A DNA stretch of 56,513 nt, filler included, from a bacterium (GCA_024278215.1; 3 parts of 3 records of this genome joined end to end with filler, not necessarily neighbours in it); one strand, 5' to 3'. Shown: positions 1 through 56,513, counted from the whole stretch's first letter. Program-made: numbers and translations. The notes: generated by a model not told the origin, from the letters alone.

Positions 1-999
1 CGCATCCATAAGAACATTTCCCAGAACCGTTGTATATGCGGCGTAATGAAACAGGATGTTAGCAGGCTGCGTATACACGTCTGAAAATAGAAACCCCGGA
101 TTCTTACTACAGTTGTATTTGAATCCTGCGCCTTCCGGCACGAACAGTGGCGCGAAACCGCAATCCGAATAGGGACGACCGAATTCGATATAATCATTCA
201 GAGGATAAAAACCCAGCATAACGACATCCGGTCGAATCAGGTTGAAGAACCTGTCGAGCATGACTTTCGCGAAATCCGTCGAGGTGCTTCCCACAGCCAG
301 TACGTACTGTGGCACCCCCACAGTCTCCTCGAGCAGATGCGGAAATCTTTTTTCCCATGGAACCTGTGCCGCTTCGGTCATCGAGTCACCCAGCCACACT
401 ATCCGTCTTTCACCGTCCGGCTTTTCCGGAGATGGTATAACGTGCCGGTCTGCCAGTGAGAATGTCTCCATCATAATTATATTGTTCTTATTAAGGCGGC
501 TGAGTTCCTGTGTGTCCGGTATCGGCTTGTGCAGCATAATATCTACGTCATCATAATTGACGCGTTCATATTTCCTGCCGATCCTGTTCTCGCTCAGTTT
601 GTCGATGTAGAAGCCTCGCAGAAGCAACTCGCATACGAACAGCGATAAGGAAGTGAAGACAAGAACAGCAATTATACCGAAATATAATCTGCGCGAATCA
701 ACCTTACTTGTCACCCACAAAAACAGCAGGGACGCCGCAACAAACAGATCGAGCAGCAGCATATCCTCGAACCAGAACGGCGCGTAAGCGCCGACCTTCA
801 TAACGCTGACAACAGTCAGATACGCGCATAGCCCCAGAGTCGCGAGAACCGATAACAGCGCATATACAGCGGAGCGCCTTTTTCCCTGTTGCGATTCACG
901 GATAAAATCGCCGCAAACGTATACCAGAAATATCGGGATAATAACTGCGTAATAGCTGTTCATGTCTTTGTTATAATAGTTTCTCCGGGAGAATTCCAT
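1..999 (-). CDS. Membrane-anchored SGNH/GDSL hydrolase-fold protein (3' end runs off the window)
   Basis: Not in the ORF track; translated by hand from ATG at 999 (alternative 963), open to the window edge. Several N-terminal hydrophobic helices, then RRIVWLGDSMTE (block I GDS) and PDVVMLGFYPLND (block III). Confidence 0.75.
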   Translation of the reverse strand, partial: MEFSRRNYYNKDMNSYYAVIIPIFLVYVCGDFIRESQQGKRRSAVYALLSVLATLGLCAYLTVVSVMKVGAYAPFWFEDMLLLDLFVAASLLFLWVTSKVDSRRLYFGIIAVLVFTSLSLFVCELLLRGFYIDKLSENRIGRKYERVNYDDVDIMLHKPIPDTQELSRLNKNNIIMMETFSLADRHVIPSPEKPDGERRIVWLGDSMTEAAQVPWEKRFPHLLEETVGVPQYVLAVGSTSTDFAKVMLDRFFNLIRPDVVMLGFYPLNDYIEFGRPYSDCGFAPLFVPEGAGFKYNCSKNPGFLFSDVYTQPANILFHYAAYTTVLGNVLMDA

Positions 1000-1049
1000 T
1001 CCGGCAATGATGGTATCACACTATATAGTGCAGCCGGCGGCGGAGCGAT

Positions 1050-2387
1050 TCAGTGTCTGAAAGACGCGGCGTTCATGATGCGCTGGGTCAGGGCGACAGT
1101 TCCTTCGTAGCCGAGGCAGGGGGCCGGGTAGATCATGTGTTTGTAGTATGAGGGAGAGCCGAGTTCCACGATGTTCAGTTCGAATATCAGTTGTTTTTTC
1201 ATTTCGATAGTCGGAGATATTATAATGGCGGGCAGGCGTTTATTTTTGTCTTCGTGAAATTCCGGCAGGCCGGCTACTTTATCCCAGGAAGGATTTTCGA
1301 GGATATTGAGGTCGTCGGGGCTGTTTTCTGCGGTAAGGCGAGAGAGCGCGCGGAGGAACTCGTCCGCGCCGCCGAGTGAGGAATCGAGAAGAACGATATT
1401 TTTCAGGTCCATGCCAAGCTCGAGGGCAAGTGCGGCGCAGCCCGCGGCAAGTGGTGTCGGCTGAATTATACATGCTGTGCTTTCACCCAGAAATCTCTTT
1501 GCAATGTCCAGCAGAATCCTGACCCGCGCTGTTTCGTTTTTTATGAAAGTCCCGGTTTTGTCCGGGTCGGCGCCTGCGGCGGCGGCGATGTTATTCAGCC
1601 ATTTTGTCGTTCCGGCTATGCCCATCGGGAGGTCTCCGGCGAGTGCAGGTCTGCCGCTTGTTTCCTCCAGTTCTTTTCTGTATTTGTTGAAATAAGGAAG
1701 AACAGAGTTGACGGCGCCTTTATGCGCGGACAGCAGTTGGCCCGCTCTCTGCCCCGATAAGAACCACGCGCCGGGGTGCAGGCCTATCGCTTCGACAAGC
1801 CTCTTAAGTTCCCTGATATTTGCTCCGTGGTCCATTTCATATCTTTCGAACGGGTATCCGAAGATGTTGACGGTTCCCGGTTCCGGCTCGAGTGTCCAGT
1901 CTACGAATCCCGCCAGCGCCCTGGTGAAATCCGCTAAACCATCGTACATGTCGCCCTCGTAGCCGGAAGTGGGCACAAAGACAAGGGGACAGCCAACTTT
2001 CGGCTGCAACAGTTCGACGCTTTCGCGCATATCAAAGCCGGTCAGTTCTATCACACTGGAAGTTGCAAGGGCAATAAGGCCGGGGCGGCGTCTTTCGTAG
2101 TTTGTCAGCACCGTGTCTTCTATCATCGCATGGCTGTCGGTCAGGATGTCCACACCCGAAACTTCCGTCCAGCAGATCTGGCTGAAACTTTCATGAAAAA
2201 GGTCGGAGATGTGTGTGCTGCCTTTCATTTTGCAGCCTGTGCCTTTGTGGAGTACAAGTATCGAATCCGGTATCGAGTGGCTCGCCATGAAAACGCCGAA
2301 GTAGCGGGCATGGTTCATCATGGGAATTCGGAATTCACGCAGCCTGTCTTCGGTTCTTTCGCTCAAGTTTCCCTCCGGGGTATTCAT
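1050..2387 (-). CDS. Nitrogenase component-1-like subunit (NifK/BchB/BchZ-like), one conserved Cys
   Basis: VLHKGTGC, ATSSVIELTGFD, VFVPTSGYEGDMYDG, TVNIFG, LPMGIAGT and C-terminal PCLGYEGT motifs of the oxidoreductase nitrogenase fold; 4-nt overlap with the upstream partner. Confidence 0.85.
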   Translation of the reverse strand: MNTPEGNLSERTEDRLREFRIPMMNHARYFGVFMASHSIPDSILVLHKGTGCKMKGSTHISDLFHESFSQICWTEVSGVDILTDSHAMIEDTVLTNYERRRPGLIALATSSVIELTGFDMRESVELLQPKVGCPLVFVPTSGYEGDMYDGLADFTRALAGFVDWTLEPEPGTVNIFGYPFERYEMDHGANIRELKRLVEAIGLHPGAWFLSGQRAGQLLSAHKGAVNSVLPYFNKYRKELEETSGRPALAGDLPMGIAGTTKWLNNIAAAAGADPDKTGTFIKNETARVRILLDIAKRFLGESTACIIQPTPLAAGCAALALELGMDLKNIVLLDSSLGGADEFLRALSRLTAENSPDDLNILENPSWDKVAGLPEFHEDKNKRLPAIIISPTIEMKKQLIFELNIVELGSPSYYKHMIYPAPCLGYEGTVALTQRIMNAASFRH

Positions 2388-3628
2388 TCGCGCCGGTCGG
2401 CAAGTGCGTTTTCTATCAGTGCAAGGTTCCGCAGGCAGCCCCTGTAACCTGTCAGAAGGCTGCCCAGCGCTATCATGGGGACTTTTGCCGGACTCACCAT
2501 TTCAGCCATTGCACCGACACAGTACACCAGATCGTATGCCTTTTTTCTCAGGGCGGGGGTCATCGAGACATTGTCCACGAAGATGTCGAAATCGGCGGTG
2601 ATTTTCATTTCATCCAGGAGTCTCGATATGAAAAGAACCCGGTCCGCCTCCGGGCTGCCCTGTATGAGAAGTGTGACATCGAACCCGAGTTCCCTGAATG
2701 AATTGACCTCACAAAGCCCGTTCTTTGCTGTTATATAAGGAACATAGTTTCTCTCGGTGCCGATATTATAAGCAAGCTTCAGGCCCTTCCAGTCCGCAGC
2801 TTTTGCGGAAAGCGCGTCAGCCGCTTCTTTTCTGTTTTCGTCGATTACCGCCTTCATTTCAGAGCGTCGTTTGAAGTGTCCGGCGATCTTCATAAAAAAA
2901 CTGTCTGTCCCGGCCACACCCGTTGGGATCGGAACTTCCATAAACGGTGTACCGACTTCCTTTTTTATTTTTTCCATAAGATTCGAGTACAGGTCTTTAT
3001 CAATGACGACATTCAACGCGCCCGCGGGCAGTCGACACCAGTCGGACAATGGCGATTTTTCGTTAAGGTGAACATTCACGCCGATTCCCGCCCCGGCAAG
3101 AATTTCTTCTATCTCTCCATCGTCCCACGCGAGCCCGATCAGGTTGACCGTCAGCGGTTGCGGATCGGGTTTGTTTTGTGCGGCACAGTACATCAGCTCA
3201 GCGTGCCTGTCGATAACCCGCTTCTGCGAAGTGTCGTCCAGTCCGGATGACGTCACTGCAATTACCGGGGTAGAGAGACTGCCTGCCGCGGCGGCTGCAA
3301 CGCTCTCGATGTCGTCGCCTATCAACTCCGAAAGGCAGCTTCCGAACACATAGATAGCAACCGGATTTTCCACTTCCGCCACAAGTTTGATACACTCGGA
3401 CAGCCGGTCGGTCGTTGTGCCGGCCATCACATCGCTCTCGCGCAGGTTTGTACAGAAGAAACGGCCGGGAAGCTGCCCGGGGATGCCTCTGGGCAATACA
3501 TTGGCACAGTCGGGATAGGAGTGAATTATCACGGCGAAGTCGCCGCCGGTTCTCATAAGACAGATGCAGAGCCCTTCGAGAAGACAGGCGCTCTGGGATA
3601 GTTTCGCGTGGTCGTATTTTCTTCTCAT
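2384..3628 (-). CDS. Nitrogenase component-1-like subunit (NifD/BchN/BchY-like), three conserved Cys
   Basis: SAC15LLEG, IIHSYPDC41, CTNLRESDVMAG, FGSC98LSELIGDDI, TVNLIG, PTGVAGTD; GYRG near the C-terminus. Confidence 0.85.
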   Translation of the reverse strand: MRRKYDHAKLSQSACLLEGLCICLMRTGGDFAVIIHSYPDCANVLPRGIPGQLPGRFFCTNLRESDVMAGTTTDRLSECIKLVAEVENPVAIYVFGSCLSELIGDDIESVAAAAAGSLSTPVIAVTSSGLDDTSQKRVIDRHAELMYCAAQNKPDPQPLTVNLIGLAWDDGEIEEILAGAGIGVNVHLNEKSPLSDWCRLPAGALNVVIDKDLYSNLMEKIKKEVGTPFMEVPIPTGVAGTDSFFMKIAGHFKRRSEMKAVIDENRKEAADALSAKAADWKGLKLAYNIGTERNYVPYITAKNGLCEVNSFRELGFDVTLLIQGSPEADRVLFISRLLDEMKITADFDIFVDNVSMTPALRKKAYDLVYCVGAMAEMVSPAKVPMIALGSLLTGYRGCLRNLALIENALADRRE

Positions 3629-3800
3629 AAATAATATAAAGACAGGTCGGATTGCGGATGAGAGACGCCCCTGATATAAGCAGCGCCGCGAAGAGCCGGT
3701 CTCTCTCGATTCATATCCGGGCGACGCATGGGAATTCTAACCCCGTCGCACCCGGCGGTCAAGGACGGGCATGTCTCCGCTGAGTGCGCCGGTAGCCGGC

Positions 3801-3838
3801 TTATCCCGATTCCGGCCCGCGCTGGTGAAATATGCGGG
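3801..3838 (-). repeat. Degenerate end of family-B miniature element in the divergent promoter region
   Basis: ttatcccgattccggcccgcgctggtgaaatatgcggg matches the reverse complement of the left end of the element at 50840. Confidence 0.7.
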
Positions 3839-3858
3839 CTGGCCGGCGACAGCCTGGT

Positions 3859-3887
3859 TTGATAGACTCCGCTCACGCGGTTATAAT
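3859..3887 (+). promoter_or_regulatory. Sigma70-type promoter for the nifH-like operon
   Basis: TTGATA (3859-3864), 17-bp spacer, TATAAT (3882-3887), about 60 nt before the ATG. Confidence 0.6.
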
Positions 3888-3944
3888 TGATTAACAGTCA
3901 TACCAATGCCGCAAATTGAAAGAACATAAGAAAGTCGATTGCTA

Positions 3945-4775
3945 ATGAGAAAGATAGCGTTTTACGGCAAAGGCGGCGCCGGCAAATCCACTATAGTATC
4001 GAACCTGAGCGTGGTCGCCGCCGAAGCGGGAAAAAAAGTTTTGCAGGTAGGCTGTGATCCGAAACACGACTCGACCCGCAGTCTGCTCGGCGGGGCGCGC
4101 CCGGCGACGGCTGTCGAACTGTTCCAGAAAAAACGTCCCGAAAAGATATGCGCCGACGAGCTTGTATTCAAGGGTGTGCTGGGCATAGATTGCATCGAGG
4201 TGGGCGGCCCCGAGCCGGGCGCGGGCTGCGCGGGTCTCGGTATTATCAAAACCATGGAACTCATGAAATCGCTCGGGCTGATGAGCCGGAATTACGATTT
4301 CATCTTTTTCGATGTTCTGGGCGATGTCGTATGCGGGGGGTTTGCCACACCCATGCGTCTTAAGTTCGCCGACGAAGTCTATGTCGTCATTTCCGGGGAA
4401 ATGATGTCTCTTTACGCGGCAAACAACATCTGTCGCGGTATTCTAAGATATGCGAAGATGGGCAAAGTGCGGCTCGGAGGTTTCATCGGCAACCAGAGAA
4501 GTCCCGGCGCGCCGACGGAAATACTCACGGCTTTCGCCGACAGGATCGGTGCCCCTCTGGTATTCCTTATGCCCTGGAGCAGCGACCTGCCGGAAGCCGA
4601 GCGAGCGAGGAAAACCGCCGTCGAGTTCGCTCCCGATTCGGAAACTGCGCGCAGATTCCGCCGGCTTGCAGAAAAAATCGATAACAACACCGGTCAATGT
4701 ATCCCGGAACCGATGACCGACGAGGAATTCGAATCGTTTTTCGCACGAAACTCGCAAGCCGGAAGCAACTGCTGA
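3945..4775 (+). CDS. NifH/BchL/BchX-family iron protein (ATP-dependent reductase)
   Basis: IAFYGKGGAGKST P-loop, QVGCDPKHDST, EVGGPEPGAGCAG, FDVLGDVVCGGFA, MSLYAANNI; both [4Fe-4S] Cys present. ATG at 3945 preferred over TTG 3939. Confidence 0.93.
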   Translation: MRKIAFYGKGGAGKSTIVSNLSVVAAEAGKKVLQVGCDPKHDSTRSLLGGARPATAVELFQKKRPEKICADELVFKGVLGIDCIEVGGPEPGAGCAGLGIIKTMELMKSLGLMSRNYDFIFFDVLGDVVCGGFATPMRLKFADEVYVVISGEMMSLYAANNICRGILRYAKMGKVRLGGFIGNQRSPGAPTEILTAFADRIGAPLVFLMPWSSDLPEAERARKTAVEFAPDSETARRFRRLAEKIDNNTGQCIPEPMTDEEFESFFARNSQAGSNC

Positions 4776-4814
4776 ACAGACTTTGCAAGTGGCGCAAACC
4801 TTAACGAGGACTCC

Positions 4815-6617
4815 ATGAGTGATATAACGCGAAACGCGCCGAGAGGTCCGATGGCTCTGATCCGGCTGGGATATGCCTGCAACAACAACTGCATCTTCTG
4901 CCATAGCAGCGACCACCGCGGCGCGGGCCACGAACAGGATATCGACCGGATAAAGAGAAAGATACGGCTGGCCTCGGAACACGGAGCCGGCACAGTTGTT
5001 TTTTCGGGTGGTGAACCGACTATAAGAAAAGATATCCTTGATATATTTGAATACACGCATGAGCTGAACCTGGGTGTGGGTCTCATAACAAACGGACGGA
5101 TGTTCTGCTACCCGGATTTTACCCGCCGCGTCGCAGACATCGGACTTGAATATATACTTGTATCAATCCATGGTCCGGATGCGAAAACGCACAACATGCA
5201 CACCGGCGTCGATTCTTTCCGGCAGTCGCTTGGCGGCCTCGCGGCCATATCCGGTTCGGCTGCCCGCGTGGTTGTGAACACGGTTCTGACACGCCGCAAT
5301 GCCGCCGGTCTCGCACAGACCGCCCGGTTGCTGGAAAGATTCGCGCCCATCCATTTCAAGATTTCGCTGCCCGAGCCCAGGGGGGCGGTTCTCAATCACT
5401 TCGACATTGTTCTGTCTACTCATGCCGCGGCCGGGGCGGTCGAGAACTTCCTGATGGAATATGAGCCCGGAAACGGGCTGACTGCGGGTATCGACGGCCT
5501 GACGCCATGCCTGCTGGCCGATTATTCATCACTGAACGACGACTTTTTCACTCACGGGTTCTACCTCGTGAGCGAACCCGGCGAGGACGACTTCTTCCCG
5601 CCTTCGCACGGGCTCAGGGGATTCGACCGCAACTGCATGTTCTGCTCGATGCGTCACCTGTGCCCCGGTATCTATGTCAAGTACTTCGAAATGTTTCCCG
5701 GCATCTCTTTGACACCGCTCAAGCGGGAAGTATCGAACGCCGTGCGCTTCGACATCGAAGAAGTGAGGCAGGGAAGAGATATGGGGAATTGCGAATGGGA
5801 GACCCTCCGCTGTGCCGACCCGGCGCGCCGTCTGGCGGTCAGAAAAAAAGACCGGCTCGATATATTCGTCACACGTGAGATCCAGACGGCAACCCCGGAA
5901 CTGATGACACTGAAATACGATATCGAGCAGGTTTATAAAACAAAGAAAGAAGTGGAGATAAAGCGGGGCTTTCCGGCCCATCTGCGGAAATTGCAACTGA
6001 CGGAAAAGTGCCGGGCGTGCGGCAGGTTAAGACTCTGTCCGGGCGTATACACAATAGCGCGGAAACAGCCTTTCGCCACGTTGAAAAAGCGGGTATATGA
6101 GCTGCTGGACACACTCGCGGGCCGGGTCTTCGAGGTCGGCTGCGGCTCCGAACCATACGCCGCGACCATGAAAAAGTCGATAAGTTCGGGCCGCATTTCT
6201 TACTATCTCGGGATAGACCCGGCACTGCCGCTGGAAATAAAAACAGAAATGCAGGGCCGTTATGTTCTGAAGAAAGGACTGTTCGAGGAATTTCGCGCGG
6301 AAGGTGAAAAGTTCGATTCTGTAATCATGTTCCGCTCATACAATCACCTTGCGGACCTCAGGCGTGCCGGCTCCGTCCTGTCTGGAATAACAACTGCGGG
6401 ATCGAAAATCATCATTATAGAAGATTGCAAGTGTATCGAATTGAAAAAGGAAGAACCCGTTGCCGGCGGGCAACCCGCCCACAGGTTCGAACACATGCGC
6501 AACCATACGGCACAGAACGCCGCGGAATTCCTGCGGCGGACCGGGTTCGAGCCGGAGGTCCTCTGGGAACCGGACATGAGCAGCGCCGGTTGCTGGGCTG
6601 TTGCGGCGCAGAGATAA
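4815..6617 (+). CDS. Radical SAM protein with two CxxCx5CPG motifs and a C-terminal class I methyltransferase domain
   Basis: CNNNCIFC, FSGGEPT, ITNGR, VSIHG; CMFCSMRHLCPG and CRACGRLRLCPG; VFEVGCGSEP, YLGIDP, FDSVIMFRSYNHL; RBS GAGGA. Confidence 0.88.
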   Translation: MSDITRNAPRGPMALIRLGYACNNNCIFCHSSDHRGAGHEQDIDRIKRKIRLASEHGAGTVVFSGGEPTIRKDILDIFEYTHELNLGVGLITNGRMFCYPDFTRRVADIGLEYILVSIHGPDAKTHNMHTGVDSFRQSLGGLAAISGSAARVVVNTVLTRRNAAGLAQTARLLERFAPIHFKISLPEPRGAVLNHFDIVLSTHAAAGAVENFLMEYEPGNGLTAGIDGLTPCLLADYSSLNDDFFTHGFYLVSEPGEDDFFPPSHGLRGFDRNCMFCSMRHLCPGIYVKYFEMFPGISLTPLKREVSNAVRFDIEEVRQGRDMGNCEWETLRCADPARRLAVRKKDRLDIFVTREIQTATPELMTLKYDIEQVYKTKKEVEIKRGFPAHLRKLQLTEKCRACGRLRLCPGVYTIARKQPFATLKKRVYELLDTLAGRVFEVGCGSEPYAATMKKSISSGRISYYLGIDPALPLEIKTEMQGRYVLKKGLFEEFRAEGEKFDSVIMFRSYNHLADLRRAGSVLSGITTAGSKIIIIEDCKCIELKKEEPVAGGQPAHRFEHMRNHTAQNAAEFLRRTGFEPEVLWEPDMSSAGCWAVAAQR

Positions 6618-6664
6618 GAATAGTGAAGCATCTCGTTCCCAAAAACATACAAGTAATCGTCCTT

Positions 6665-8752
6665 ATGTCTATACAAAAACGCACACCTGGCAAAACCTCG
6701 CTCCGCTCGTGGCCCGGCATCCTGTGGTTTGTTGTCGTCATGCTGATCGCCTCTCCATGCCTCGGGTATCCCAGGATGGGACCGGCTATGGACCGTGACA
6801 TTGCAAGGCTTGTCTATACGAACAGTACCTCTTATCCGCTTCCCGAGGGCTGGGAGATACAGAGCCGGAGCTTTACCGATACGGACATTACGGTAACTCT
6901 CAAATCGGAGACCGGCGACGAAGCCGTTGTCCGGCTTTCTTATCCCTGGCTTCCGGTTCGCGGGGAAATCGTGGGGAGAACACTCAGTTTCAGGCTGGAA
7001 ATACTGACCGCTGAAGGCGCGGAAGCCCGAACAGCCGCCCTGGATTTCTGCAACAGAATAAGAAAAAACGACAGGGTATATTTTTTCGCATCGAAAAATA
7101 TGCTCAAGCGTGAACTCTGGACTCAATATCTGTTCAGGCGATTCATCTTTACTCCCATTATTGATTACAAACTATTATTTGTGATATGCCCGCTCCTGGG
7201 ATTATATATGATGAAATCTTCCATAGTAAGAAAATATTTCCTGCCGGAGGGAGCTTACGGTCGTCTCGCGCTTCTGGCGGTTTTCGTTCTTGGATTGACC
7301 CTGAGGCTGTACGTTTCGCCTTCGGTGCCGATACACTGCAACTCACACGGAATCGGTGAAGTCAGATTGTATCTCTCACTCATGCAGGACGAAACGCTGG
7401 AGACAGCATACGGGAGAGCTTTTCCATCTATAATGAGATGGATTCTGGGATTTATCGGGCCGGTGGAAAAGAACATTTTTCTGATAAATAAAATTCTGGG
7501 CGCGCTCGCCATTCCGGCAATATTTTTGTTTGCGAAAGGGCTTACGGGGTCCGACGCGGCTGGGATTTTTTCCGCGTTTTTCCTCAGCTTGTCCCCGGCG
7601 CAGGTATGGATGGCAGGCACTGAATCGCAAATTCCGATGTACATGCTCATCGGCCTCACCGGTCTCGGGCTACTGTGCCTGTCGGCTCGAACGAGGAGTA
7701 TCTCCATTCTGTGGCTCGCGGCTATCATGATCTCTTATGCGTCTTCTTTAAGGATACTGACGGTGCTGATAGTTCCCGTCGCAGTCGCCACAGGGCTATA
7801 CCTGGGGGTTCATAAAAAAAAGGATATTCATGACACATACTTGAAACATGTCATAGTGTGCCTGGCGGTGGCTGCGATATGGATGACCTTTCATTATCTC
7901 TCTATTTCGGCAATGACGGGCAAGGGATGGTCGGAATCGAATCCGCTGAAGGTTCTGTGTATTTTCTTCTTTCACGATGGACTGTCTTTTAAAAATACTA
8001 TTCTCGACCCGACTCTGACACCTTTTATCGTACCATTCGCTGCCGCCGCCGCTTATGTTTATGCCTGGAAAAGGGACAGGCGATTCGCGCTTTTTGCTAC
8101 GGTTGTTTTCCTGATCGCGGTTCCGATGACGTTTTCGGTGCTGGACTGCCGGACATCGGCCGTAAGATATCAGACTCAGGCACACTGGGTATATTTCATA
8201 CTTGCGGCATCTCTTTTCACCAGTATTGCGCCCGAATATCTTCGCCGTAAGCGGAAAACCCTGGCAGTGCTCGTGATTATTCTTACTGTTGTGGGTTCCG
8301 TTCCGGGACTCGCCATGCTCTACAGAGGCGACGAAGAAATGAATGAATACCGGTTCATGCGGGAAACCGCGCATAAGATTCCGGCGGGTACGGTGATAAG
8401 GCTACCTGTCGAAAACGCGGGCAACGGCAAATTAATAACCGATTTCCCCGATTATATCAATAGCCATATTGTCGTGAAAGACAGGGAGAAAGCCCCTGAC
8501 GGATACAGAGAACTCATCTACGACGGCCTGGACTGCTATAGATTCACAACAGTAGAAGAAAGGGCAACCGACTTTCTCCCTGACGGCAAAAACAAACAGT
8601 GTGTAGAGATATGTGACGGGCGACTCGTACCGCTTTATGAGAAAAAACTCGATGCCGGAGTTCCGTTCATCGGATACCATAAGCGATTCTATAAATTAAG
8701 TACTAAAAAACCAGTAGTCGGTTTCTATGAGTGTCTTCCTGATGGAAAATAA
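6665..8752 (+). CDS. Polytopic membrane protein, GT-C (ArnT/PMT)-like glycosyltransferase, paralogue 1
   Basis: Signal-like N-terminus, about 100-aa soluble domain, many TM helices with INKILGALAIPAIFLFAK...AFFLSLSPAQVWMAGTE, Cys-containing C-terminal domain. Start chosen at ATG 6665 because the ORF-track start (6425) overlaps the rSAM gene. Confidence 0.7.
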   Translation: MSIQKRTPGKTSLRSWPGILWFVVVMLIASPCLGYPRMGPAMDRDIARLVYTNSTSYPLPEGWEIQSRSFTDTDITVTLKSETGDEAVVRLSYPWLPVRGEIVGRTLSFRLEILTAEGAEARTAALDFCNRIRKNDRVYFFASKNMLKRELWTQYLFRRFIFTPIIDYKLLFVICPLLGLYMMKSSIVRKYFLPEGAYGRLALLAVFVLGLTLRLYVSPSVPIHCNSHGIGEVRLYLSLMQDETLETAYGRAFPSIMRWILGFIGPVEKNIFLINKILGALAIPAIFLFAKGLTGSDAAGIFSAFFLSLSPAQVWMAGTESQIPMYMLIGLTGLGLLCLSARTRSISILWLAAIMISYASSLRILTVLIVPVAVATGLYLGVHKKKDIHDTYLKHVIVCLAVAAIWMTFHYLSISAMTGKGWSESNPLKVLCIFFFHDGLSFKNTILDPTLTPFIVPFAAAAAYVYAWKRDRRFALFATVVFLIAVPMTFSVLDCRTSAVRYQTQAHWVYFILAASLFTSIAPEYLRRKRKTLAVLVIILTVVGSVPGLAMLYRGDEEMNEYRFMRETAHKIPAGTVIRLPVENAGNGKLITDFPDYINSHIVVKDREKAPDGYRELIYDGLDCYRFTTVEERATDFLPDGKNKQCVEICDGRLVPLYEKKLDAGVPFIGYHKRFYKLSTKKPVVGFYECLPDGK

Positions 8753-10877
8753 GCCCGCCGACCGGCACACCCGACAGGTGTGGTACGAGAAGCGAAGCGC
8801 ATTATCCTGCAAACACGCGGTTGCCGTTCTCTTCGCGTTCCTTTTTCTTTTTACCTGTTCTCATCGTGTATTTTCACTTCCGATAATGGGCCCGGAAACC
8901 GGGCCGCGAATAGAGAGCCTCATAAGCCGAAGCGCCGATCGTTTCCCGCTTCCCGACGGTTGGGACATCGCCGGGTATCATTACACTGATTTCGACGTTT
9001 TTGTCCGCCTCGAAAAACCGACCGGCGCACAAGCTGTTTTCCGTCTTGCCTGCACTTCGCTTCCGTCGAAAAACACACTTGTCGGCGAATCCCGCAATTT
9101 CAGGATGGAACTCTCCGACTTCTCCGGCGTGAGCGCGCCAGAAACGCTCCGGGTCGGCGACTCGCTTCTGGAAAGAATAAAACATAATGATCAGCCATTG
9201 TTCTTCGATCAGCCCGACATGCAGAACAGAGAAGGCATATATGAATTCCTGTTTAGGAAATATTTGTTTATACCTTTGATTTTTGCAGGTTTTGCAGCCG
9301 GTGTTTTGCTCCTGCTTGTCGGCTTCCCGCTTATCCGGAAGCACCTGCTGCCTGGAAATGTAGTATGCGCCGTGATCCTGGCGTTCCTGCTGATTGCAGG
9401 CGCGGCGTTAAGGTTTGGCGTCGGCCCCGGAGCACCTGTCCACAACAACGGGCATGGAGTCCGCGAGCTGAGATCGATCCTTTACACAGAGTCGCCCGAG
9501 CAGAAAGAGATGCTGTACGGCAGCGTATATACAACCCTGATGAAGAGTCTGGCCGGTGTCGCGGGGAACACCGACAGTGCGGTCTTTAACATCAACAGGA
9601 TTTTGGGAACACTCGCCGTTCTTGGAATGTTCATGTTGGCGCGTGCACTGCTCTTTTCCGAAACCGCCGCACTCACAGCCGCTGCCGCATTCAGTTTCAA
9701 CCCCGGTCTGGTGTGGCTTTCCGGCTCGGAGTCCCCGGCGTCCATGTATCTGTTTTTTGCCCTGTCGGGATTCGCTTTTACGGTCGTTTCCGCGAAAACC
9801 CGAAGTTGGCGTCTACTGTGGCTGTCGTTGATTTTTATATGTGCGGCTTCCACTATGAGGTTGCTTACGATGGCTGCCGCTCCGGTCGCTATACTGCTGT
9901 TCGTCTACTCTTCATATCAACCTGCAAGTCCCGGCAACGATGCCGGAGACAAGAACAGTTTCAAACAACACGCATTACTTTGTTTCGGGATATTGATTGT
10001 CTGGTTGTGCTTCCATTGTCTCACTCTTGACCCCGACAATGCGGCAAACGGGATCGCGCGCATTTCCGCGTCAATGTACCTGCACAACATGCGAATATAC
10101 AATATACTGTTCGACCCGACATTGACACCTGCCTGCCTGCCGTTTTTCGCGGCGACCGGATTCCTTCTGTTGCTGTGGAAGCGCCCGGTGCTTGCCGCTT
10201 TGCTGGCGGTTGTTTTCGTTCTCATAGTGCCGGTGAGTTTCACTACCATGGCCGACCGCACCGACTTCCTGCGCTATCAACCCCAGACACACTGGCTATA
10301 CTTCCTCCTTACGGCTTCGCTCGTGGATTTCATCGCGAAAAGTTCTTTGTCACGTCGAATCGCGGATGTCGTCGCCCTGTCTGTCCCGGCGGCAGTTGTG
10401 ATGTTTTCAATAGCCGGCCTCACATTCCTTGCTGCCGGAAACGAGGAAATAGCGGAGTATCGTTTCATCAGCAACATGTCCGCATCGTTGCCCCCCGGGA
10501 CCGGTATCGCACTTCCCGTGCGCCCGGATGCCGATGAACGAATGATCTCCGATTTTCCGGATTATCAGGGAAGATTCAAGTTGAATAAAACAGGAATCAT
10601 CGGGAGAAAAACCGACGAACTGATATACACAGGGCTCGACTGTTACCGCTACAACGACATGAAAGAAATGAGTCGGAAAGCAGAGGCCGGAGGCATGAGA
10701 CCGGAATGCGCGTCGATCTGCGGCGGGCACCCGATTCCTGTCAGAGAGAAAAAACTGAAAGTCGAAATTCCCGACAGTGTTCTGCACAGGAGATATTTCA
10801 TGCTTGGAACCGACCGGCCAGTCATCGGATTCTACAAATGTCCGGAACACGTGGACAATAAACGCGAGGGTAATTGA
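8727..10877 (+). CDS. Polytopic membrane protein, GT-C-like glycosyltransferase, paralogue 2
   Basis: Collinear similarity to paralogue 1 (PLPxGWxI, HxNxHG, DPTLTP, RYQxxxHW, EYRF, DFPDY, GLDCYR, PVxGFY); overlaps the upstream stop (start 8727 or 8742). Confidence 0.7.
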   Translation: MSVFLMENKPADRHTRQVWYEKRSALSCKHAVAVLFAFLFLFTCSHRVFSLPIMGPETGPRIESLISRSADRFPLPDGWDIAGYHYTDFDVFVRLEKPTGAQAVFRLACTSLPSKNTLVGESRNFRMELSDFSGVSAPETLRVGDSLLERIKHNDQPLFFDQPDMQNREGIYEFLFRKYLFIPLIFAGFAAGVLLLLVGFPLIRKHLLPGNVVCAVILAFLLIAGAALRFGVGPGAPVHNNGHGVRELRSILYTESPEQKEMLYGSVYTTLMKSLAGVAGNTDSAVFNINRILGTLAVLGMFMLARALLFSETAALTAAAAFSFNPGLVWLSGSESPASMYLFFALSGFAFTVVSAKTRSWRLLWLSLIFICAASTMRLLTMAAAPVAILLFVYSSYQPASPGNDAGDKNSFKQHALLCFGILIVWLCFHCLTLDPDNAANGIARISASMYLHNMRIYNILFDPTLTPACLPFFAATGFLLLLWKRPVLAALLAVVFVLIVPVSFTTMADRTDFLRYQPQTHWLYFLLTASLVDFIAKSSLSRRIADVVALSVPAAVVMFSIAGLTFLAAGNEEIAEYRFISNMSASLPPGTGIALPVRPDADERMISDFPDYQGRFKLNKTGIIGRKTDELIYTGLDCYRYNDMKEMSRKAEAGGMRPECASICGGHPIPVREKKLKVEIPDSVLHRRYFMLGTDRPVIGFYKCPEHVDNKREGN

Positions 10878-10902
10878 CGACAGTCGTCTTGATGCTGAAT
10901 AA

Positions 10903-10977
10903 CCCGCATATTTCACAAATACGGGCTATGGACAATAGCAGCCGACCGCCGCCGAATCAGAATTCTGCAATTGGCTC
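10903..10977. mobile_element. Chimeric miniature-element remnant (family-B left end fused to family-A right end)
   Basis: cccgcatatttcacaaatacggg followed directly by ctatggacaatagcagccgacc...aattctgcaattggctc. Confidence 0.75.
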
Positions 10978-10987
10978 TTTAGTAAAA

Positions 10988-12244
10988 TCAGGGGCAGGTT
11001 CTGTGCGCCTTTCGTACACTTCTTCCGCAGAAGTACGGTGTGGGGTCTATGGCGACGCCGTTTTTCCTGATCTCGAAGTGGAGGTGGCTCCCTGTAGAAT
11101 AGCCGCTGCTGTCCGCTTTCATTATCACCTGTCCTTTTCTCACTCTGTCGCCCTTTCTGACGAGCAGTTTCAGTCCGTGAGCGTAGACAGTGGCATAGCC
11201 GGAACCGTGCCTTATAACGATGTGTCTTCCATAGCCGCGTCCATTCGATGCGCTGAAAACCACACCGTCCGCGGCAGCGCAGATGTCCGATCCGTAGCGC
11301 GCACGCAGGTCGACACCCTTATGGTTGGTCGAAGCGCGCCGTGTAGGACTCTTGCGCGGACCAAACGGAGAAGTGATATAAAAACTCCGCCCGCAAACCG
11401 GAGATGAAAACCTTCCGGTGAATGACGGAACAACAGGCTGCTGGCCGTGCGCCCGGCGCAACTGATTCTCTATTGCCTGATTCTCTTTTTCAAGCTGCGC
11501 ATATTCCTCCTCCAGCAGTCGACGCTCCTTTTGTATGCTTAGCAGAGCCTTCCTTTTTATACTTTCCAGCTTCGCATTGTTAGCTTTCTTCTCCGCAAGT
11601 ATTCTTTTCTTTGTTTCCATCTCACGAGCGTTTCTGTCCACCACCGCGCGTTTCGACACTACATCTTCGTGCAACACCTTTAGTTTTTTCATCACATCGA
11701 GATCATGCTGAGTCAGAAGTTGCAAATAGTAGACACGTGTTATCAGATCGCTGAAACTCGATGAGTTGAACAATACTTCAAGATAACCGGCCCGCCCATT
11801 TTTATAATACGCTACGAGTCGCTCCTCGTACCTTTTTCGGTAGGTCTCGAATTTATCTTTCGAAATCTTCAGTTGCTTCTCGAGATATGAACTCTGTGCC
11901 TCTGTCTTTTTCAGATCCCGTGTTGTTCTGTTCAGGTCTCTCTGCGTCCGGTAAAGTTCATTCTGCACTTTATCAAGCTGTGTACTGACACCTTTTTCTT
12001 CCATCATTTTCTTGCTCAGCTCTTCCATTAGCCGCTTCTGCCTTTTTTCATTAACTTTTCGGACCTTTGCCAACTCCGACTCGTTATACGTATCTGCAGA
12101 TCTGATTTGAAGTGAAAGGGGAGACAAACATACAAGGCAAAAAGTGAAAAATATCATTAAGAAACAGTTTATGCGAAAGTCGTCTTTTATATGTGTAGAT
12201 TTCACCAACAATACCCAATTGTACCTTTTCGTTATCATTATCAT
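10988..12244 (-). CDS. EnvC/NlpD-like coiled-coil protein with M23 peptidase domain
   Basis: Hydrophobic N-terminal segment, long coiled coil with FSDLITR, M23 motifs NHKGVD, YAHG, STGSHLHFEIR. True start may be 12205 or 12157. Confidence 0.88.
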   Translation of the reverse strand: MIMITKRYNWVLLVKSTHIKDDFRINCFLMIFFTFCLVCLSPLSLQIRSADTYNESELAKVRKVNEKRQKRLMEELSKKMMEEKGVSTQLDKVQNELYRTQRDLNRTTRDLKKTEAQSSYLEKQLKISKDKFETYRKRYEERLVAYYKNGRAGYLEVLFNSSSFSDLITRVYYLQLLTQHDLDVMKKLKVLHEDVVSKRAVVDRNAREMETKKRILAEKKANNAKLESIKRKALLSIQKERRLLEEEYAQLEKENQAIENQLRRAHGQQPVVPSFTGRFSSPVCGRSFYITSPFGPRKSPTRRASTNHKGVDLRARYGSDICAAADGVVFSASNGRGYGRHIVIRHGSGYATVYAHGLKLLVRKGDRVRKGQVIMKADSSGYSTGSHLHFEIRKNGVAIDPTPYFCGRSVRKAHRTCP

Positions 12245-12459
12245 AATTTATCAAATGAATTTTTCCTATGAATGCCGTTAAAAAGTTTTTACTACACCGA
12301 ACACCGTCAATTGCTATCCCCCAATAAGAACATCCATCTGTAAAATCCCGTAACTCAGAAATTTTACACATCAATTGACAGCTATACATATTTACACTAT
12401 ACTAGTTTACAGTTATACGGTTCAGATCGTCAACTTGCTGTGACGGATAAATTGTTGCA

Positions 12460-12475
12460 GTTGTTACGTGACAAC
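12460..12475. promoter_or_regulatory. Near-perfect 16-bp palindrome, candidate operator
   Basis: GTTGTTACGTGACAAC, one mismatched pair, in the divergent M23/lexA intergenic region. Confidence 0.3.
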
Positions 12476-12494
12476 CGACAATGATCGGCCATAA

Positions 12495-12508
12495 CGAACG
12501 TGCGTTCA
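12495..12508. promoter_or_regulatory. Candidate LexA (SOS) box, GAAC-N4-GTTC type
   Basis: cGAACgtgcGTTCa about 230 bp upstream of lexA, which is normally autoregulated. Confidence 0.5.
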
Positions 12509-12655
12509 GCATTTTAAAGCATCTTGACCGACTTTGACAAAAATATCGTTTTTAAAAATGACTTGTTACGCACGAATCAATAATGAGATTGCCGGAAGCT
12601 GGAGCTTCCGGTTCCAGACGTTCACGGGATAGACCCCGGGAACAATAAAAATCTT

Positions 12656-12728
12656 TGTGCCGTGCCCGAACCGCATTTGTTTGGGTACGAAAATGCGACT
12701 TTTTCGGTGCTGACTACGCCGGGTTAGG
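12656..12728 (+). repeat. Family-C dispersed repeat (miniature-element end), copy 1
   Basis: tgtgccgtgcccgaaccgcatttgtttgggtacgaaaatgcgac...ctacgccgggttagg, closely matching 18934-19006. Confidence 0.75.
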
Positions 12729-12737
12729 GGGAAAAAG

Positions 12738-13334
12738 ATGTCACCTAAGGAACTGACGAAAAGACAACAGCAGATTCTTGATTACATTTACGACTATGCG
12801 AGGGAGGCCGGATACCCGCCGACTATCAGACAGATCGGAGCATTCTTTGGAATCAAGTCGCCAAACGGTGTCGCGGACCACCTGAAGGCCCTCGAAAAGA
12901 AAGGCGAAATACGGCTGCATAAAAACACAGCGCGCGGCATCGAACTCCTGAAATCACCAAAGAAGGGGATACCTCTTGTCGGGCGCATCGCAGCAGGCGC
13001 ACCGCTTCTTGCAGCCGAAAATATCGAAGATTTCATCACTATCGAACGCATGTTCCCATTCGACGGCAGATGCTTCGCCCTGCGCGTGAAGGGCGACAGC
13101 ATGAAAGACAGCGGTATACTCGACGGCGATATCGTTGTCGTGAAATCACAGAGCGTTGCAGCAAATGGCGACATCGTTGTCGCTATCATCGACGACGAGG
13201 CCACCGTAAAATATTTTTACAGAGAGAAGAAAAGCATTCGTCTTCAGCCTGCCAACGATAGCTTCGCACCGATATTTACAAAGAAAGTCGAGATCCGCGG
13301 CATCGTAATTGGAGTTATCCGTTCCATGAATTAA
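12738..13334 (+). CDS. lexA: SOS repressor LexA
   Basis: LTKRQQQIL...GYPPTIRQI...HLKALEKKG winged HTH; IAAGAP cleavage site; VKGDSM Ser and EATVK Lys. Confidence 0.96.
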   Translation: MSPKELTKRQQQILDYIYDYAREAGYPPTIRQIGAFFGIKSPNGVADHLKALEKKGEIRLHKNTARGIELLKSPKKGIPLVGRIAAGAPLLAAENIEDFITIERMFPFDGRCFALRVKGDSMKDSGILDGDIVVVKSQSVAANGDIVVAIIDDEATVKYFYREKKSIRLQPANDSFAPIFTKKVEIRGIVIGVIRSMN

Positions 13335-13382
13335 TCGATGGGCACATACGTAACCATTTGCAATTAGCTTTAAAGGAGATAG

Positions 13383-13412
13383 CCCGCATATTTCACCAAT
13401 GCAGGCCAAAAA
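13383..13412 (+). repeat. Family-B left-end fragment
   Basis: cccgcatatttcaccaatgcaggccaaaaa matches 50840 onward. Confidence 0.75.
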
Positions 13413-13560
13413 CAGGTAAAAACAGTGTCGAAAACCTGTAAACCCTTCAGTTACGCCTCAGAATGACGCAATTCCGTTACCGGTATATGTTGATTTTATC
13501 TAAGAAATAGAATAACCTAGTGCCGAGCAAATCATCGAATGTTTATGCAGGAGGTTTTAC

Positions 13561-13779
13561 ATGGAAGAAGGATCCGAGAAAAGATATTGCCCGATACTTA
13601 AAAGGGCATGCCTCAGAGAACAATGCGAATGGTGGACAGGCAGAGGAGAATATGCGAAATGTGCCGTGAGAGTGCTGGACGACAACAGCTTTAAATTGTA
13701 CAAGATATTGCAGGCGCTCCAGGGCGGCGGCGCACCAACGGGTGGCGGCGGGTTCGGTAAGGAACCGGACGAATTTTGA
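13561..13779 (+). CDS. Small four-cysteine hypothetical protein (72 aa)
   Basis: Strong RBS AGGAGG 6 nt upstream; CPILKRACLREQCEWW...KCAV; Gly-rich tail. Confidence 0.75.
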   Translation: MEEGSEKRYCPILKRACLREQCEWWTGRGEYAKCAVRVLDDNSFKLYKILQALQGGGAPTGGGGFGKEPDEF

Positions 13780-13934
13780 TACTATATCAGGCGGTTTTGC
13801 ACGCGCGGTCATAAAATATATAACCATCCTCGTTCACAGAGGCCACTGCGGGAATACAATAACGTAAGTCTTCAGCTTTCACCATAATATTTCCAGCGGC
13901 AACATGTTTCGTGTGAGACGTGCAAAGGGCATAT

Positions 13935-14738
13935 ATGGCTAAAAAAGAAGAGCATGACAAGAAAACAAAATTCGAGGAAGACAACTATTACATATTCACC
14001 GATGGCGCATGCAGCGGGAACCCCGGTCCCGGCGGCTGGAGCGCTGTAATTGTCGGCGGTGGAAGATACATTGAAACCGGCGGCGGCGACTCGAAAACAA
14101 CGAACAACCGGATGGAAATGACTGCTGTCGTCGAATCGTTGAAAGCTGTGCCACGCGGAGAAACGGTTTTCATCTTTACAGACAGTTCATACACAATAAA
14201 CGGCATCACAAAATGGATTCGAGGCTGGAAAACGAAGGGCTGGCGCAAGAAAGACGGGCTGCCTGTGCTGAATGACGATCTGTGGAAGGCGCTCGACCGG
14301 CAGAATGGGCCGAATGTGACATGGCGACACGTGCGCGGCCACAGGGGCAACTACCTGAACGAACGGTGTGACCGCATCGCTGTAGCTTTCTCCACAGGAA
14401 AAGAAATCGACCTCCGCGCAGGGCTACTGTCTGAAATGGACGACTGCGCCGAAGTAATCAGAGCGATAGAAACAGCTTTGTCCTCTCGGGCAGGCGGGGG
14501 CAACCGGAAGAAAAAAACCGTAAAAAAGCGCGTTGCGAATAATCATTGTGGAAAAGTATACCTTTTCGCGTACAGGGGGAAGCTGTACCGTTTTCGCAAC
14601 TGGCCCGCCTGCCGGGCGTTTTCGAGCGGGAAACCGGGTTACACAAAGTCGTGCCGGTCGCGAGCCGAAGAGATCGAATATGCCAAAAAAGTGGGCCTTC
14701 CCGCGGATGCCGTCGATAATGCTGTCGAGAACCCCTGA
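13935..14738 (+). CDS. rnhA: Ribonuclease HI with C-terminal hybrid-binding (viroplasmin/Cauli_VI-like) domain
   Basis: FTDGACSGNPGPGGW, TTNNRMEM, TDSSY, NDDLW, HVRGHRGNYLNERCD; C-terminal YRFRNWPAC...GKPGYTKSCRSRAEE. ATG 13935 preferred over GTG 13920. Confidence 0.92.
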   Translation: MAKKEEHDKKTKFEEDNYYIFTDGACSGNPGPGGWSAVIVGGGRYIETGGGDSKTTNNRMEMTAVVESLKAVPRGETVFIFTDSSYTINGITKWIRGWKTKGWRKKDGLPVLNDDLWKALDRQNGPNVTWRHVRGHRGNYLNERCDRIAVAFSTGKEIDLRAGLLSEMDDCAEVIRAIETALSSRAGGGNRKKKTVKKRVANNHCGKVYLFAYRGKLYRFRNWPACRAFSSGKPGYTKSCRSRAEEIEYAKKVGLPADAVDNAVENP

Positions 14739-15025
14739 CCGGGGTGAAGAAGATGCGCCTCGCCTGGATTCCAGGACCGCACAAGAGAATAAAAGCCTCT
14801 TCGCTATTTGGTGTGTATAGAAAAATGTAGTGTGCCGGAGGATAACCAAATATTTGCAAAGACCTATGAGTTTTCCGTGCATACCGAAGTTCTTTATGGT
14901 GAACGTGGAGATTTCAGGCCCTGCGTTCCGGGTCGGAGTTCCGGAACGTTGAAAAAACACTTTCTCGTCCAGCCAATAGCTGAAATCCTGCTTCGGCTGA
15001 AAACGCACAAGTTCAGTAAAACTAC

Positions 15026-15203
15026 GAGCCAATTGCAAAATTATGTTCGTAGCGAGGTCGAGCGAAATTGTACAGAGCAAGGCGGATGTGTAAAATCCTA
15101 TCAGGCGTACTTGTAAAGTACGTCGAAGACGATTTCGCGCCGACAACGCAGCTATGGACAATAGCAGCCGACCGCGGCAGAATCAGAATTTTTCAATTGG
15201 CTC
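15026..15203 (+). mobile_element. Family-A MITE, complete 178-bp copy with 4-bp target duplication
   Basis: Ends GAGCCAATTGCAAAATT / AATTTTTCAATTGGCTC; flanked by CTAC on both sides (15022-15025, 15204-15207). Confidence 0.85.
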
Positions 15204-15223
15204 CTACAAATATCCTTTTGTTA

Positions 15224-16576
15224 TCAGACCAATAACTTACCGGCAATCGTTTCAGCCGCCGCGCCGATACTCATCGTTTCACTCCTGCGGGTGTCGAGTT
15301 CGCGAACCTCGGCATTATCCGGGTCGCCCGCCCTGAGAATGACACCGAACGCCGCGCTCCGTTTTTGCGCCAGTTGCATTGTTTTTCCGACAGTTCCGCC
15401 AGTCAGGGCAACGTCGACTTTTAGTTTTTTCGCCCTTAATGTTTCGCCGGCGGCGATTAGAGCACGTCCGCTCACGCCCGTTCCATCGGCACAAACGACG
15501 ACATCGATTCCCGATTGGTTTTCGGGCAACATTCCACGCTCTTTCATCAGCACAAGTATGCGCTCGAAGCCGATGCTGAAGCCAGTTGCCGGAATATCCC
15601 TGTTGCCGCAGAACATGCCGACAAGCCTGTCGTAGCGTCCGCCGCCCGCAAGTGAGAATCCCACATCGGGATGCGTGATCTCGAATATCGGGCCGGTGTA
15701 ATAGTCCATGCCGCGCACGAGAAATGGATCGAAAACTATGTCTATCTCCGCAACGCCCTCGCACAAATCGAGTATCTCCTCGATGCGGCCGATCAGCGCG
15801 TCCGCATCTTCGCCGCTGACTGCTTCGCGCATGGCCGCTATGCGCCCCTCACTGTTCGCGGCTTCTGTCGACTTGTAGAACGCGCTCAGATTCTGCGCGG
15901 TTTCGCCGGACGCGCCTGTCTTTTGTAATTCTTCGCACACGCCGCCGATGCCGAGCTTATCGAGCTTGTCGACCAATCTGCAACCTTCGCCAAGCAGGTT
16001 TTCAGGCAGGCCCATTGCGCCGAGCAGCAGAGGCGCGAGCGGCCTGTTGTTTATTCTCAGCGTGAGCCCTTCACCGAATCCGATTCTTTTCAGGCATGTA
16101 GCTGTAGCGCAAATAACATCAGCTTCCGCCATCATCGAATCCGAACCGATGACATCCACATCGCACTGCACGAATTCCCTGAAACGACCGAACTGAGGCC
16201 GGTCGGCGCGCCACACAGGCGCAATGTGGTATCTTTTGAACACAGGCGGCAGTTCGTTCAGATGCGCCGCCACAAAGCGGGCGAAAGGTACCGTAAGGTC
16301 GAAGCGCAGTCCCATATCGGCAAGCCTTGCCCAATCCTGCGCTCCGATAGCCTTCGACAGCTTATTGCCGCGTTTGAGCACTTTAAACATCAGCTTTTCG
16401 TTTTCGCCGCCGCCCTTGCCCTCGAGCACGTCCACATTCTCTACAACCGGCGTGTCGATGGGTTGATAGCCGTACTGCTCATAAGTCTCCGATATAATGC
16501 GCTTCAGGTACTCGCGTGCCTTAAAATCGTCAGGCATCAGGTCCCTGAATCCCTTTGGTGGTTGTATCCTGCTCAC
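15224..16576 (-). CDS. hisS: Histidyl-tRNA synthetase
   Basis: PKGFRD, LRFDLTVPFAR, WRADRPQFGRFREFVQCDVD, LVRGMDYYTG, AGGGRYD, GFSIGFER. GTG 16576 preferred; ORF track starts at 16618. Confidence 0.95.
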   Translation of the reverse strand: MSRIQPPKGFRDLMPDDFKAREYLKRIISETYEQYGYQPIDTPVVENVDVLEGKGGGENEKLMFKVLKRGNKLSKAIGAQDWARLADMGLRFDLTVPFARFVAAHLNELPPVFKRYHIAPVWRADRPQFGRFREFVQCDVDVIGSDSMMAEADVICATATCLKRIGFGEGLTLRINNRPLAPLLLGAMGLPENLLGEGCRLVDKLDKLGIGGVCEELQKTGASGETAQNLSAFYKSTEAANSEGRIAAMREAVSGEDADALIGRIEEILDLCEGVAEIDIVFDPFLVRGMDYYTGPIFEITHPDVGFSLAGGGRYDRLVGMFCGNRDIPATGFSIGFERILVLMKERGMLPENQSGIDVVVCADGTGVSGRALIAAGETLRAKKLKVDVALTGGTVGKTMQLAQKRSAAFGVILRAGDPDNAEVRELDTRRSETMSIGAAAETIAGKLLV

Positions 16577-16671
16577 TATGATAACCTGCTTCTGTGGTAT
16601 TAGTTTACAACATTCCACTTCCGTATTGTGCTTGTACCGTCAGACACAGCAACATCCGCGTGCCGTGCATA

Positions 16672-16698
16672 AACCCGCATATTTCACAAATGCGGGTT
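16672..16698. repeat. Family-B-derived palindrome (REP-like) between thrS and hisS
   Basis: AACCCGCAT-atttcacaa-ATGCGGGTT, perfect 9-bp arms. Confidence 0.75.
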
Positions 16699-16757
16699 AA
16701 ATTATTTTTGTTCCGGCGCTAATATCCTGTAGCCGGCCGGCAACGCAACATAAAACA

Positions 16758-18653
16758 TCAACCGTGAAAAATCGGTCTCTTGCTGACAAGTCGCGGCATG
16801 GGAATCCGCCGGAACGGCATCCCCTTGGACTCCGTGTGTATGCGATCGACCAGTTCGTCGAATGTCATTTTCTGTTGTTTGCCCGTCTCGCGTATGCGCA
16901 CCATCAGTTCGCCCGAATCAATCTCCTTCTGCCCGATTACAAGCACGTAAGGTATCCACTCGCGCTCGGAGTTGCGTATCTTTTTACTTACTGTGTCGGG
17001 CCTGTCGTCGAGGTCGCAGCGTATATTCGCCCTGTTGAACCTGTCGCATAGTCCGGTGGCGTATTCGAGGAATTCGTCTTTCACGGGGCAGAGCCGCACC
17101 TGCGTTGGTGCAAGCCATACCGGGAACATTGCCGGTTTTCCCTGGTTTATATCTATTGCGATATTCTCGAGGATCGTGCATAGAGTGCGCTCGATACTGC
17201 CGAAACTCGACGCGTGCAGAATCACCGGCACAGGGTGCTTTTTTCCGTCGTCGTCAACATAGCCGATGTCGAAGCGCTCGCCGTCTTTAACATCCCACTG
17301 CACCGTGGACACCTGTATATTGCTTTCGTCCTCGGTGATGCTCTGGAATTCGTTTTTGATCGCGTAATAATGCGTCATCTCCGGCATAAGTTTGAAGAAA
17401 GACGGAACCTTCATTGTTTTACATATACCGAGCAGCCACTCCTTGTTGTCCTCGTAGAAGTCGATCGTGCCCTCCCAGCCCAGCACCCAGCGACCCCGCG
17501 CGATGATGTCGTCCATCAGGCGCTGGAAAAGATAGCAGAGATCTTCGAATTCTTTTTTCGCCTCATCTGTTGTCGCGCAGGCCGCGTGCATGTCCGTCAT
17601 CATGAAGTTGCGCACACGCTTGAGACCGCTCACCTCGCCCTCCTGCTCGTTGCGGAAGCACGTGGCCTCCTCGTAGACCTTCAGGGGCGACTGCTTATGC
17701 GAGAAGCGGACCTTCTGCATGAATGGAAAGCCGAGCGGGTCGGAAGCGTAGCGCAGATAGCAGACGCCGCGCCCGCCGTCGACTTTGTAGTCGCGCTCGT
17801 GGAACTCGCCCATCAGCTCGCCTACTATATTATTGTCGCCTCGAATAATCAGCGGGTTCTTCATCTCCATCGCGCCCCATTCATGTGCCAGCATCCCGGC
17901 ATATTCCAGGATAAGTTTCTGGATGAAGAGCCCCTTCGGATACCATTTATAATGTCCCTTTTCCGACGCGTCGCAGTAGTCGACAAGCTCGAGACGCTGC
18001 ATGAATTCGATATGTTTAGGCGCGCGCGTCGTGTCCACGCCTTTGCCGAATTCGTTCGAAACAAATCGTTTGAGAAGTTTGTACACCGGCTTTTTTTTCT
18101 TGAAAATCGCGTTCTTTTTGAATTTGTCCGGCGTTACTTCATATTCGTTGCCTTCGATGTCCACGCAGATAAATTTTGTAAACTTGTCGCCCCTGACCTC
18201 ATCTTCGGACTTCTCCGCCTTTGCTTCTTCCTCATCAATAGAAAAGAAACCGCTCCATTCGGACAGAGGATGTCCCTTTGCGGAAACTTCGAATGCCTTG
18301 TACCAGCCGAACGGCGCACGCACCACCTCCAGTTTTTCCGCAAGCATCTTCTTAGCGTTTTTCAGCACAGAAAGCGCGGTGCGCGGCGACGAAGGGTCCT
18401 GTGTCAGGTGCACATAAGGATAAACAATAACCTTTTTAACCTTTAGTGTCTCCGCTCTCTTGAGTGTGTCGTCAATAAGCTTCCGCGTTACGACAAGAGG
18501 CGCGGCCTCGTCTGCTTTTTCAACGCCCACATAAACTACAATACAATCTTCTTCGAGACTGAATTCCGTCTGCGAAATCGATTCCGCCCCTTTCATGGCT
18601 TTTTCTGTCGCCTTGAATCGAAAATAATTTGTGTGTATACCAAGTGTCCTCAT
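16758..18653 (-). CDS. thrS: Threonyl-tRNA synthetase, archaeal type with archaeal editing domain
   Basis: N-terminal VYPYVHL...RAPFGWYKAFEVSAKGHPLSE editing domain; FRNEQEGEVSGLKRVRNFMMTDMH; ILHASSFGSIER; WLAPTQV anticodon domain; RBS GGGGAG. Confidence 0.93.
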   Translation of the reverse strand: MRTLGIHTNYFRFKATEKAMKGAESISQTEFSLEEDCIVVYVGVEKADEAAPLVVTRKLIDDTLKRAETLKVKKVIVYPYVHLTQDPSSPRTALSVLKNAKKMLAEKLEVVRAPFGWYKAFEVSAKGHPLSEWSGFFSIDEEEAKAEKSEDEVRGDKFTKFICVDIEGNEYEVTPDKFKKNAIFKKKKPVYKLLKRFVSNEFGKGVDTTRAPKHIEFMQRLELVDYCDASEKGHYKWYPKGLFIQKLILEYAGMLAHEWGAMEMKNPLIIRGDNNIVGELMGEFHERDYKVDGGRGVCYLRYASDPLGFPFMQKVRFSHKQSPLKVYEEATCFRNEQEGEVSGLKRVRNFMMTDMHAACATTDEAKKEFEDLCYLFQRLMDDIIARGRWVLGWEGTIDFYEDNKEWLLGICKTMKVPSFFKLMPEMTHYYAIKNEFQSITEDESNIQVSTVQWDVKDGERFDIGYVDDDGKKHPVPVILHASSFGSIERTLCTILENIAIDINQGKPAMFPVWLAPTQVRLCPVKDEFLEYATGLCDRFNRANIRCDLDDRPDTVSKKIRNSEREWIPYVLVIGQKEIDSGELMVRIRETGKQQKMTFDELVDRIHTESKGMPFRRIPMPRLVSKRPIFHG

Positions 18654-18709
18654 GTTGAATCTCCCCGCGCCGGCCGCATCGCGCCCACCGATAATTAAAA
18701 CAGTGAAGA

Positions 18710-18738
18710 ATTATACAACTTTTGTTTTGTATCCTCAA
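18710..18738 (-). promoter_or_regulatory. Sigma70-type promoter for thrS-hisS
   Basis: Minus strand TTGAGG, 17-bp spacer, TATAAT. Confidence 0.5.
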
Positions 18739-18750
18739 ACAAACGCGGGG

Positions 18751-18815
18751 GCCGCCGCAACGCAGTGGAATGGGCATTCTTCCGGTTTTCCGGATTTCTT
18801 TGTGAGAAATCCGGT
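18751..18815 (+). mobile_element. Family-B MITE right part
   Basis: gccgccgcaacgcagt...ttttccggatttctttgtgagaaatccggt followed by CTAA; matches about 50950-51014. Confidence 0.8.
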
Positions 18816-18819
18816 CTAA

Positions 18820-18915
18820 ACTCAATACCGGTCACTTAAAGCGATAAAGAATCATAATATCATGATAAACACTGACTTTTGAGCATCTATATTACTTGAG
18901 TGACTGGTATTGGGT
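18820..18915. mobile_element. Family-D MITE (96 bp) with CTAA target duplication
   Basis: 20-bp terminal inverted repeats ACTCAATACCGGTCACTTAA / TTGAGTGACTGGTATTGGGT (3 mismatches); CTAA at 18816-18819 and 18916-18919. Confidence 0.8.
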
Positions 18916-18933
18916 CTAAACTCTTAAACCCCG

Positions 18934-19006
18934 TGTGCCGTGCTCAAACCGCATTTGTTTGGGCACGAAAATGCGACCTTTTTGGTTCCGGCTACGCCGT
19001 GTTGGG
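18934..19006 (+). repeat. Family-C dispersed repeat, copy 2
   Basis: Matches 12656-12728. Confidence 0.75.
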
Positions 19007-19007
19007 T

Positions 19008-21020
19008 TTAAATCTTTGTTCTTACTATCTTTTTTTTCTCTGTGTCAATTCGGAATATACATTTTCTTACTGTTGATTCTATTCGCTCGGAATAGCCGCC
19101 GACTTTTATAAAGACTCCGGGATTTACCTTGTCGTAGGCTGCGACCCTGAACGGCAACGACATTTTCTCGACAGCTTCACGTGCTTTCTTGACTTTCGCG
19201 CCGCGAAGTTTTGTTTTTTCCGACAGTACATCGAAAGCCATAATCAGTTTTTTGTACATAAGGGCTTCCTCGCGCGATATCTTCGACACTTTCGCCCTGC
19301 TCCTGAGCGCGGCAATCTGTTTTGTGATTGCCGCGTGGCTGTTCACCAGATGGACAAATTCCTGCGCCGAGTGTTCGAAACGCACCCTGACTGCAAATGG
19401 AACACCCGCCTCGATGCTTGTCCGAGCAGGCGGCATCGAACCGAATATCTGCAATTCGACATCACCGGCAGCCACCACTCGACCGCCGGCAATAAAGCAT
19501 TTGTTGCCATTCATCGACATGACATTCGCCCCGGATATCAATTGTACCTGGCTGGCGCCGTCATGCAGATAAATGCTTCCGCCCGCAAGCAATCTCGACT
19601 TTTCAACTCCCCCCAGGTACATGTCTCCGCCGGACTGTACTTTGCTTTTCACGCAATTCCTGACATATCCGTCGACCCGCAACTTGCCGCCTGCGATGAC
19701 TTCCGCGCTCTGGATGTCGCCGTCTACCAGAATATGATGCCCGGCTACAATTGCGCTTCCGGCGGCGACATTGCCCCTGACATGCACAATGCCCGGATAG
19801 TCTATCTTTCTGCCCGGCACTGTCTTTTTCTCTATCTCCATACATTCGACAACACAGTAGGCGTCCTTCATTCTGCTGACATAGCCGTCGATTGTTGAAA
19901 ACAGTTTCAGTCCGTCGTCGCTGAGCCGTGTGTTATCTCCCGCAACGAGTTCGATGTCGCTTCCTTCGGGCGCGGGTACCGGCTCATCCAGTACGTTTCT
20001 ACCCCTGACACCTTTTCCCGGCGGTGTTTTTTCCACGATAAGCTGGTCCCTGGCTACTTTGAACAGTATCTGATTTTCCTGTGCGCCGTCTTTGAAAAGT
20101 TCCTTGATTTTCGCGGAGGGCCCGGTCAACGGTGGTTCGCCCGACGCGATTTTTATTACGGTTGTGTTGAAGATTCTGCTCGGAACACGCCTGTGCAGCA
20201 TCGGCTCGATCCCGAACTGGATGCCGTGCTGAGCAAGCAGGCCGTGGAAAAAAGCTTCGTCGTGATCGGGCTGCTTGCGTATGCCCGGAATGATGGCCAG
20301 AGCGGCTTCCATGTTGTTTTTCCTGAATTTGACTTCATAGCGCCATTCGTCGTAGTCGTGGTCACGCACTTCGACAACCCCGTTCGATAGTCCCGCCAGT
20401 CCGGGCATGGCGGATATTAAAGACAATCCGTCTTCAGAGATCCGCAGGTTGTTTCCGTACTCGAACTGCAAGTCCGCGCCGGCTTTGGGCTTTATGCGGC
20501 GGCCACGAACCGTGTAGCCCGGCACTCCGGGTGTCGCAGGTTTTTTCTCAAGCACAGGCTGGTCGAGGTCGACTTCAACACCTGTCACGATTCTCTGGCC
20601 GGGAAAGTTTTTCGCCATCTCAGGTGTCATGAATTCTTCCAGTTCCACAAGTGGCGTTATCTCGGCATCCGTCCCGTCCTCGGGTGCGAAACCCTCGGCT
20701 ATCAGTATTTTTTCATTTATTCTCCTGTTTTCGACGATGTCCGTTATCTGGTCATAAAATATGTTGATGCGTACACCTTTTTTAAAGATTTTACTTATGA
20801 TGTCGAACTCCGTGATGCCGCATTCCCTGTCGACAGCGATTACTTTAACATACGCTTCCATTGCGCCGCGTGCCACCTCGCATTGCACGCTGAATGTTTT
20901 CTTTTTCGACTCGACAGGTAGTGTGTCGACCCTGAAGAGAGCTTCCTGTTGTTTTTTTATCAACTCTTTTTTCAGCATTTCGTCCTCCGGCTCGAGTTTG
21001 CGAACCAGTGTTTCCCCCAA
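19008..21020 (-). CDS. FapA/DUF342 family protein with duplicated N-terminal domain
   Basis: Two repeats of MEA...GxxPxxG...EKxPxxxGxxGxxV...GxNxRxSxDGLxL, then beta-helix (IDYPGIVHVRGNV, IAGGRV, TSIEAG) and coiled coil. Confidence 0.82.
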   Translation of the reverse strand: MGETLVRKLEPEDEMLKKELIKKQQEALFRVDTLPVESKKKTFSVQCEVARGAMEAYVKVIAVDRECGITEFDIISKIFKKGVRINIFYDQITDIVENRRINEKILIAEGFAPEDGTDAEITPLVELEEFMTPEMAKNFPGQRIVTGVEVDLDQPVLEKKPATPGVPGYTVRGRRIKPKAGADLQFEYGNNLRISEDGLSLISAMPGLAGLSNGVVEVRDHDYDEWRYEVKFRKNNMEAALAIIPGIRKQPDHDEAFFHGLLAQHGIQFGIEPMLHRRVPSRIFNTTVIKIASGEPPLTGPSAKIKELFKDGAQENQILFKVARDQLIVEKTPPGKGVRGRNVLDEPVPAPEGSDIELVAGDNTRLSDDGLKLFSTIDGYVSRMKDAYCVVECMEIEKKTVPGRKIDYPGIVHVRGNVAAGSAIVAGHHILVDGDIQSAEVIAGGKLRVDGYVRNCVKSKVQSGGDMYLGGVEKSRLLAGGSIYLHDGASQVQLISGANVMSMNGNKCFIAGGRVVAAGDVELQIFGSMPPARTSIEAGVPFAVRVRFEHSAQEFVHLVNSHAAITKQIAALRSRAKVSKISREEALMYKKLIMAFDVLSEKTKLRGAKVKKAREAVEKMSLPFRVAAYDKVNPGVFIKVGGYSERIESTVRKCIFRIDTEKKKIVRTKI

Positions 21021-21064
21021 TCACCTGAACATTTCCTGATATGGCAACTCTAAAAATCGCTTAA

Positions 21065-21086
21065 CCGCATTGGTGAAATATGCGGG
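21065..21086 (-). repeat. Family-B end (reverse) followed by CTAA
   Basis: ccgcattggtgaaatatgcggg|ctaa. Confidence 0.75.
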
Positions 21087-21090
21087 CTAA

Positions 21091-21221
21091 ATACAATACT
21101 GTTTACTTAAGGTCATGCCCGGCCACAGGCGGGACGCCTGTGCTACTGTATCTCACAGCATCGCGGCAGTACGACAGGCGTCTCGCCTGTCGTAAAAAGC
21201 ATTAAGTAAACGGTACTGGGG
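21091..21221. mobile_element. Family-D-like element with internal REP-like palindromes
   Basis: Ends caatactgtttacttaa / ttaagtaaacggtactg; inside acaggcgggacgcctgtgctac and acgacaggcgtctcgcctgtcgt. Confidence 0.7.
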
Positions 21222-21224
21222 CTG

Positions 21225-22346
21225 CTAAATATCATCGACCACACCGACAGCCATCCTGTCGGGTTCGTCCAGAAGGTTCACAACTATTTCCTTCGAGTAC
21301 ACCTTGCCGTTTCTGTCCAGAACGAGTTTTACTTCGGGAAGAAACAGGTTTTCAGGATTGCTGCGCACAACGACACCGACCTCGCCCGAGTTGAGCATAA
21401 GCAGTGTGCTAATGGGATAGATGCCTACAACGCTGATGAAGTTCTCGAACGCGCCGGGATGGTACATGTGCCTCTGAGCCATGATCATCTTTACAGCTTC
21501 GTGCATGTGAAACGAACGCCGGTAGGGACGATCAGCCGTCATCGCTTCGAAGTGATCTATCAGCGTCGCGAGATGAACAAGCGGCGGCAGCGAATCGATG
21601 CGGATGTCGGACGGATAACCTGTTCCGTCCGCATAAACGTGATGCCCGATCGCAACAAGCAGCGCGAGCGGGTCGATACCCGGAACCTGTTTCAGGGCGT
21701 CCCATCCCTGTTGCGGGTGGTTCCTGATGGTCGATACTTCCTTCTCGCTGAGTTTTCCGCCTATTTTCAAATATTCTTCCGGCACCATCAGGAGTCCGGT
21801 ATCGTGCAGGAGCATAGCCGTCGAGAAAGCTGTAATTTCGTGTGCGGGATAATTAAGGTTTGTCGCGATGAAAGAAGCTATGACGCTGCATTCGACCGAA
21901 TGCAGATAGACATACGAAGCATGTTTTTTCATTTGCGAGAGCTTGAGTGGGACATCGGGATTGTCGGAAGTTCCTTCGACCATCTCGGAGATTGTCTGCT
22001 CGATTGAGCCGAAGTTCTTATCTTCAGCCCTGGAGCCTATTCTCTCAAAAAATTCTGTGCAGCCTTTGTCCAGTTCCTCTTTTGTTTTCTGTGACACGAT
22101 TTCATCGAATTCGAGCTTTTTAATAATTTCATCCCTGAAAGCTTTCTTGACTTTCCTGGGTTTCTTCTTTATGCCGTCCGTCAGACGGGGTTCTTCTTCG
22201 ACGATCCATGCTGAAAGTTTATCGATGAGTTCCCGAGTGACCATTGTCCCCTTGCGACACAAAATGATCGAACCGTCCATCGAGGTAATGTCTTCGCTCA
22301 GAGGTTCGTCGACCACGACCGAAACTTTTTTCTGTTTTTTCGCCAT
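21225..22346 (-). CDS. HD-GYP domain cyclic-dinucleotide phosphodiesterase
   Basis: YLHSVE, LLHDTG, NHPQQG, GHHVYADGTGYP, DHFEAMTADRPYR, C-terminal YPISTLLMLNSGEVGVV. ATG 22346 overlaps the upstream stop (TGATG). Confidence 0.88.
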   Translation of the reverse strand: MAKKQKKVSVVVDEPLSEDITSMDGSIILCRKGTMVTRELIDKLSAWIVEEEPRLTDGIKKKPRKVKKAFRDEIIKKLEFDEIVSQKTKEELDKGCTEFFERIGSRAEDKNFGSIEQTISEMVEGTSDNPDVPLKLSQMKKHASYVYLHSVECSVIASFIATNLNYPAHEITAFSTAMLLHDTGLLMVPEEYLKIGGKLSEKEVSTIRNHPQQGWDALKQVPGIDPLALLVAIGHHVYADGTGYPSDIRIDSLPPLVHLATLIDHFEAMTADRPYRRSFHMHEAVKMIMAQRHMYHPGAFENFISVVGIYPISTLLMLNSGEVGVVVRSNPENLFLPEVKLVLDRNGKVYSKEIVVNLLDEPDRMAVGVVDDI

Positions 22347-22846
22347 CAGCTTTTCTTTTTCTTTGTCAGCACGGTTATGTCGAAGAACTTCGAATCTCCT
22401 TTGACCCTGCAACCCGTGTCCCTGATTTTCAAGACTTCCGCAAGCATTCTATTCAGTCTTCCTGCTGTGAAAAAACATTCGAGAAAACATATTGGGCCGA
22501 AAGACTCCATGTGATTGGCTTCCGCCGGCGGCACTTCATCCACGAGCAGTACAACCCGTGTCGTTCCTTTCTTCTTCAGGTCGGAAACCCTGCCCAGCAG
22601 TTCATAGCGTGTGCTTTCCGCTCCCGTACTGGCATCAATAATATAAATGTCGTGAGTGCCGTTCTTCACATTTTGCATGAAATCTGTTGTGTTGCGGCAT
22701 TGTTCGAGGTCGAAATGTCGCTTTGAGATTGAGGTGTCAAGCATTATCCGGGTGGACATTTCACGAGTGAAAGCAAGCACCTTCAATTGCTGTGACACCG
22801 TCTTGCCCTGTTTTTGATTGAGTCCGTCATTGGCTGCGATTGCCAT
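22346..22846 (-). CDS. Hypothetical protein with degenerate receiver-like fold
   Basis: ATG 22846 with SD GAGGGTG; LKVLAF...HDIYIID...RVVLL alternating beta/alpha pattern; translationally coupled to HD-GYP. Confidence 0.55.
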   Translation of the reverse strand: MAIAANDGLNQKQGKTVSQQLKVLAFTREMSTRIMLDTSISKRHFDLEQCRNTTDFMQNVKNGTHDIYIIDASTGAESTRYELLGRVSDLKKKGTTRVVLLVDEVPPAEANHMESFGPICFLECFFTAGRLNRMLAEVLKIRDTGCRVKGDSKFFDITVLTKKKKS

Positions 22847-22869
22847 GCTACACCCTCGAATAATCTTTC

Positions 22870-22908
22870 GAGCCGATTGCAAAATTCTGATTCTGCCGCG
22901 GCTGCAAT
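22870..22908 (-). repeat. Family-A end fragment
   Basis: gagccgattgcaaaattctgattctgccgcggctgcaat. Confidence 0.65.
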
Positions 22909-22972
22909 CGGCTTCCTTGAATAATCTTAATAACTCTAATAGCAGCAAGTCCGGGATTGTTCCCGCCGCCGC

Positions 22973-24100
22973 CTAATTTTCAATAAGCCGCGACACTGCG
23001 GATGCGATATCCGACGGGTCGAGCGCATCCATGCAGTTCGGTGAAATATCGCATCTACTGCGGTAGCATGGCGAACAATCAAGCGGCGTGATGATCTTGC
23101 AGCCAGTGTCATACAGATCAATTTCCTGGCTGCACGTCGGGCCGAACAGCGCGACGACTTCGCGCTCCAGGGCTGTCGCTATATGAAGCGCAAGCGTGTC
23201 GCCGCACAGGATTACATCCAGTTCCCCGACATAAGCGGCAAACATTCTGACATCTTCAGTGATAACGTACGGCAGATCATGTGATATTTCCGATAGCGAC
23301 TCGACTTTCCGCCCGTCCGCCGGGCCGCCCATCAGCAACAGTGTCGTTTCCGGCCCGCATTTCTTGTTTATCGCTTCTATGATCTCTTCCCATTTAGCCG
23401 CGGACGGCGCTTTGTTTGCGAATGTCGCACCGGCGGCTGGTATTATTCCGATAAGTTTTTTCGCCGGGCCTCCGACCGTTTCTGCCGCGAACTTCTTTCC
23501 TATTTTCTTTTCGGCCTCCGTAAGATTCAGTACGGGCCTGTCGCGGCCGGGCTCGAGCGCGCATACTTCCCTGATCATATCCTGGTATGTCTTTTGGTTT
23601 TTCTCGAACTTCAAGTCGTCAGAAAGACCAAGGCTGAAGTAATACTCCGCGTCGGCATCAAGAGGGAACGGGGCGCCTGATTCGCTGAGCCCGATCCCTT
23701 TTTTTGTGTCGCACGCCGTCATCATTGCAAGTCCGCATTCGGCAACTGTTTTATCCAGGGAATACACAGAGTCGAAGCGCCTCGGCAGAATCGCGGGCGC
23801 GACCGCATCCTCCATAGTCAGCAGTTCGTCGATATAAGGATTATTTACGAGAAGGGGCAGCGATTCGGCCCGTGCGATCCAGGTGATTTTCGCGCCGGGC
23901 CGGCTCTTTCGCAGTGCGGGCAGTATAGCTGTAGTGCGCAGCACATCACCCATTGCCGCGGTTTTTATTATCAGTATTCGCTCATTCCACGGTTCATAAT
24001 GGCCGCACCCGTCGCACAGTCTCGCAAAGCCGCACGGTTTTTCGCCGACGTAATGTCTGCAATCCGTTTTTATTTCCATTAAGTTGTCATCCCGGCTCAA
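22973..24100 (-). CDS. Glycosyltransferase family 9 (heptosyltransferase-like)
   Basis: ILIIKTAAMGDVLRT, NNPYIDE, CGDTLALHIATAL, VALFGPT, CSPCY; N-terminal CRHY..KPC. Confidence 0.9.
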   Translation of the reverse strand: MSRDDNLMEIKTDCRHYVGEKPCGFARLCDGCGHYEPWNERILIIKTAAMGDVLRTTAILPALRKSRPGAKITWIARAESLPLLVNNPYIDELLTMEDAVAPAILPRRFDSVYSLDKTVAECGLAMMTACDTKKGIGLSESGAPFPLDADAEYYFSLGLSDDLKFEKNQKTYQDMIREVCALEPGRDRPVLNLTEAEKKIGKKFAAETVGGPAKKLIGIIPAAGATFANKAPSAAKWEEIIEAINKKCGPETTLLLMGGPADGRKVESLSEISHDLPYVITEDVRMFAAYVGELDVILCGDTLALHIATALEREVVALFGPTCSQEIDLYDTGCKIITPLDCSPCYRSRCDISPNCMDALDPSDIASAVSRLIEN

Positions 24101-24129
24101 TGGTTTTATTAATAATATTGTTGGGACTT

Positions 24130-24159
24130 ATTATAGGATCACTTCACATAACAGGTCAA
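24130..24159 (-). promoter_or_regulatory. Sigma70-type promoter for GT9 operon
   Basis: Minus strand TTGACC, 18-bp spacer, TATAAT. Confidence 0.5.
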
Positions 24160-24220
24160 GAAAACCGGCTTTCGCCCGTTGATTATTGGATTTGAATATC
24201 AAAAACCAAGTATTATACCC

Positions 24221-24268
24221 GGACAATAGCAGCCGACCGCAGCAGAATCAGAATTTTGCAATTGGCTC
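24221..24268 (+). repeat. Family-A right-end fragment
   Basis: ggacaatagcagccgaccgcagcagaatcagaattttgcaattggctc. Confidence 0.8.
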
Positions 24269-24465
24269 TTACTACTGTCGTGTCAACTTTATGTTGACGT
24301 ATGAAGGGCGGGGTCACCGTATCCCGCCTCAACAACCTTTGCCTGCACAAACAGTTTCCGCGTAATATCCCCTCACTGCACCTCTCCGAGCCTACTACAC
24401 ACTATCGCCGGCAGCCGTGGTTCGCCGGTAGTCGCGGATGTATCGGGCAGGTTTTTCAACAGTGT

Positions 24466-26220
24466 TTATCTATATGAGTTTTTCGCTGCTTTGCGTTTTT
24501 TACCTGTTGCTTTCCTCTTTTTTCCAGTCGTTTTTTTCGAGCCGGTGATTCTTGATATATTCAATTGTTGTTTTCCGACTCGCGCTTTTTTAAGTATTTG
24601 AAATATCTCACGCGGCATTCCGGTAGGAAGTTCCAGCGTCGTGTATTTCTCGTGCATTCTGAGGTTGCATATATACTCGCTGCCAATGCCTGCTTCGCTG
24701 GCGATGGTGCCTACGACGTTTCCCGGTTTTGCGCCGTGCACATGTCCGACTTCGACGCGGAACAGTTCCCTGCTGACGACTGTCGCCATGGATTGTCCGG
24801 TGTTTCCGCGGTCATGCGGGCCGATGTTGTGTGTGTTTATCTTTTTTGTGGTTTCCGGCCCGGAGGGAGCTGCTTTCGATTTACCCTTTGTTGTATCCTT
24901 AACAAGGAATTGCTTGTTCCCCTCGATCTGTTTTGCAAGCGCGGCGGCTACTTCCAGTGCCGAAACATTATTCTCATGCTGGTATTCACTTATGAGCTGG
25001 GAGAAAAAAGAAAGGTCCTTATCCCGAATTGTGGCGGTGATGTTTTCCTTGAACCGGGCTATTCGTTTATTGTTGATAGCTTTTGCAGACGGTTGGCCCA
25101 TGAGTAATATTTTCTGTCTCGTGGCTCTTTCGATGGCACGCAACATGTGCTTTGCCCTGTTGGTTACGAAAAGGATCGTTTCACCTCTGCGCCCGGCTCT
25201 CCCGGTTCGGCCTACTCTGTGGATGTATGTCTTAGTATCCTGCGGTATGTCGTAATTTATAACATGGCTGATGCGGTCGACATCCAGGCCTCTTGCGGCA
25301 ACATCCGTTGCGACAAGGATATCAATCTTTCCACTTTTGAAACGCGCGACTGTCCGCTCGCGCAGGCTCTGTTTTATGTCTCCATTGAGCGCCTCCGCTT
25401 CATATCCGTGCGACTCGAGTTTTCCCACAAGTTCTATCGTGGCAACCTTGGTGCGCACAAAAACCAGCATGCCGTCGAACTGTTCCGACTCGATTATGCG
25501 AGTCAGGGCTTCGACTTTGCCGGTGTGATTCACCAGAATGTACCGTTGTTTTATTGTCAGCGGCGCGGCAGTGCGCAATTTAACAATAATTTCTTCGGGT
25601 TCCTTCATGTGTTGCTGGGCGATCCTGCGGATCGACAACGGCATCGTTGCGGAAAACAAGGCAGTCTGTCGTTCGTCCGGTGTTTGTTCCAGAATCCATG
25701 TGATGTCGTCGATGAATCCCATTTGCAGCATTTCATCAGCTTCATCCAGCACAAGGCATGAGAGGTTTCCAAGCTTCAGCGTGCCGCGGCGCATGTGGTC
25801 CATTACGCGGCCTGGAGTTCCCACGACGATATGGGCGCCACTTCTCAGGCGCTTCAATTGCCCACGATAATCCTGCCCCCCGTAAACCGGTAGAATAGAC
25901 ACACGCCTCATTCGCGCGGAATATTGTTTGAAGGCATCCGACAACTGAATAGCAAGTTCTCTTGTAGGAACAAGCACCAGAGCCTGGGTCCGCATATCTT
26001 CAGGGTCGATCATCGACAGAATAGGCATCGCGAACGCAGCTGTCTTGCCTGTTCCCGTCTGGGCCTGGCCGATAACATCTCTTCCGGCCAGCATGCCCGG
26101 TATCACCAGCGTCTGAATAGGTGTCGGCCTTTCAAACCCGATATCATCCAGGACACACATCACGGATTCAATCAAACCCATGTTCTCGAATGAAGGTTGC
26201 AACGATAAATCTAAAGACAT
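24466..26220 (-). CDS. deaD: DEAD-box RNA helicase DeaD/CsdA with DbpA RNA-binding domain
   Basis: Q motif, AQTGTGKT, PTRELA, TPGR, DEADEM, SAT, ARGLD, HRVGRTGRAG; C-terminal FRVEVG...KPGNVVG; basic tail. Confidence 0.93.
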   Translation of the reverse strand: MSLDLSLQPSFENMGLIESVMCVLDDIGFERPTPIQTLVIPGMLAGRDVIGQAQTGTGKTAAFAMPILSMIDPEDMRTQALVLVPTRELAIQLSDAFKQYSARMRRVSILPVYGGQDYRGQLKRLRSGAHIVVGTPGRVMDHMRRGTLKLGNLSCLVLDEADEMLQMGFIDDITWILEQTPDERQTALFSATMPLSIRRIAQQHMKEPEEIIVKLRTAAPLTIKQRYILVNHTGKVEALTRIIESEQFDGMLVFVRTKVATIELVGKLESHGYEAEALNGDIKQSLRERTVARFKSGKIDILVATDVAARGLDVDRISHVINYDIPQDTKTYIHRVGRTGRAGRRGETILFVTNRAKHMLRAIERATRQKILLMGQPSAKAINNKRIARFKENITATIRDKDLSFFSQLISEYQHENNVSALEVAAALAKQIEGNKQFLVKDTTKGKSKAAPSGPETTKKINTHNIGPHDRGNTGQSMATVVSRELFRVEVGHVHGAKPGNVVGTIASEAGIGSEYICNLRMHEKYTTLELPTGMPREIFQILKKARVGKQQLNISRITGSKKTTGKKRKATGKKRKAAKNSYR

Positions 26221-26423
26221 AACTTACTCCGTTCATTTCCGTGCGCAACAACGGTGAAGTATTACAGGTTATAGGTGGCGTAATTTATGAAAGAGGCTAC
26301 CGGAAGAGTTTCCCTATCCAAAAACAGAGGGCTGTCCTGTTATACAGCAACTACCGCCGCATCGTGCGCCTATGCCGTTGAGCCGGCATATCGGCGTGTA
26401 GACACAAATGTGACACCGCCCAA

Positions 26424-26452
26424 AATATAACCGCTTAGACAGTAACTGTCAA
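26424..26452 (-). promoter_or_regulatory. Sigma70-type promoter for deaD giving a leader of about 200 nt
   Basis: Minus strand TTGACA, 17-bp spacer, TATATT. Confidence 0.6.
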
Positions 26453-26462
26453 ATATAAGCGG

Positions 26463-26505
26463 CAATTGCAAAATGATGTTCGTGAGAAATCCGGGCCAAT
26501 GGCTC
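26463..26505. repeat. Short A/B mosaic remnant
   Basis: caattgcaaaatgatgttcgt (A left end) overlapping gtgagaaatccggg (B right end), then caatggctc (resembles the A right tip). Confidence 0.55.
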
Positions 26506-26521
26506 CAGCGGCTTTTCTTTT

Positions 26522-27769
26522 TCAGGGCCTGAGCATTTCAATAGTTTCAATTGACGATATTCTGCTGTTTTTTACAGTTGCTATCTGGAAACCTATCGGG
26601 TGTCCTTGCGCCGGGCGGCTTGCCGCCGTGGGCACAGTAAGGATGTTCGTGTCTTTGTATTTTTCCGCGAATACAGCGTGCAGATGCCCCGTGAAAAAAT
26701 AGTCGGGCGAATACTTTTCCACCAGGCCCAGAAGTTGCAGCCGTCCGGTTTCGGAAAACGGCAGGACGGAAAACGGACCGTTCATATCCATAAAAGTATT
26801 GGTCGGGTTGTGGTGGCCGAACATTATGGCCGCTCCGCCGGCGCTCCCCGTGGTCCGCGCGAGTGTGGCGTCCAGCCATTCGAGTTGCGCCGCGCCGATC
26901 ACGCCCATATCGAGCGATTCGCCGAAACCGCCATACAGGTTTCTCTGTTTCGGTTCGCGCTCATAAGTGTTGATCCCTATGAGTGGTATGTCGCCGTATG
27001 ATGCTTCGTAGTGGAAGGGGCCGAATGTCCTGCGCCAGTATTTATATGTATCGAAATTGATTTTACTTGTGGAACCTGTCGCGTAGCCGTCGTGATTGCC
27101 CGGCACAGTGAATGTCGGGAATGTCGCCCGCGCGCTCAGAGTATCCATATACTCGGCGATTTGCTTTTTTGTTTCCGGGGGCAGAAAGCACAGGTCGCCG
27201 CAACATATACAGAATTCGATATTCCGCTCGTTCAGGATAGCTATTTCTTTCCGGAAAGTTTCCGCAACGTCGAAGCCCGGTATATCGGCAGTAATCCTGG
27301 GATCGCCGAAATGAACGTCCGAGATGATACCGAACTCGAAATCGGTTTTGTAATCTTCAACGATCTTAACAGCCATAGGCAACCGCTCGACACGTTTCTT
27401 ATTCCCCCTGGCGGCAGAGATGAAGAGGTCGTACATGCCGGGGTCCGGGTCGGATTGCGGCAGAAGCGCAGTCGGCGCACCTTCGGCGGTGCCGCCTGTT
27501 TCGAGAGATAAAGCAACCCGGCTTCCGCCGTTTGCCCCATGCAGCCAGGCAGACTCGACTTCCGTTTTTGCAGTTGCCGACATGGCGCATGGGATCGCGC
27601 CGCCCGATTTTACTATTTCAGGCGCGGTGAATGAAGGCCGTGCGATTGTCGAGGTCGATATCGTATATACCGGCCTGCCCCCGGCGATAGTAACATGCGG
27701 AAGAAAAGTATACACCGCCGCCGCTCCGGCGGCTGATCCGGCGAGTTTCAGGAAATCACGTCTGTACAT
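26522..27769 (-). CDS. Tat-exported calcineurin-like metallophosphoesterase
   Basis: MYRRDFLK twin-arginine signal; SDVH, CGDL, PGNHD, GHH, TGHLH motifs. Confidence 0.88.
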   Translation of the reverse strand: MYRRDFLKLAGSAAGAAAVYTFLPHVTIAGGRPVYTISTSTIARPSFTAPEIVKSGGAIPCAMSATAKTEVESAWLHGANGGSRVALSLETGGTAEGAPTALLPQSDPDPGMYDLFISAARGNKKRVERLPMAVKIVEDYKTDFEFGIISDVHFGDPRITADIPGFDVAETFRKEIAILNERNIEFCICCGDLCFLPPETKKQIAEYMDTLSARATFPTFTVPGNHDGYATGSTSKINFDTYKYWRRTFGPFHYEASYGDIPLIGINTYEREPKQRNLYGGFGESLDMGVIGAAQLEWLDATLARTTGSAGGAAIMFGHHNPTNTFMDMNGPFSVLPFSETGRLQLLGLVEKYSPDYFFTGHLHAVFAEKYKDTNILTVPTAASRPAQGHPIGFQIATVKNSRISSIETIEMLRP

Positions 27770-27905
27770 ATCGGCACCCTGATCGGCTTTTATTGTAAAA
27801 TATATTATATTGTAGCAGGATACATTATGCTAATATATATATGATACTACTCACACAAAATGGAAATTCACGTTATATTATAGATAGTCGAATCAGACAG
27901 GCCGG

Positions 27906-29897
27906 GTGGAAGGACTATGGGGTATGGCTTCCGGCAGCATGAAAACGAATGGCGTCCCGTCCGGCGCTCCAGTGAACGATTCCGATAAAATCCCGATCAT
28001 TTATGTCGTTGTACCGGTGTTGATTATTATCGCCGCTGTGGCAGGCACTTACTTCTATGTGATGAACAAGGGCAGAAAGCATGATTTCGCTGAACTCGAC
28101 GCTCGTGTAGATAAAATCATCGCCGAAGTGGAAGGTGGAACAGAAGATTGGAACAAACACGAAAAGGGCGCCATCGATTCGTCGACGGCCGTTATGGAAA
28201 TACACCGCCGTCATGCGGTCGCGGACCAGTTATGCTTCGAGATCGAGGAAATGAAATCCGGGGGCGTTGCCGGGGGCGGCTCGAAAGCTTTTATAATCAG
28301 AAAGAATCACGCCCGCGACCTGTGCCTTGCGGCAACAAGCTATCTGTTCTCGATGGCTTCCACTATCCACTTCAATTTCTTTCCCGGCAGGCTTACCGAA
28401 GCCAGAGAAAGCTTCGAGTTTACAAAACGATTCAAGACAGCTACTGAAGACGCGATCCGGCGCTACAGGAAGCGCGAGTACGTACCCGAGCTTTCCGCAC
28501 CGATGAAAACAGGCGACGACGCGAAATATGTGTTTGTAATATTGATCGACGCGCAGCGGGCCGACCACTCCAGCGCTTATGGCTACAAAAGGGAGACCAC
28601 TCCGGCGATGTCCATGATCGCAAAGCGCGGTGTTCTCTTCAAAAACGCTTTTTCACAGTGCTCGACAACCGACACTTCCGTCGCTTCACTCTTCACCGCG
28701 CTATATCCACGCAGCCACAAGATGATGGGCGGCTCGGACTGGACGTGGGAGAATTCGCTCATCGAAGGCATCCGGCAGGCTGGTTTCACAACAGGCGCTT
28801 TCTCCGCGAATTCGCTCATATCCAGCGATTCCAACTACAATTACGGTTTCGATCATTTCGAAGAGATGCCGTGGGCCAGGGCGACTCTGCTCATGTCGGA
28901 GGCCATCCGGTGGTTCGAACGCGCCGCGACTCAATCAGACAGGATATTCTCATACATTCACCTGATCGACCCGCACGACATATATTACGCCCCGGTGCCG
29001 TTTACCGACTATTTCGACAAAGGCTATCCTGTCAGAACTACAGCCTACGGCATCCGGCGCGTCACCGACGATTACTTTGTCGGTTACGGCGACGAGGACC
29101 CGGATTGCGCCTACAATCCCATGCTGGAAAACTGGAACCGCAAAGACCTGTTCGTCAAATGTCTCCGGCACCACCCCGACTTCAAAGATGTTACATTGCG
29201 AGATATTCAGAACATGGAGGCCCGCTACGACGGCGAGATCAGGTATGCGGATTTCGAGATACAGCGATTAGTGAAATATCTCGAGACGCGCGGCATTATC
29301 CGCAACAGTATAATTGTCCTCCTTGCAGACCATGGCGAATCGTTCCTCGAACACAACCAGACAAAACACGGCAGGGTGCTGTACGACGATGAGATACACG
29401 TGCCGCTCGTCTTCTGGAGCGGGAAAGACGAATTCGGCACCGGCACACGCGACGAACTCGTCGAGGTTGTGGATGTTCTCCCCACGCTCTACTCCGCGCT
29501 GGGCATCGACATCCCAAAAGGTATTCACGGCAGGGACCTGTTCGCCGAAAAGAACAAAGAGGGTAAAAAAACGGTGTTTTCGCTCGCCTGGAACGGGTGG
29601 GACGCTGTAGAGAAGAAGCAACTCGAATTGACTGCCGCGCGTGATGAAAGATTCAAGTACATCCGCACGGTCGACCCCAAAAGCGGCACGTTTGTACGCG
29701 ACGAGTTCTATTCAATCGAGAACGATCCCGGCGAATTAAGAGACGCACGGCGCGTGTTCCCCGAGCAGTACGAACGAATGAAAGCCACGCTCGAGTGGTG
29801 GAACGAAACGACCGACCGCACACCACCACGCCCCGTCAAAACCGGCACGGACGAAAACAAAAAACAAAAGTTGAGGGACCTCGGCTACATAAAATGA
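27906..29897 (+). CDS. Membrane-anchored sulfatase-fold (AlkP superfamily) protein
   Basis: One N-terminal TM; ILIDAQRADH, SQCSTTDTSVASLFT, HLIDPH, YDGEI, LADHGE, HVPL, DVLPT, LRDLGY. Start may be 27924 or later. Confidence 0.85.
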   Translation: MEGLWGMASGSMKTNGVPSGAPVNDSDKIPIIYVVVPVLIIIAAVAGTYFYVMNKGRKHDFAELDARVDKIIAEVEGGTEDWNKHEKGAIDSSTAVMEIHRRHAVADQLCFEIEEMKSGGVAGGGSKAFIIRKNHARDLCLAATSYLFSMASTIHFNFFPGRLTEARESFEFTKRFKTATEDAIRRYRKREYVPELSAPMKTGDDAKYVFVILIDAQRADHSSAYGYKRETTPAMSMIAKRGVLFKNAFSQCSTTDTSVASLFTALYPRSHKMMGGSDWTWENSLIEGIRQAGFTTGAFSANSLISSDSNYNYGFDHFEEMPWARATLLMSEAIRWFERAATQSDRIFSYIHLIDPHDIYYAPVPFTDYFDKGYPVRTTAYGIRRVTDDYFVGYGDEDPDCAYNPMLENWNRKDLFVKCLRHHPDFKDVTLRDIQNMEARYDGEIRYADFEIQRLVKYLETRGIIRNSIIVLLADHGESFLEHNQTKHGRVLYDDEIHVPLVFWSGKDEFGTGTRDELVEVVDVLPTLYSALGIDIPKGIHGRDLFAEKNKEGKKTVFSLAWNGWDAVEKKQLELTAARDERFKYIRTVDPKSGTFVRDEFYSIENDPGELRDARRVFPEQYERMKATLEWWNETTDRTPPRPVKTGTDENKKQKLRDLGYIK

Positions 29898-30007
29898 AAG
29901 TTTCTATCGCAGAATCTACGGGGCGAAGTAATGAAGAGAAACGAAAAGGGTTCTGTTACTGCTGATTTTCAGCAATCAATGTACAACAATATTCCACGTT
30001 CACTTCT

Positions 30008-30088
30008 GCCGAATAGTTTTCCACAAGTCCACCTTCCGGCAATCCTTTGAAATTGCCGGGAAAAAGTGGGCACTGTGGTAAACTCGGC
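30008..30088. other. Long imperfect hairpin between convergent genes
   Basis: Nested pairings gccga/tcggc, gttt/aaac, ccaca/tgtgg, gtccac/gtgggc, ccggcaat/attgccgg around an 8-nt loop. Confidence 0.55.
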
Positions 30089-30144
30089 TCGAAACAAAAC
30101 CCATAGATTCTGCGATAGAGTCGAATAAAACAGTTCGCCGGTAG

Positions 30145-30166
30145 CCCGCATATTTAACCGGTGCGG
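30145..30166 (+). repeat. Degenerate family-B end
   Basis: cccgcatatttaaccggtgcgg. Confidence 0.55.
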
Positions 30167-30180
30167 TGGGTCAAGGTGCT

Positions 30181-31562
30181 TCAGAACTGAAAATAGATGA
30201 AAGGCTGATTGCTGTCGAAGAAAGCGAAGGCGGCGACGGCCATAGCGGCGTAGATGGCGGCGGTGAGGAGCCATTGCCCGCGTGGGAGCCGCAGCCGCGC
30301 CTCACGGATGAAGAAAACAGCGAAGAATCCGACGGTGAGCAGGAATGTGCCGAGGTAATAGGTTTCGGTGTAGCCGAGCACGGGCAGCGACGAAAAATCG
30401 AGCAGTTTCGCCAGCATCCGGAATGCTTGTTCGAGCGATGTAGCGCGAAAAAATATCCAGCCGGGCATGATGAACAATATCGTCGGTATTATACCCAGGT
30501 AACGGGTATACCACGGACGCTCGGTGTTTTTCGGATGCACGATCCGGGCATAAAAACGGTATAACTGTACGACCACCGCGTGCCAGAGCCCCCAGAAAAG
30601 AAATGTCCAGTTCGCACCGTGCCACAGCCCCATGATCGCCCAACTGACAAACAGCGCCTTCGTGCGGTTCCACCTGGAAAACCTGCCGGATGTGTCATCG
30701 GGAACGGTGTCGATACCGCCGTCTGATTGCGGTTTTCGCACCAGCACGTTCATGAGCGGCAGATAGAGATAATCGCGTATCCAGCTCGAAAGCGAGATGT
30801 GCCATCTTTTCCAGAAGTCGCGGGGCGTGACGGCGGCATAAGGGAAATCGAAATTCTCGACAAGTTTGTAGCCAAACAGCAACGCGCTGCCTATGGCGAT
30901 GCTGCTGTAGCCGGCGAAATCGAAGAATATCTGGTAGCCGAACGCGAACGCGAGCGTCCAGTTGTCCAGCATAGTGTTGTGGATGTAATTCAGGAACCCT
31001 TCGTCCACAAAATGCGCTATTCCGTCCGCGAGCGCAAGCTTCATGAACAGACCTTCGATGATACGCTTGCAGCCTTCTTTGATGTTTTCGATGCGCAGTT
31101 CGGTGGGCTCATTAAACTGGGGCACCATCTCCCCCGCGCGCATTATCGGACCCGCCACAAGCTGCGGCCAGAACGAAATATACAGTGCGTAGTCGAGGAA
31201 CGATTTTATCTCCTGCCCGGGGTCGCGCAGACAGTCCGCCACATAGGAAATCGCCTGGAAAACATAGAAACTGATGCCCAGCGGAAGGATAATGTTCCAG
31301 AGATCGAACCCGCCGTCCGCACCGATATGCGAAACGATGCCGTTAAACACATTTATAGAGAAATTCAGGTATTTGTACAGGAAGAGCAGCAGCAGTATCG
31401 AAACTACGGACGACCATGCGAACACCGGCGCGCGCCGCGCGCGCGAAACACGCACGCCGAGAAATGTTACGGCGATCACGAATATAAGCAGGAATCCGTA
31501 TTCCCACTTGAACCAGCAATAGAAGACCATGCTGGCGACAAGCAGGAGCATTTTGCGCGCCC
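30181..31562 (-). CDS. MBOAT family O-acyltransferase (AlgI/DltB-like), 5' end lost in the gap
   Basis: LPLGISFYVFQ, FWPQLVAGPI, QIFFDFAGYS, FWKRWHISLSSW, GLWHGA, FIYFQF; frame open into the N run. Confidence 0.93.
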
Positions 31563-31662
31563 NNNNNNNNNNNNNNNNNNNNNNNNNNNNNNNNNNNNNN
31601 NNNNNNTTAATTAATTAANNNNNNNNNNNNNNNNNNNNNNNNNNNNNNNNNNNNNNNNNNNN
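31563..31662. other. Artificial contig linker
   Basis: 100 nt: N run, TTAATTAATTAA (stops in all six frames), N run. Confidence 0.97.
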
Positions 31663-31667
31663 AATCG

Positions 31668-32345
31668 TTGCGTCTGGATAGGCTGCTGATCATATTCGCG
31701 AAGCTGCCGGAGCCGGGCAGAGTAAAAACAAGACTTGCGGCGGCTATCGGCGTCGATAACGCCTGCGAGATATACAGGTTGTTTATTGACGCAACTGTCG
31801 AAAGATCAACCGACGCCGAGGACACCGATGTGAGATTGTGCGTCACGCCCGATACGGTGGCGACGAAAGACTATTTCAAGCGGCGATATGGCGCAATGGA
31901 TATTCATTTTCAGCGCGGCCCTGATCTTGGGGCGAGGATGTTTAACGCGCTGGCCGGCGGCTTCCACGATGGATATAAGCATATTTGCATTATCGGAACC
32001 GATGTACCGCATTTACGCGTCGAAACAATAAACGAAAGTTTCAATAATCTGGGGAAAGCCGACATTGTTATTGGCCCCTGCAATGATGGCGGCTATTATC
32101 TGATAGGGCAGAGCAGGCCGGTCCCGGAGCTTTTCAGCAATATGGAATGGAGCACGGACAGGGTTCTGCGCGAGACAATCAGTCGCGCGCGCACGCTTGG
32201 CCTGAAAATAGAGGAAACAGAATACATGAGTGATATTGACAATTTTGACGACTTGCTTTCTGTAAGAGAAATTGCAGACGATGCCGGTGATGATTGTCTT
32301 GCGCGGATAAACAGGTTGACGGATGCTATAAAGGATGGTTCGTGA
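31668..32345 (+). CDS. DUF2064/TIGR04282-like GT-A fold transferase (start possibly cut by the gap)
   Basis: IIFAKLPEPGRVKTRL, QRGPDLGARM, IIGTDVP, IGPCNDGGYYLIG, MEWST, DIDNFDDL. Confidence 0.88.
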   Translation: MRLDRLLIIFAKLPEPGRVKTRLAAAIGVDNACEIYRLFIDATVERSTDAEDTDVRLCVTPDTVATKDYFKRRYGAMDIHFQRGPDLGARMFNALAGGFHDGYKHICIIGTDVPHLRVETINESFNNLGKADIVIGPCNDGGYYLIGQSRPVPELFSNMEWSTDRVLRETISRARTLGLKIEETEYMSDIDNFDDLLSVREIADDAGDDCLARINRLTDAIKDGS

Positions 32346-33342
32346 TGTTATGCGAAATGAAATCGGATCACTATACTGGGTGATAACACATTTGTGCGAC
32401 AGTACTTGTTCGCACTGCTATATGAGTTGCGGACCCGGCGGGCAGTCATTGACAGAGGATGAAGCAGCGGCAATAATAGACAACCTGCCGCGTCGCATCA
32501 ATCAAAACATAATATTGAGCGGCGGCGAAGTGCTTCATCCCGGCATCCGGACTCTGTTGTATTTTATTACAGAAGAACTGTTGAGAAAATATGGAAAAAG
32601 GCATATCGCCATACAAACCAACGGCGAGTTTTTGGATGAAGCAGTAATAGATGAATGTCTGGAAGCCGGGATCACACACATTTCAATAGCATCAATTGAT
32701 AAACACCATAAGAACAGACATGGATCACTCGAGGAGAAAGAGCGATATTTTCGAGAAATTTTGAAGGGCAAAGGATTGAAGGAACTGCCGTCGGTCAGCG
32801 AACTTACACCTGAAAATGTCGAAAAGAACGCGCGGCTCGGAAACATAATAAAAATGGTTGCGCCGCATTTTTACAGGCAGCCGAATTTTTCTATCTGGGG
32901 CGCCAATGAAGACATCTGGCTGGGCGGCAACTGGGCAAGGGGGCGTGCCCTGAAAAACGGAAACGTATTGATGGATCCGGCCCATAATTTCTGCCGGTTA
33001 TGGTCAGGCGGTTTGAATTTTCTGAAATCCGGTTCGCCGCGACAGGAGGTCGTGATTCAGTTGTCATATCTTTATCCCTGCTGTCCATCCACAAGGGTGT
33101 TTATTGCGGATGTGAGATATGAGACATTGATAGCCGGGCTCGAAAAGGCAGCCGCTGAACCGATATTCAGGGCGATAAACAGGGGCAGGCCCTACAACGG
33201 TGCCAAACAGTTCAACATGCAGCCCGCTCAGGCGAGGAAACGGTTGAAAGAAGTAAAAAACATCTGCATATTATGTGATGAGTTGCTTATGAAACTGGAT
33301 GAAGATAAATTTCCACGATCACCTTTCAAAATTTATTTATAG
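32335..33342 (+). CDS. Radical SAM protein with C-terminal Cys residues
   Basis: CDSTCSHC, LSGGEV, IQTNG; later FCRLW, YPCC, CILC; overlaps the upstream stop. Confidence 0.85.
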   Translation: MVRDVMRNEIGSLYWVITHLCDSTCSHCYMSCGPGGQSLTEDEAAAIIDNLPRRINQNIILSGGEVLHPGIRTLLYFITEELLRKYGKRHIAIQTNGEFLDEAVIDECLEAGITHISIASIDKHHKNRHGSLEEKERYFREILKGKGLKELPSVSELTPENVEKNARLGNIIKMVAPHFYRQPNFSIWGANEDIWLGGNWARGRALKNGNVLMDPAHNFCRLWSGGLNFLKSGSPRQEVVIQLSYLYPCCPSTRVFIADVRYETLIAGLEKAAAEPIFRAINRGRPYNGAKQFNMQPAQARKRLKEVKNICILCDELLMKLDEDKFPRSPFKIYL

Positions 33343-33347
33343 GAAAA

Positions 33348-33464
33348 CCACCGATGAAATCGGTGGATGTAACGAGCTGGAGGCTCGACATCCTTAAACA
33401 ACCAACAAAGTTGGTCGTTTAACGGTTAAACCTACTTTATCAAAGCCACCGACAAGGTCGGTGG
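33348..33464. mobile_element. Palindrome-bounded element resembling IS200/IS605-derived ends
   Basis: Related hairpins ccaccgatgaaatcggtgg (33348-33366) and ccaccgacaaggtcggtgg (33446-33464), with accaacaaagttggt between; no transposase. Confidence 0.55.
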
Positions 33465-33559
33465 TCGTTTACTCGAATTGAACTTTTTTGTTTTCATCCC
33501 ATTCCATCCTCATACATTCATGTTGGATATGATACCAATCCGTTATCAAACATACAGTA

Positions 33560-33615
33560 GAGCCAATTGCAAAATTATATTCGTAGCGAGGTCGAGCAAA
33601 ATTGTTCAGAGCAAG
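33560..33615 (+). repeat. Family-A left-end fragment
   Basis: gagccaattgcaaaattatattcgtagcgaggtcgagcaaaattgttcagagcaag. Confidence 0.8.
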
Positions 33616-33633
33616 AGGGGGTTCGTTCAGACA

Positions 33634-34842
33634 CTATACACTTCTGTTGACAATTATTTCGAGATCGGTCACCGGATATGACGCGCAGGGGTGGAAGTGG
33701 TTGAACTTCACCCCGGCCATTCTGCGGCCATCGTTTTCGGGACTGACGAATATTTCACCGTCCAGCAGCAACGAGTCGCAAAAACCGCATTCGCCCGATC
33801 TGCATTTCGATTGCGGTGCCAGCCCGGCCCGTTCCATCGCAACGAGAACCGTTTCGGTGGCTTTCGCCTGAATCTCCTCGACTTCGCTGCCGATATGCAC
33901 TTTGATGTTGAACTTTTTTCTCTTCAGCCCCCTGGGGAATTCATCGAACGCTGTTATGTCGTCTATTTCGCCGAACACTTCGCGCCTGATGCGTTTTTGG
34001 GGAATCTTGAATTCCGCAAGTTCATTTTCAAGGAACCGGTACATTGCGGGCGGACCGCAGATAAACAGTGTTTTTCCTTTCACGCCGCCTCCCTGTTTTT
34101 TGATGACATCTTTCGTTATAAAACCGGACGGTCCTTTCCATGAGCCGTCGGGTTCGCTGCAAACGTAAGTCACCTTGAGTTTCTTTCCCATCTTCCGCTT
34201 ATATTTCGCCAGCTCCTTTTTGAAAATCACTTCATCCGGCGTTCGGATGCCGAAAAGCAACGTAATACTCAGATCGAGATCATTATCTATCGCGTCTTTG
34301 ATCATCGACCTGAATGGGGTGAACCCGCAGCCGCCCGCGATGCCGAGAATGTGGTTTGTGTCGCGCAGGGGTTCGTGATAGAAAAACCCGGCAGGGCCGG
34401 AGGATGTGATTTTCGAGCCGGGCTTCCAGTTTTTCCAGATATGTTTTGTGAGAAAACCTTTAGGAATTTTCCGCACGGTTATTTCCATGAAGCCGTCTTC
34501 GAGCGCCTCGCGCGGCGACGAGGATATAGAGTAGGGGCGCGTGACGACAACACCCTGGACTTCCTCCCTGAACGCGAGGTACTGCCCCGCTCTGAACACG
34601 GGCAACGCGGTTGTGCCGGAATCCGGGGCGGCAACCAGCTTGAAAGTGCGTATCGTCGGTGTTTCGTCCCTGACTTCGGCGATCTCGAAATATATTTTTT
34701 GAGGATGCAGGCTGCGCGCGAGTTCATTGATCGGATCGTCGCCGATCGGACCCGGCGAAGCTCTTTCGATGCGCCGCTTTCTTTCGGGAAGCAATTCGAT
34801 AAGTCCGGCAATATCTCCGAGAAAATTGTTTTTCTTTTTCAT
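33634..34842 (-). CDS. FAD/NAD(P)H oxidoreductase with C-terminal 2Fe-2S ferredoxin (PaaE/Hcr-like)
   Basis: FRAGQY, RPYSISS, AGGCGFTP, ICGPP, CRSGECGFC...HPC. Confidence 0.9.
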   Translation of the reverse strand: MKKKNNFLGDIAGLIELLPERKRRIERASPGPIGDDPINELARSLHPQKIYFEIAEVRDETPTIRTFKLVAAPDSGTTALPVFRAGQYLAFREEVQGVVVTRPYSISSSPREALEDGFMEITVRKIPKGFLTKHIWKNWKPGSKITSSGPAGFFYHEPLRDTNHILGIAGGCGFTPFRSMIKDAIDNDLDLSITLLFGIRTPDEVIFKKELAKYKRKMGKKLKVTYVCSEPDGSWKGPSGFITKDVIKKQGGGVKGKTLFICGPPAMYRFLENELAEFKIPQKRIRREVFGEIDDITAFDEFPRGLKRKKFNIKVHIGSEVEEIQAKATETVLVAMERAGLAPQSKCRSGECGFCDSLLLDGEIFVSPENDGRRMAGVKFNHFHPCASYPVTDLEIIVNRSV

Positions 34843-36452
34843 GACTTCACCCCCATTTCCTTTAGTGTCGAAAGCGCGGCAGCGCGCCCCGACAACAGCG
34901 AAACATTGTATCCATGCCCCATGAACGAGAAGCCGCCGCCTATTTCAAGGCCCTTGATGTATTTCTCGTCTTCTTTCGTGACCACTCTTGCGATCACGCC
35001 GTCCCATGGGTCGAGTTCATATCCGTATACGACACCTTTATATGATCTCGTGTAGCGCGCGAAGGTTGCGGGTGTGGCCACTTCGATCTCCTCGATGTGG
35101 TCCCTGATGTTCGCGCCGGTTCCGTTTTCCAACTGGTCGATGAGTCCGTTCGCGATGCGGTTTTTCACCTTGAAATAATCCTTCGGCGTAACATCGGACC
35201 ACGAATCCATGCTGAAAAGGGTAGTAATGGAAACTATCGAAGTGCCCGGAGGCGAGCAGTCCGGGATGACATTATTAAGACAAGTTGTCGCCTGCATGAT
35301 CGGAACGTCGAGAACATAAGTGGAATCATAAATTTCGTCGGTGTCCATATTTTTCGAGATGAAGTAGCCGTAATCAGTCAGTCCGAGTTCATCGAGTGTC
35401 GTGTCGAGTCCCATGTATACAACGATGCAACTTGAAGCGTGTTTCCTCGCGTTGACATTTTTCAGGGCGATTTTCGGTACTTCCGTTTTCGGGCTGATCA
35501 GATCGTTATAGACAAGCGTGGGAGAAACATTTGCGATGATTTGAGACGTGCGTATTTCGTCGCCCTGCGAAGTCCTGACGCCAGTGACTTTTCCGCGCTC
35601 GACAAGAATCTCCTCGACGCGCGTGTTGTATTCGATCCTGCCGCCGAGTTCCCTGATGCGCGATTCCATTGCCATCGTCAATTCCTGCGAGCGCATCCTG
35701 GGCACATAAGCGCCTTTTGTCATGTAGCTGATTAGCATCGCGCCCCAACTCGTGAAGGAAAGTCTGCTCATGGGCAGGCCGAGGTAGCACCAGTAAGGAT
35801 ATAGAATCGCCCGCGCCCTGTCGGGGAGTTTGTACTCGTCGGATACCTGGTCGACGGTTTTCGATATTACTCGAAGCAGGTTCATCAGTTTGCGCACAAT
35901 CGAAGCTATTTCCTCGATAGGATTATCGGAATCCCGGACAAAGCTCATGAAATCTGAAATCATCCTGTCGGGCTTCGCGCTGTCCGCAATGCCGCCGAGT
36001 ATGCCGAGAGCGCCGTTGACATCCTTGCAGAGTTCCATATATTTTGTCATGGCTTTGCGGCTGCCCGGCACTTCCGACTCGATAGTGTCGATGAGTTCTT
36101 CGATGCCGAACGGCACACGCACATTCAGGTTTTCATCGGTGAGAATCACCCTGTAGGCCTCGGGGATAGCGACCCAGTCGATATCGGTGCCTGCCTCGTC
36201 GAGAAAAACCCGCAGGCTGCCCGCGTTATCGGCGGAGCCGACATCGGCAAGTTCGTGCAGCGATGCGTCGAACTCGAACCGACCGCGCACAAAGCTCGTC
36301 GCGAAACCGCCCGGCACATTATGCTGTTCGAGCAGCAGGGTTTTTACCCCCTTGAGCGCGAGTTGCAGAGCCGCGCCGAGCCCTCCGTTGCCCGCTCCCA
36401 CTACGACCGCTTCATACGAAGGGTCCAGTATTGCTTTCCGTCTTCCCGCCAT
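34839..36452 (-). CDS. Phytoene desaturase/CrtISO/retinol saturase family FAD oxidoreductase
   Basis: VVVGAGNGG, LLEQHNVPGG, RFEFDASLH, EVATPATFARYT...GVVYG, GHG; ATGA overlap with the reductase. Confidence 0.88.
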   Translation of the reverse strand: MAGRRKAILDPSYEAVVVGAGNGGLGAALQLALKGVKTLLLEQHNVPGGFATSFVRGRFEFDASLHELADVGSADNAGSLRVFLDEAGTDIDWVAIPEAYRVILTDENLNVRVPFGIEELIDTIESEVPGSRKAMTKYMELCKDVNGALGILGGIADSAKPDRMISDFMSFVRDSDNPIEEIASIVRKLMNLLRVISKTVDQVSDEYKLPDRARAILYPYWCYLGLPMSRLSFTSWGAMLISYMTKGAYVPRMRSQELTMAMESRIRELGGRIEYNTRVEEILVERGKVTGVRTSQGDEIRTSQIIANVSPTLVYNDLISPKTEVPKIALKNVNARKHASSCIVVYMGLDTTLDELGLTDYGYFISKNMDTDEIYDSTYVLDVPIMQATTCLNNVIPDCSPPGTSIVSITTLFSMDSWSDVTPKDYFKVKNRIANGLIDQLENGTGANIRDHIEEIEVATPATFARYTRSYKGVVYGYELDPWDGVIARVVTKEDEKYIKGLEIGGGFSFMGHGYNVSLLSGRAAALSTLKEMGVKS

Positions 36453-36756
36453 CTTTCACCTCGATAATATCTTTTGGAAACCGATTTTATCCTATCCGCA
36501 GATTATTCTTTTGTCAAAACTTCTTTATCGGTGATCATGGTTATTGCGAAATATATTAATTATTCGAAGAGCAAAAAACGTAACTATATATGGATATTAA
36601 CTGAAACTTGTGATTAATACATTTATATGGACGGTATCCCCGTAAAGAGGTGATAGCGCCGGGGATATTATAATGTATCACGGATTATCCAGTATTACGC
36701 CGGAAGCGGTATTCGCGGAGGCGACTACATAAAAAGATCAAAAAACTGGAGGTAAT

Positions 36757-37833
36757 ATGAAAAGGTCAATATTCATCATCACACTCGCCGCACTCCTTAT
36801 CGGAGCGGGCAGCATGGCAAACGCTGTAAAAATGAAGGACATGAAGCTGGACGTATCACTGCTGGGCCAGTTCGGATACACGTGGAGCCAGGAAACCGGC
36901 AGCAACGATCAGCTCGACACCAACCGGCTGAGAATCAGACTGAGGGGAATGCCAACAGACGGCATCATGATCTTCGCGCAGCTCGAAGGCACAGACAATA
37001 TTTCTCCCAACGCGGCAGGAAGCAACGTTCCGGCAAATGCGCTTACGCCTTTCAGCGACGCACCGGGCAACGACAGCAGACTTGTCGATCTCTATGCAGT
37101 CATTACATACTGGGACTGGGCCACGTTCATCATCGGCCAGAGCCCCAGCCCTGTCTCTTATGAGTTGAATACCGATGAGTTCGATCTCGAGACCATCGAC
37201 TACAGCCAGTTCGCAGGTATCGGCAATCGCGACCGCGCTCTCGCCGTCCATTTCGGCCTTTCGCCCGAAGTCGGGCTCGACCTCTGGCGGCTCAACGGCA
37301 CCGGCGCCATCACCGGCGCGTACAATGACATCGACGACCGCGGCGTACTCGGGTTCAAACTCGACTGGAACCCGCCTGTCGAAGGCAAACTCAACCTGAA
37401 GGTTTTCGGCAACTACGGCTCGGCTGTCAGTCCTGCTTTCAGCAACAAAACGGAAATAGATATTGACGCCTGGGGTTTAGGTTCGGATTACAGGACAGGT
37501 CCGTTTCACCTTATGGGTGAATATGTGCAGGCCAAGATGAGCATAACCGATGAAGAAAATGCAGCAAACATTTACCCGAGTTACAAAACGAAAGAATGGT
37601 ACATCCACGGCGCGTATGACATACCGGAAACTGCGCTGCAACTCGTGCTCCGCTACGACAAATACGATCCCGACACCAACACCTCCGATGACGAAACAAA
37701 GATAACAACAACCGGTTTGAACTACAATTTCACGAAAAACGCCAGGTTGCAAGTCATGCACGAATTCGTCCAGGTTCCAAAATCATTGACGAAAGACGAC
37801 AACACGGAAATTCAGCTTTCGGTCAGGTACTGA
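36757..37833 (+). CDS. Outer-membrane porin (OprO/OprP-like)
   Basis: RBS GGAGGT; signal peptide; RLRIRLRG, LVDLY, RDR, LRYDKYDPD, GLNYNF; terminal aromatic residue (QLSVRY). Confidence 0.78.
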   Translation: MKRSIFIITLAALLIGAGSMANAVKMKDMKLDVSLLGQFGYTWSQETGSNDQLDTNRLRIRLRGMPTDGIMIFAQLEGTDNISPNAAGSNVPANALTPFSDAPGNDSRLVDLYAVITYWDWATFIIGQSPSPVSYELNTDEFDLETIDYSQFAGIGNRDRALAVHFGLSPEVGLDLWRLNGTGAITGAYNDIDDRGVLGFKLDWNPPVEGKLNLKVFGNYGSAVSPAFSNKTEIDIDAWGLGSDYRTGPFHLMGEYVQAKMSITDEENAANIYPSYKTKEWYIHGAYDIPETALQLVLRYDKYDPDTNTSDDETKITTTGLNYNFTKNARLQVMHEFVQVPKSLTKDDNTEIQLSVRY

Positions 37834-37856
37834 TCGTCTGAACAGCAAACAGCAAC

Positions 37857-37889
37857 AAAAAAGGCGCCGGGTGTCCGGCGTCTTTTTTT
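37857..37889. terminator. Bidirectional intrinsic terminator
   Basis: aaaaaaggcgccgg-gtgt-ccggcgtcttttttt between convergent genes. Confidence 0.85.
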
Positions 37890-37944
37890 GCTTATGCGCC
37901 CTCCAGGGCGCATAAGATTTTATCAGATGTATTATCCGGTTCCT

Positions 37945-39792
37945 TCAATAATCCAGAATTACGTCCAGTGCGCTCCTGTCGGCGTTCCGAATCGCCGCGA
38001 CAATCGACGACACTTCGGGCAGAACATTAAAAATAAAGAACGAAGCTGTTTTTATCTTATTATGATAAAAGGTCGCGTTCGGACTGTCTTTCACTACCTC
38101 GTTTTTGGCCTCATCATCCGCCGCGTCTTTTTCGTCGAATATCGCATCAAGTTTTTCGTTTGCTATAACCGCCTGCTGGAGCAGGTTGTACGCCAGCACA
38201 ACGTGGCCGAACATGTTCAGGAACGGCGTGGCGTTCAGCACCGGTATGAGAACCTCTTTTGTTGCTCCGAGTTGCTGGAACTGAGTCACGCAGCCGACCA
38301 GCGCATCTCTGGCAGCCGTGAATTGCTTGAACAGCGGTGCGAGTGATTCATGTTTTTCGTTAGCTGCAACAAATTGGTTTATATCCATCAAGTACGACAT
38401 AAGGGCCATGCCGCCCTTCATGCCAAGTTTGCGGCCCACGAGGTCGAGCGCCTGTATGCCGTTGCAGCCTTCATAAATCGAGGCGGCCTTCACGTCGCGC
38501 ATCTGCTGCTCGACAGGATATTCCGCGGTGTAGCCGTAACCGCCGTGCACCATCATCGCGAGGTCGGCACATTTAAAACCGATATCGGTACCGTATCCCT
38601 TTATTACTGGAGTAAGTATGGCCAGCAAGTCGTCGGCTTTATCCCGAACCGCCTTATCTCCGGATTTTAGAAGATCTGTCTGGAGAGCCGCGAATAGAAT
38701 AAGCGACCTGAGACCTTCCGTATATGATTTCATCAGCATGAGGCTGCGCCGGATGTCGGGGTGGTTGACAATCGGCACACGCTCGGCGTACGCGTTCCGC
38801 ATCTCTCTTATGTCGACGCCCTGTATGCGTTCGTGAGCATACTGCCGGGCATATTCGAGGCAGGCCGCGCCCTGAGCGAGTCCTTGCAGTCCGCACGAGA
38901 TGCGCGCTTCGTTCATCATGTGGAACATGTAGACAATGCCTTTGTTTTCTTCGCCGATGAGTTGGCCGCGGCACCTGCCGTTCTCTCCGAAATTCATCAC
39001 GCATGTGGGCGAACCGTGCAGGCCCATCTTGTGTTCGATGCCGCCGCATACGACATCGTTCGGCTCGCCTGCCGTGCCGTCTTCGTTTATCCTGTTTTTC
39101 GGCACAATGAAAAGGCTGATTCCCTTTATTCCTTTCGGTGCGCCCTCCACTCGCGCAAGCACGAGGTGGATTATATTATCGGTCAGATCATGTTCCGCGC
39201 TCGTTATGAAACATTTCGTGCCGGAGATGAGGTATTCGTCGCCGTCTTTGACGGCCCTGGTAGACAGATCACCCACGGCAGTGCCCGCTCCGGGTTCGGT
39301 GAGACACATTGTGCCGCTCCACTCTCCGGAAGTAAGTTTTTCGCAGAATGTCGCTTTCTGTTCTTCGGTACCGAACTCCTCGATCACCGCGCAGTTTCCG
39401 CGCGAAAGACCCACTGTGAACATAAATGAAACACATGCCGCCGTGAAAGCCTCGCTTGCCGCGATGCCGACCGAAGTCGGGAAACCGCCCCCGCCGTATT
39501 CCGGGCTCGATCCGATGGAAGCCCATCCGTTTTCTGTTAGTTTCCTGTATGTGTCTTTGAATTCCTGCGGCAGCGTCACAACACCGTTCTCGAACTTCGC
39601 GCCGACTGTATCGCCTATGGCATTGAGGGGCTCGACCTCTTTGAGCGCAAAATTGTGTGCCTCGGTGATCACCATGTCGTAGTCTTCGCGCGTGAAATCC
39701 TTGAAATCATCTATCTCCGCGTAAGCTTTTTCCACATCGAGTTGTTCGTAAAGAATGAAATCGATATCCCTGCGGTTGATCTTTAAAGCCAT
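37945..39792 (-). CDS. Acyl-CoA dehydrogenase (long, about 600-aa type)
   Basis: TMCLTEPGAG, GTKCFIT, GISLFIVPK, EHKMGLHGSPTC, MMNEAR, HGGYGY, IYEGCNGIQALDL. Confidence 0.93.
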   Translation of the reverse strand: MALKINRRDIDFILYEQLDVEKAYAEIDDFKDFTREDYDMVITEAHNFALKEVEPLNAIGDTVGAKFENGVVTLPQEFKDTYRKLTENGWASIGSSPEYGGGGFPTSVGIAASEAFTAACVSFMFTVGLSRGNCAVIEEFGTEEQKATFCEKLTSGEWSGTMCLTEPGAGTAVGDLSTRAVKDGDEYLISGTKCFITSAEHDLTDNIIHLVLARVEGAPKGIKGISLFIVPKNRINEDGTAGEPNDVVCGGIEHKMGLHGSPTCVMNFGENGRCRGQLIGEENKGIVYMFHMMNEARISCGLQGLAQGAACLEYARQYAHERIQGVDIREMRNAYAERVPIVNHPDIRRSLMLMKSYTEGLRSLILFAALQTDLLKSGDKAVRDKADDLLAILTPVIKGYGTDIGFKCADLAMMVHGGYGYTAEYPVEQQMRDVKAASIYEGCNGIQALDLVGRKLGMKGGMALMSYLMDINQFVAANEKHESLAPLFKQFTAARDALVGCVTQFQQLGATKEVLIPVLNATPFLNMFGHVVLAYNLLQQAVIANEKLDAIFDEKDAADDEAKNEVVKDSPNATFYHNKIKTASFFIFNVLPEVSSIVAAIRNADRSALDVILDY

Positions 39793-39838
39793 AATGATCC
39801 TCCCCCGGCTGTTGTTGTTTTCAGCCCGACAATCTATG

Positions 39839-40017
39839 GAGCCAATTTCAAAACTCCAATTCTGCTGCGGTCGTCTGCAATTGTCTATTGTCGAGTTGTC
39901 GCCCCAAAATCGTCCTCATCGTACTCTGCGAGTACGTCTGCGGGGATTTTGCACCTCTCGTCTTGCTATCAACAATTCCGCTCGTCCTCGCCGCGAACAT
40001 AATTTTGCAATTGGCTC
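39839..40017 (-). mobile_element. Family-A MITE, complete but diverged reverse copy (179 bp)
   Basis: gagccaatttcaaaact...aattttgcaattggctc; interior is the reverse complement of 15026-15203; no intact target duplication. Confidence 0.82.
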
Positions 40018-40135
40018 TTGCGCGCAAATCATCAGTAAAGTTAATGTATCACGTTCCAGAAAAACACGTTAAGTGTAGAATAAAGTGCTGGATTCCGACT
40101 TCGCCGTTACGTCAGATAAAAAACGGCAAACAGTC

Positions 40136-40642
40136 TTACTCGATCTCCGCAGCGGTCCGGCCCAGGCGCTGAACTCCACTGAGACCGGCGAGCGATCTCA
40201 CTGCTTCAACAAACTGTTCAGCCTGTTCCGGGTTTCCGATCCAGTTATCCTGTATAACTTCCTCATCAAGATTGCTTATCATTATACCGATACTGTAAAT
40301 CAGGTAGCCGATTATGACGACATCGTCCATCAGTGCGATAGGTCCGATAAGTTCCATCAGCAGCACATCCGCCGGAGTAATCAGCAATGTTACAAGCACG
40401 CCGATCTTGATCTTTTCGCTGATCGGCACACGTTTATCAAATGTTATATTGAGCGCAAACATGACAAGGCTCGGCAGGAACTCGATAGTCTCCATAATTC
40501 CTTTCGCTATGTCGCGTGCATCGTCCTCGTCAGCCTTCTTCGACAGAGACACTGCGAGGTCCGCCGCACGCTCCGCTGCTTTTTCATTAGATTCTTCAAG
40601 TTGTTCTCTGAGCTTTTTCAGCCATCTTAACCTGACACTCAT
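40136..40642 (-). CDS. YkvA/DUF1232 family membrane protein
   Basis: DKRVPISEK...LITPADVL...IGPIALMDDVVI...IQDNW; RBS GGAGG. Confidence 0.75.
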   Translation of the reverse strand: MSVRLRWLKKLREQLEESNEKAAERAADLAVSLSKKADEDDARDIAKGIMETIEFLPSLVMFALNITFDKRVPISEKIKIGVLVTLLITPADVLLMELIGPIALMDDVVIIGYLIYSIGIMISNLDEEVIQDNWIGNPEQAEQFVEAVRSLAGLSGVQRLGRTAAEIE

Positions 40643-41084
40643 TTCGCCCTCCGAAATTTCATTATTCCTTTGCCTTCTTTGACATTACCACTTTTTCAAT
40701 CGTGAAGCAAGCATAAAAGCCGTCAAACGGCAAGTGCTGATCACAAATTGTGTTCTGTCGAGCCGATCGTGCTATTCTGATTATTCTGTCGCGTCCGTCG
40801 GCTGGTCGGTCTGTTATGCGCCGGTATTATTATGCGGAAATTGCACGATTGCTTCATTATTTCAACATAATTTTGCAGTCGTCTCAATAAATTTTCCGTC
40901 ATAAGATTTCTTGTGTATAATAGCGTTGATATTGCAATGTTTTTTTCTTGAGAAATCATGGACGCATCTCTATGAGAACCGGGTGCCCGACATTTTCGCA
41001 TTTCATGACGACGGACACATAACGGATACATGCCGGATGCGAAAAACGTTCAACATCTTTCAATAATGGAATGGCGGCACGTCA

Positions 41085-42755
41085 ATGAAATATTTTAAAA
41101 TATCGGCAGCTTTGCTTATCATCGGCCTGGCAGTTGTTTTATATTTACCGACTATCAATTATGACTTCGTTTATGATGATTATACCCTGATTGTAAATAA
41201 TCATGATATTCAGGAGTTCAATGTCGAAAGTATTAAAACACTTTTTTTTAACAGGAACACTGTTAATTTTCTGCCTGCGCGTATGTTCGTATACGCTTTA
41301 ATTTATCATTACAATCAGTTGAATCCTGTGCCGTATCATATTGTCAATATCATTTTACACGCGTTGAACTCCCTTCTGGTATTCGGCATAACGTGCCTGA
41401 TAGCAGGAGGCATGGGCAGGAATGGAAAGGGAGCTGAAACCGCGGGCGCAGTTTTCGCGGGCGTGGTGGCTGCCCTGATATTCGCCGCACATCCGCTACA
41501 TGTCGAGGCAGTCACATGGGTATCCGGATTAAAAGACGTGCTTTCGACATTTTTCTGCCTTGCAGGTTTTATTGCATACTTAACATATCGCATAAAAGGT
41601 GATTCCGGCGGATTCAGGGCAGGCTATATGATTGCCCTGATAGCATTTATTTTTGCAGTTCTTTCCAAGGCCACCGCTCTCCCGTTCCCGTTTGCATTGC
41701 TGTTCTTCGACATAATATTTGCCGAAACAGCACGCAGGACCGAGCTGTCGCAGAGGATTCAGGAACATGTTTTTCTTTTTATCGTTATGGGTGGACTGTT
41801 CACGCTGAACTATGTGATGGCACAGAAAAATCTGATGATCGAGAATGTTGTCGGCGGCGGTATGTTTTTACATGTGCTGACAATAGTAAAAATCATCCCG
41901 TTTTATTTGCTCAAAATTATCTGGCCCGTCGATCTGAGCATTATATATGATATTCCCGCGGCGAGTTCATTGCTCGACCCTGCCGTCATAATATCTTTAC
42001 TTGCGCTGGTACTCCTGACAGCATTTATTATTTATTTCAGAAAGCGAAATCCTGCGCTTTCGTTCGGAACGGGCTTTTTTGTAATCATGCTGGGGCCGAC
42101 ACTGAACGTAATACCATTCGGAACACTCGCCGCGGACAGGTATGTGTACCTGCCGCTGTTTGGAATATGCCTTGCCGCCGGAGTTGTCGCCGGAGAGATG
42201 TTCGACAGAGGAGTTGTTCCCAGGGCGGTAGCGGCGGCGCTTGTCATAGTGGTCGGGGCCGGTATGATCTACGGTGTGGAGAAGAGAAACCCCGACTGGC
42301 GCGACCCGATCAGCCTGTGGGAATCCACAGTCGAGACAGTGCCGGAATCTGCAAAGGCGCTGGCGAGCCTCGGGGGCGCATATCTCAGGGAAAAGCGTTT
42401 CGACGACGCTATGAATGTATTCCGGAGAGCGCTGAAGGCCGATAAAACATTTCCGGCGACATACGTGGGAATGGGGTTATATTATCTCACGAAGAATGAA
42501 AACATGAAAGCGCTGAATATATTGCAGGAGGGTCTGAAATACGGCTCTGGTAATATAAACCTTCTTTATCACATCGGTATCGCGTATTACAATCTTGGCG
42601 AATACCTGTCCGCCGTAAGGGTGTTTGCTGCTGTGGATTCGGCAAAGCCCAATTACAAAAGTGTCGGTCGATACATGCAGCTTACGCTCAGCGAATTAAA
42701 GAAAGAACTTTCGAGAGAAGATTTCATGAACTTGATTATGTCGATTCAGATGTGA
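41085..42755 (+). CDS. TMTC-like membrane glycosyltransferase with TPR repeats
   Basis: FVYDD, YHIVNIILH, FAAHPLHVEAVTWVSG, LSKAT, ADRYVYLP, WRDPISLW, then TPRs. Confidence 0.88.
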   Translation: MKYFKISAALLIIGLAVVLYLPTINYDFVYDDYTLIVNNHDIQEFNVESIKTLFFNRNTVNFLPARMFVYALIYHYNQLNPVPYHIVNIILHALNSLLVFGITCLIAGGMGRNGKGAETAGAVFAGVVAALIFAAHPLHVEAVTWVSGLKDVLSTFFCLAGFIAYLTYRIKGDSGGFRAGYMIALIAFIFAVLSKATALPFPFALLFFDIIFAETARRTELSQRIQEHVFLFIVMGGLFTLNYVMAQKNLMIENVVGGGMFLHVLTIVKIIPFYLLKIIWPVDLSIIYDIPAASSLLDPAVIISLLALVLLTAFIIYFRKRNPALSFGTGFFVIMLGPTLNVIPFGTLAADRYVYLPLFGICLAAGVVAGEMFDRGVVPRAVAAALVIVVGAGMIYGVEKRNPDWRDPISLWESTVETVPESAKALASLGGAYLREKRFDDAMNVFRRALKADKTFPATYVGMGLYYLTKNENMKALNILQEGLKYGSGNINLLYHIGIAYYNLGEYLSAVRVFAAVDSAKPNYKSVGRYMQLTLSELKKELSREDFMNLIMSIQM

Positions 42756-42918
42756 ACCACATCATTTCGAGTTGCATTTTCCAACATAGAAAAATGGGTT
42801 CCCGTCATGCGGGCGGGAATCCATTCTCAATGCCGCGACCGTAATCTCACAACTTCACTTCGGCGAAAAATGACATGAGGGCTTTCCGTAACACAATGGT
42901 TGAGCCTCCTCCGTCAGG

Positions 42919-43320
42919 CTATTCGAATAAACGGCTTTCCGGCTTATGATCTACAAGAAAACGCACCTGTTCCAAGAGATATTTTGAATCGAAAGGTTTT
43001 GTAATATAGCGCTTTGCGCCGGAAATGAAAGAAGCTAATTTTGTCTGTAAATCGCATTTTGAAGTAACGAATATTATCGGTATATTTTTCAGAAGTTCGT
43101 CATTGTTGACCTCGCGGCTTACATGTATTCCGTCGACATCGGGAAGTCCGATGTCGAGAAGAATCAAATCAGGGGAAACCTCACCCGCAAGCTTAAGCCC
43201 CTGTTGCCCGCTGTATGCAGGGATCGGCCTGTAGCCGTCATCCGCCAGTTCCGCACAGATCAAATCATTCAAGTATTGCTCATCCTCTATCACAAGTATG
43301 ACCTTTTCATGTCGAAGCAT
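42919..43320 (-). CDS. Single-domain response regulator
   Basis: LVIEDE, DLILLDIGLPDVDG, FVTS, YITKPF. Confidence 0.92.
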   Translation of the reverse strand: MLRHEKVILVIEDEQYLNDLICAELADDGYRPIPAYSGQQGLKLAGEVSPDLILLDIGLPDVDGIHVSREVNNDELLKNIPIIFVTSKCDLQTKLASFISGAKRYITKPFDSKYLLEQVRFLVDHKPESRLFE

Positions 43321-43470
43321 TTATCACACAACCATCCTCCGATTATATCCCGGATTAAATATTCTCCTGATATGTTGGGACAGTCGATACTGTTTGAAAG
43401 TTCCTGAAAACAGTAAAATACTTGTGGTTCGTGAATTTTCAAGCGGGTTTTCGTTCATTCGTTACATGGT

Positions 43471-44892
43471 TCAACCATGCGACATGCTCTGCGTCAAAGG
43501 CAAGATTATTTCAGCCGTAGTGCCGCTACCATCACAGTTGCCGAACAGATTCAATTTTCCGTCATGAGCTTCTACAATCAATTTCGCTGAAAACAGGCCC
43601 AGTCCGGTACCCGGTGCCATTTTCTCCGTTCGCGGCAGCCGGGTGAAAGGCTGGAATATGTCTTTGATCTCATCACTTTCGATTCCGGCACCTTCATCTT
43701 TTATCTTTATTGATACGTCGGCATCTTTCTTTTCCACGCTCACTGTTACCGTGGTGTTTTCCGGACTGTATTTGACTGCATTGGATAATAAGTTCTCGAA
43801 AACTCTTTTCAGTCTGTGTGTGTCACCCTGCATTACGCATTCCGAGTCGCCTACTATCGAAAACCGGTAGTTTTTTACAAGTTCACTCTGCACTTTTACA
43901 ATATCCCGAATGAGCGACAACAACTCGAACTCCTCTATCTGCAATTTGAAACTGCCCGATTCCAAATGGAGTGTTTCCATCAAATTGCCGATCAGATTAT
44001 CAATATATTCAGACTTTTCGATAATACGTTCCAGCCATAAAGCTTCATCACCTGATGCGGGTATCTTCCTCTTTATTCTTCGAGCCGCAAGTGTTATCAC
44101 ACTTAACGGGTTTCTTAAATCATGAGCTATGACCGCGATAAAATTCATCCGTTCGTTCTCGAGGCGGCATATCCCGTCCGCCATGTCGTTGAAAGCGTTG
44201 CACAACATTCCGATCTCATCGTCATGGTAGACCGGCACTCTTACAAAAAAGTCGCCTTGTCCGATCTTTTCCGTACTTCGCATGAGGGCATACGTAGGAC
44301 GCATAATTCTGTTCAAGACGGCCAGTGAACCCGCCGCGAGCACGAGAGCCATGGAAATAATAAGTATCATCGACCAACGATCTATTAGAGAATCGAGTTT
44401 GTCGCTTGACGCGATAGTGCGATCGAGCTGTTTTCTTTCAAGGTTTCTGTAATTCTCGACAGCTTTAAGCAAATTGTCCGCTGTATATATTGTTCCAGTG
44501 ACCGATTGATGATTTTCAGCAATTTTTATGGCTTTGTAAATTTCATATTGATTTTCGACATCGTTCAGAACATTTCTGTTTTCAGGGAGGACTGAAATTC
44601 TACTTATCTCTCCAACAAGTTTATCCGCTTCCATCAGATTTATAGTTGACTTATGTTTCTTCTTTGTTACCTGCGACGATAAAGACCGGCTCTGTTCCTT
44701 AATTATCTCGATAACCAGCCGGTGCCCCAATTCCAGCGCTCTGGAATCTATAAGTATCCGATTGTTCATGCTCTGAAGTTTTTTCGTCATTAACACCAGT
44801 GATAGAGATAGAACAATGAAGCATATTATCATTGCTCCAGCCCCAAAAGCTACAAGATACCTGATGTTGATTCTTGCTGGTTTAATACGCAT
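43471..44892 (-). CDS. HAMP-domain sensor histidine kinase
   Basis: Two TM segments, DEIGML..AFNDM HAMP, AHDLRNPL, NLLSNAVKY, DEGAGI, GTGLGL. Confidence 0.92.
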   Translation of the reverse strand: MRIKPARINIRYLVAFGAGAMIICFIVLSLSLVLMTKKLQSMNNRILIDSRALELGHRLVIEIIKEQSRSLSSQVTKKKHKSTINLMEADKLVGEISRISVLPENRNVLNDVENQYEIYKAIKIAENHQSVTGTIYTADNLLKAVENYRNLERKQLDRTIASSDKLDSLIDRWSMILIISMALVLAAGSLAVLNRIMRPTYALMRSTEKIGQGDFFVRVPVYHDDEIGMLCNAFNDMADGICRLENERMNFIAVIAHDLRNPLSVITLAARRIKRKIPASGDEALWLERIIEKSEYIDNLIGNLMETLHLESGSFKLQIEEFELLSLIRDIVKVQSELVKNYRFSIVGDSECVMQGDTHRLKRVFENLLSNAVKYSPENTTVTVSVEKKDADVSIKIKDEGAGIESDEIKDIFQPFTRLPRTEKMAPGTGLGLFSAKLIVEAHDGKLNLFGNCDGSGTTAEIILPLTQSMSHG

Positions 44893-45145
44893 GGTTGTGT
44901 ATCCTTAATAATATAAATTAGACAAAACAGATTAGAAATTGTTCAAAATTACTGATATTTCATCAGTGTCGGAAAAACCATGATTGTCGAGATTTATGGG
45001 TTAACAGCAACACAGCGGCAGGATGAAGAACGCTGTATCTGTTCACAGGTAACTGTTCGCAATAGAACATCTGGAATGCCTGGAATGCAAACAGTTGCAG
45101 AATGCCACCGGGCACGATCTGGAATTTATGAGAGATCATTTATAA

Positions 45146-45261
45146 GAGCCAATTGCAAAATTCTGATTCGGCTGCGGTCGGCTGCAATTGTCAACATCTG
45201 CATTGTCGGCACAAAATCTTCCTCGACGTACTCTACAAGTACGCCTGCGGGGATTTTGCAC
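45146..45261 (-). mobile_element. Family-A MITE, reverse copy broken by the contig end
   Basis: gagccaattgcaaaattctgattc...gtacgcctgcggggattttgcac runs into the N linker. Confidence 0.82.
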
Positions 45262-45361
45262 NNNNNNNNNNNNNNNNNNNNNNNNNNNNNNNNNNNNNNN
45301 NNNNNTTAATTAATTAANNNNNNNNNNNNNNNNNNNNNNNNNNNNNNNNNNNNNNNNNNNN
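45262..45361. other. Artificial contig linker
   Basis: Same 100-nt N/TTAATTAATTAA/N structure. Confidence 0.97.
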
Positions 45362-45362
45362 C

Positions 45363-47126
45363 AACCAGTCCTCGATGCCCATCGTAGCGGCGGTTGACGG
45401 AGCTGTAGCAGACTTCGACGGCGACTCGGACCTCGATATACTCATCGCCGTGGCCGACGGCTACAACACTTCTTATGACATGTTCCTCGACAACTCGCAG
45501 GTGCTCACAAACACTGTGCCTTCGTCGCCTTCCGGCCTTACTGACGCGGTCGACGGCAATTACACTATTCTTTCGTGGGATGCCGGGAGCGACACGGAAT
45601 CCGCCGCTTCCGCACTAAACTACGAGGTGAAAGTGCAGAACACTTCGGACGGTTCATGGATCATGCCGGAGACGCATATACCGGGCGGATATAACGTGTT
45701 CGGCGCGACGCGCACTATCATACTTCATCACACACCGCCTGTCTCTCACGACTGGTTTGTGCGTACAGTCGATACGGGCGGGCTGACTTCATCATGGGTA
45801 TCCGGAAGCAGCTTCACTCCCTCGGCGGACACGACCCCGCCTGTTTTCGGCGGCATCGAGTCGCTCTCTTACAGCCAGGTGACCGGCCTGACAGAGATGT
45901 CATGGACCGCCGCCACCGACGACTCGACTCCGATCTCATACAACTTATATGAATCAAGCACACCCGGCGCCCAGAATTTCTCAAATCCCGCTTTCTCCAC
46001 TTTCCAGACTTCCATCTCGCTTGCAGGACTCACCGATTATCAACAGTATTGCTATGTGGCGCGTGCGCAGGACAGCGCGAATCCCGCGAATGAAAGTACG
46101 AACACGACCGAACTGTGCGTTACGATCGACCCCGATTACACTGCGCCTGTGTTCGGCGGCGTCACCGGCGCGGTCACAGGCTCCGAACTCGGCACGGTCG
46201 ACCTCACATGGACAGCCGCCACCGACGACAACGGCCCTGTAACTTACAATATCTATTATGCCACTTCCTCCGCGGCTCAGGATTTCACGACACCCGGCAA
46301 TACTTCATCCGCCGACACGGGAACATCGGTCGGTGGACTGAACCCTGACTATACTTATTACTTTGTCGTGCGCGCACAGGACGCTACCGCCAACGAAAAT
46401 GAAGACGCAAACACGATCGAGTTGTCCGCCGATCCCGCGCCGGTGCCGCAGGTGCTGCTCGTAGACGCCGACAGCAGGTATTGGGAAAACAGGACCTACG
46501 AAAACTACCTTATCGACGCTCTGGACAACAACGGAATCACTTATTATCACTTCGACAAACGTGTCGGGGCGGACAGCATGAATTATGTCACTTCCGACCT
46601 GATCGACGCTTTCCTCGATCCCGCCAAAATCGTAATCTGGCTGGCCGCCAACAACAACAGTCTCTACGATATGATGGACGAAACAGAGGAAATGCCGCTC
46701 GTTATGGATTTCCTCGACAACGGCGGTCGCCTGATGATCACAGGTATGAATGTCGCCTATTATATGAACAACGGCTCCGCGGCGATATGGACCGGCGGCT
46801 ATTTCGGAATCTCCGGCCCCGTGAACTACACGTACGATACGACTATAAATGTTACCGGCGAAACTTCCGATCCCATAGGCGACGGCCTGTCGCTTTCGCT
46901 CCCGTATTACAGCGGCGACGGTGCCAGGGATCAGTACTACGCCTACGCACCCACCGTGACAACCGGCACCGTCTGTTTCACACACGAGAACTCGAGCGCC
47001 GCCGGCATAAGATATGACTCGGGCACCTACAAGACAGTGTTCCTCAGCTTCGGCTTCGAGGGTATCGACACACAGGCCGACCGGGACACGCTTATTCTAA
47101 ACATCTTTAACTGGCTCACGCAGTAG
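45363..47126 (+). CDS. Extracellular protein: FG-GAP remnant, three FN3-like domains, C-terminal alpha/beta domain (5' truncated)
   Basis: Frame open to the gap; ADFDGDSDLDI; repeated PVFGG...WTAATDD...YNxY...RAQD units; VLLVDAD...FLDNGGRL...FLSFGFEGI; acidic, Thr/Ser-rich. Confidence 0.75.
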   Translation, partial: NQSSMPIVAAVDGAVADFDGDSDLDILIAVADGYNTSYDMFLDNSQVLTNTVPSSPSGLTDAVDGNYTILSWDAGSDTESAASALNYEVKVQNTSDGSWIMPETHIPGGYNVFGATRTIILHHTPPVSHDWFVRTVDTGGLTSSWVSGSSFTPSADTTPPVFGGIESLSYSQVTGLTEMSWTAATDDSTPISYNLYESSTPGAQNFSNPAFSTFQTSISLAGLTDYQQYCYVARAQDSANPANESTNTTELCVTIDPDYTAPVFGGVTGAVTGSELGTVDLTWTAATDDNGPVTYNIYYATSSAAQDFTTPGNTSSADTGTSVGGLNPDYTYYFVVRAQDATANENEDANTIELSADPAPVPQVLLVDADSRYWENRTYENYLIDALDNNGITYYHFDKRVGADSMNYVTSDLIDAFLDPAKIVIWLAANNNSLYDMMDETEEMPLVMDFLDNGGRLMITGMNVAYYMNNGSAAIWTGGYFGISGPVNYTYDTTINVTGETSDPIGDGLSLSLPYYSGDGARDQYYAYAPTVTTGTVCFTHENSSAAGIRYDSGTYKTVFLSFGFEGIDTQADRDTLILNIFNWLTQ

Positions 47127-47196
47127 AACCCCTGGTCGTTTTCAGGGATACTAATAAAGCTGTTAACACATAATAGAAACAAGAGGTTATCCAGTT

Positions 47197-50100
47197 GTGA
47201 AAAGGCCCTTTAATTCAACAATTCCACTATTAGCAATTTCGCTGTTACTCATGATTCTCGCTCCCACATCGACAGCCTCGACCGTCGGCCTGGGCGCAGT
47301 AATCGGCATGTCCGGCGCGGGCGCGAAAGTCATCATCCAGGGCACCGACTACGAAAAAGATATTGCCGTCGGCGACAAGATCAACAGCGGTGACACCATC
47401 GTGACACCCGCCGGCTGCGTAATAAAGATACTTATGTCCGACGGCACCCAGATGGCTGTCAACGAAAATACTCGCGTAACCATAAACGGCAAAAACAACG
47501 AACCCGGCATCGGGGGTATCGATCTCGACGAAGGCGAACTATGGGGCGAGATGGCCGATCTCGGCGGCGAACTCGAAGTGGGCACACCCTCCGGCGTCGT
47601 CGCGGTGCGCGGCACGGAACTCGACATCAAAGCCGGCGGCTCGAAGACTACCGTCACGATGCTCCAGGGCGACGCGAACTTCTACAACAACTACGGCTCC
47701 GTCGCACTCGGCGCAGGCATGCAGAGTTCCGCTACCCCTTCCTCCGCGCCCACTCCCCCCACACAGGTCGATCCTCGCTTCTTCATCGAATGGACCGCCA
47801 ATGTCGAATCTGTCGGCACTTCCATCGAACTGCCGCTCGTCAGCCCAAACCGTTTCGTGCTCAACGACATGCTGCCCGGCTATGAAGAAAAATCGCTTGC
47901 CATAAAAGCTTCCGCCGCCGACCTCGCAACTCTGGCCGGTATCTACTATGACCTCGGCAACTACCAGGACGCCGAAGATTACTTCATTCTCGCGCTCGGA
48001 AAGGACGACAACAATGTCGACGCCGTTTTCGGACTCGGCATGACTCTTATAAAAACAGGCCGTTCGGACGACGCGGCCTCACTCTTCGCGAAGCACATCG
48101 GCAGCCCGGAAAACGGTTCCACCGAAAAATATCTCATCGGCCTCGGCATGGCCCATCTCAAGATGAACGACATGGACAACGCCGATACCGCTTTCGATAA
48201 ATCTATCTCGGAAAACGGCGACTCCTGCATCGCAAGAGTCGGCAAAGCTGTCGCGGCAATGAAACGCGCCGACATCAAAAACGCCGCCGAAAACCTTAAA
48301 TCCGCCATGGCCGCTTCCGACAACTGCTACCAGGCGAATCTGCTGCTTGCCGAACTCGACATTTCGCTCGGCAACATGAACGAAGCACTTAAACTCGCGC
48401 GCGACGCGGCGAAAAAACAGTCATTCTCTCCCGCCGCACACGCCACACTCGCGCGTGTCGAGTTCTTCCGCGAAAGCATGAAGAAAGCAAAGTCCGAGGC
48501 GCGCCGCGCCGTCGAACTCGATCCTTTCAACTCGAGCGCGCGCGACACACTCGCCATGATCGCCGTTGCCGAGGGACAACTCAAAACCGCGAAAAGCGAG
48601 GCACTTCGAGCCATTGCTCTCGACAAAAACAACGCTCACGCTCACGACGTGCTCGCGCAGGTCTACATGCTCAAACGCCGCCGCGCCGCCGCCATCCTTC
48701 ACTGGCAGCGCGCCATCGACGCCGAACCCAACTATGTGCCCGCTCGTCTCCATCTCGCTCAGATGTTCAATGTCATCCACAAACCCGAACAGGCCGCCGA
48801 AAACCTCAAACACGCCCTGAAAATCGAACCCGACAACGATGCGCTGCTCGCCGAACTCGGTCGCTCCAACGAACTCGAACACCGCTTCGACGACGCGGAA
48901 TCACTGTATAAGAAGGCCATCGAAAACAACCCGCAACGCCCCGCGACACACGCCAGGCTCGCATCCTTTTATCTCGACCGTTTCAAATTGCGACCGGCTC
49001 TGAACGAAGCCGACACGGCTATAAAAGTTAATCCCGCACACTACATAGGCTACTACGTCAAGGGCCTGATACACGACGAACTGGACAATACCGAAAGCGC
49101 TACCTTCAACTACAAGCAAGCTCTGCGCCTGAACCCGGACAACGCCGAAGCACGCTACCGGCTCGGCATAATACTGGGCGAGGACAAGAGCCGTTTCTTC
49201 GAGGCGCTCTCCGAGATGCGGCGCGCCGAACTCCTCGAACCGACCGTCATCGTGCGCGAAGAACTTCGCGACAACTCACGCTTCTCCACTGTTCATGGCG
49301 ACGACGCCTACCACGACTACACTATCGCCTCTACCGGCTATGCGGACAATCGCAATTTCATTTATAAAGTAAGGCTTTCAGACAAAAGAACTAATTACCA
49401 CATTGCACCAAAACTACACGAGTACGACCCGAACCTCAGTATGCTCGACCGGGGCGGCGCCCCCCCCAATGAATCGCTCGACCAGGCGGCCACCCTGCTC
49501 GTCAACTACCGTCCCGACTACTATTCAAGCGTGATCCTCAGCCTCGACTCCGGCCTCACTCGCAACAGCTACGCCTCACGCAGCGATTCTTCGTCGGACA
49601 CCTACGACACCACGAACTACAAAAATACCGGCTACCGTCGTACCGAACTAAACGGTCGCCGCATCATGGGCCCAAAATCCGCTCTAAACATGCACTTCGC
49701 GAAAACAGGCAGTTACGAATATTCCGACAAGTTCACTTTCGGGCAGGTGGAAACAACCGACACCGAAAACGACTATACGGAATATGAACTCATGTACGAG
49801 ACGAAATACTGCAAGGCGTGCAGGATGGACTTCGGCGCGACTCTCTGGAACTCGACAATTCAAGAGGACAAAAACAATGAAAAAACACTTGATTACAACA
49901 CCTGGTCGAAATCCTTCTCCTCCTCCGACCGTGCCGACTACAGGGAAACCATTCTTTACACAGACCATGAATTCCGGATCAATACATACCTGAAAGTTAA
50001 GCTGCGGGGCGAGCAGTCGGACCACGACGCCGCCGGCGCGCGTGACACCGGCCAGGTGACAATCGTATACAGGATAAACAAACCCGACGTCGGACTCTAC

Positions 50101-50736
50101 TACCGTGAGGGACAGCGCTGGTACATCAATGCCGCCGAAAGCCTGCGCCCCGCCGAATCATGGGCATACCTGGGCAGCTTCGAGGCAGGCGTCACCGGCC
50201 AGAGATCACTATTCAGGGAATTCTCCGCCGACGCTCAGATCACTCCCACAACCTACGCCAAAGCCGTTTACTACCAGAACAAACAGAAGCTGTACTCGCC
50301 GTCATCCGGCTTCAACACTGTATCCGCCAGGACAGACGAGGAAGGCTATAATGCCGTCGTCGAACAGCAACTCGGCAAAAACGGCAACCTGAATTTCAAT
50401 TACACACAACGCGATCTCATCGACCCGCTTAACCGCACAGTTGTCGCGAACAAGCCGCTTTACATCACCCGGGCCAGCCTGCACTATTTCTTCAATTCAA
50501 AATGGCACTCGCGACTTACGCATTACCAGGAAAGCTCACACTACGCCGACGCATCTCTCAGCAACCCGGTCGACGGCTACAATAAGTCCGACCTCATCCT
50601 TTACTTCGAGCCGGACATGAAGCAGCGCTATTTCCTTCATCTCGACAACATCCTCACGCAGGAAATTCCCGACTCGCTCACCGGCCTTAATAATGACGAT
50701 CTGACCGTTCGTCTCGGCGGCGACTACTGGTTCTGA
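47197..50736 (+). CDS. FecR-domain / TPR array / outer-membrane beta-barrel fusion protein
   Basis: Signal peptide; GDTIVT...DGT..AVNENT...TPSGVVAVRGTE (FecR); long TPR region; alternating beta-strand C-terminal region ending GGDYWF. Confidence 0.78.
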   Translation: MKRPFNSTIPLLAISLLLMILAPTSTASTVGLGAVIGMSGAGAKVIIQGTDYEKDIAVGDKINSGDTIVTPAGCVIKILMSDGTQMAVNENTRVTINGKNNEPGIGGIDLDEGELWGEMADLGGELEVGTPSGVVAVRGTELDIKAGGSKTTVTMLQGDANFYNNYGSVALGAGMQSSATPSSAPTPPTQVDPRFFIEWTANVESVGTSIELPLVSPNRFVLNDMLPGYEEKSLAIKASAADLATLAGIYYDLGNYQDAEDYFILALGKDDNNVDAVFGLGMTLIKTGRSDDAASLFAKHIGSPENGSTEKYLIGLGMAHLKMNDMDNADTAFDKSISENGDSCIARVGKAVAAMKRADIKNAAENLKSAMAASDNCYQANLLLAELDISLGNMNEALKLARDAAKKQSFSPAAHATLARVEFFRESMKKAKSEARRAVELDPFNSSARDTLAMIAVAEGQLKTAKSEALRAIALDKNNAHAHDVLAQVYMLKRRRAAAILHWQRAIDAEPNYVPARLHLAQMFNVIHKPEQAAENLKHALKIEPDNDALLAELGRSNELEHRFDDAESLYKKAIENNPQRPATHARLASFYLDRFKLRPALNEADTAIKVNPAHYIGYYVKGLIHDELDNTESATFNYKQALRLNPDNAEARYRLGIILGEDKSRFFEALSEMRRAELLEPTVIVREELRDNSRFSTVHGDDAYHDYTIASTGYADNRNFIYKVRLSDKRTNYHIAPKLHEYDPNLSMLDRGGAPPNESLDQAATLLVNYRPDYYSSVILSLDSGLTRNSYASRSDSSSDTYDTTNYKNTGYRRTELNGRRIMGPKSALNMHFAKTGSYEYSDKFTFGQVETTDTENDYTEYELMYETKYCKACRMDFGATLWNSTIQEDKNNEKTLDYNTWSKSFSSSDRADYRETILYTDHEFRINTYLKVKLRGEQSDHDAAGARDTGQVTIVYRINKPDVGLYYREGQRWYINAAESLRPAESWAYLGSFEAGVTGQRSLFREFSADAQITPTTYAKAVYYQNKQKLYSPSSGFNTVSARTDEEGYNAVVEQQLGKNGNLNFNYTQRDLIDPLNRTVVANKPLYITRASLHYFFNSKWHSRLTHYQESSHYADASLSNPVDGYNKSDLILYFEPDMKQRYFLHLDNILTQEIPDSLTGLNNDDLTVRLGGDYWF

Positions 50737-50839
50737 TTAGCCGTACCTACGACTGAAATGCTACGAAGGATGGTTCAGAAATGCTGATAATGAGGATGGT
50801 GGAAGCCGGCGCTTCCAGTTTCTACATGGCTGATCCTAA

Positions 50840-51014
50840 CCCGCATATTTCACCAATGCGGGCCAAAAATCGGGAGAATGCCTGTAATACAAGGCGCGGC
50901 AAGTGAGTGGTGAGGGAGCATGCTGCAGGTATGTGACCGATCCCGAATCGCCGCCGCAACGCAGTAGAATAGGCGTTCTCCCGATTTTCCGGATTTCTTT
51001 GTGAGAAATCCGGG
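50840..51014 (+). mobile_element. Family-B MITE, complete 175-bp copy with CTAA target duplication
   Basis: Ends CCCGCATATTTCAC / GTGAGAAATCCGGG (11 of 14 match), subterminal aaaatcgggagaa / ttctcccgatttt; CTAA at 50836-50839 and 51015-51018. Confidence 0.85.
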
Positions 51015-54000
51015 CTAATCCTGCTTCTTATTCTTCTCGACGCCATAGCCCATGATTACGAACGGCGCCCACAGATTCGGGTTATCGCCTATTTCGTCGC
51101 GGGTGGCGATCTGCGCCTTACGCATGGCTTCCACAGCGTTCATGCTCTGAAAATTTTCATAGAAATGCTGCATCATGAACGCCGTTGCAAGATCGTTGAC
51201 CGACCACATGCTGGCGATAACGGACGGAATGCCAGAGGAGAAGAACGAGCGGGTGAGTCCGAGGATACCCTCACCGGGCCTCAGCTTGCCGCGACCGGAT
51301 TCGCACGCGCTCATTATCACCAGTTCCGCGTCGAGATCAATGTTGGTGATTTCGCGCGCTTCGAGGTAGCCGTCGTCATCCTGATCCTTTATCTGGCTCA
51401 TTGCGATGCTCGAGAACATCGGGTTATGGTTGTTCATCAGTCCGTGGCTTGCCATGTGGATAATGCGGTAATCGCGGCCATGATATTTTATCTGTTCCTC
51501 CAGCGCGTTTTCGTGCAGATATACCTGTGCGCGATCACCGTAGATTTCCGCGATCTTTCCGACTTCGTTTTCTGTGCCCGGCAACTGCACGAGGTCCGGA
51601 CGCTCGAACTTGGGATTGCCGAAAGCGAGTACTTTGTTCTCATTTTTCAAACTTGCCTTCGCCTTGCGGGTCTCGACCATCACGCTGAGGGACGGAAGAT
51701 AATAAATTGCGAATCTATCTATCAAGTCCTTCTTCTTACTGTCTTTCAAGAGGTAGAACGGGAGTTCGTAGAGCCTGCCGTCGGGCAGCACGCCCATGAT
51801 GGTTTTGCCTTCGAAATCGCCTTCCAGCGGTTTCAGGATCATTTTATATAACTTCTTCGCAGCCCTCTCCTGCGAACTGCCCCAGACGCCTTTTTCGAGT
51901 GCCTCGCGAAGTTTTTTATCCACTGTAAAATTGATCTTTGTTGCGCTTACTCCAAGATCGTACATCCTGACCGCGTCTGTCGTCACCGTCCAGGCATAAG
52001 ATGTCGGTTCATCCAGCATATACACGACAATAACTTCGTCGTTTCGCAGAAAATCCTGTACGATCGCTGTGCTTACCGGCTTGTTTTCGCCGCGCGCGAA
52101 CGCGAGTCTGGGATGGTCGAGATAGAGTTTTTCCTTGAACAGATTCTGCTGCATACGAACCTGTTCGAGATTATCTTTCGCGGCGAGCGCCTCCTCGCTG
52201 TCGACACCGTGCGCGGCGAGCGCGGCGGCCATCTCGCGTGCAGCCTTCGCCAGCATGACTTTTAACTGTTTTTCTTTCTCCGTTTCTTCCGGCGTGAGGC
52301 CCTTGTCTATCTTTGCTTTGCCCTGCTGGATCATTTCGAGCAACGAGCGCGATTTCATTCTTTCGAGATAATCAAGCGCCTCGCCGAAGTCGCCGTGCTT
52401 GAAAAGCAGTATGATGAGTTCCTTGTAAACTTTAACTTTGTCGACGAGGAAGAAACTCTTCTCTTCTCCGCCGCCACCGATGTTCGCGCGCAGTTCCTCG
52501 ATCACATCGACAGCTTTCTTGAAAGCGTCTATCGCACCCCCGGCATCGCCCGTTTTGCTGAGAGTGCGCCCTATCCCGTAGAGCGCGTTCCAGAGCCGCT
52601 CCTTCGATAATATTTTCCTGGATATTTCCGCCGCTTTTCGATAGTATTCGAGCGCATCTTCATATTTTTCAAGGTCCACATACACGTCCGCCAGGTTGAC
52701 GAGTGTCCGCACATAATCGTCGTAAGAACCGAGCCCTTCCGCCTGATCGAGCACACCGAGCAGCATATCGAGCGCCTTCTGCGGTTCGCCCTTCATTTTA
52801 TAGACGAGCGCGATATTGTTGATGTCGACAAGTTCGTCGAGTTTCGCGCCCACCGCCCGGTCGATCTCGAGTGCCTGCTCGTGGCTCTCGAGCGCTTCGT
52901 CCAGGTTGCCCATCTCACGCTCGACCACGCCAATATTATTGAAAAGAAACGACTTCTGGTATCGAAGGTTGAACTGACGTGCCTTTTCGAGCGACTGGCG
53001 AAACTCCTCGAGCGCATACTCGAGCATCCCCTGCATCTTGAAAACCATCGCCAGGTTGTTGTTCACGGTGATTTCCACGTCGACCGCCGGTTTCGCCTTC
53101 AGCGCTTCACGGTAATAGAAACGCGCCTGTTTGTAGTTGCCCCGGAAGTAATACGCGCGGCCGAGTTCCGCGTAAGTGTTGCCGATCGAGGAATCGTTCA
53201 ACTCATCCTTCAGCTTTATCGACTCCTTATAACTTTCGATTGCCGCATCCACATCACCCTTGTGCATCAGGAGAATACCCTGCTGATGAAGGGTGGCGGC
53301 CATGCCTCTTTTGTCGCCGTTGTTTTCGGCGATTGTCTTCGCCCTGTCGACGGCTTCCTGCGCCTTGTCCAGGTCGGCCCTGTCCTGGTGGACGAGGCAG
53401 ATATTATTGAGAATGTTCACCTGTGCGGCAGTATCGTTGTTTTTCTCGGCGGCGACCAGCGCCTCCGTGTAGTTTTCAATTGCCGCGTCATACTCGCTGC
53501 GCGTTTTGTGCAGGTCCCCGAGATTTATCAGCAGCCTGATAGTGTTTGTCGCGTTCCCTTCAGCGCGCGCCCCTTCGAGCAACCTGTTGTATATCTTTTC
53601 GGCCTGTGCGTATTCGCCCATAGACGAGTAGGCGAGCGCCATGCTGTTGTCGATATATACGGACTTCGAATCGTCGCCGAGTTCGGCGTAATTATCTTTT
53701 GCGAGTTTGAAATGTTTGACCGCTTTAGCGAAATCGCCGGTTTCGATACACAGGTTGCCTATTTTAAGGTTGAGCATCGCCTGCTTATCGGTCATGCCCT
53801 TGAGAAGCCCGACGAGTTTTTCGAGATTGAGAACAGCCTGCTCTTTAGCGCCGGTCGCCCCGTATATTTTGTCGAGCAGCAACCTTGCGAAAATGACAGC
53901 CTTACCGTTGTTCTGCTCGGTGCCGAGTGCAGCGGCATTTTTCAGCGTTTCGACAGCAGCATCGAGGTCGCCGCTCTTAATTAGTTTCTTCCCCTGCGCG

Positions 54001-54155
54001 ACAAGTGCCATCGGGTTTGTTTCCGCCTGTGCCGCCGGCGCGCCGGTCTGAACCGTTGCGCTCGCCGGTGTGTTCTCTTCGGCATAAGGTACAGAATACA
54101 AAGATACTGCAAAGACCAGTAAAAACAGAGCTGCCGCTTTCAGTTTCATTGTCAT
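51015..54155 (-). CDS. Secreted TPR-repeat CHAT (caspase-like) protease
   Basis: Signal peptide MKLKAAALFLLVFAVSLY; many TPRs; KSRSLL, PDGRLYELPF, AFGNP, LPGTENE, IHMASHG (His), MSACESG (Cys), SMWSV, WAPF. Confidence 0.9.
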   Translation of the reverse strand: MTMKLKAAALFLLVFAVSLYSVPYAEENTPASATVQTGAPAAQAETNPMALVAQGKKLIKSGDLDAAVETLKNAAALGTEQNNGKAVIFARLLLDKIYGATGAKEQAVLNLEKLVGLLKGMTDKQAMLNLKIGNLCIETGDFAKAVKHFKLAKDNYAELGDDSKSVYIDNSMALAYSSMGEYAQAEKIYNRLLEGARAEGNATNTIRLLINLGDLHKTRSEYDAAIENYTEALVAAEKNNDTAAQVNILNNICLVHQDRADLDKAQEAVDRAKTIAENNGDKRGMAATLHQQGILLMHKGDVDAAIESYKESIKLKDELNDSSIGNTYAELGRAYYFRGNYKQARFYYREALKAKPAVDVEITVNNNLAMVFKMQGMLEYALEEFRQSLEKARQFNLRYQKSFLFNNIGVVEREMGNLDEALESHEQALEIDRAVGAKLDELVDINNIALVYKMKGEPQKALDMLLGVLDQAEGLGSYDDYVRTLVNLADVYVDLEKYEDALEYYRKAAEISRKILSKERLWNALYGIGRTLSKTGDAGGAIDAFKKAVDVIEELRANIGGGGEEKSFFLVDKVKVYKELIILLFKHGDFGEALDYLERMKSRSLLEMIQQGKAKIDKGLTPEETEKEKQLKVMLAKAAREMAAALAAHGVDSEEALAAKDNLEQVRMQQNLFKEKLYLDHPRLAFARGENKPVSTAIVQDFLRNDEVIVVYMLDEPTSYAWTVTTDAVRMYDLGVSATKINFTVDKKLREALEKGVWGSSQERAAKKLYKMILKPLEGDFEGKTIMGVLPDGRLYELPFYLLKDSKKKDLIDRFAIYYLPSLSVMVETRKAKASLKNENKVLAFGNPKFERPDLVQLPGTENEVGKIAEIYGDRAQVYLHENALEEQIKYHGRDYRIIHMASHGLMNNHNPMFSSIAMSQIKDQDDDGYLEAREITNIDLDAELVIMSACESGRGKLRPGEGILGLTRSFFSSGIPSVIASMWSVNDLATAFMMQHFYENFQSMNAVEAMRKAQIATRDEIGDNPNLWAPFVIMGYGVEKNKKQD

Positions 54156-54245
54156 CCCCCGCGTAACATGTGGTAGTTGTTTTTCGTGTAATTTAACTTT
54201 TTATAATTAACGATTACGATTATAGCACAAAAACCGGCGGCGGTG

Positions 54246-55829
54246 CTAAATATAGCCCATTCCCGTGAGGCGATCTATCGCAGCCTGTCTTTCCTGCTCT
54301 GTGACTTCGTGTGCGCAAGCATCCTCAGCACGGTCGCACGTAATAATTGCCGAAGGTTTTTTCAGCGATTTCGCTGCGGTGTTTCCTGTGAATATGGGAA
54401 GCCGCTGCCCGTCCATGGCAGGCGTTTTGTCGACACCACAATGCGCGAGCACAGTCGGCGCGATATCGACAATAGCCGGGGATGGCGTTATTTCGAAATC
54501 GCCGCGCACAGTTTTTCCAGCTCCGAAAAAGATCCCTTCACGCCTGTGAGCGCCCGTTATCTGATGCGATGTTCGATGCTGCGTATGTACAGGCGGCATT
54601 ATTTGCCGCACTTCTTCCGCGAATGCCGGTACGGAAATTATTTTGTGGTTGCACAGTGCAAGAATATCCGGCGAATTATGCGCATATTCAGCATCGCACA
54701 ACTCTTCACGTCTGTATATTTCCTCGAAAACCGTTTCACCCGTGACCGGGTTTCGTTCCTGTTTAAGTTGTCCGATGATACTGTCTGCAAGCATGTCGGC
54801 ACTTCCGGGCGGCACTACGCCCGTGAGTTCCCGTCCCCTGATATTCAGGTCGAGTCCTATGGCTGTACTCAGCGTTTCATGCACAGGATAGACAATTGTT
54901 CTATCCTGCTGAAGCAGCGGCAACAGCGTTTTGAGACCAGCCGAAACCGACCTGTCGACATACGCCTGCTCCCTGAGCGTTATCAATTTGTTGACCATCA
55001 GGAACCTGAACAGGTTATATCTCCAGGCCATCGGTCTCGAACCATGATCCGAAACAATGAAACATGTATCCCAGGCATTAAATTCGTTCAGCAGAAACAA
55101 GGTGATCCTGTCGGCGAGCATGTAGCATTCGGGAATGATGTTTTTCACCGCGTCAGGCGAGTCCGGATTGTGTGCCGGATGGTCGCGGTCATATTCGTGC
55201 CTGTAATAATGCTGCACGCGGTCGAGCATATCGAACATAATCACCAGTCCGTCGACAGGTCTGTTGCGCGCCAGTTCCGGTGCGGCGGAGGCGCGTCTCA
55301 AATCGGAATAAATAGTTTGTTTAATATACTCCGAAAGCAGCTCGAAACCATCGGGCAAAGGGATTTTAAGACTTGTATTTTCATAAATATCAGCATGAAA
55401 ATTGTCCGGGTAGGAAGTCCCCTCATCCGGCGATGGATACCCGGAAACCACAAACCCGTTGAACGCGCGCGTCGGATAGGAAAGCATGGGAATGTTCGCA
55501 ACGCCGCACCGGAAGCCCATGCTCCCGAGTATCTCCCAGAACGCGGGATATGGTATATCGTTCGAGAAAACCGGTTTCTGCTCATAATGCTCCGGCGGCA
55601 GATGAAAGCTGTATATTCCCGTTTTGCAGGGACTCACTCCGGTCGCGAAAGTCGTCCAGGCCGGTCCGGATTGATAGGGTGTTGTCGAATCGAGTTGACT
55701 GAAGAATCCTCTTTCGGCCAGCAGTGAAAAGGTGGGCAACAGCCCTTCTTCCATATACTGCTTCACCAGGAAGAAGTCGGCGCTGTCGAAGCCGATCACG
55801 AGAAGTTTTGTATCTTTCAGACTTTGCAT
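54246..55829 (-). CDS. AlkP-superfamily phosphodiesterase/nucleotide pyrophosphatase-like protein
   Basis: VIGFDSA, STTPYQSGPAWTTFATG, DRVQH, VSDHG, GAHRREG, DIAPTVL, RLTGMGYI. Confidence 0.88.
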   Translation of the reverse strand: MQSLKDTKLLVIGFDSADFFLVKQYMEEGLLPTFSLLAERGFFSQLDSTTPYQSGPAWTTFATGVSPCKTGIYSFHLPPEHYEQKPVFSNDIPYPAFWEILGSMGFRCGVANIPMLSYPTRAFNGFVVSGYPSPDEGTSYPDNFHADIYENTSLKIPLPDGFELLSEYIKQTIYSDLRRASAAPELARNRPVDGLVIMFDMLDRVQHYYRHEYDRDHPAHNPDSPDAVKNIIPECYMLADRITLFLLNEFNAWDTCFIVSDHGSRPMAWRYNLFRFLMVNKLITLREQAYVDRSVSAGLKTLLPLLQQDRTIVYPVHETLSTAIGLDLNIRGRELTGVVPPGSADMLADSIIGQLKQERNPVTGETVFEEIYRREELCDAEYAHNSPDILALCNHKIISVPAFAEEVRQIMPPVHTQHRTSHQITGAHRREGIFFGAGKTVRGDFEITPSPAIVDIAPTVLAHCGVDKTPAMDGQRLPIFTGNTAAKSLKKPSAIITCDRAEDACAHEVTEQERQAAIDRLTGMGYI

Positions 55830-56026
55830 AAAAAATTGGGTTCCTCAGCAGAATCTGTGGGCCGGTAATAAAGAACAACAACTTATTGTTGCAAAAACGC
55901 CCCGAATCGGCATAGACGAAACTAAAAAGGATTATATCCGAGGCGCACGTGTAATACCATGTAGAGTTTGTACAGGTGAATAACGGGGTGTCGCCAACAA
56001 CTCCGCTTGTGGGTGTCGACATTAAG

Positions 56027-56048
56027 CCGCATTGGTGAAACATGAGGG
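56027..56048 (-). repeat. Degenerate family-B end
   Basis: ccgcattggtgaaacatgaggg. Confidence 0.55.
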
Positions 56049-56056
56049 ATACCAGG

Positions 56057-56284
56057 TTATTCGCCGCCTCTCAGCAGCAGTTCCTTTACCAGCGCCTGTG
56101 TCTCGTTCTGTGGCCTGAACACTTCGACGCCGCTTCCGTCATACCGGTTCGATGTCCCAAGTTGAATCTCACCGAGCGCGAGAGAAAACTCCGCCAGTTT
56201 CTCTATCATCGTATAGCTGAGCCTGCCTTCGTTCATCAGGCTTTCGAGATATTGAACAGTATGGTTGAATAGAATTTTTTTCAT
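56057..56284 (-). CDS. Hypothetical protein (75 aa)
   Basis: ATG with SD AGGGAG; fills an otherwise empty interval; no recognisable motif. Confidence 0.5.
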   Translation of the reverse strand: MKKILFNHTVQYLESLMNEGRLSYTMIEKLAEFSLALGEIQLGTSNRYDGSGVEVFRPQNETQALVKELLLRGGE

Positions 56285-56321
56285 GTCGCTGCTCCCTGGA
56301 ACTCTCTATTATTGTTTCTAT

Positions 56322-56373
56322 CCCGGATTTCTCACAAAGAAATTCGGAAAATCGCGATAATGCCTATTCTACT
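56322..56373 (-). mobile_element. Family-B right end (reverse), interrupted by family A
   Basis: cccggatttctcacaaagaaattcggaaaatcgcgataatgcctattctact matches the reverse complement of the end of 50840-51014. Confidence 0.8.
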
Positions 56374-56513
56374 GAGCCAATTGCAAAATTATGTTCGTAG
56401 CGAGGTCGAGCGAAATTGTTCAGAGCAAGGCGGAGGTGTAAAATCCTCGCAGGCGTACTTGTAGAGTACGTCGAGGACGATTTTGTGCCGACAACGCAGC
56501 TATGGACAATAGC
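56374..56513 (+). mobile_element. Family-A MITE, cut by the window end
   Basis: Near-identical to 15026 onward. Confidence 0.85.

Follow-up and report, generated by a model that had tools for sequence, protein, structure and literature searches.

What might an ATP-driven reductase of the nitrogenase type act on when its genes sit beside a radical SAM-methyltransferase, two membrane proteins resembling GT-C glycosyltransferases and an SGNH enzyme? The question is raised by the first genes of a bacterial DNA stretch of 56,513 nucleotides (the window; genome GCA_024278215.1), which consists of three joined contigs (1-31562, 31663-45261 and 45362-56513).

Layout of the locus

The earlier note described seven genes in two tight divergent units, and their open reading frames (ORFs) are confirmed at the positions in Table 1. 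The stop codon of the D gene and the start codon of the K gene share a 4-bp ATGA overlap, so that D and K are translationally coupled, and the gaps on the other strand are similarly short (39 bp from H to the radical SAM-methyltransferase and 47 bp from there to GT-C 1). The start of NflH was placed at ATG 3945, the ORF itself beginning at TTG 3939. Promoter-like sites between the units are consensus matches only, at 11 of 12 positions on the plus strand (3859-3887) and 10 of 12 on the minus strand (3762-3734). A convergent M23 peptidase gene (10988-12244) bounds the plus-strand unit. At the other end, position 1 is a contig end, which leaves the SGNH gene short of about 40 C-terminal residues.

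Table 1. Genes and intergenic region of the nitrogenase-like locus
Feature	Position	Strand	Basis or remark
SGNH/GDSL-like membrane-anchored protein, 333 aa present	1..999	-	C-terminus cut off by contig end
NflK-like subunit, 445 aa	1050..2387	-	Oxidored_nitro 146.9 bits (Pfam)
NflD-like subunit, 414 aa	2384..3628	-	Oxidored_nitro 132.2 bits (Pfam)
Divergent intergenic region separating D and H units	3629..3944	.	Promoter-like consensus matches
NflH-like Fe protein	3945..4775	+	Fer4_NifH 327 bits (Pfam)
HxsC-like radical SAM domain fused to class I methyltransferase, 600 aa	4815..6617	+	Radical_SAM 76.4 bits
GT-C 1, divergent PMT_2/ArnT-like membrane protein	6665..8752	+	hhalign, atlas, motif
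GT-C 2, GT-C 1 paralogue (35% identity)	8727..10877	+	PMT 19.1, PMT_2 18.4 bits, both below cut-off

The absence of nifB/E/N, bch and cfb genes, also claimed earlier, was borne out by Pfam among the 19 ORFs of contig 1 up to 30 kb, and nifB had no match genome-wide (genome completeness 95%, estimated contamination 1.26%). Genome-wide, Oxidored_nitro matches only four proteins, which make up two D/K pairs; the second reductase set, on contig C30, comprises an H-D fusion and a K protein.

Family placement and metal sites of the reductase

The D/K family is rare: 1.84 billion proteins yielded 124 representatives at E<=1e-30. In a tree with NifD/E/K and BchN/B/Y/Z as references (the four Bch on long branches) and without a Mar reference, D falls in a D-like clade (support 94) and K in a K-like clade (support 96), both separate from these references. 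NCBIfam scores are far below their cut-offs for nifD (49.6 vs 653), nifK (22.1 vs 427), BchN, B, Y and Z (22-55 bits vs 324-912) and CfbD (29.9 vs 268.4). The proteins thus do not nest in the characterised Nif, Bch or Cfb clades, in keeping with the earlier note. The closest solved structures by sequence are those of MarHDK (9d9u and 9fmg; 74 bits for D, 47 for K).

NflD has two cysteines, C41 and C98, that are constant across 16 aligned family members, and another two, C15 and C59, that are almost constant. Of the P-cluster's six cysteines, three are kept in D (C15, C41, C98) and one in K (C52). The latter lines up with the HGxxGC cysteine of MarK and AnfK and is found in 15 of 17 family rows, the other two aligned P-cluster positions of K being non-cysteine. 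At the position of the cofactor-ligand cysteine of MarD (9d9u chain A), the alignment places no cysteine in D, and no column for a FeMo-co ligand is conserved across the 16 D family members; in the nitrogenase alpha subunit, these ligands are Cys275 and His442.

The H protein carries the P-loop sequence GKGGAGKS, and its ORF of 278 residues has both cluster cysteines, at 97 and 132. Here too, NCBIfam scores stay below cut-off (nifH 334.6 vs 394, CfbC 313.1 vs 402, BchL 214.7 vs 345, BchX 196.1 vs 331). With 10 relatives it forms a clade of its own on the NifH/CfbC side (support 98; 11 rows, long branches), while the H domain of C30 groups with five Myxococcota-type H proteins in another deep clade near BchL/BchX (support 97; long branches).

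Known systems were weighed against these features. Nitrogenase proper (Nif/Vnf/Anf) is ruled out by the 3+1 cysteines, the missing cofactor ligand, the lack of nifB and the low scores. The reductases DPOR and COR (BchLNB, BchXYZ) are ruled out by the same kind of scores and the tree position of D/K. For CfbCD, whose catalytic subunit is homomeric and has no K partner, the scores are joined by the presence of a distinct K gene coupled to D. MarHDK is rejected as well, its match being weak even as the best in the PDB; MAR is reported to use nitrogenase-type metalloclusters, whereas here D lacks the cofactor cysteine and the genome lacks nifB. Judged by its sequence, NflH/D/K is a nitrogenase relative predicted to be unable to fix nitrogen.

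The nearest published description is that of the Group VI NflH/NflD/NflK loci from groundwater Elusimicrobia, Gracilibacteria and Myxococcales (Meheust et al. 2020, 10.1101/765248; PMC13474568). An Elusimicrobia-type clade of this kind had been suggested in the earlier note as a possible home for the locus, and the comparison divides: D and K fit the Group VI description, whereas H groups apart from the H proteins that look like Group VI, whose H clade is described as sister to Group V. That description includes divergent D/K with at most 4 of 6 P-cluster cysteines, no FeMo-co ligands and no NifB in the genome, an H protein with intact P-loop and both cluster cysteines, and a radical SAM-rich neighbourhood with D/K relatives in Myxococcota metagenome-assembled genomes, all of which recur here. 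By contrast, the window's H protein is nearer to NifH/CfbC than the H proteins accompanying related Myxococcota D/K, and it lies outside the Group-VI-like H clade in a tree built without authentic Elusimicrobia Group VI sequences.

For Group VI, tetrapyrrole reduction was proposed in 10.1101/765248 and repeated in PMC13474568. Reduction of a tetrapyrrole to a new cofactor, in the manner of DPOR, COR or CfbCD, would suit the 3+1 ligand pattern, which resembles those of BchNB and BchYZ, and the B12-binding radical SAM proteins that are frequent neighbours of related loci (6 of 104 flanking ORFs; in addition, four in locus L104 and one in L014). We nevertheless regard it as very unlikely here: tetrapyrrole families are absent from the first 30 kb of the window, from C30, from the Hxs cassettes described below and from the top 25 families of the 104 flanking ORFs, D/K stand outside the BchN/B/Y/Z references in the tree, and the steady partners of the reductase are Hxs genes. 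The context of the locus, unlike the tetrapyrrole setting proposed for Group VI, points to a His-Gly-Ser peptide together with GT-C and SGNH proteins.

Partner genes and the Hxs cassettes

A link to the His-Xaa-Ser (Hxs) system, overlooked in the earlier note, starts with the radical SAM-methyltransferase. Its best NCBIfam matches are HxsC4 and HxsC, both below cut-off (HxsC 71 vs 267.9); it carries a CNNNCIFC motif, and its second domain matches Methyltransf_23 at 25.5 bits, slightly below the cut-off of 27. Elsewhere in the genome, contig C205 encodes HxsB (499.5 vs a cut-off of 370) and HxsA4 (68.8 vs 55; NCBIfam). The HxsA4 peptide is 121 residues long, has a single membrane or signal segment and ends in some ten His-Gly-Ser repeats followed by Trp. 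The cassette's three radical SAM proteins score 68.7-107.2 against the HxsC cut-off of 267.9, and its HxsD-like protein 33 against 50.

In two sister genomes, the partner genes of the window lie inside such cassettes. Contig G008:C39 holds orthologues of the radical SAM-methyltransferase (65% identity), GT-C 1 and GT-C 2, and G006:C51 those of GT-C 1 and GT-C 2 (60-66% identity for GT-C 1; 54-67% for GT-C 2, which comes after it). Each is one co-directional cassette of HxsD-like, HxsB, HxsA4 and three HxsC-like radical SAM genes with more PMT_2 genes. The GDSL gene of the G008 cassette has an orthologue (50% identity) immediately downstream of nflH in G006. Among the 13 species genomes of the phylum, this cassette type with GT-C 1/2 occurs in three (G000, G006, G008), all of them among the 4 with this NflD (hypergeometric P = 0.014, relatedness ignored). 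HxsB is found in 10 of the 13 genomes against 4 with NflD, and His-Gly-Ser peptides occur also in genomes without Nfl; since the cassettes are much commoner than the reductase, the latter would be an optional add-on.

Physical linkage in the genome under study is looser: three different contigs carry the cassette (C205), the locus of the window (C196) and the second reductase set (C30), no contig-end overlap joining them was found, and binning could in principle mix organisms. Similarly, the H/D/K locus of G008 lies away from the cassette, amid other radical SAM genes.

Contiguous clusters are found in another phylum. Four Myxococcota superclusters, spanning 11-45 kb, combine HxsB, a His-Gly-Ser peptide, the radical SAM-methyltransferase fusion, both D/K types, H and a GDSL gene. 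The most compact (L102) packs HxsB, the peptide, the fusion, NflK, NflD, a second K and D, H and GDSL into 11 kb, while in L103, G062:C26 and G015:C1 the same parts are spread over 15-45 kb. A GT2 gene is added in G062:C26 and two PMT_2-type GT-C genes occur in G015:C1, so that two of the four clusters include GT-C or GT2 genes. The fusion enzyme directly neighbours the peptide gene in all four, and full-length Myxococcota homologues of the window's enzyme (30-34% identity) adjoin HxsA genes.

Among 201 sampled Myxococcota genomes, 9 match the D family at E<=1e-34, a threshold picked post hoc, and all 9 have HxsB above cut-off, against 31 of 201 overall (P = 1.6e-8, although related genomes are not independent); at E<=1e-25 the fraction is 9 of 18, and G015 is the seed genome. 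In L017, L029 and G062, D-K-H is followed by HxsC-like genes that share 50-53% and 44-47% identity with those of the cassette, and Radical_SAM matches 20 of the 104 ORFs that flank 10 related loci. A His-x-Ser repeat gene is absent from the available flanks of 14 distant loci and lies 22-36 kb off in two contiguous assemblies.

Could the adjacency to Hxs genes be incidental, the reductase having an unrelated role, for instance obtaining sulfur by reductive C-S cleavage in the manner of MAR or isethionate reductase? The two Mar structures that match best would agree with such a role, 9FMG being cited in the methylthio-alkane reductase paper, as would the G008 locus that does not adjoin its cassette. 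Set against these are a D protein without the cofactor-ligand cysteine, a genome without a nifB/marB homologue, the absence of sulfur-transport or assimilation genes beside the locus (Pfam, contig 1 up to 30 kb) and a co-occurrence with HxsB in a second phylum that is hard to ascribe to chance. We consider this reading very unlikely.

Membrane proteins and a possible sugar substrate

The assignment of the membrane proteins depends on distant similarity, all Pfam matches being below cut-off (besides those in Table 1, YfhO 15.2 and Lipase_GDSL_2 20.7 vs 32.9). A profile of GT-C 1/2 matches a PMT_2-positive set with 97.8% probability (E 1e-12, hhalign), a protein atlas groups GT-C 1 with PMT_2 clusters (score 0.98), and 9-10 hydrophobic segments are predicted. 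The proteins thus share many membrane segments and the profile match with the PMT/ArnT-type GT-C family, but differ from it in one loop: where the PMT_2-positive set has WFDEW, GT-C 1/2 carry HxNxHG followed by a non-invariant Glu. This motif, pointed out in the earlier note, is indeed invariant in 5 of 5 GT-C 1/2 sequences (as PxHxNxHG in GT-C 1). GT-C glycosyltransferases have an acidic catalytic motif in their first outer loop, and because HxNxHG takes the place of this Asp-Glu motif, sugar transfer by GT-C 1/2 is not assured.

The SGNH protein has four hydrophobic segments within residues 15-130. SGNH hydrolases are defined by blocks I (GDS), III (GxND) and V (DxxH); this protein shows the GDS and an ND block, and the orthologue downstream of K in G006 (59% identity) has a tail without a clear DxxH. 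Linkage of GT-C and SGNH genes to the reductase, offered earlier as a test across genomes, does recur: of 10 distant loci, 4 have a PMT_2 gene adjoining D/K (4 of the 104 ORFs in the flanks), and a GDSL gene comes after H in G006 and in Myxococcota L102.

These neighbours also bear on a different substrate, along the lines of the earlier note. The reductase and radical SAM enzymes might act on a non-peptide block, such as a nucleotide- or polyprenyl-phosphate-linked sugar, which the GT-C proteins would transfer to an envelope acceptor, even the His-Gly-Ser peptide, with acyl groups added or removed by the SGNH protein. The PMT_2-type genes directly beside D/K would fit, as would genes for an epimerase/dehydratase, a carbamoyltransferase, an NTP-transferase-HAD fusion and GT2 in L029, a class II aldolase, an NTP-transferase, GT2 and GDSL on C30, and a cytidylyltransferase in L014; these nucleotide-sugar genes suit a non-peptide substrate equally well. 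HxsC-like radical SAM domains also match the models of MoaA and BlsE, enzymes acting on nucleotides, all below cut-off. However, the compact cluster L102 shows no glycosyltransferase by Pfam in 10 of its ORFs and no tblastn match to the GT-C queries, the loop motif of GT-C 1/2 is replaced as described, and the 4 PMT_2-adjoining loci amount to about 2 lineages, since L018, L031 and L032 are close relatives in the tree. We rate a sugar or lipid-linked substrate as possible but less likely.

The earlier proposal finds no support in the form of a free-standing pathway for a small building block, as the radical SAM-methyltransferase and both GT-C proteins are parts of Hxs repeat-peptide cassettes in sister genomes. 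Because the partners belong to such cassettes or adjoin the peptide gene, a ribosomal peptide is the more likely substrate.

A proposed peptide-modifying system

We therefore favour, at a probability of roughly 55%, the reading that the locus forms one arm, for reduction and decoration, of an extended Hxs system maturing a small exported His-Gly-Ser peptide (HxsA4). Gene content, close spacing, family placement, ligand pattern and the conserved clustering and co-occurrence are observations; what the enzymes act on, what they do to it and in which sequence, we infer from them. Among known systems, HXS comes close, the antiphage system HxsABCD of Enterobacteria (Li et al. 2026, PMC13128918), whose E. 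coli substrate is modified in the cytoplasm and active in the periplasm. Both systems share the radical SAM/SPASM maturase HxsB, an HxsC-type radical SAM protein, an HxsD-like protein and a His-x-Ser repeat substrate. They differ in that HxsA4 here is too short, at 121 residues, for a peptidoglycan-binding domain, and in that three HxsC-like genes replace one and are joined by the radical SAM-methyltransferase fusion, four to five GT-C proteins, SGNH and nitrogenase-like reductases.

In the proposed scheme, HxsB/HxsC-type radical SAM enzymes would install a modification on the peptide in the cytoplasm. NflH would serve as an ATP-dependent Fe protein, its [4Fe-4S] cluster bridging the subunits, and pass low-potential electrons to NflD/NflK, which may hold a single inter-subunit [4Fe-4S]-type site (three D cysteines and one K cysteine), as in DPOR/COR, and no FeMo-co-like cofactor. 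NflD/NflK would then reduce a bond of the installed group, the likeliest candidates being a conjugated C=C or C=N. By analogy, the best model for this possible chemistry is the reduction of conjugated-ring double bonds by DPOR/COR, which are likewise two-component, ATP-driven enzymes with an inter-subunit cluster built from three D-type residues and one K-type residue, though no bch genes lie near the locus and its D/K are distinct from Bch. The HxsC-like radical SAM-methyltransferase could modify the peptide further and, after export, the GT-C and membrane SGNH proteins would modify or anchor it at the outer face of the membrane. The second reductase set on C30 is probably part of the same system.

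More tentatively, and at somewhat less than even odds, the nitrogenase-fold ATP-driven reductase may reduce a His-Gly-Ser peptide cross-linked or methylated by radical SAM enzymes, which after export and decoration by GT-C/SGNH proteins would serve as an envelope effector related to the HXS phage barrier. A literature search found no published link between Hxs and nitrogenase-like enzymes. The neighbours here and in an unrelated phylum suggest that the enzyme helps to build a modified, exported His-Gly-Ser peptide and not a pigment or cofactor. If true, Group VI would gain its first function and the nitrogenase superfamily its first peptide substrate, and the link to Hxs gives an orphan enzyme family a testable substrate.

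Gene layout and identity of the reductase

The two divergent, tightly packed gene units described in the earlier note are borne out, with their open reading frames (ORFs) present within the first 10.9 kb; the window itself is not one contiguous sequence but three contigs, separated at 31563-31662 and 45262-45361 by N spacers that contain a TTAATTAATTAA linker, so that features across those joins are not true neighbours. The SGNH-like gene is truncated because position 1 is a contig end, and its missing C-terminus was found at no contig end of the genome. A convergent M23 peptidase gene bounds the plus-strand unit, with housekeeping genes beyond (LexA, RNase H, histidyl- and threonyl-tRNA synthetases). 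An ORF overlapping the peptidase gene on the opposite strand (orf177, 10874-11407) lacks a family match and was taken as spurious. Pfam support is strong for the nitrogenase-like H, D and K proteins (NflH, NflD and NflK) and for the radical SAM domain, while the GT-C and SGNH assignments score below Pfam cut-offs; in profile-profile comparison, the two GT-C membrane proteins match PMT_2-positive proteins at 97.8% (atlas score 0.98 for GT-C 1).

Features of the window locus and of related loci (G000, source genome; other G numbers, related genomes; C, contig; L, retrieved locus)
Feature	Location	Coordinates	Strand	Remarks
D-like gene (NflD)	window	2384-3628	minus	stop overlaps K start (ATGA)
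K-like gene (NflK)	window	1050-2387	minus	ATGA overlap with D stop
SGNH-like membrane protein	window	1-999	minus	four membrane segments, then GDS and ND blocks
H-like gene (NflH)	window	3945 (ATG)-4775	plus	
Radical SAM-methyltransferase fusion	window	4815-6617	plus	39 bp after H-like gene
Large membrane protein (GT-C 1)	window	6665-8752	plus	47 bp after fusion gene
GT-C 2	window	8727-10877	plus	paralogue of GT-C 1; start overlaps GT-C 1 end
Threonyl-tRNA synthetase	window	16758-18653	minus	N-terminal editing domain PF08915 (135 bits), archaea-specific by Pfam label
Second reductase locus	G000 C30 (L011)	5830-12070		two-domain radical SAM protein, 879-residue H-D fusion, K, GDSL, class II aldolase, NTP-transferase, GT2
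Peptide cassette, first part	G008 C39			co-directional: repeat protein, HxsD-like, HxsB, 124-residue His-Gly-Ser peptide, three HxsC-like radical SAM proteins, membrane protein
Peptide cassette, second part	G008 C39			co-directional: fusion enzyme, GDSL protein, PMT_2, GT-C 1, GT-C 2, another PMT_2
Repeat protein (about 700 residues)	G000 C205 (L057)	3-2117		before HxsD-like gene
Repeat protein	L054	39-2123		before HxsD-like gene
Repeat protein	L059	3-731		before HxsD-like gene
Second Hxs-type cassette	G000 C37 (L086)	10013-12105		also in G011 (L067)
Tandem peptide genes	G005 (L060)	3202-4273		three His-Gly-Ser/His-Ala-Ser genes beside one HxsB
SGNH orthologue	G006 (L012/L024)	4866-5977		split over two frames near 5093-5096; frameshift or assembly error
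PemK/MazF-like toxin-antitoxin pair	L029	15676-16334		by sequence appearance only; within Myxococcota-type Nfl/radical SAM cluster

Against NCBIfam models, H falls below the cut-offs (nifH, 334.6 versus 394; CfbC, 313.1 versus 402), and D and K lie far under every Nif, Bch and Cfb model. The 95%-complete genome holds only four Oxidored_nitro matches, amounting to two D/K pairs, and no match to nifB. H keeps the P-loop and both cluster cysteines. In D, C15, C41 and C98 align with three P-cluster positions of NifE/MarD-type proteins and C59 is additionally conserved, with no cysteine at the cofactor position; K retains a single cysteine, C52 (15 of 17 family rows), the other two being absent. 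Three cysteines from D and one from K (3+1) would suit one [4Fe-4S]-type site shared between the subunits, as in DPOR and COR. On the features tested, four identities were rejected: true nitrogenase (sub-cut-off Nif scores, no nifB, no cofactor cysteine in D), DPOR/COR (Bch scores far below cut-offs, D/K outside the Bch references), CfbCD (CfbC and Cfb scores as above) and MAR (no cysteine at the D cofactor position, no nifB). An unrelated C-S-cleaving role appears the least probable reading of the enzyme.

The window D/K also resemble the Group VI nitrogenase-like enzymes, which according to a 2026 review retain at most four of the six cysteines, lack FeMo-co ligands and NifB, and include no characterised member (PMC13474568). 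A tetrapyrrole substrate is the sole published idea for Group VI; it would suit a DPOR/COR-like cluster site, and with D/K outside the Bch references we consider it highly improbable here. Members of the D/K family are scarce. Among 5.8 billion proteins, word-based searching gave 17 matches; among 1.84 billion representatives, a profile gave 124 at E<=1e-30.

Trees were built with Nif references from a Nitratidesulfovibrio plasmid, Bch references from a Novosphingobium plasmid and one CfbC-named protein, a set without Mar, Isr, CfbD and Elusimicrobia Group VI sequences, relative to which the family is therefore not placeable. Every one of the 17 D-like rows falls in a single clade (support 94), and the 17 K-like rows likewise (support 96), each clade excluding NifD/E/K and BchN/B/Y/Z and with congruent internal topologies; the window proteins, closest to three same-phylum relatives and then to Myxococcota and metagenome loci, nest in neither the Nif nor the Bch clade, in keeping with the earlier note's proposal of an uncharacterised system. 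In the H tree, window H groups with 10 relatives in a distinct clade on the NifH/CfbC side (support 98), and H from Myxococcota loci with related D/K, together with the C30 H domain, forms a separate deep clade (support 97) beside BchL/BchX. The published Group VI position appears to be matched by this second clade, not by that of window H, although branches are long. The window D/K thus fit Group VI by sequence features, and window H probably derives from another lineage.

Linkage to His-Gly-Ser peptide cassettes

Among the 13 same-phylum species genomes in the searched collection, window-type NflD occurs in four: G000, G006 (82% identity), G008 (67%) and G002 (50%). G008 carries orthologues of the fusion enzyme (65% identity), GT-C 1 (60%) and GT-C 2 (54%) within a His-Xaa-Ser (Hxs) peptide cassette, H/D/K not adjoining. 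The same cassette type with GT-C 1/2 is present in G006, where an orthologue of the G008-cassette GDSL gene lies directly 3' of nflH, and a cassette is borne by contig C205 of G000 (HxsB, 499.5 bits versus cut-off 370; the HxsA4 peptide, 68.8 versus 55). Pairwise links in different genomes thus connect three modules: the peptide with its radical SAM enzymes; the fusion enzyme with GDSL and GT-C proteins; and NflHDK with SGNH. Cassette type and GT-C 1/2 co-occur in exactly 3 of 13 genomes, all within the four with NflD (P = 0.014, relatedness ignored). Ten of the 13 genomes carry HxsB, and genomes without Nfl can also encode His-Gly-Ser peptides, so the reductase is an optional add-on. Neither C205 nor the window-locus contig (C196) shares an exact terminal overlap of 15-200 bases with any contig. 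A predicted complex of the fusion-enzyme radical SAM domain with the HxsD-like protein received no support (score 0.00), a result that weighs neither way.

The repeat protein before the HxsD-like gene has internal Cys-rich repeats and tail-fibre-like motifs with no family match, and a relative adjoins a paralogue of the radical SAM-methyltransferase in G008 (C276); it could be another substrate or partner. The second Hxs-type cassette presents the same maturases with another class of substrate: three His-, Ser-, Asn- and Thr-rich proteins, each about 290 residues long and closing with a short stretch of His-x-Ser and then Trp. The genome with three tandem peptide genes (G005) is without window-type NflD.

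The association extends to Myxococcota. All four genomes of distant loci L015-L018 have an HxsB match, three above cut-off and the fourth split across two contig ends. D-profile matches (E<=1e-25) occur in 18 of 201 sampled genomes; HxsB exceeds its cut-off in 9/9 genomes with the best matches (E<=1e-34), in 0/9 of the others and in 31/201 as background, giving P = 1.6e-8 with a threshold set post hoc, the seed genome counted and kin genomes non-independent. For example, 11 kb of L102 holds HxsB, a His-Gly-Ser peptide, a full-length radical SAM-methyltransferase homologue whose domains are ordered as in the window fusion, NflK, NflD, a second K and D, H and GDSL, with four B12-radical SAM genes beyond. 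The same parts recur in three other clusters: L103, G062:C26 (about 36 kb; GT2 also present) and G015:C1 (about 45 kb, containing L017 and two PMT_2-type GT-C genes). In all four, the gene closest to that of the peptide encodes the fusion enzyme. Moreover, D-K-H in L017, L029 and G062 is followed by HxsC-like genes 50-53% and 44-47% identical to G000 cassette genes. When the window and 14 distant loci were scanned for His-x-Ser patterns, neither yielded a repeat peptide; such peptides were seen only in longer stretches of contiguous assemblies.

Membrane enzymes and a second reductase set

Across 10 distant loci, 104 flanking ORFs include Radical_SAM (20), B12-binding (6), PMT_2 (4), epimerase/dehydratase (3), GT2 (2) and NTP-transferase (2) Pfam matches, an approximate tally because the home-made, GC3-weighted ORF pick used for high-GC loci can miss or merge genes; L029 also has a carbamoyltransferase and an NTP-transferase-HAD fusion. 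The four PMT_2 genes directly adjoin D/K (L017, L018, L031 and L032, the last three close relatives), so the GT-C linkage predicted earlier is real, though not universal, and the predicted SGNH linkage is seen again in G006 and L102. The HxNxHG motif noted earlier in GT-C 1/2 is invariant in 5/5 sequences and occupies the position of the Asp-Glu motif of the PMT_2-positive set, so these proteins may catalyse something other than conventional sugar transfer. These linkages agree with the earlier model, in which the reductase and radical SAM-methyltransferase make a building block that the GT-C and SGNH proteins attach to or export into the envelope; set beside the peptide cassettes, a non-peptide substrate of this kind seems less likely.

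The K of the second reductase locus (C30 type) is present in 6 of 13 phylum genomes, including all four with window-type D, at parallel identities, and adjoins window-type D/K in L017, L102 and G062; the two reductase sets probably act in one system. Frames of 881-1090 residues surround D-profile matches in six Myxococcota genomes (G039, G143, G149, G153, G159 and G178), which suggests that C30-like H-D fusions are common there, separate H and D matches in one frame being seen only for G039 (L103).

Proposed pathway and significance

By genomic inference from metagenome-assembled genomes, we favour, at a probability of roughly 0.55, a pathway in which NflHDK reduces a group installed by radical SAM enzymes on the His-Gly-Ser peptide. 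NflH would pass electrons into NflDK for this reduction, the fusion enzyme would contribute a further modification, and GT-C and SGNH proteins would act after export. In Escherichia coli, HxsA is reported to be matured in the cytoplasm by HxsB, HxsC and HxsD into a product active in the periplasm, with a +8 Da modification interpreted as the addition of carbon and removal of four hydrogens (PMC13128918). By analogy, an unsaturated bridge of this kind is a plausible target for DPOR-like reduction.

A literature search found no paper linking HxsB, or any His-x-Ser term, with nitrogenase, and none combining Group VI, nitrogenase-like and glycosyltransferase. The present window adds that H shares an operon-like unit with cassette genes, that GT-C proteins take part in the association, that H and D/K disagree in clade, and that the Nfl-Hxs association has statistical backing in Myxococcota. 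As an alternative to a tetrapyrrole, the genomic context offers a small genetically encoded peptide and enzymes acting ahead of the reductase; because these are concretely named, co-expression with mass spectrometry can put the question to the test. The recently characterised HXS system would thereby gain a far more elaborate variant, in which the peptide is methylated, reduced and probably also glycosylated; this variant is found in two or more phyla whose bacteria are uncultured or little studied.
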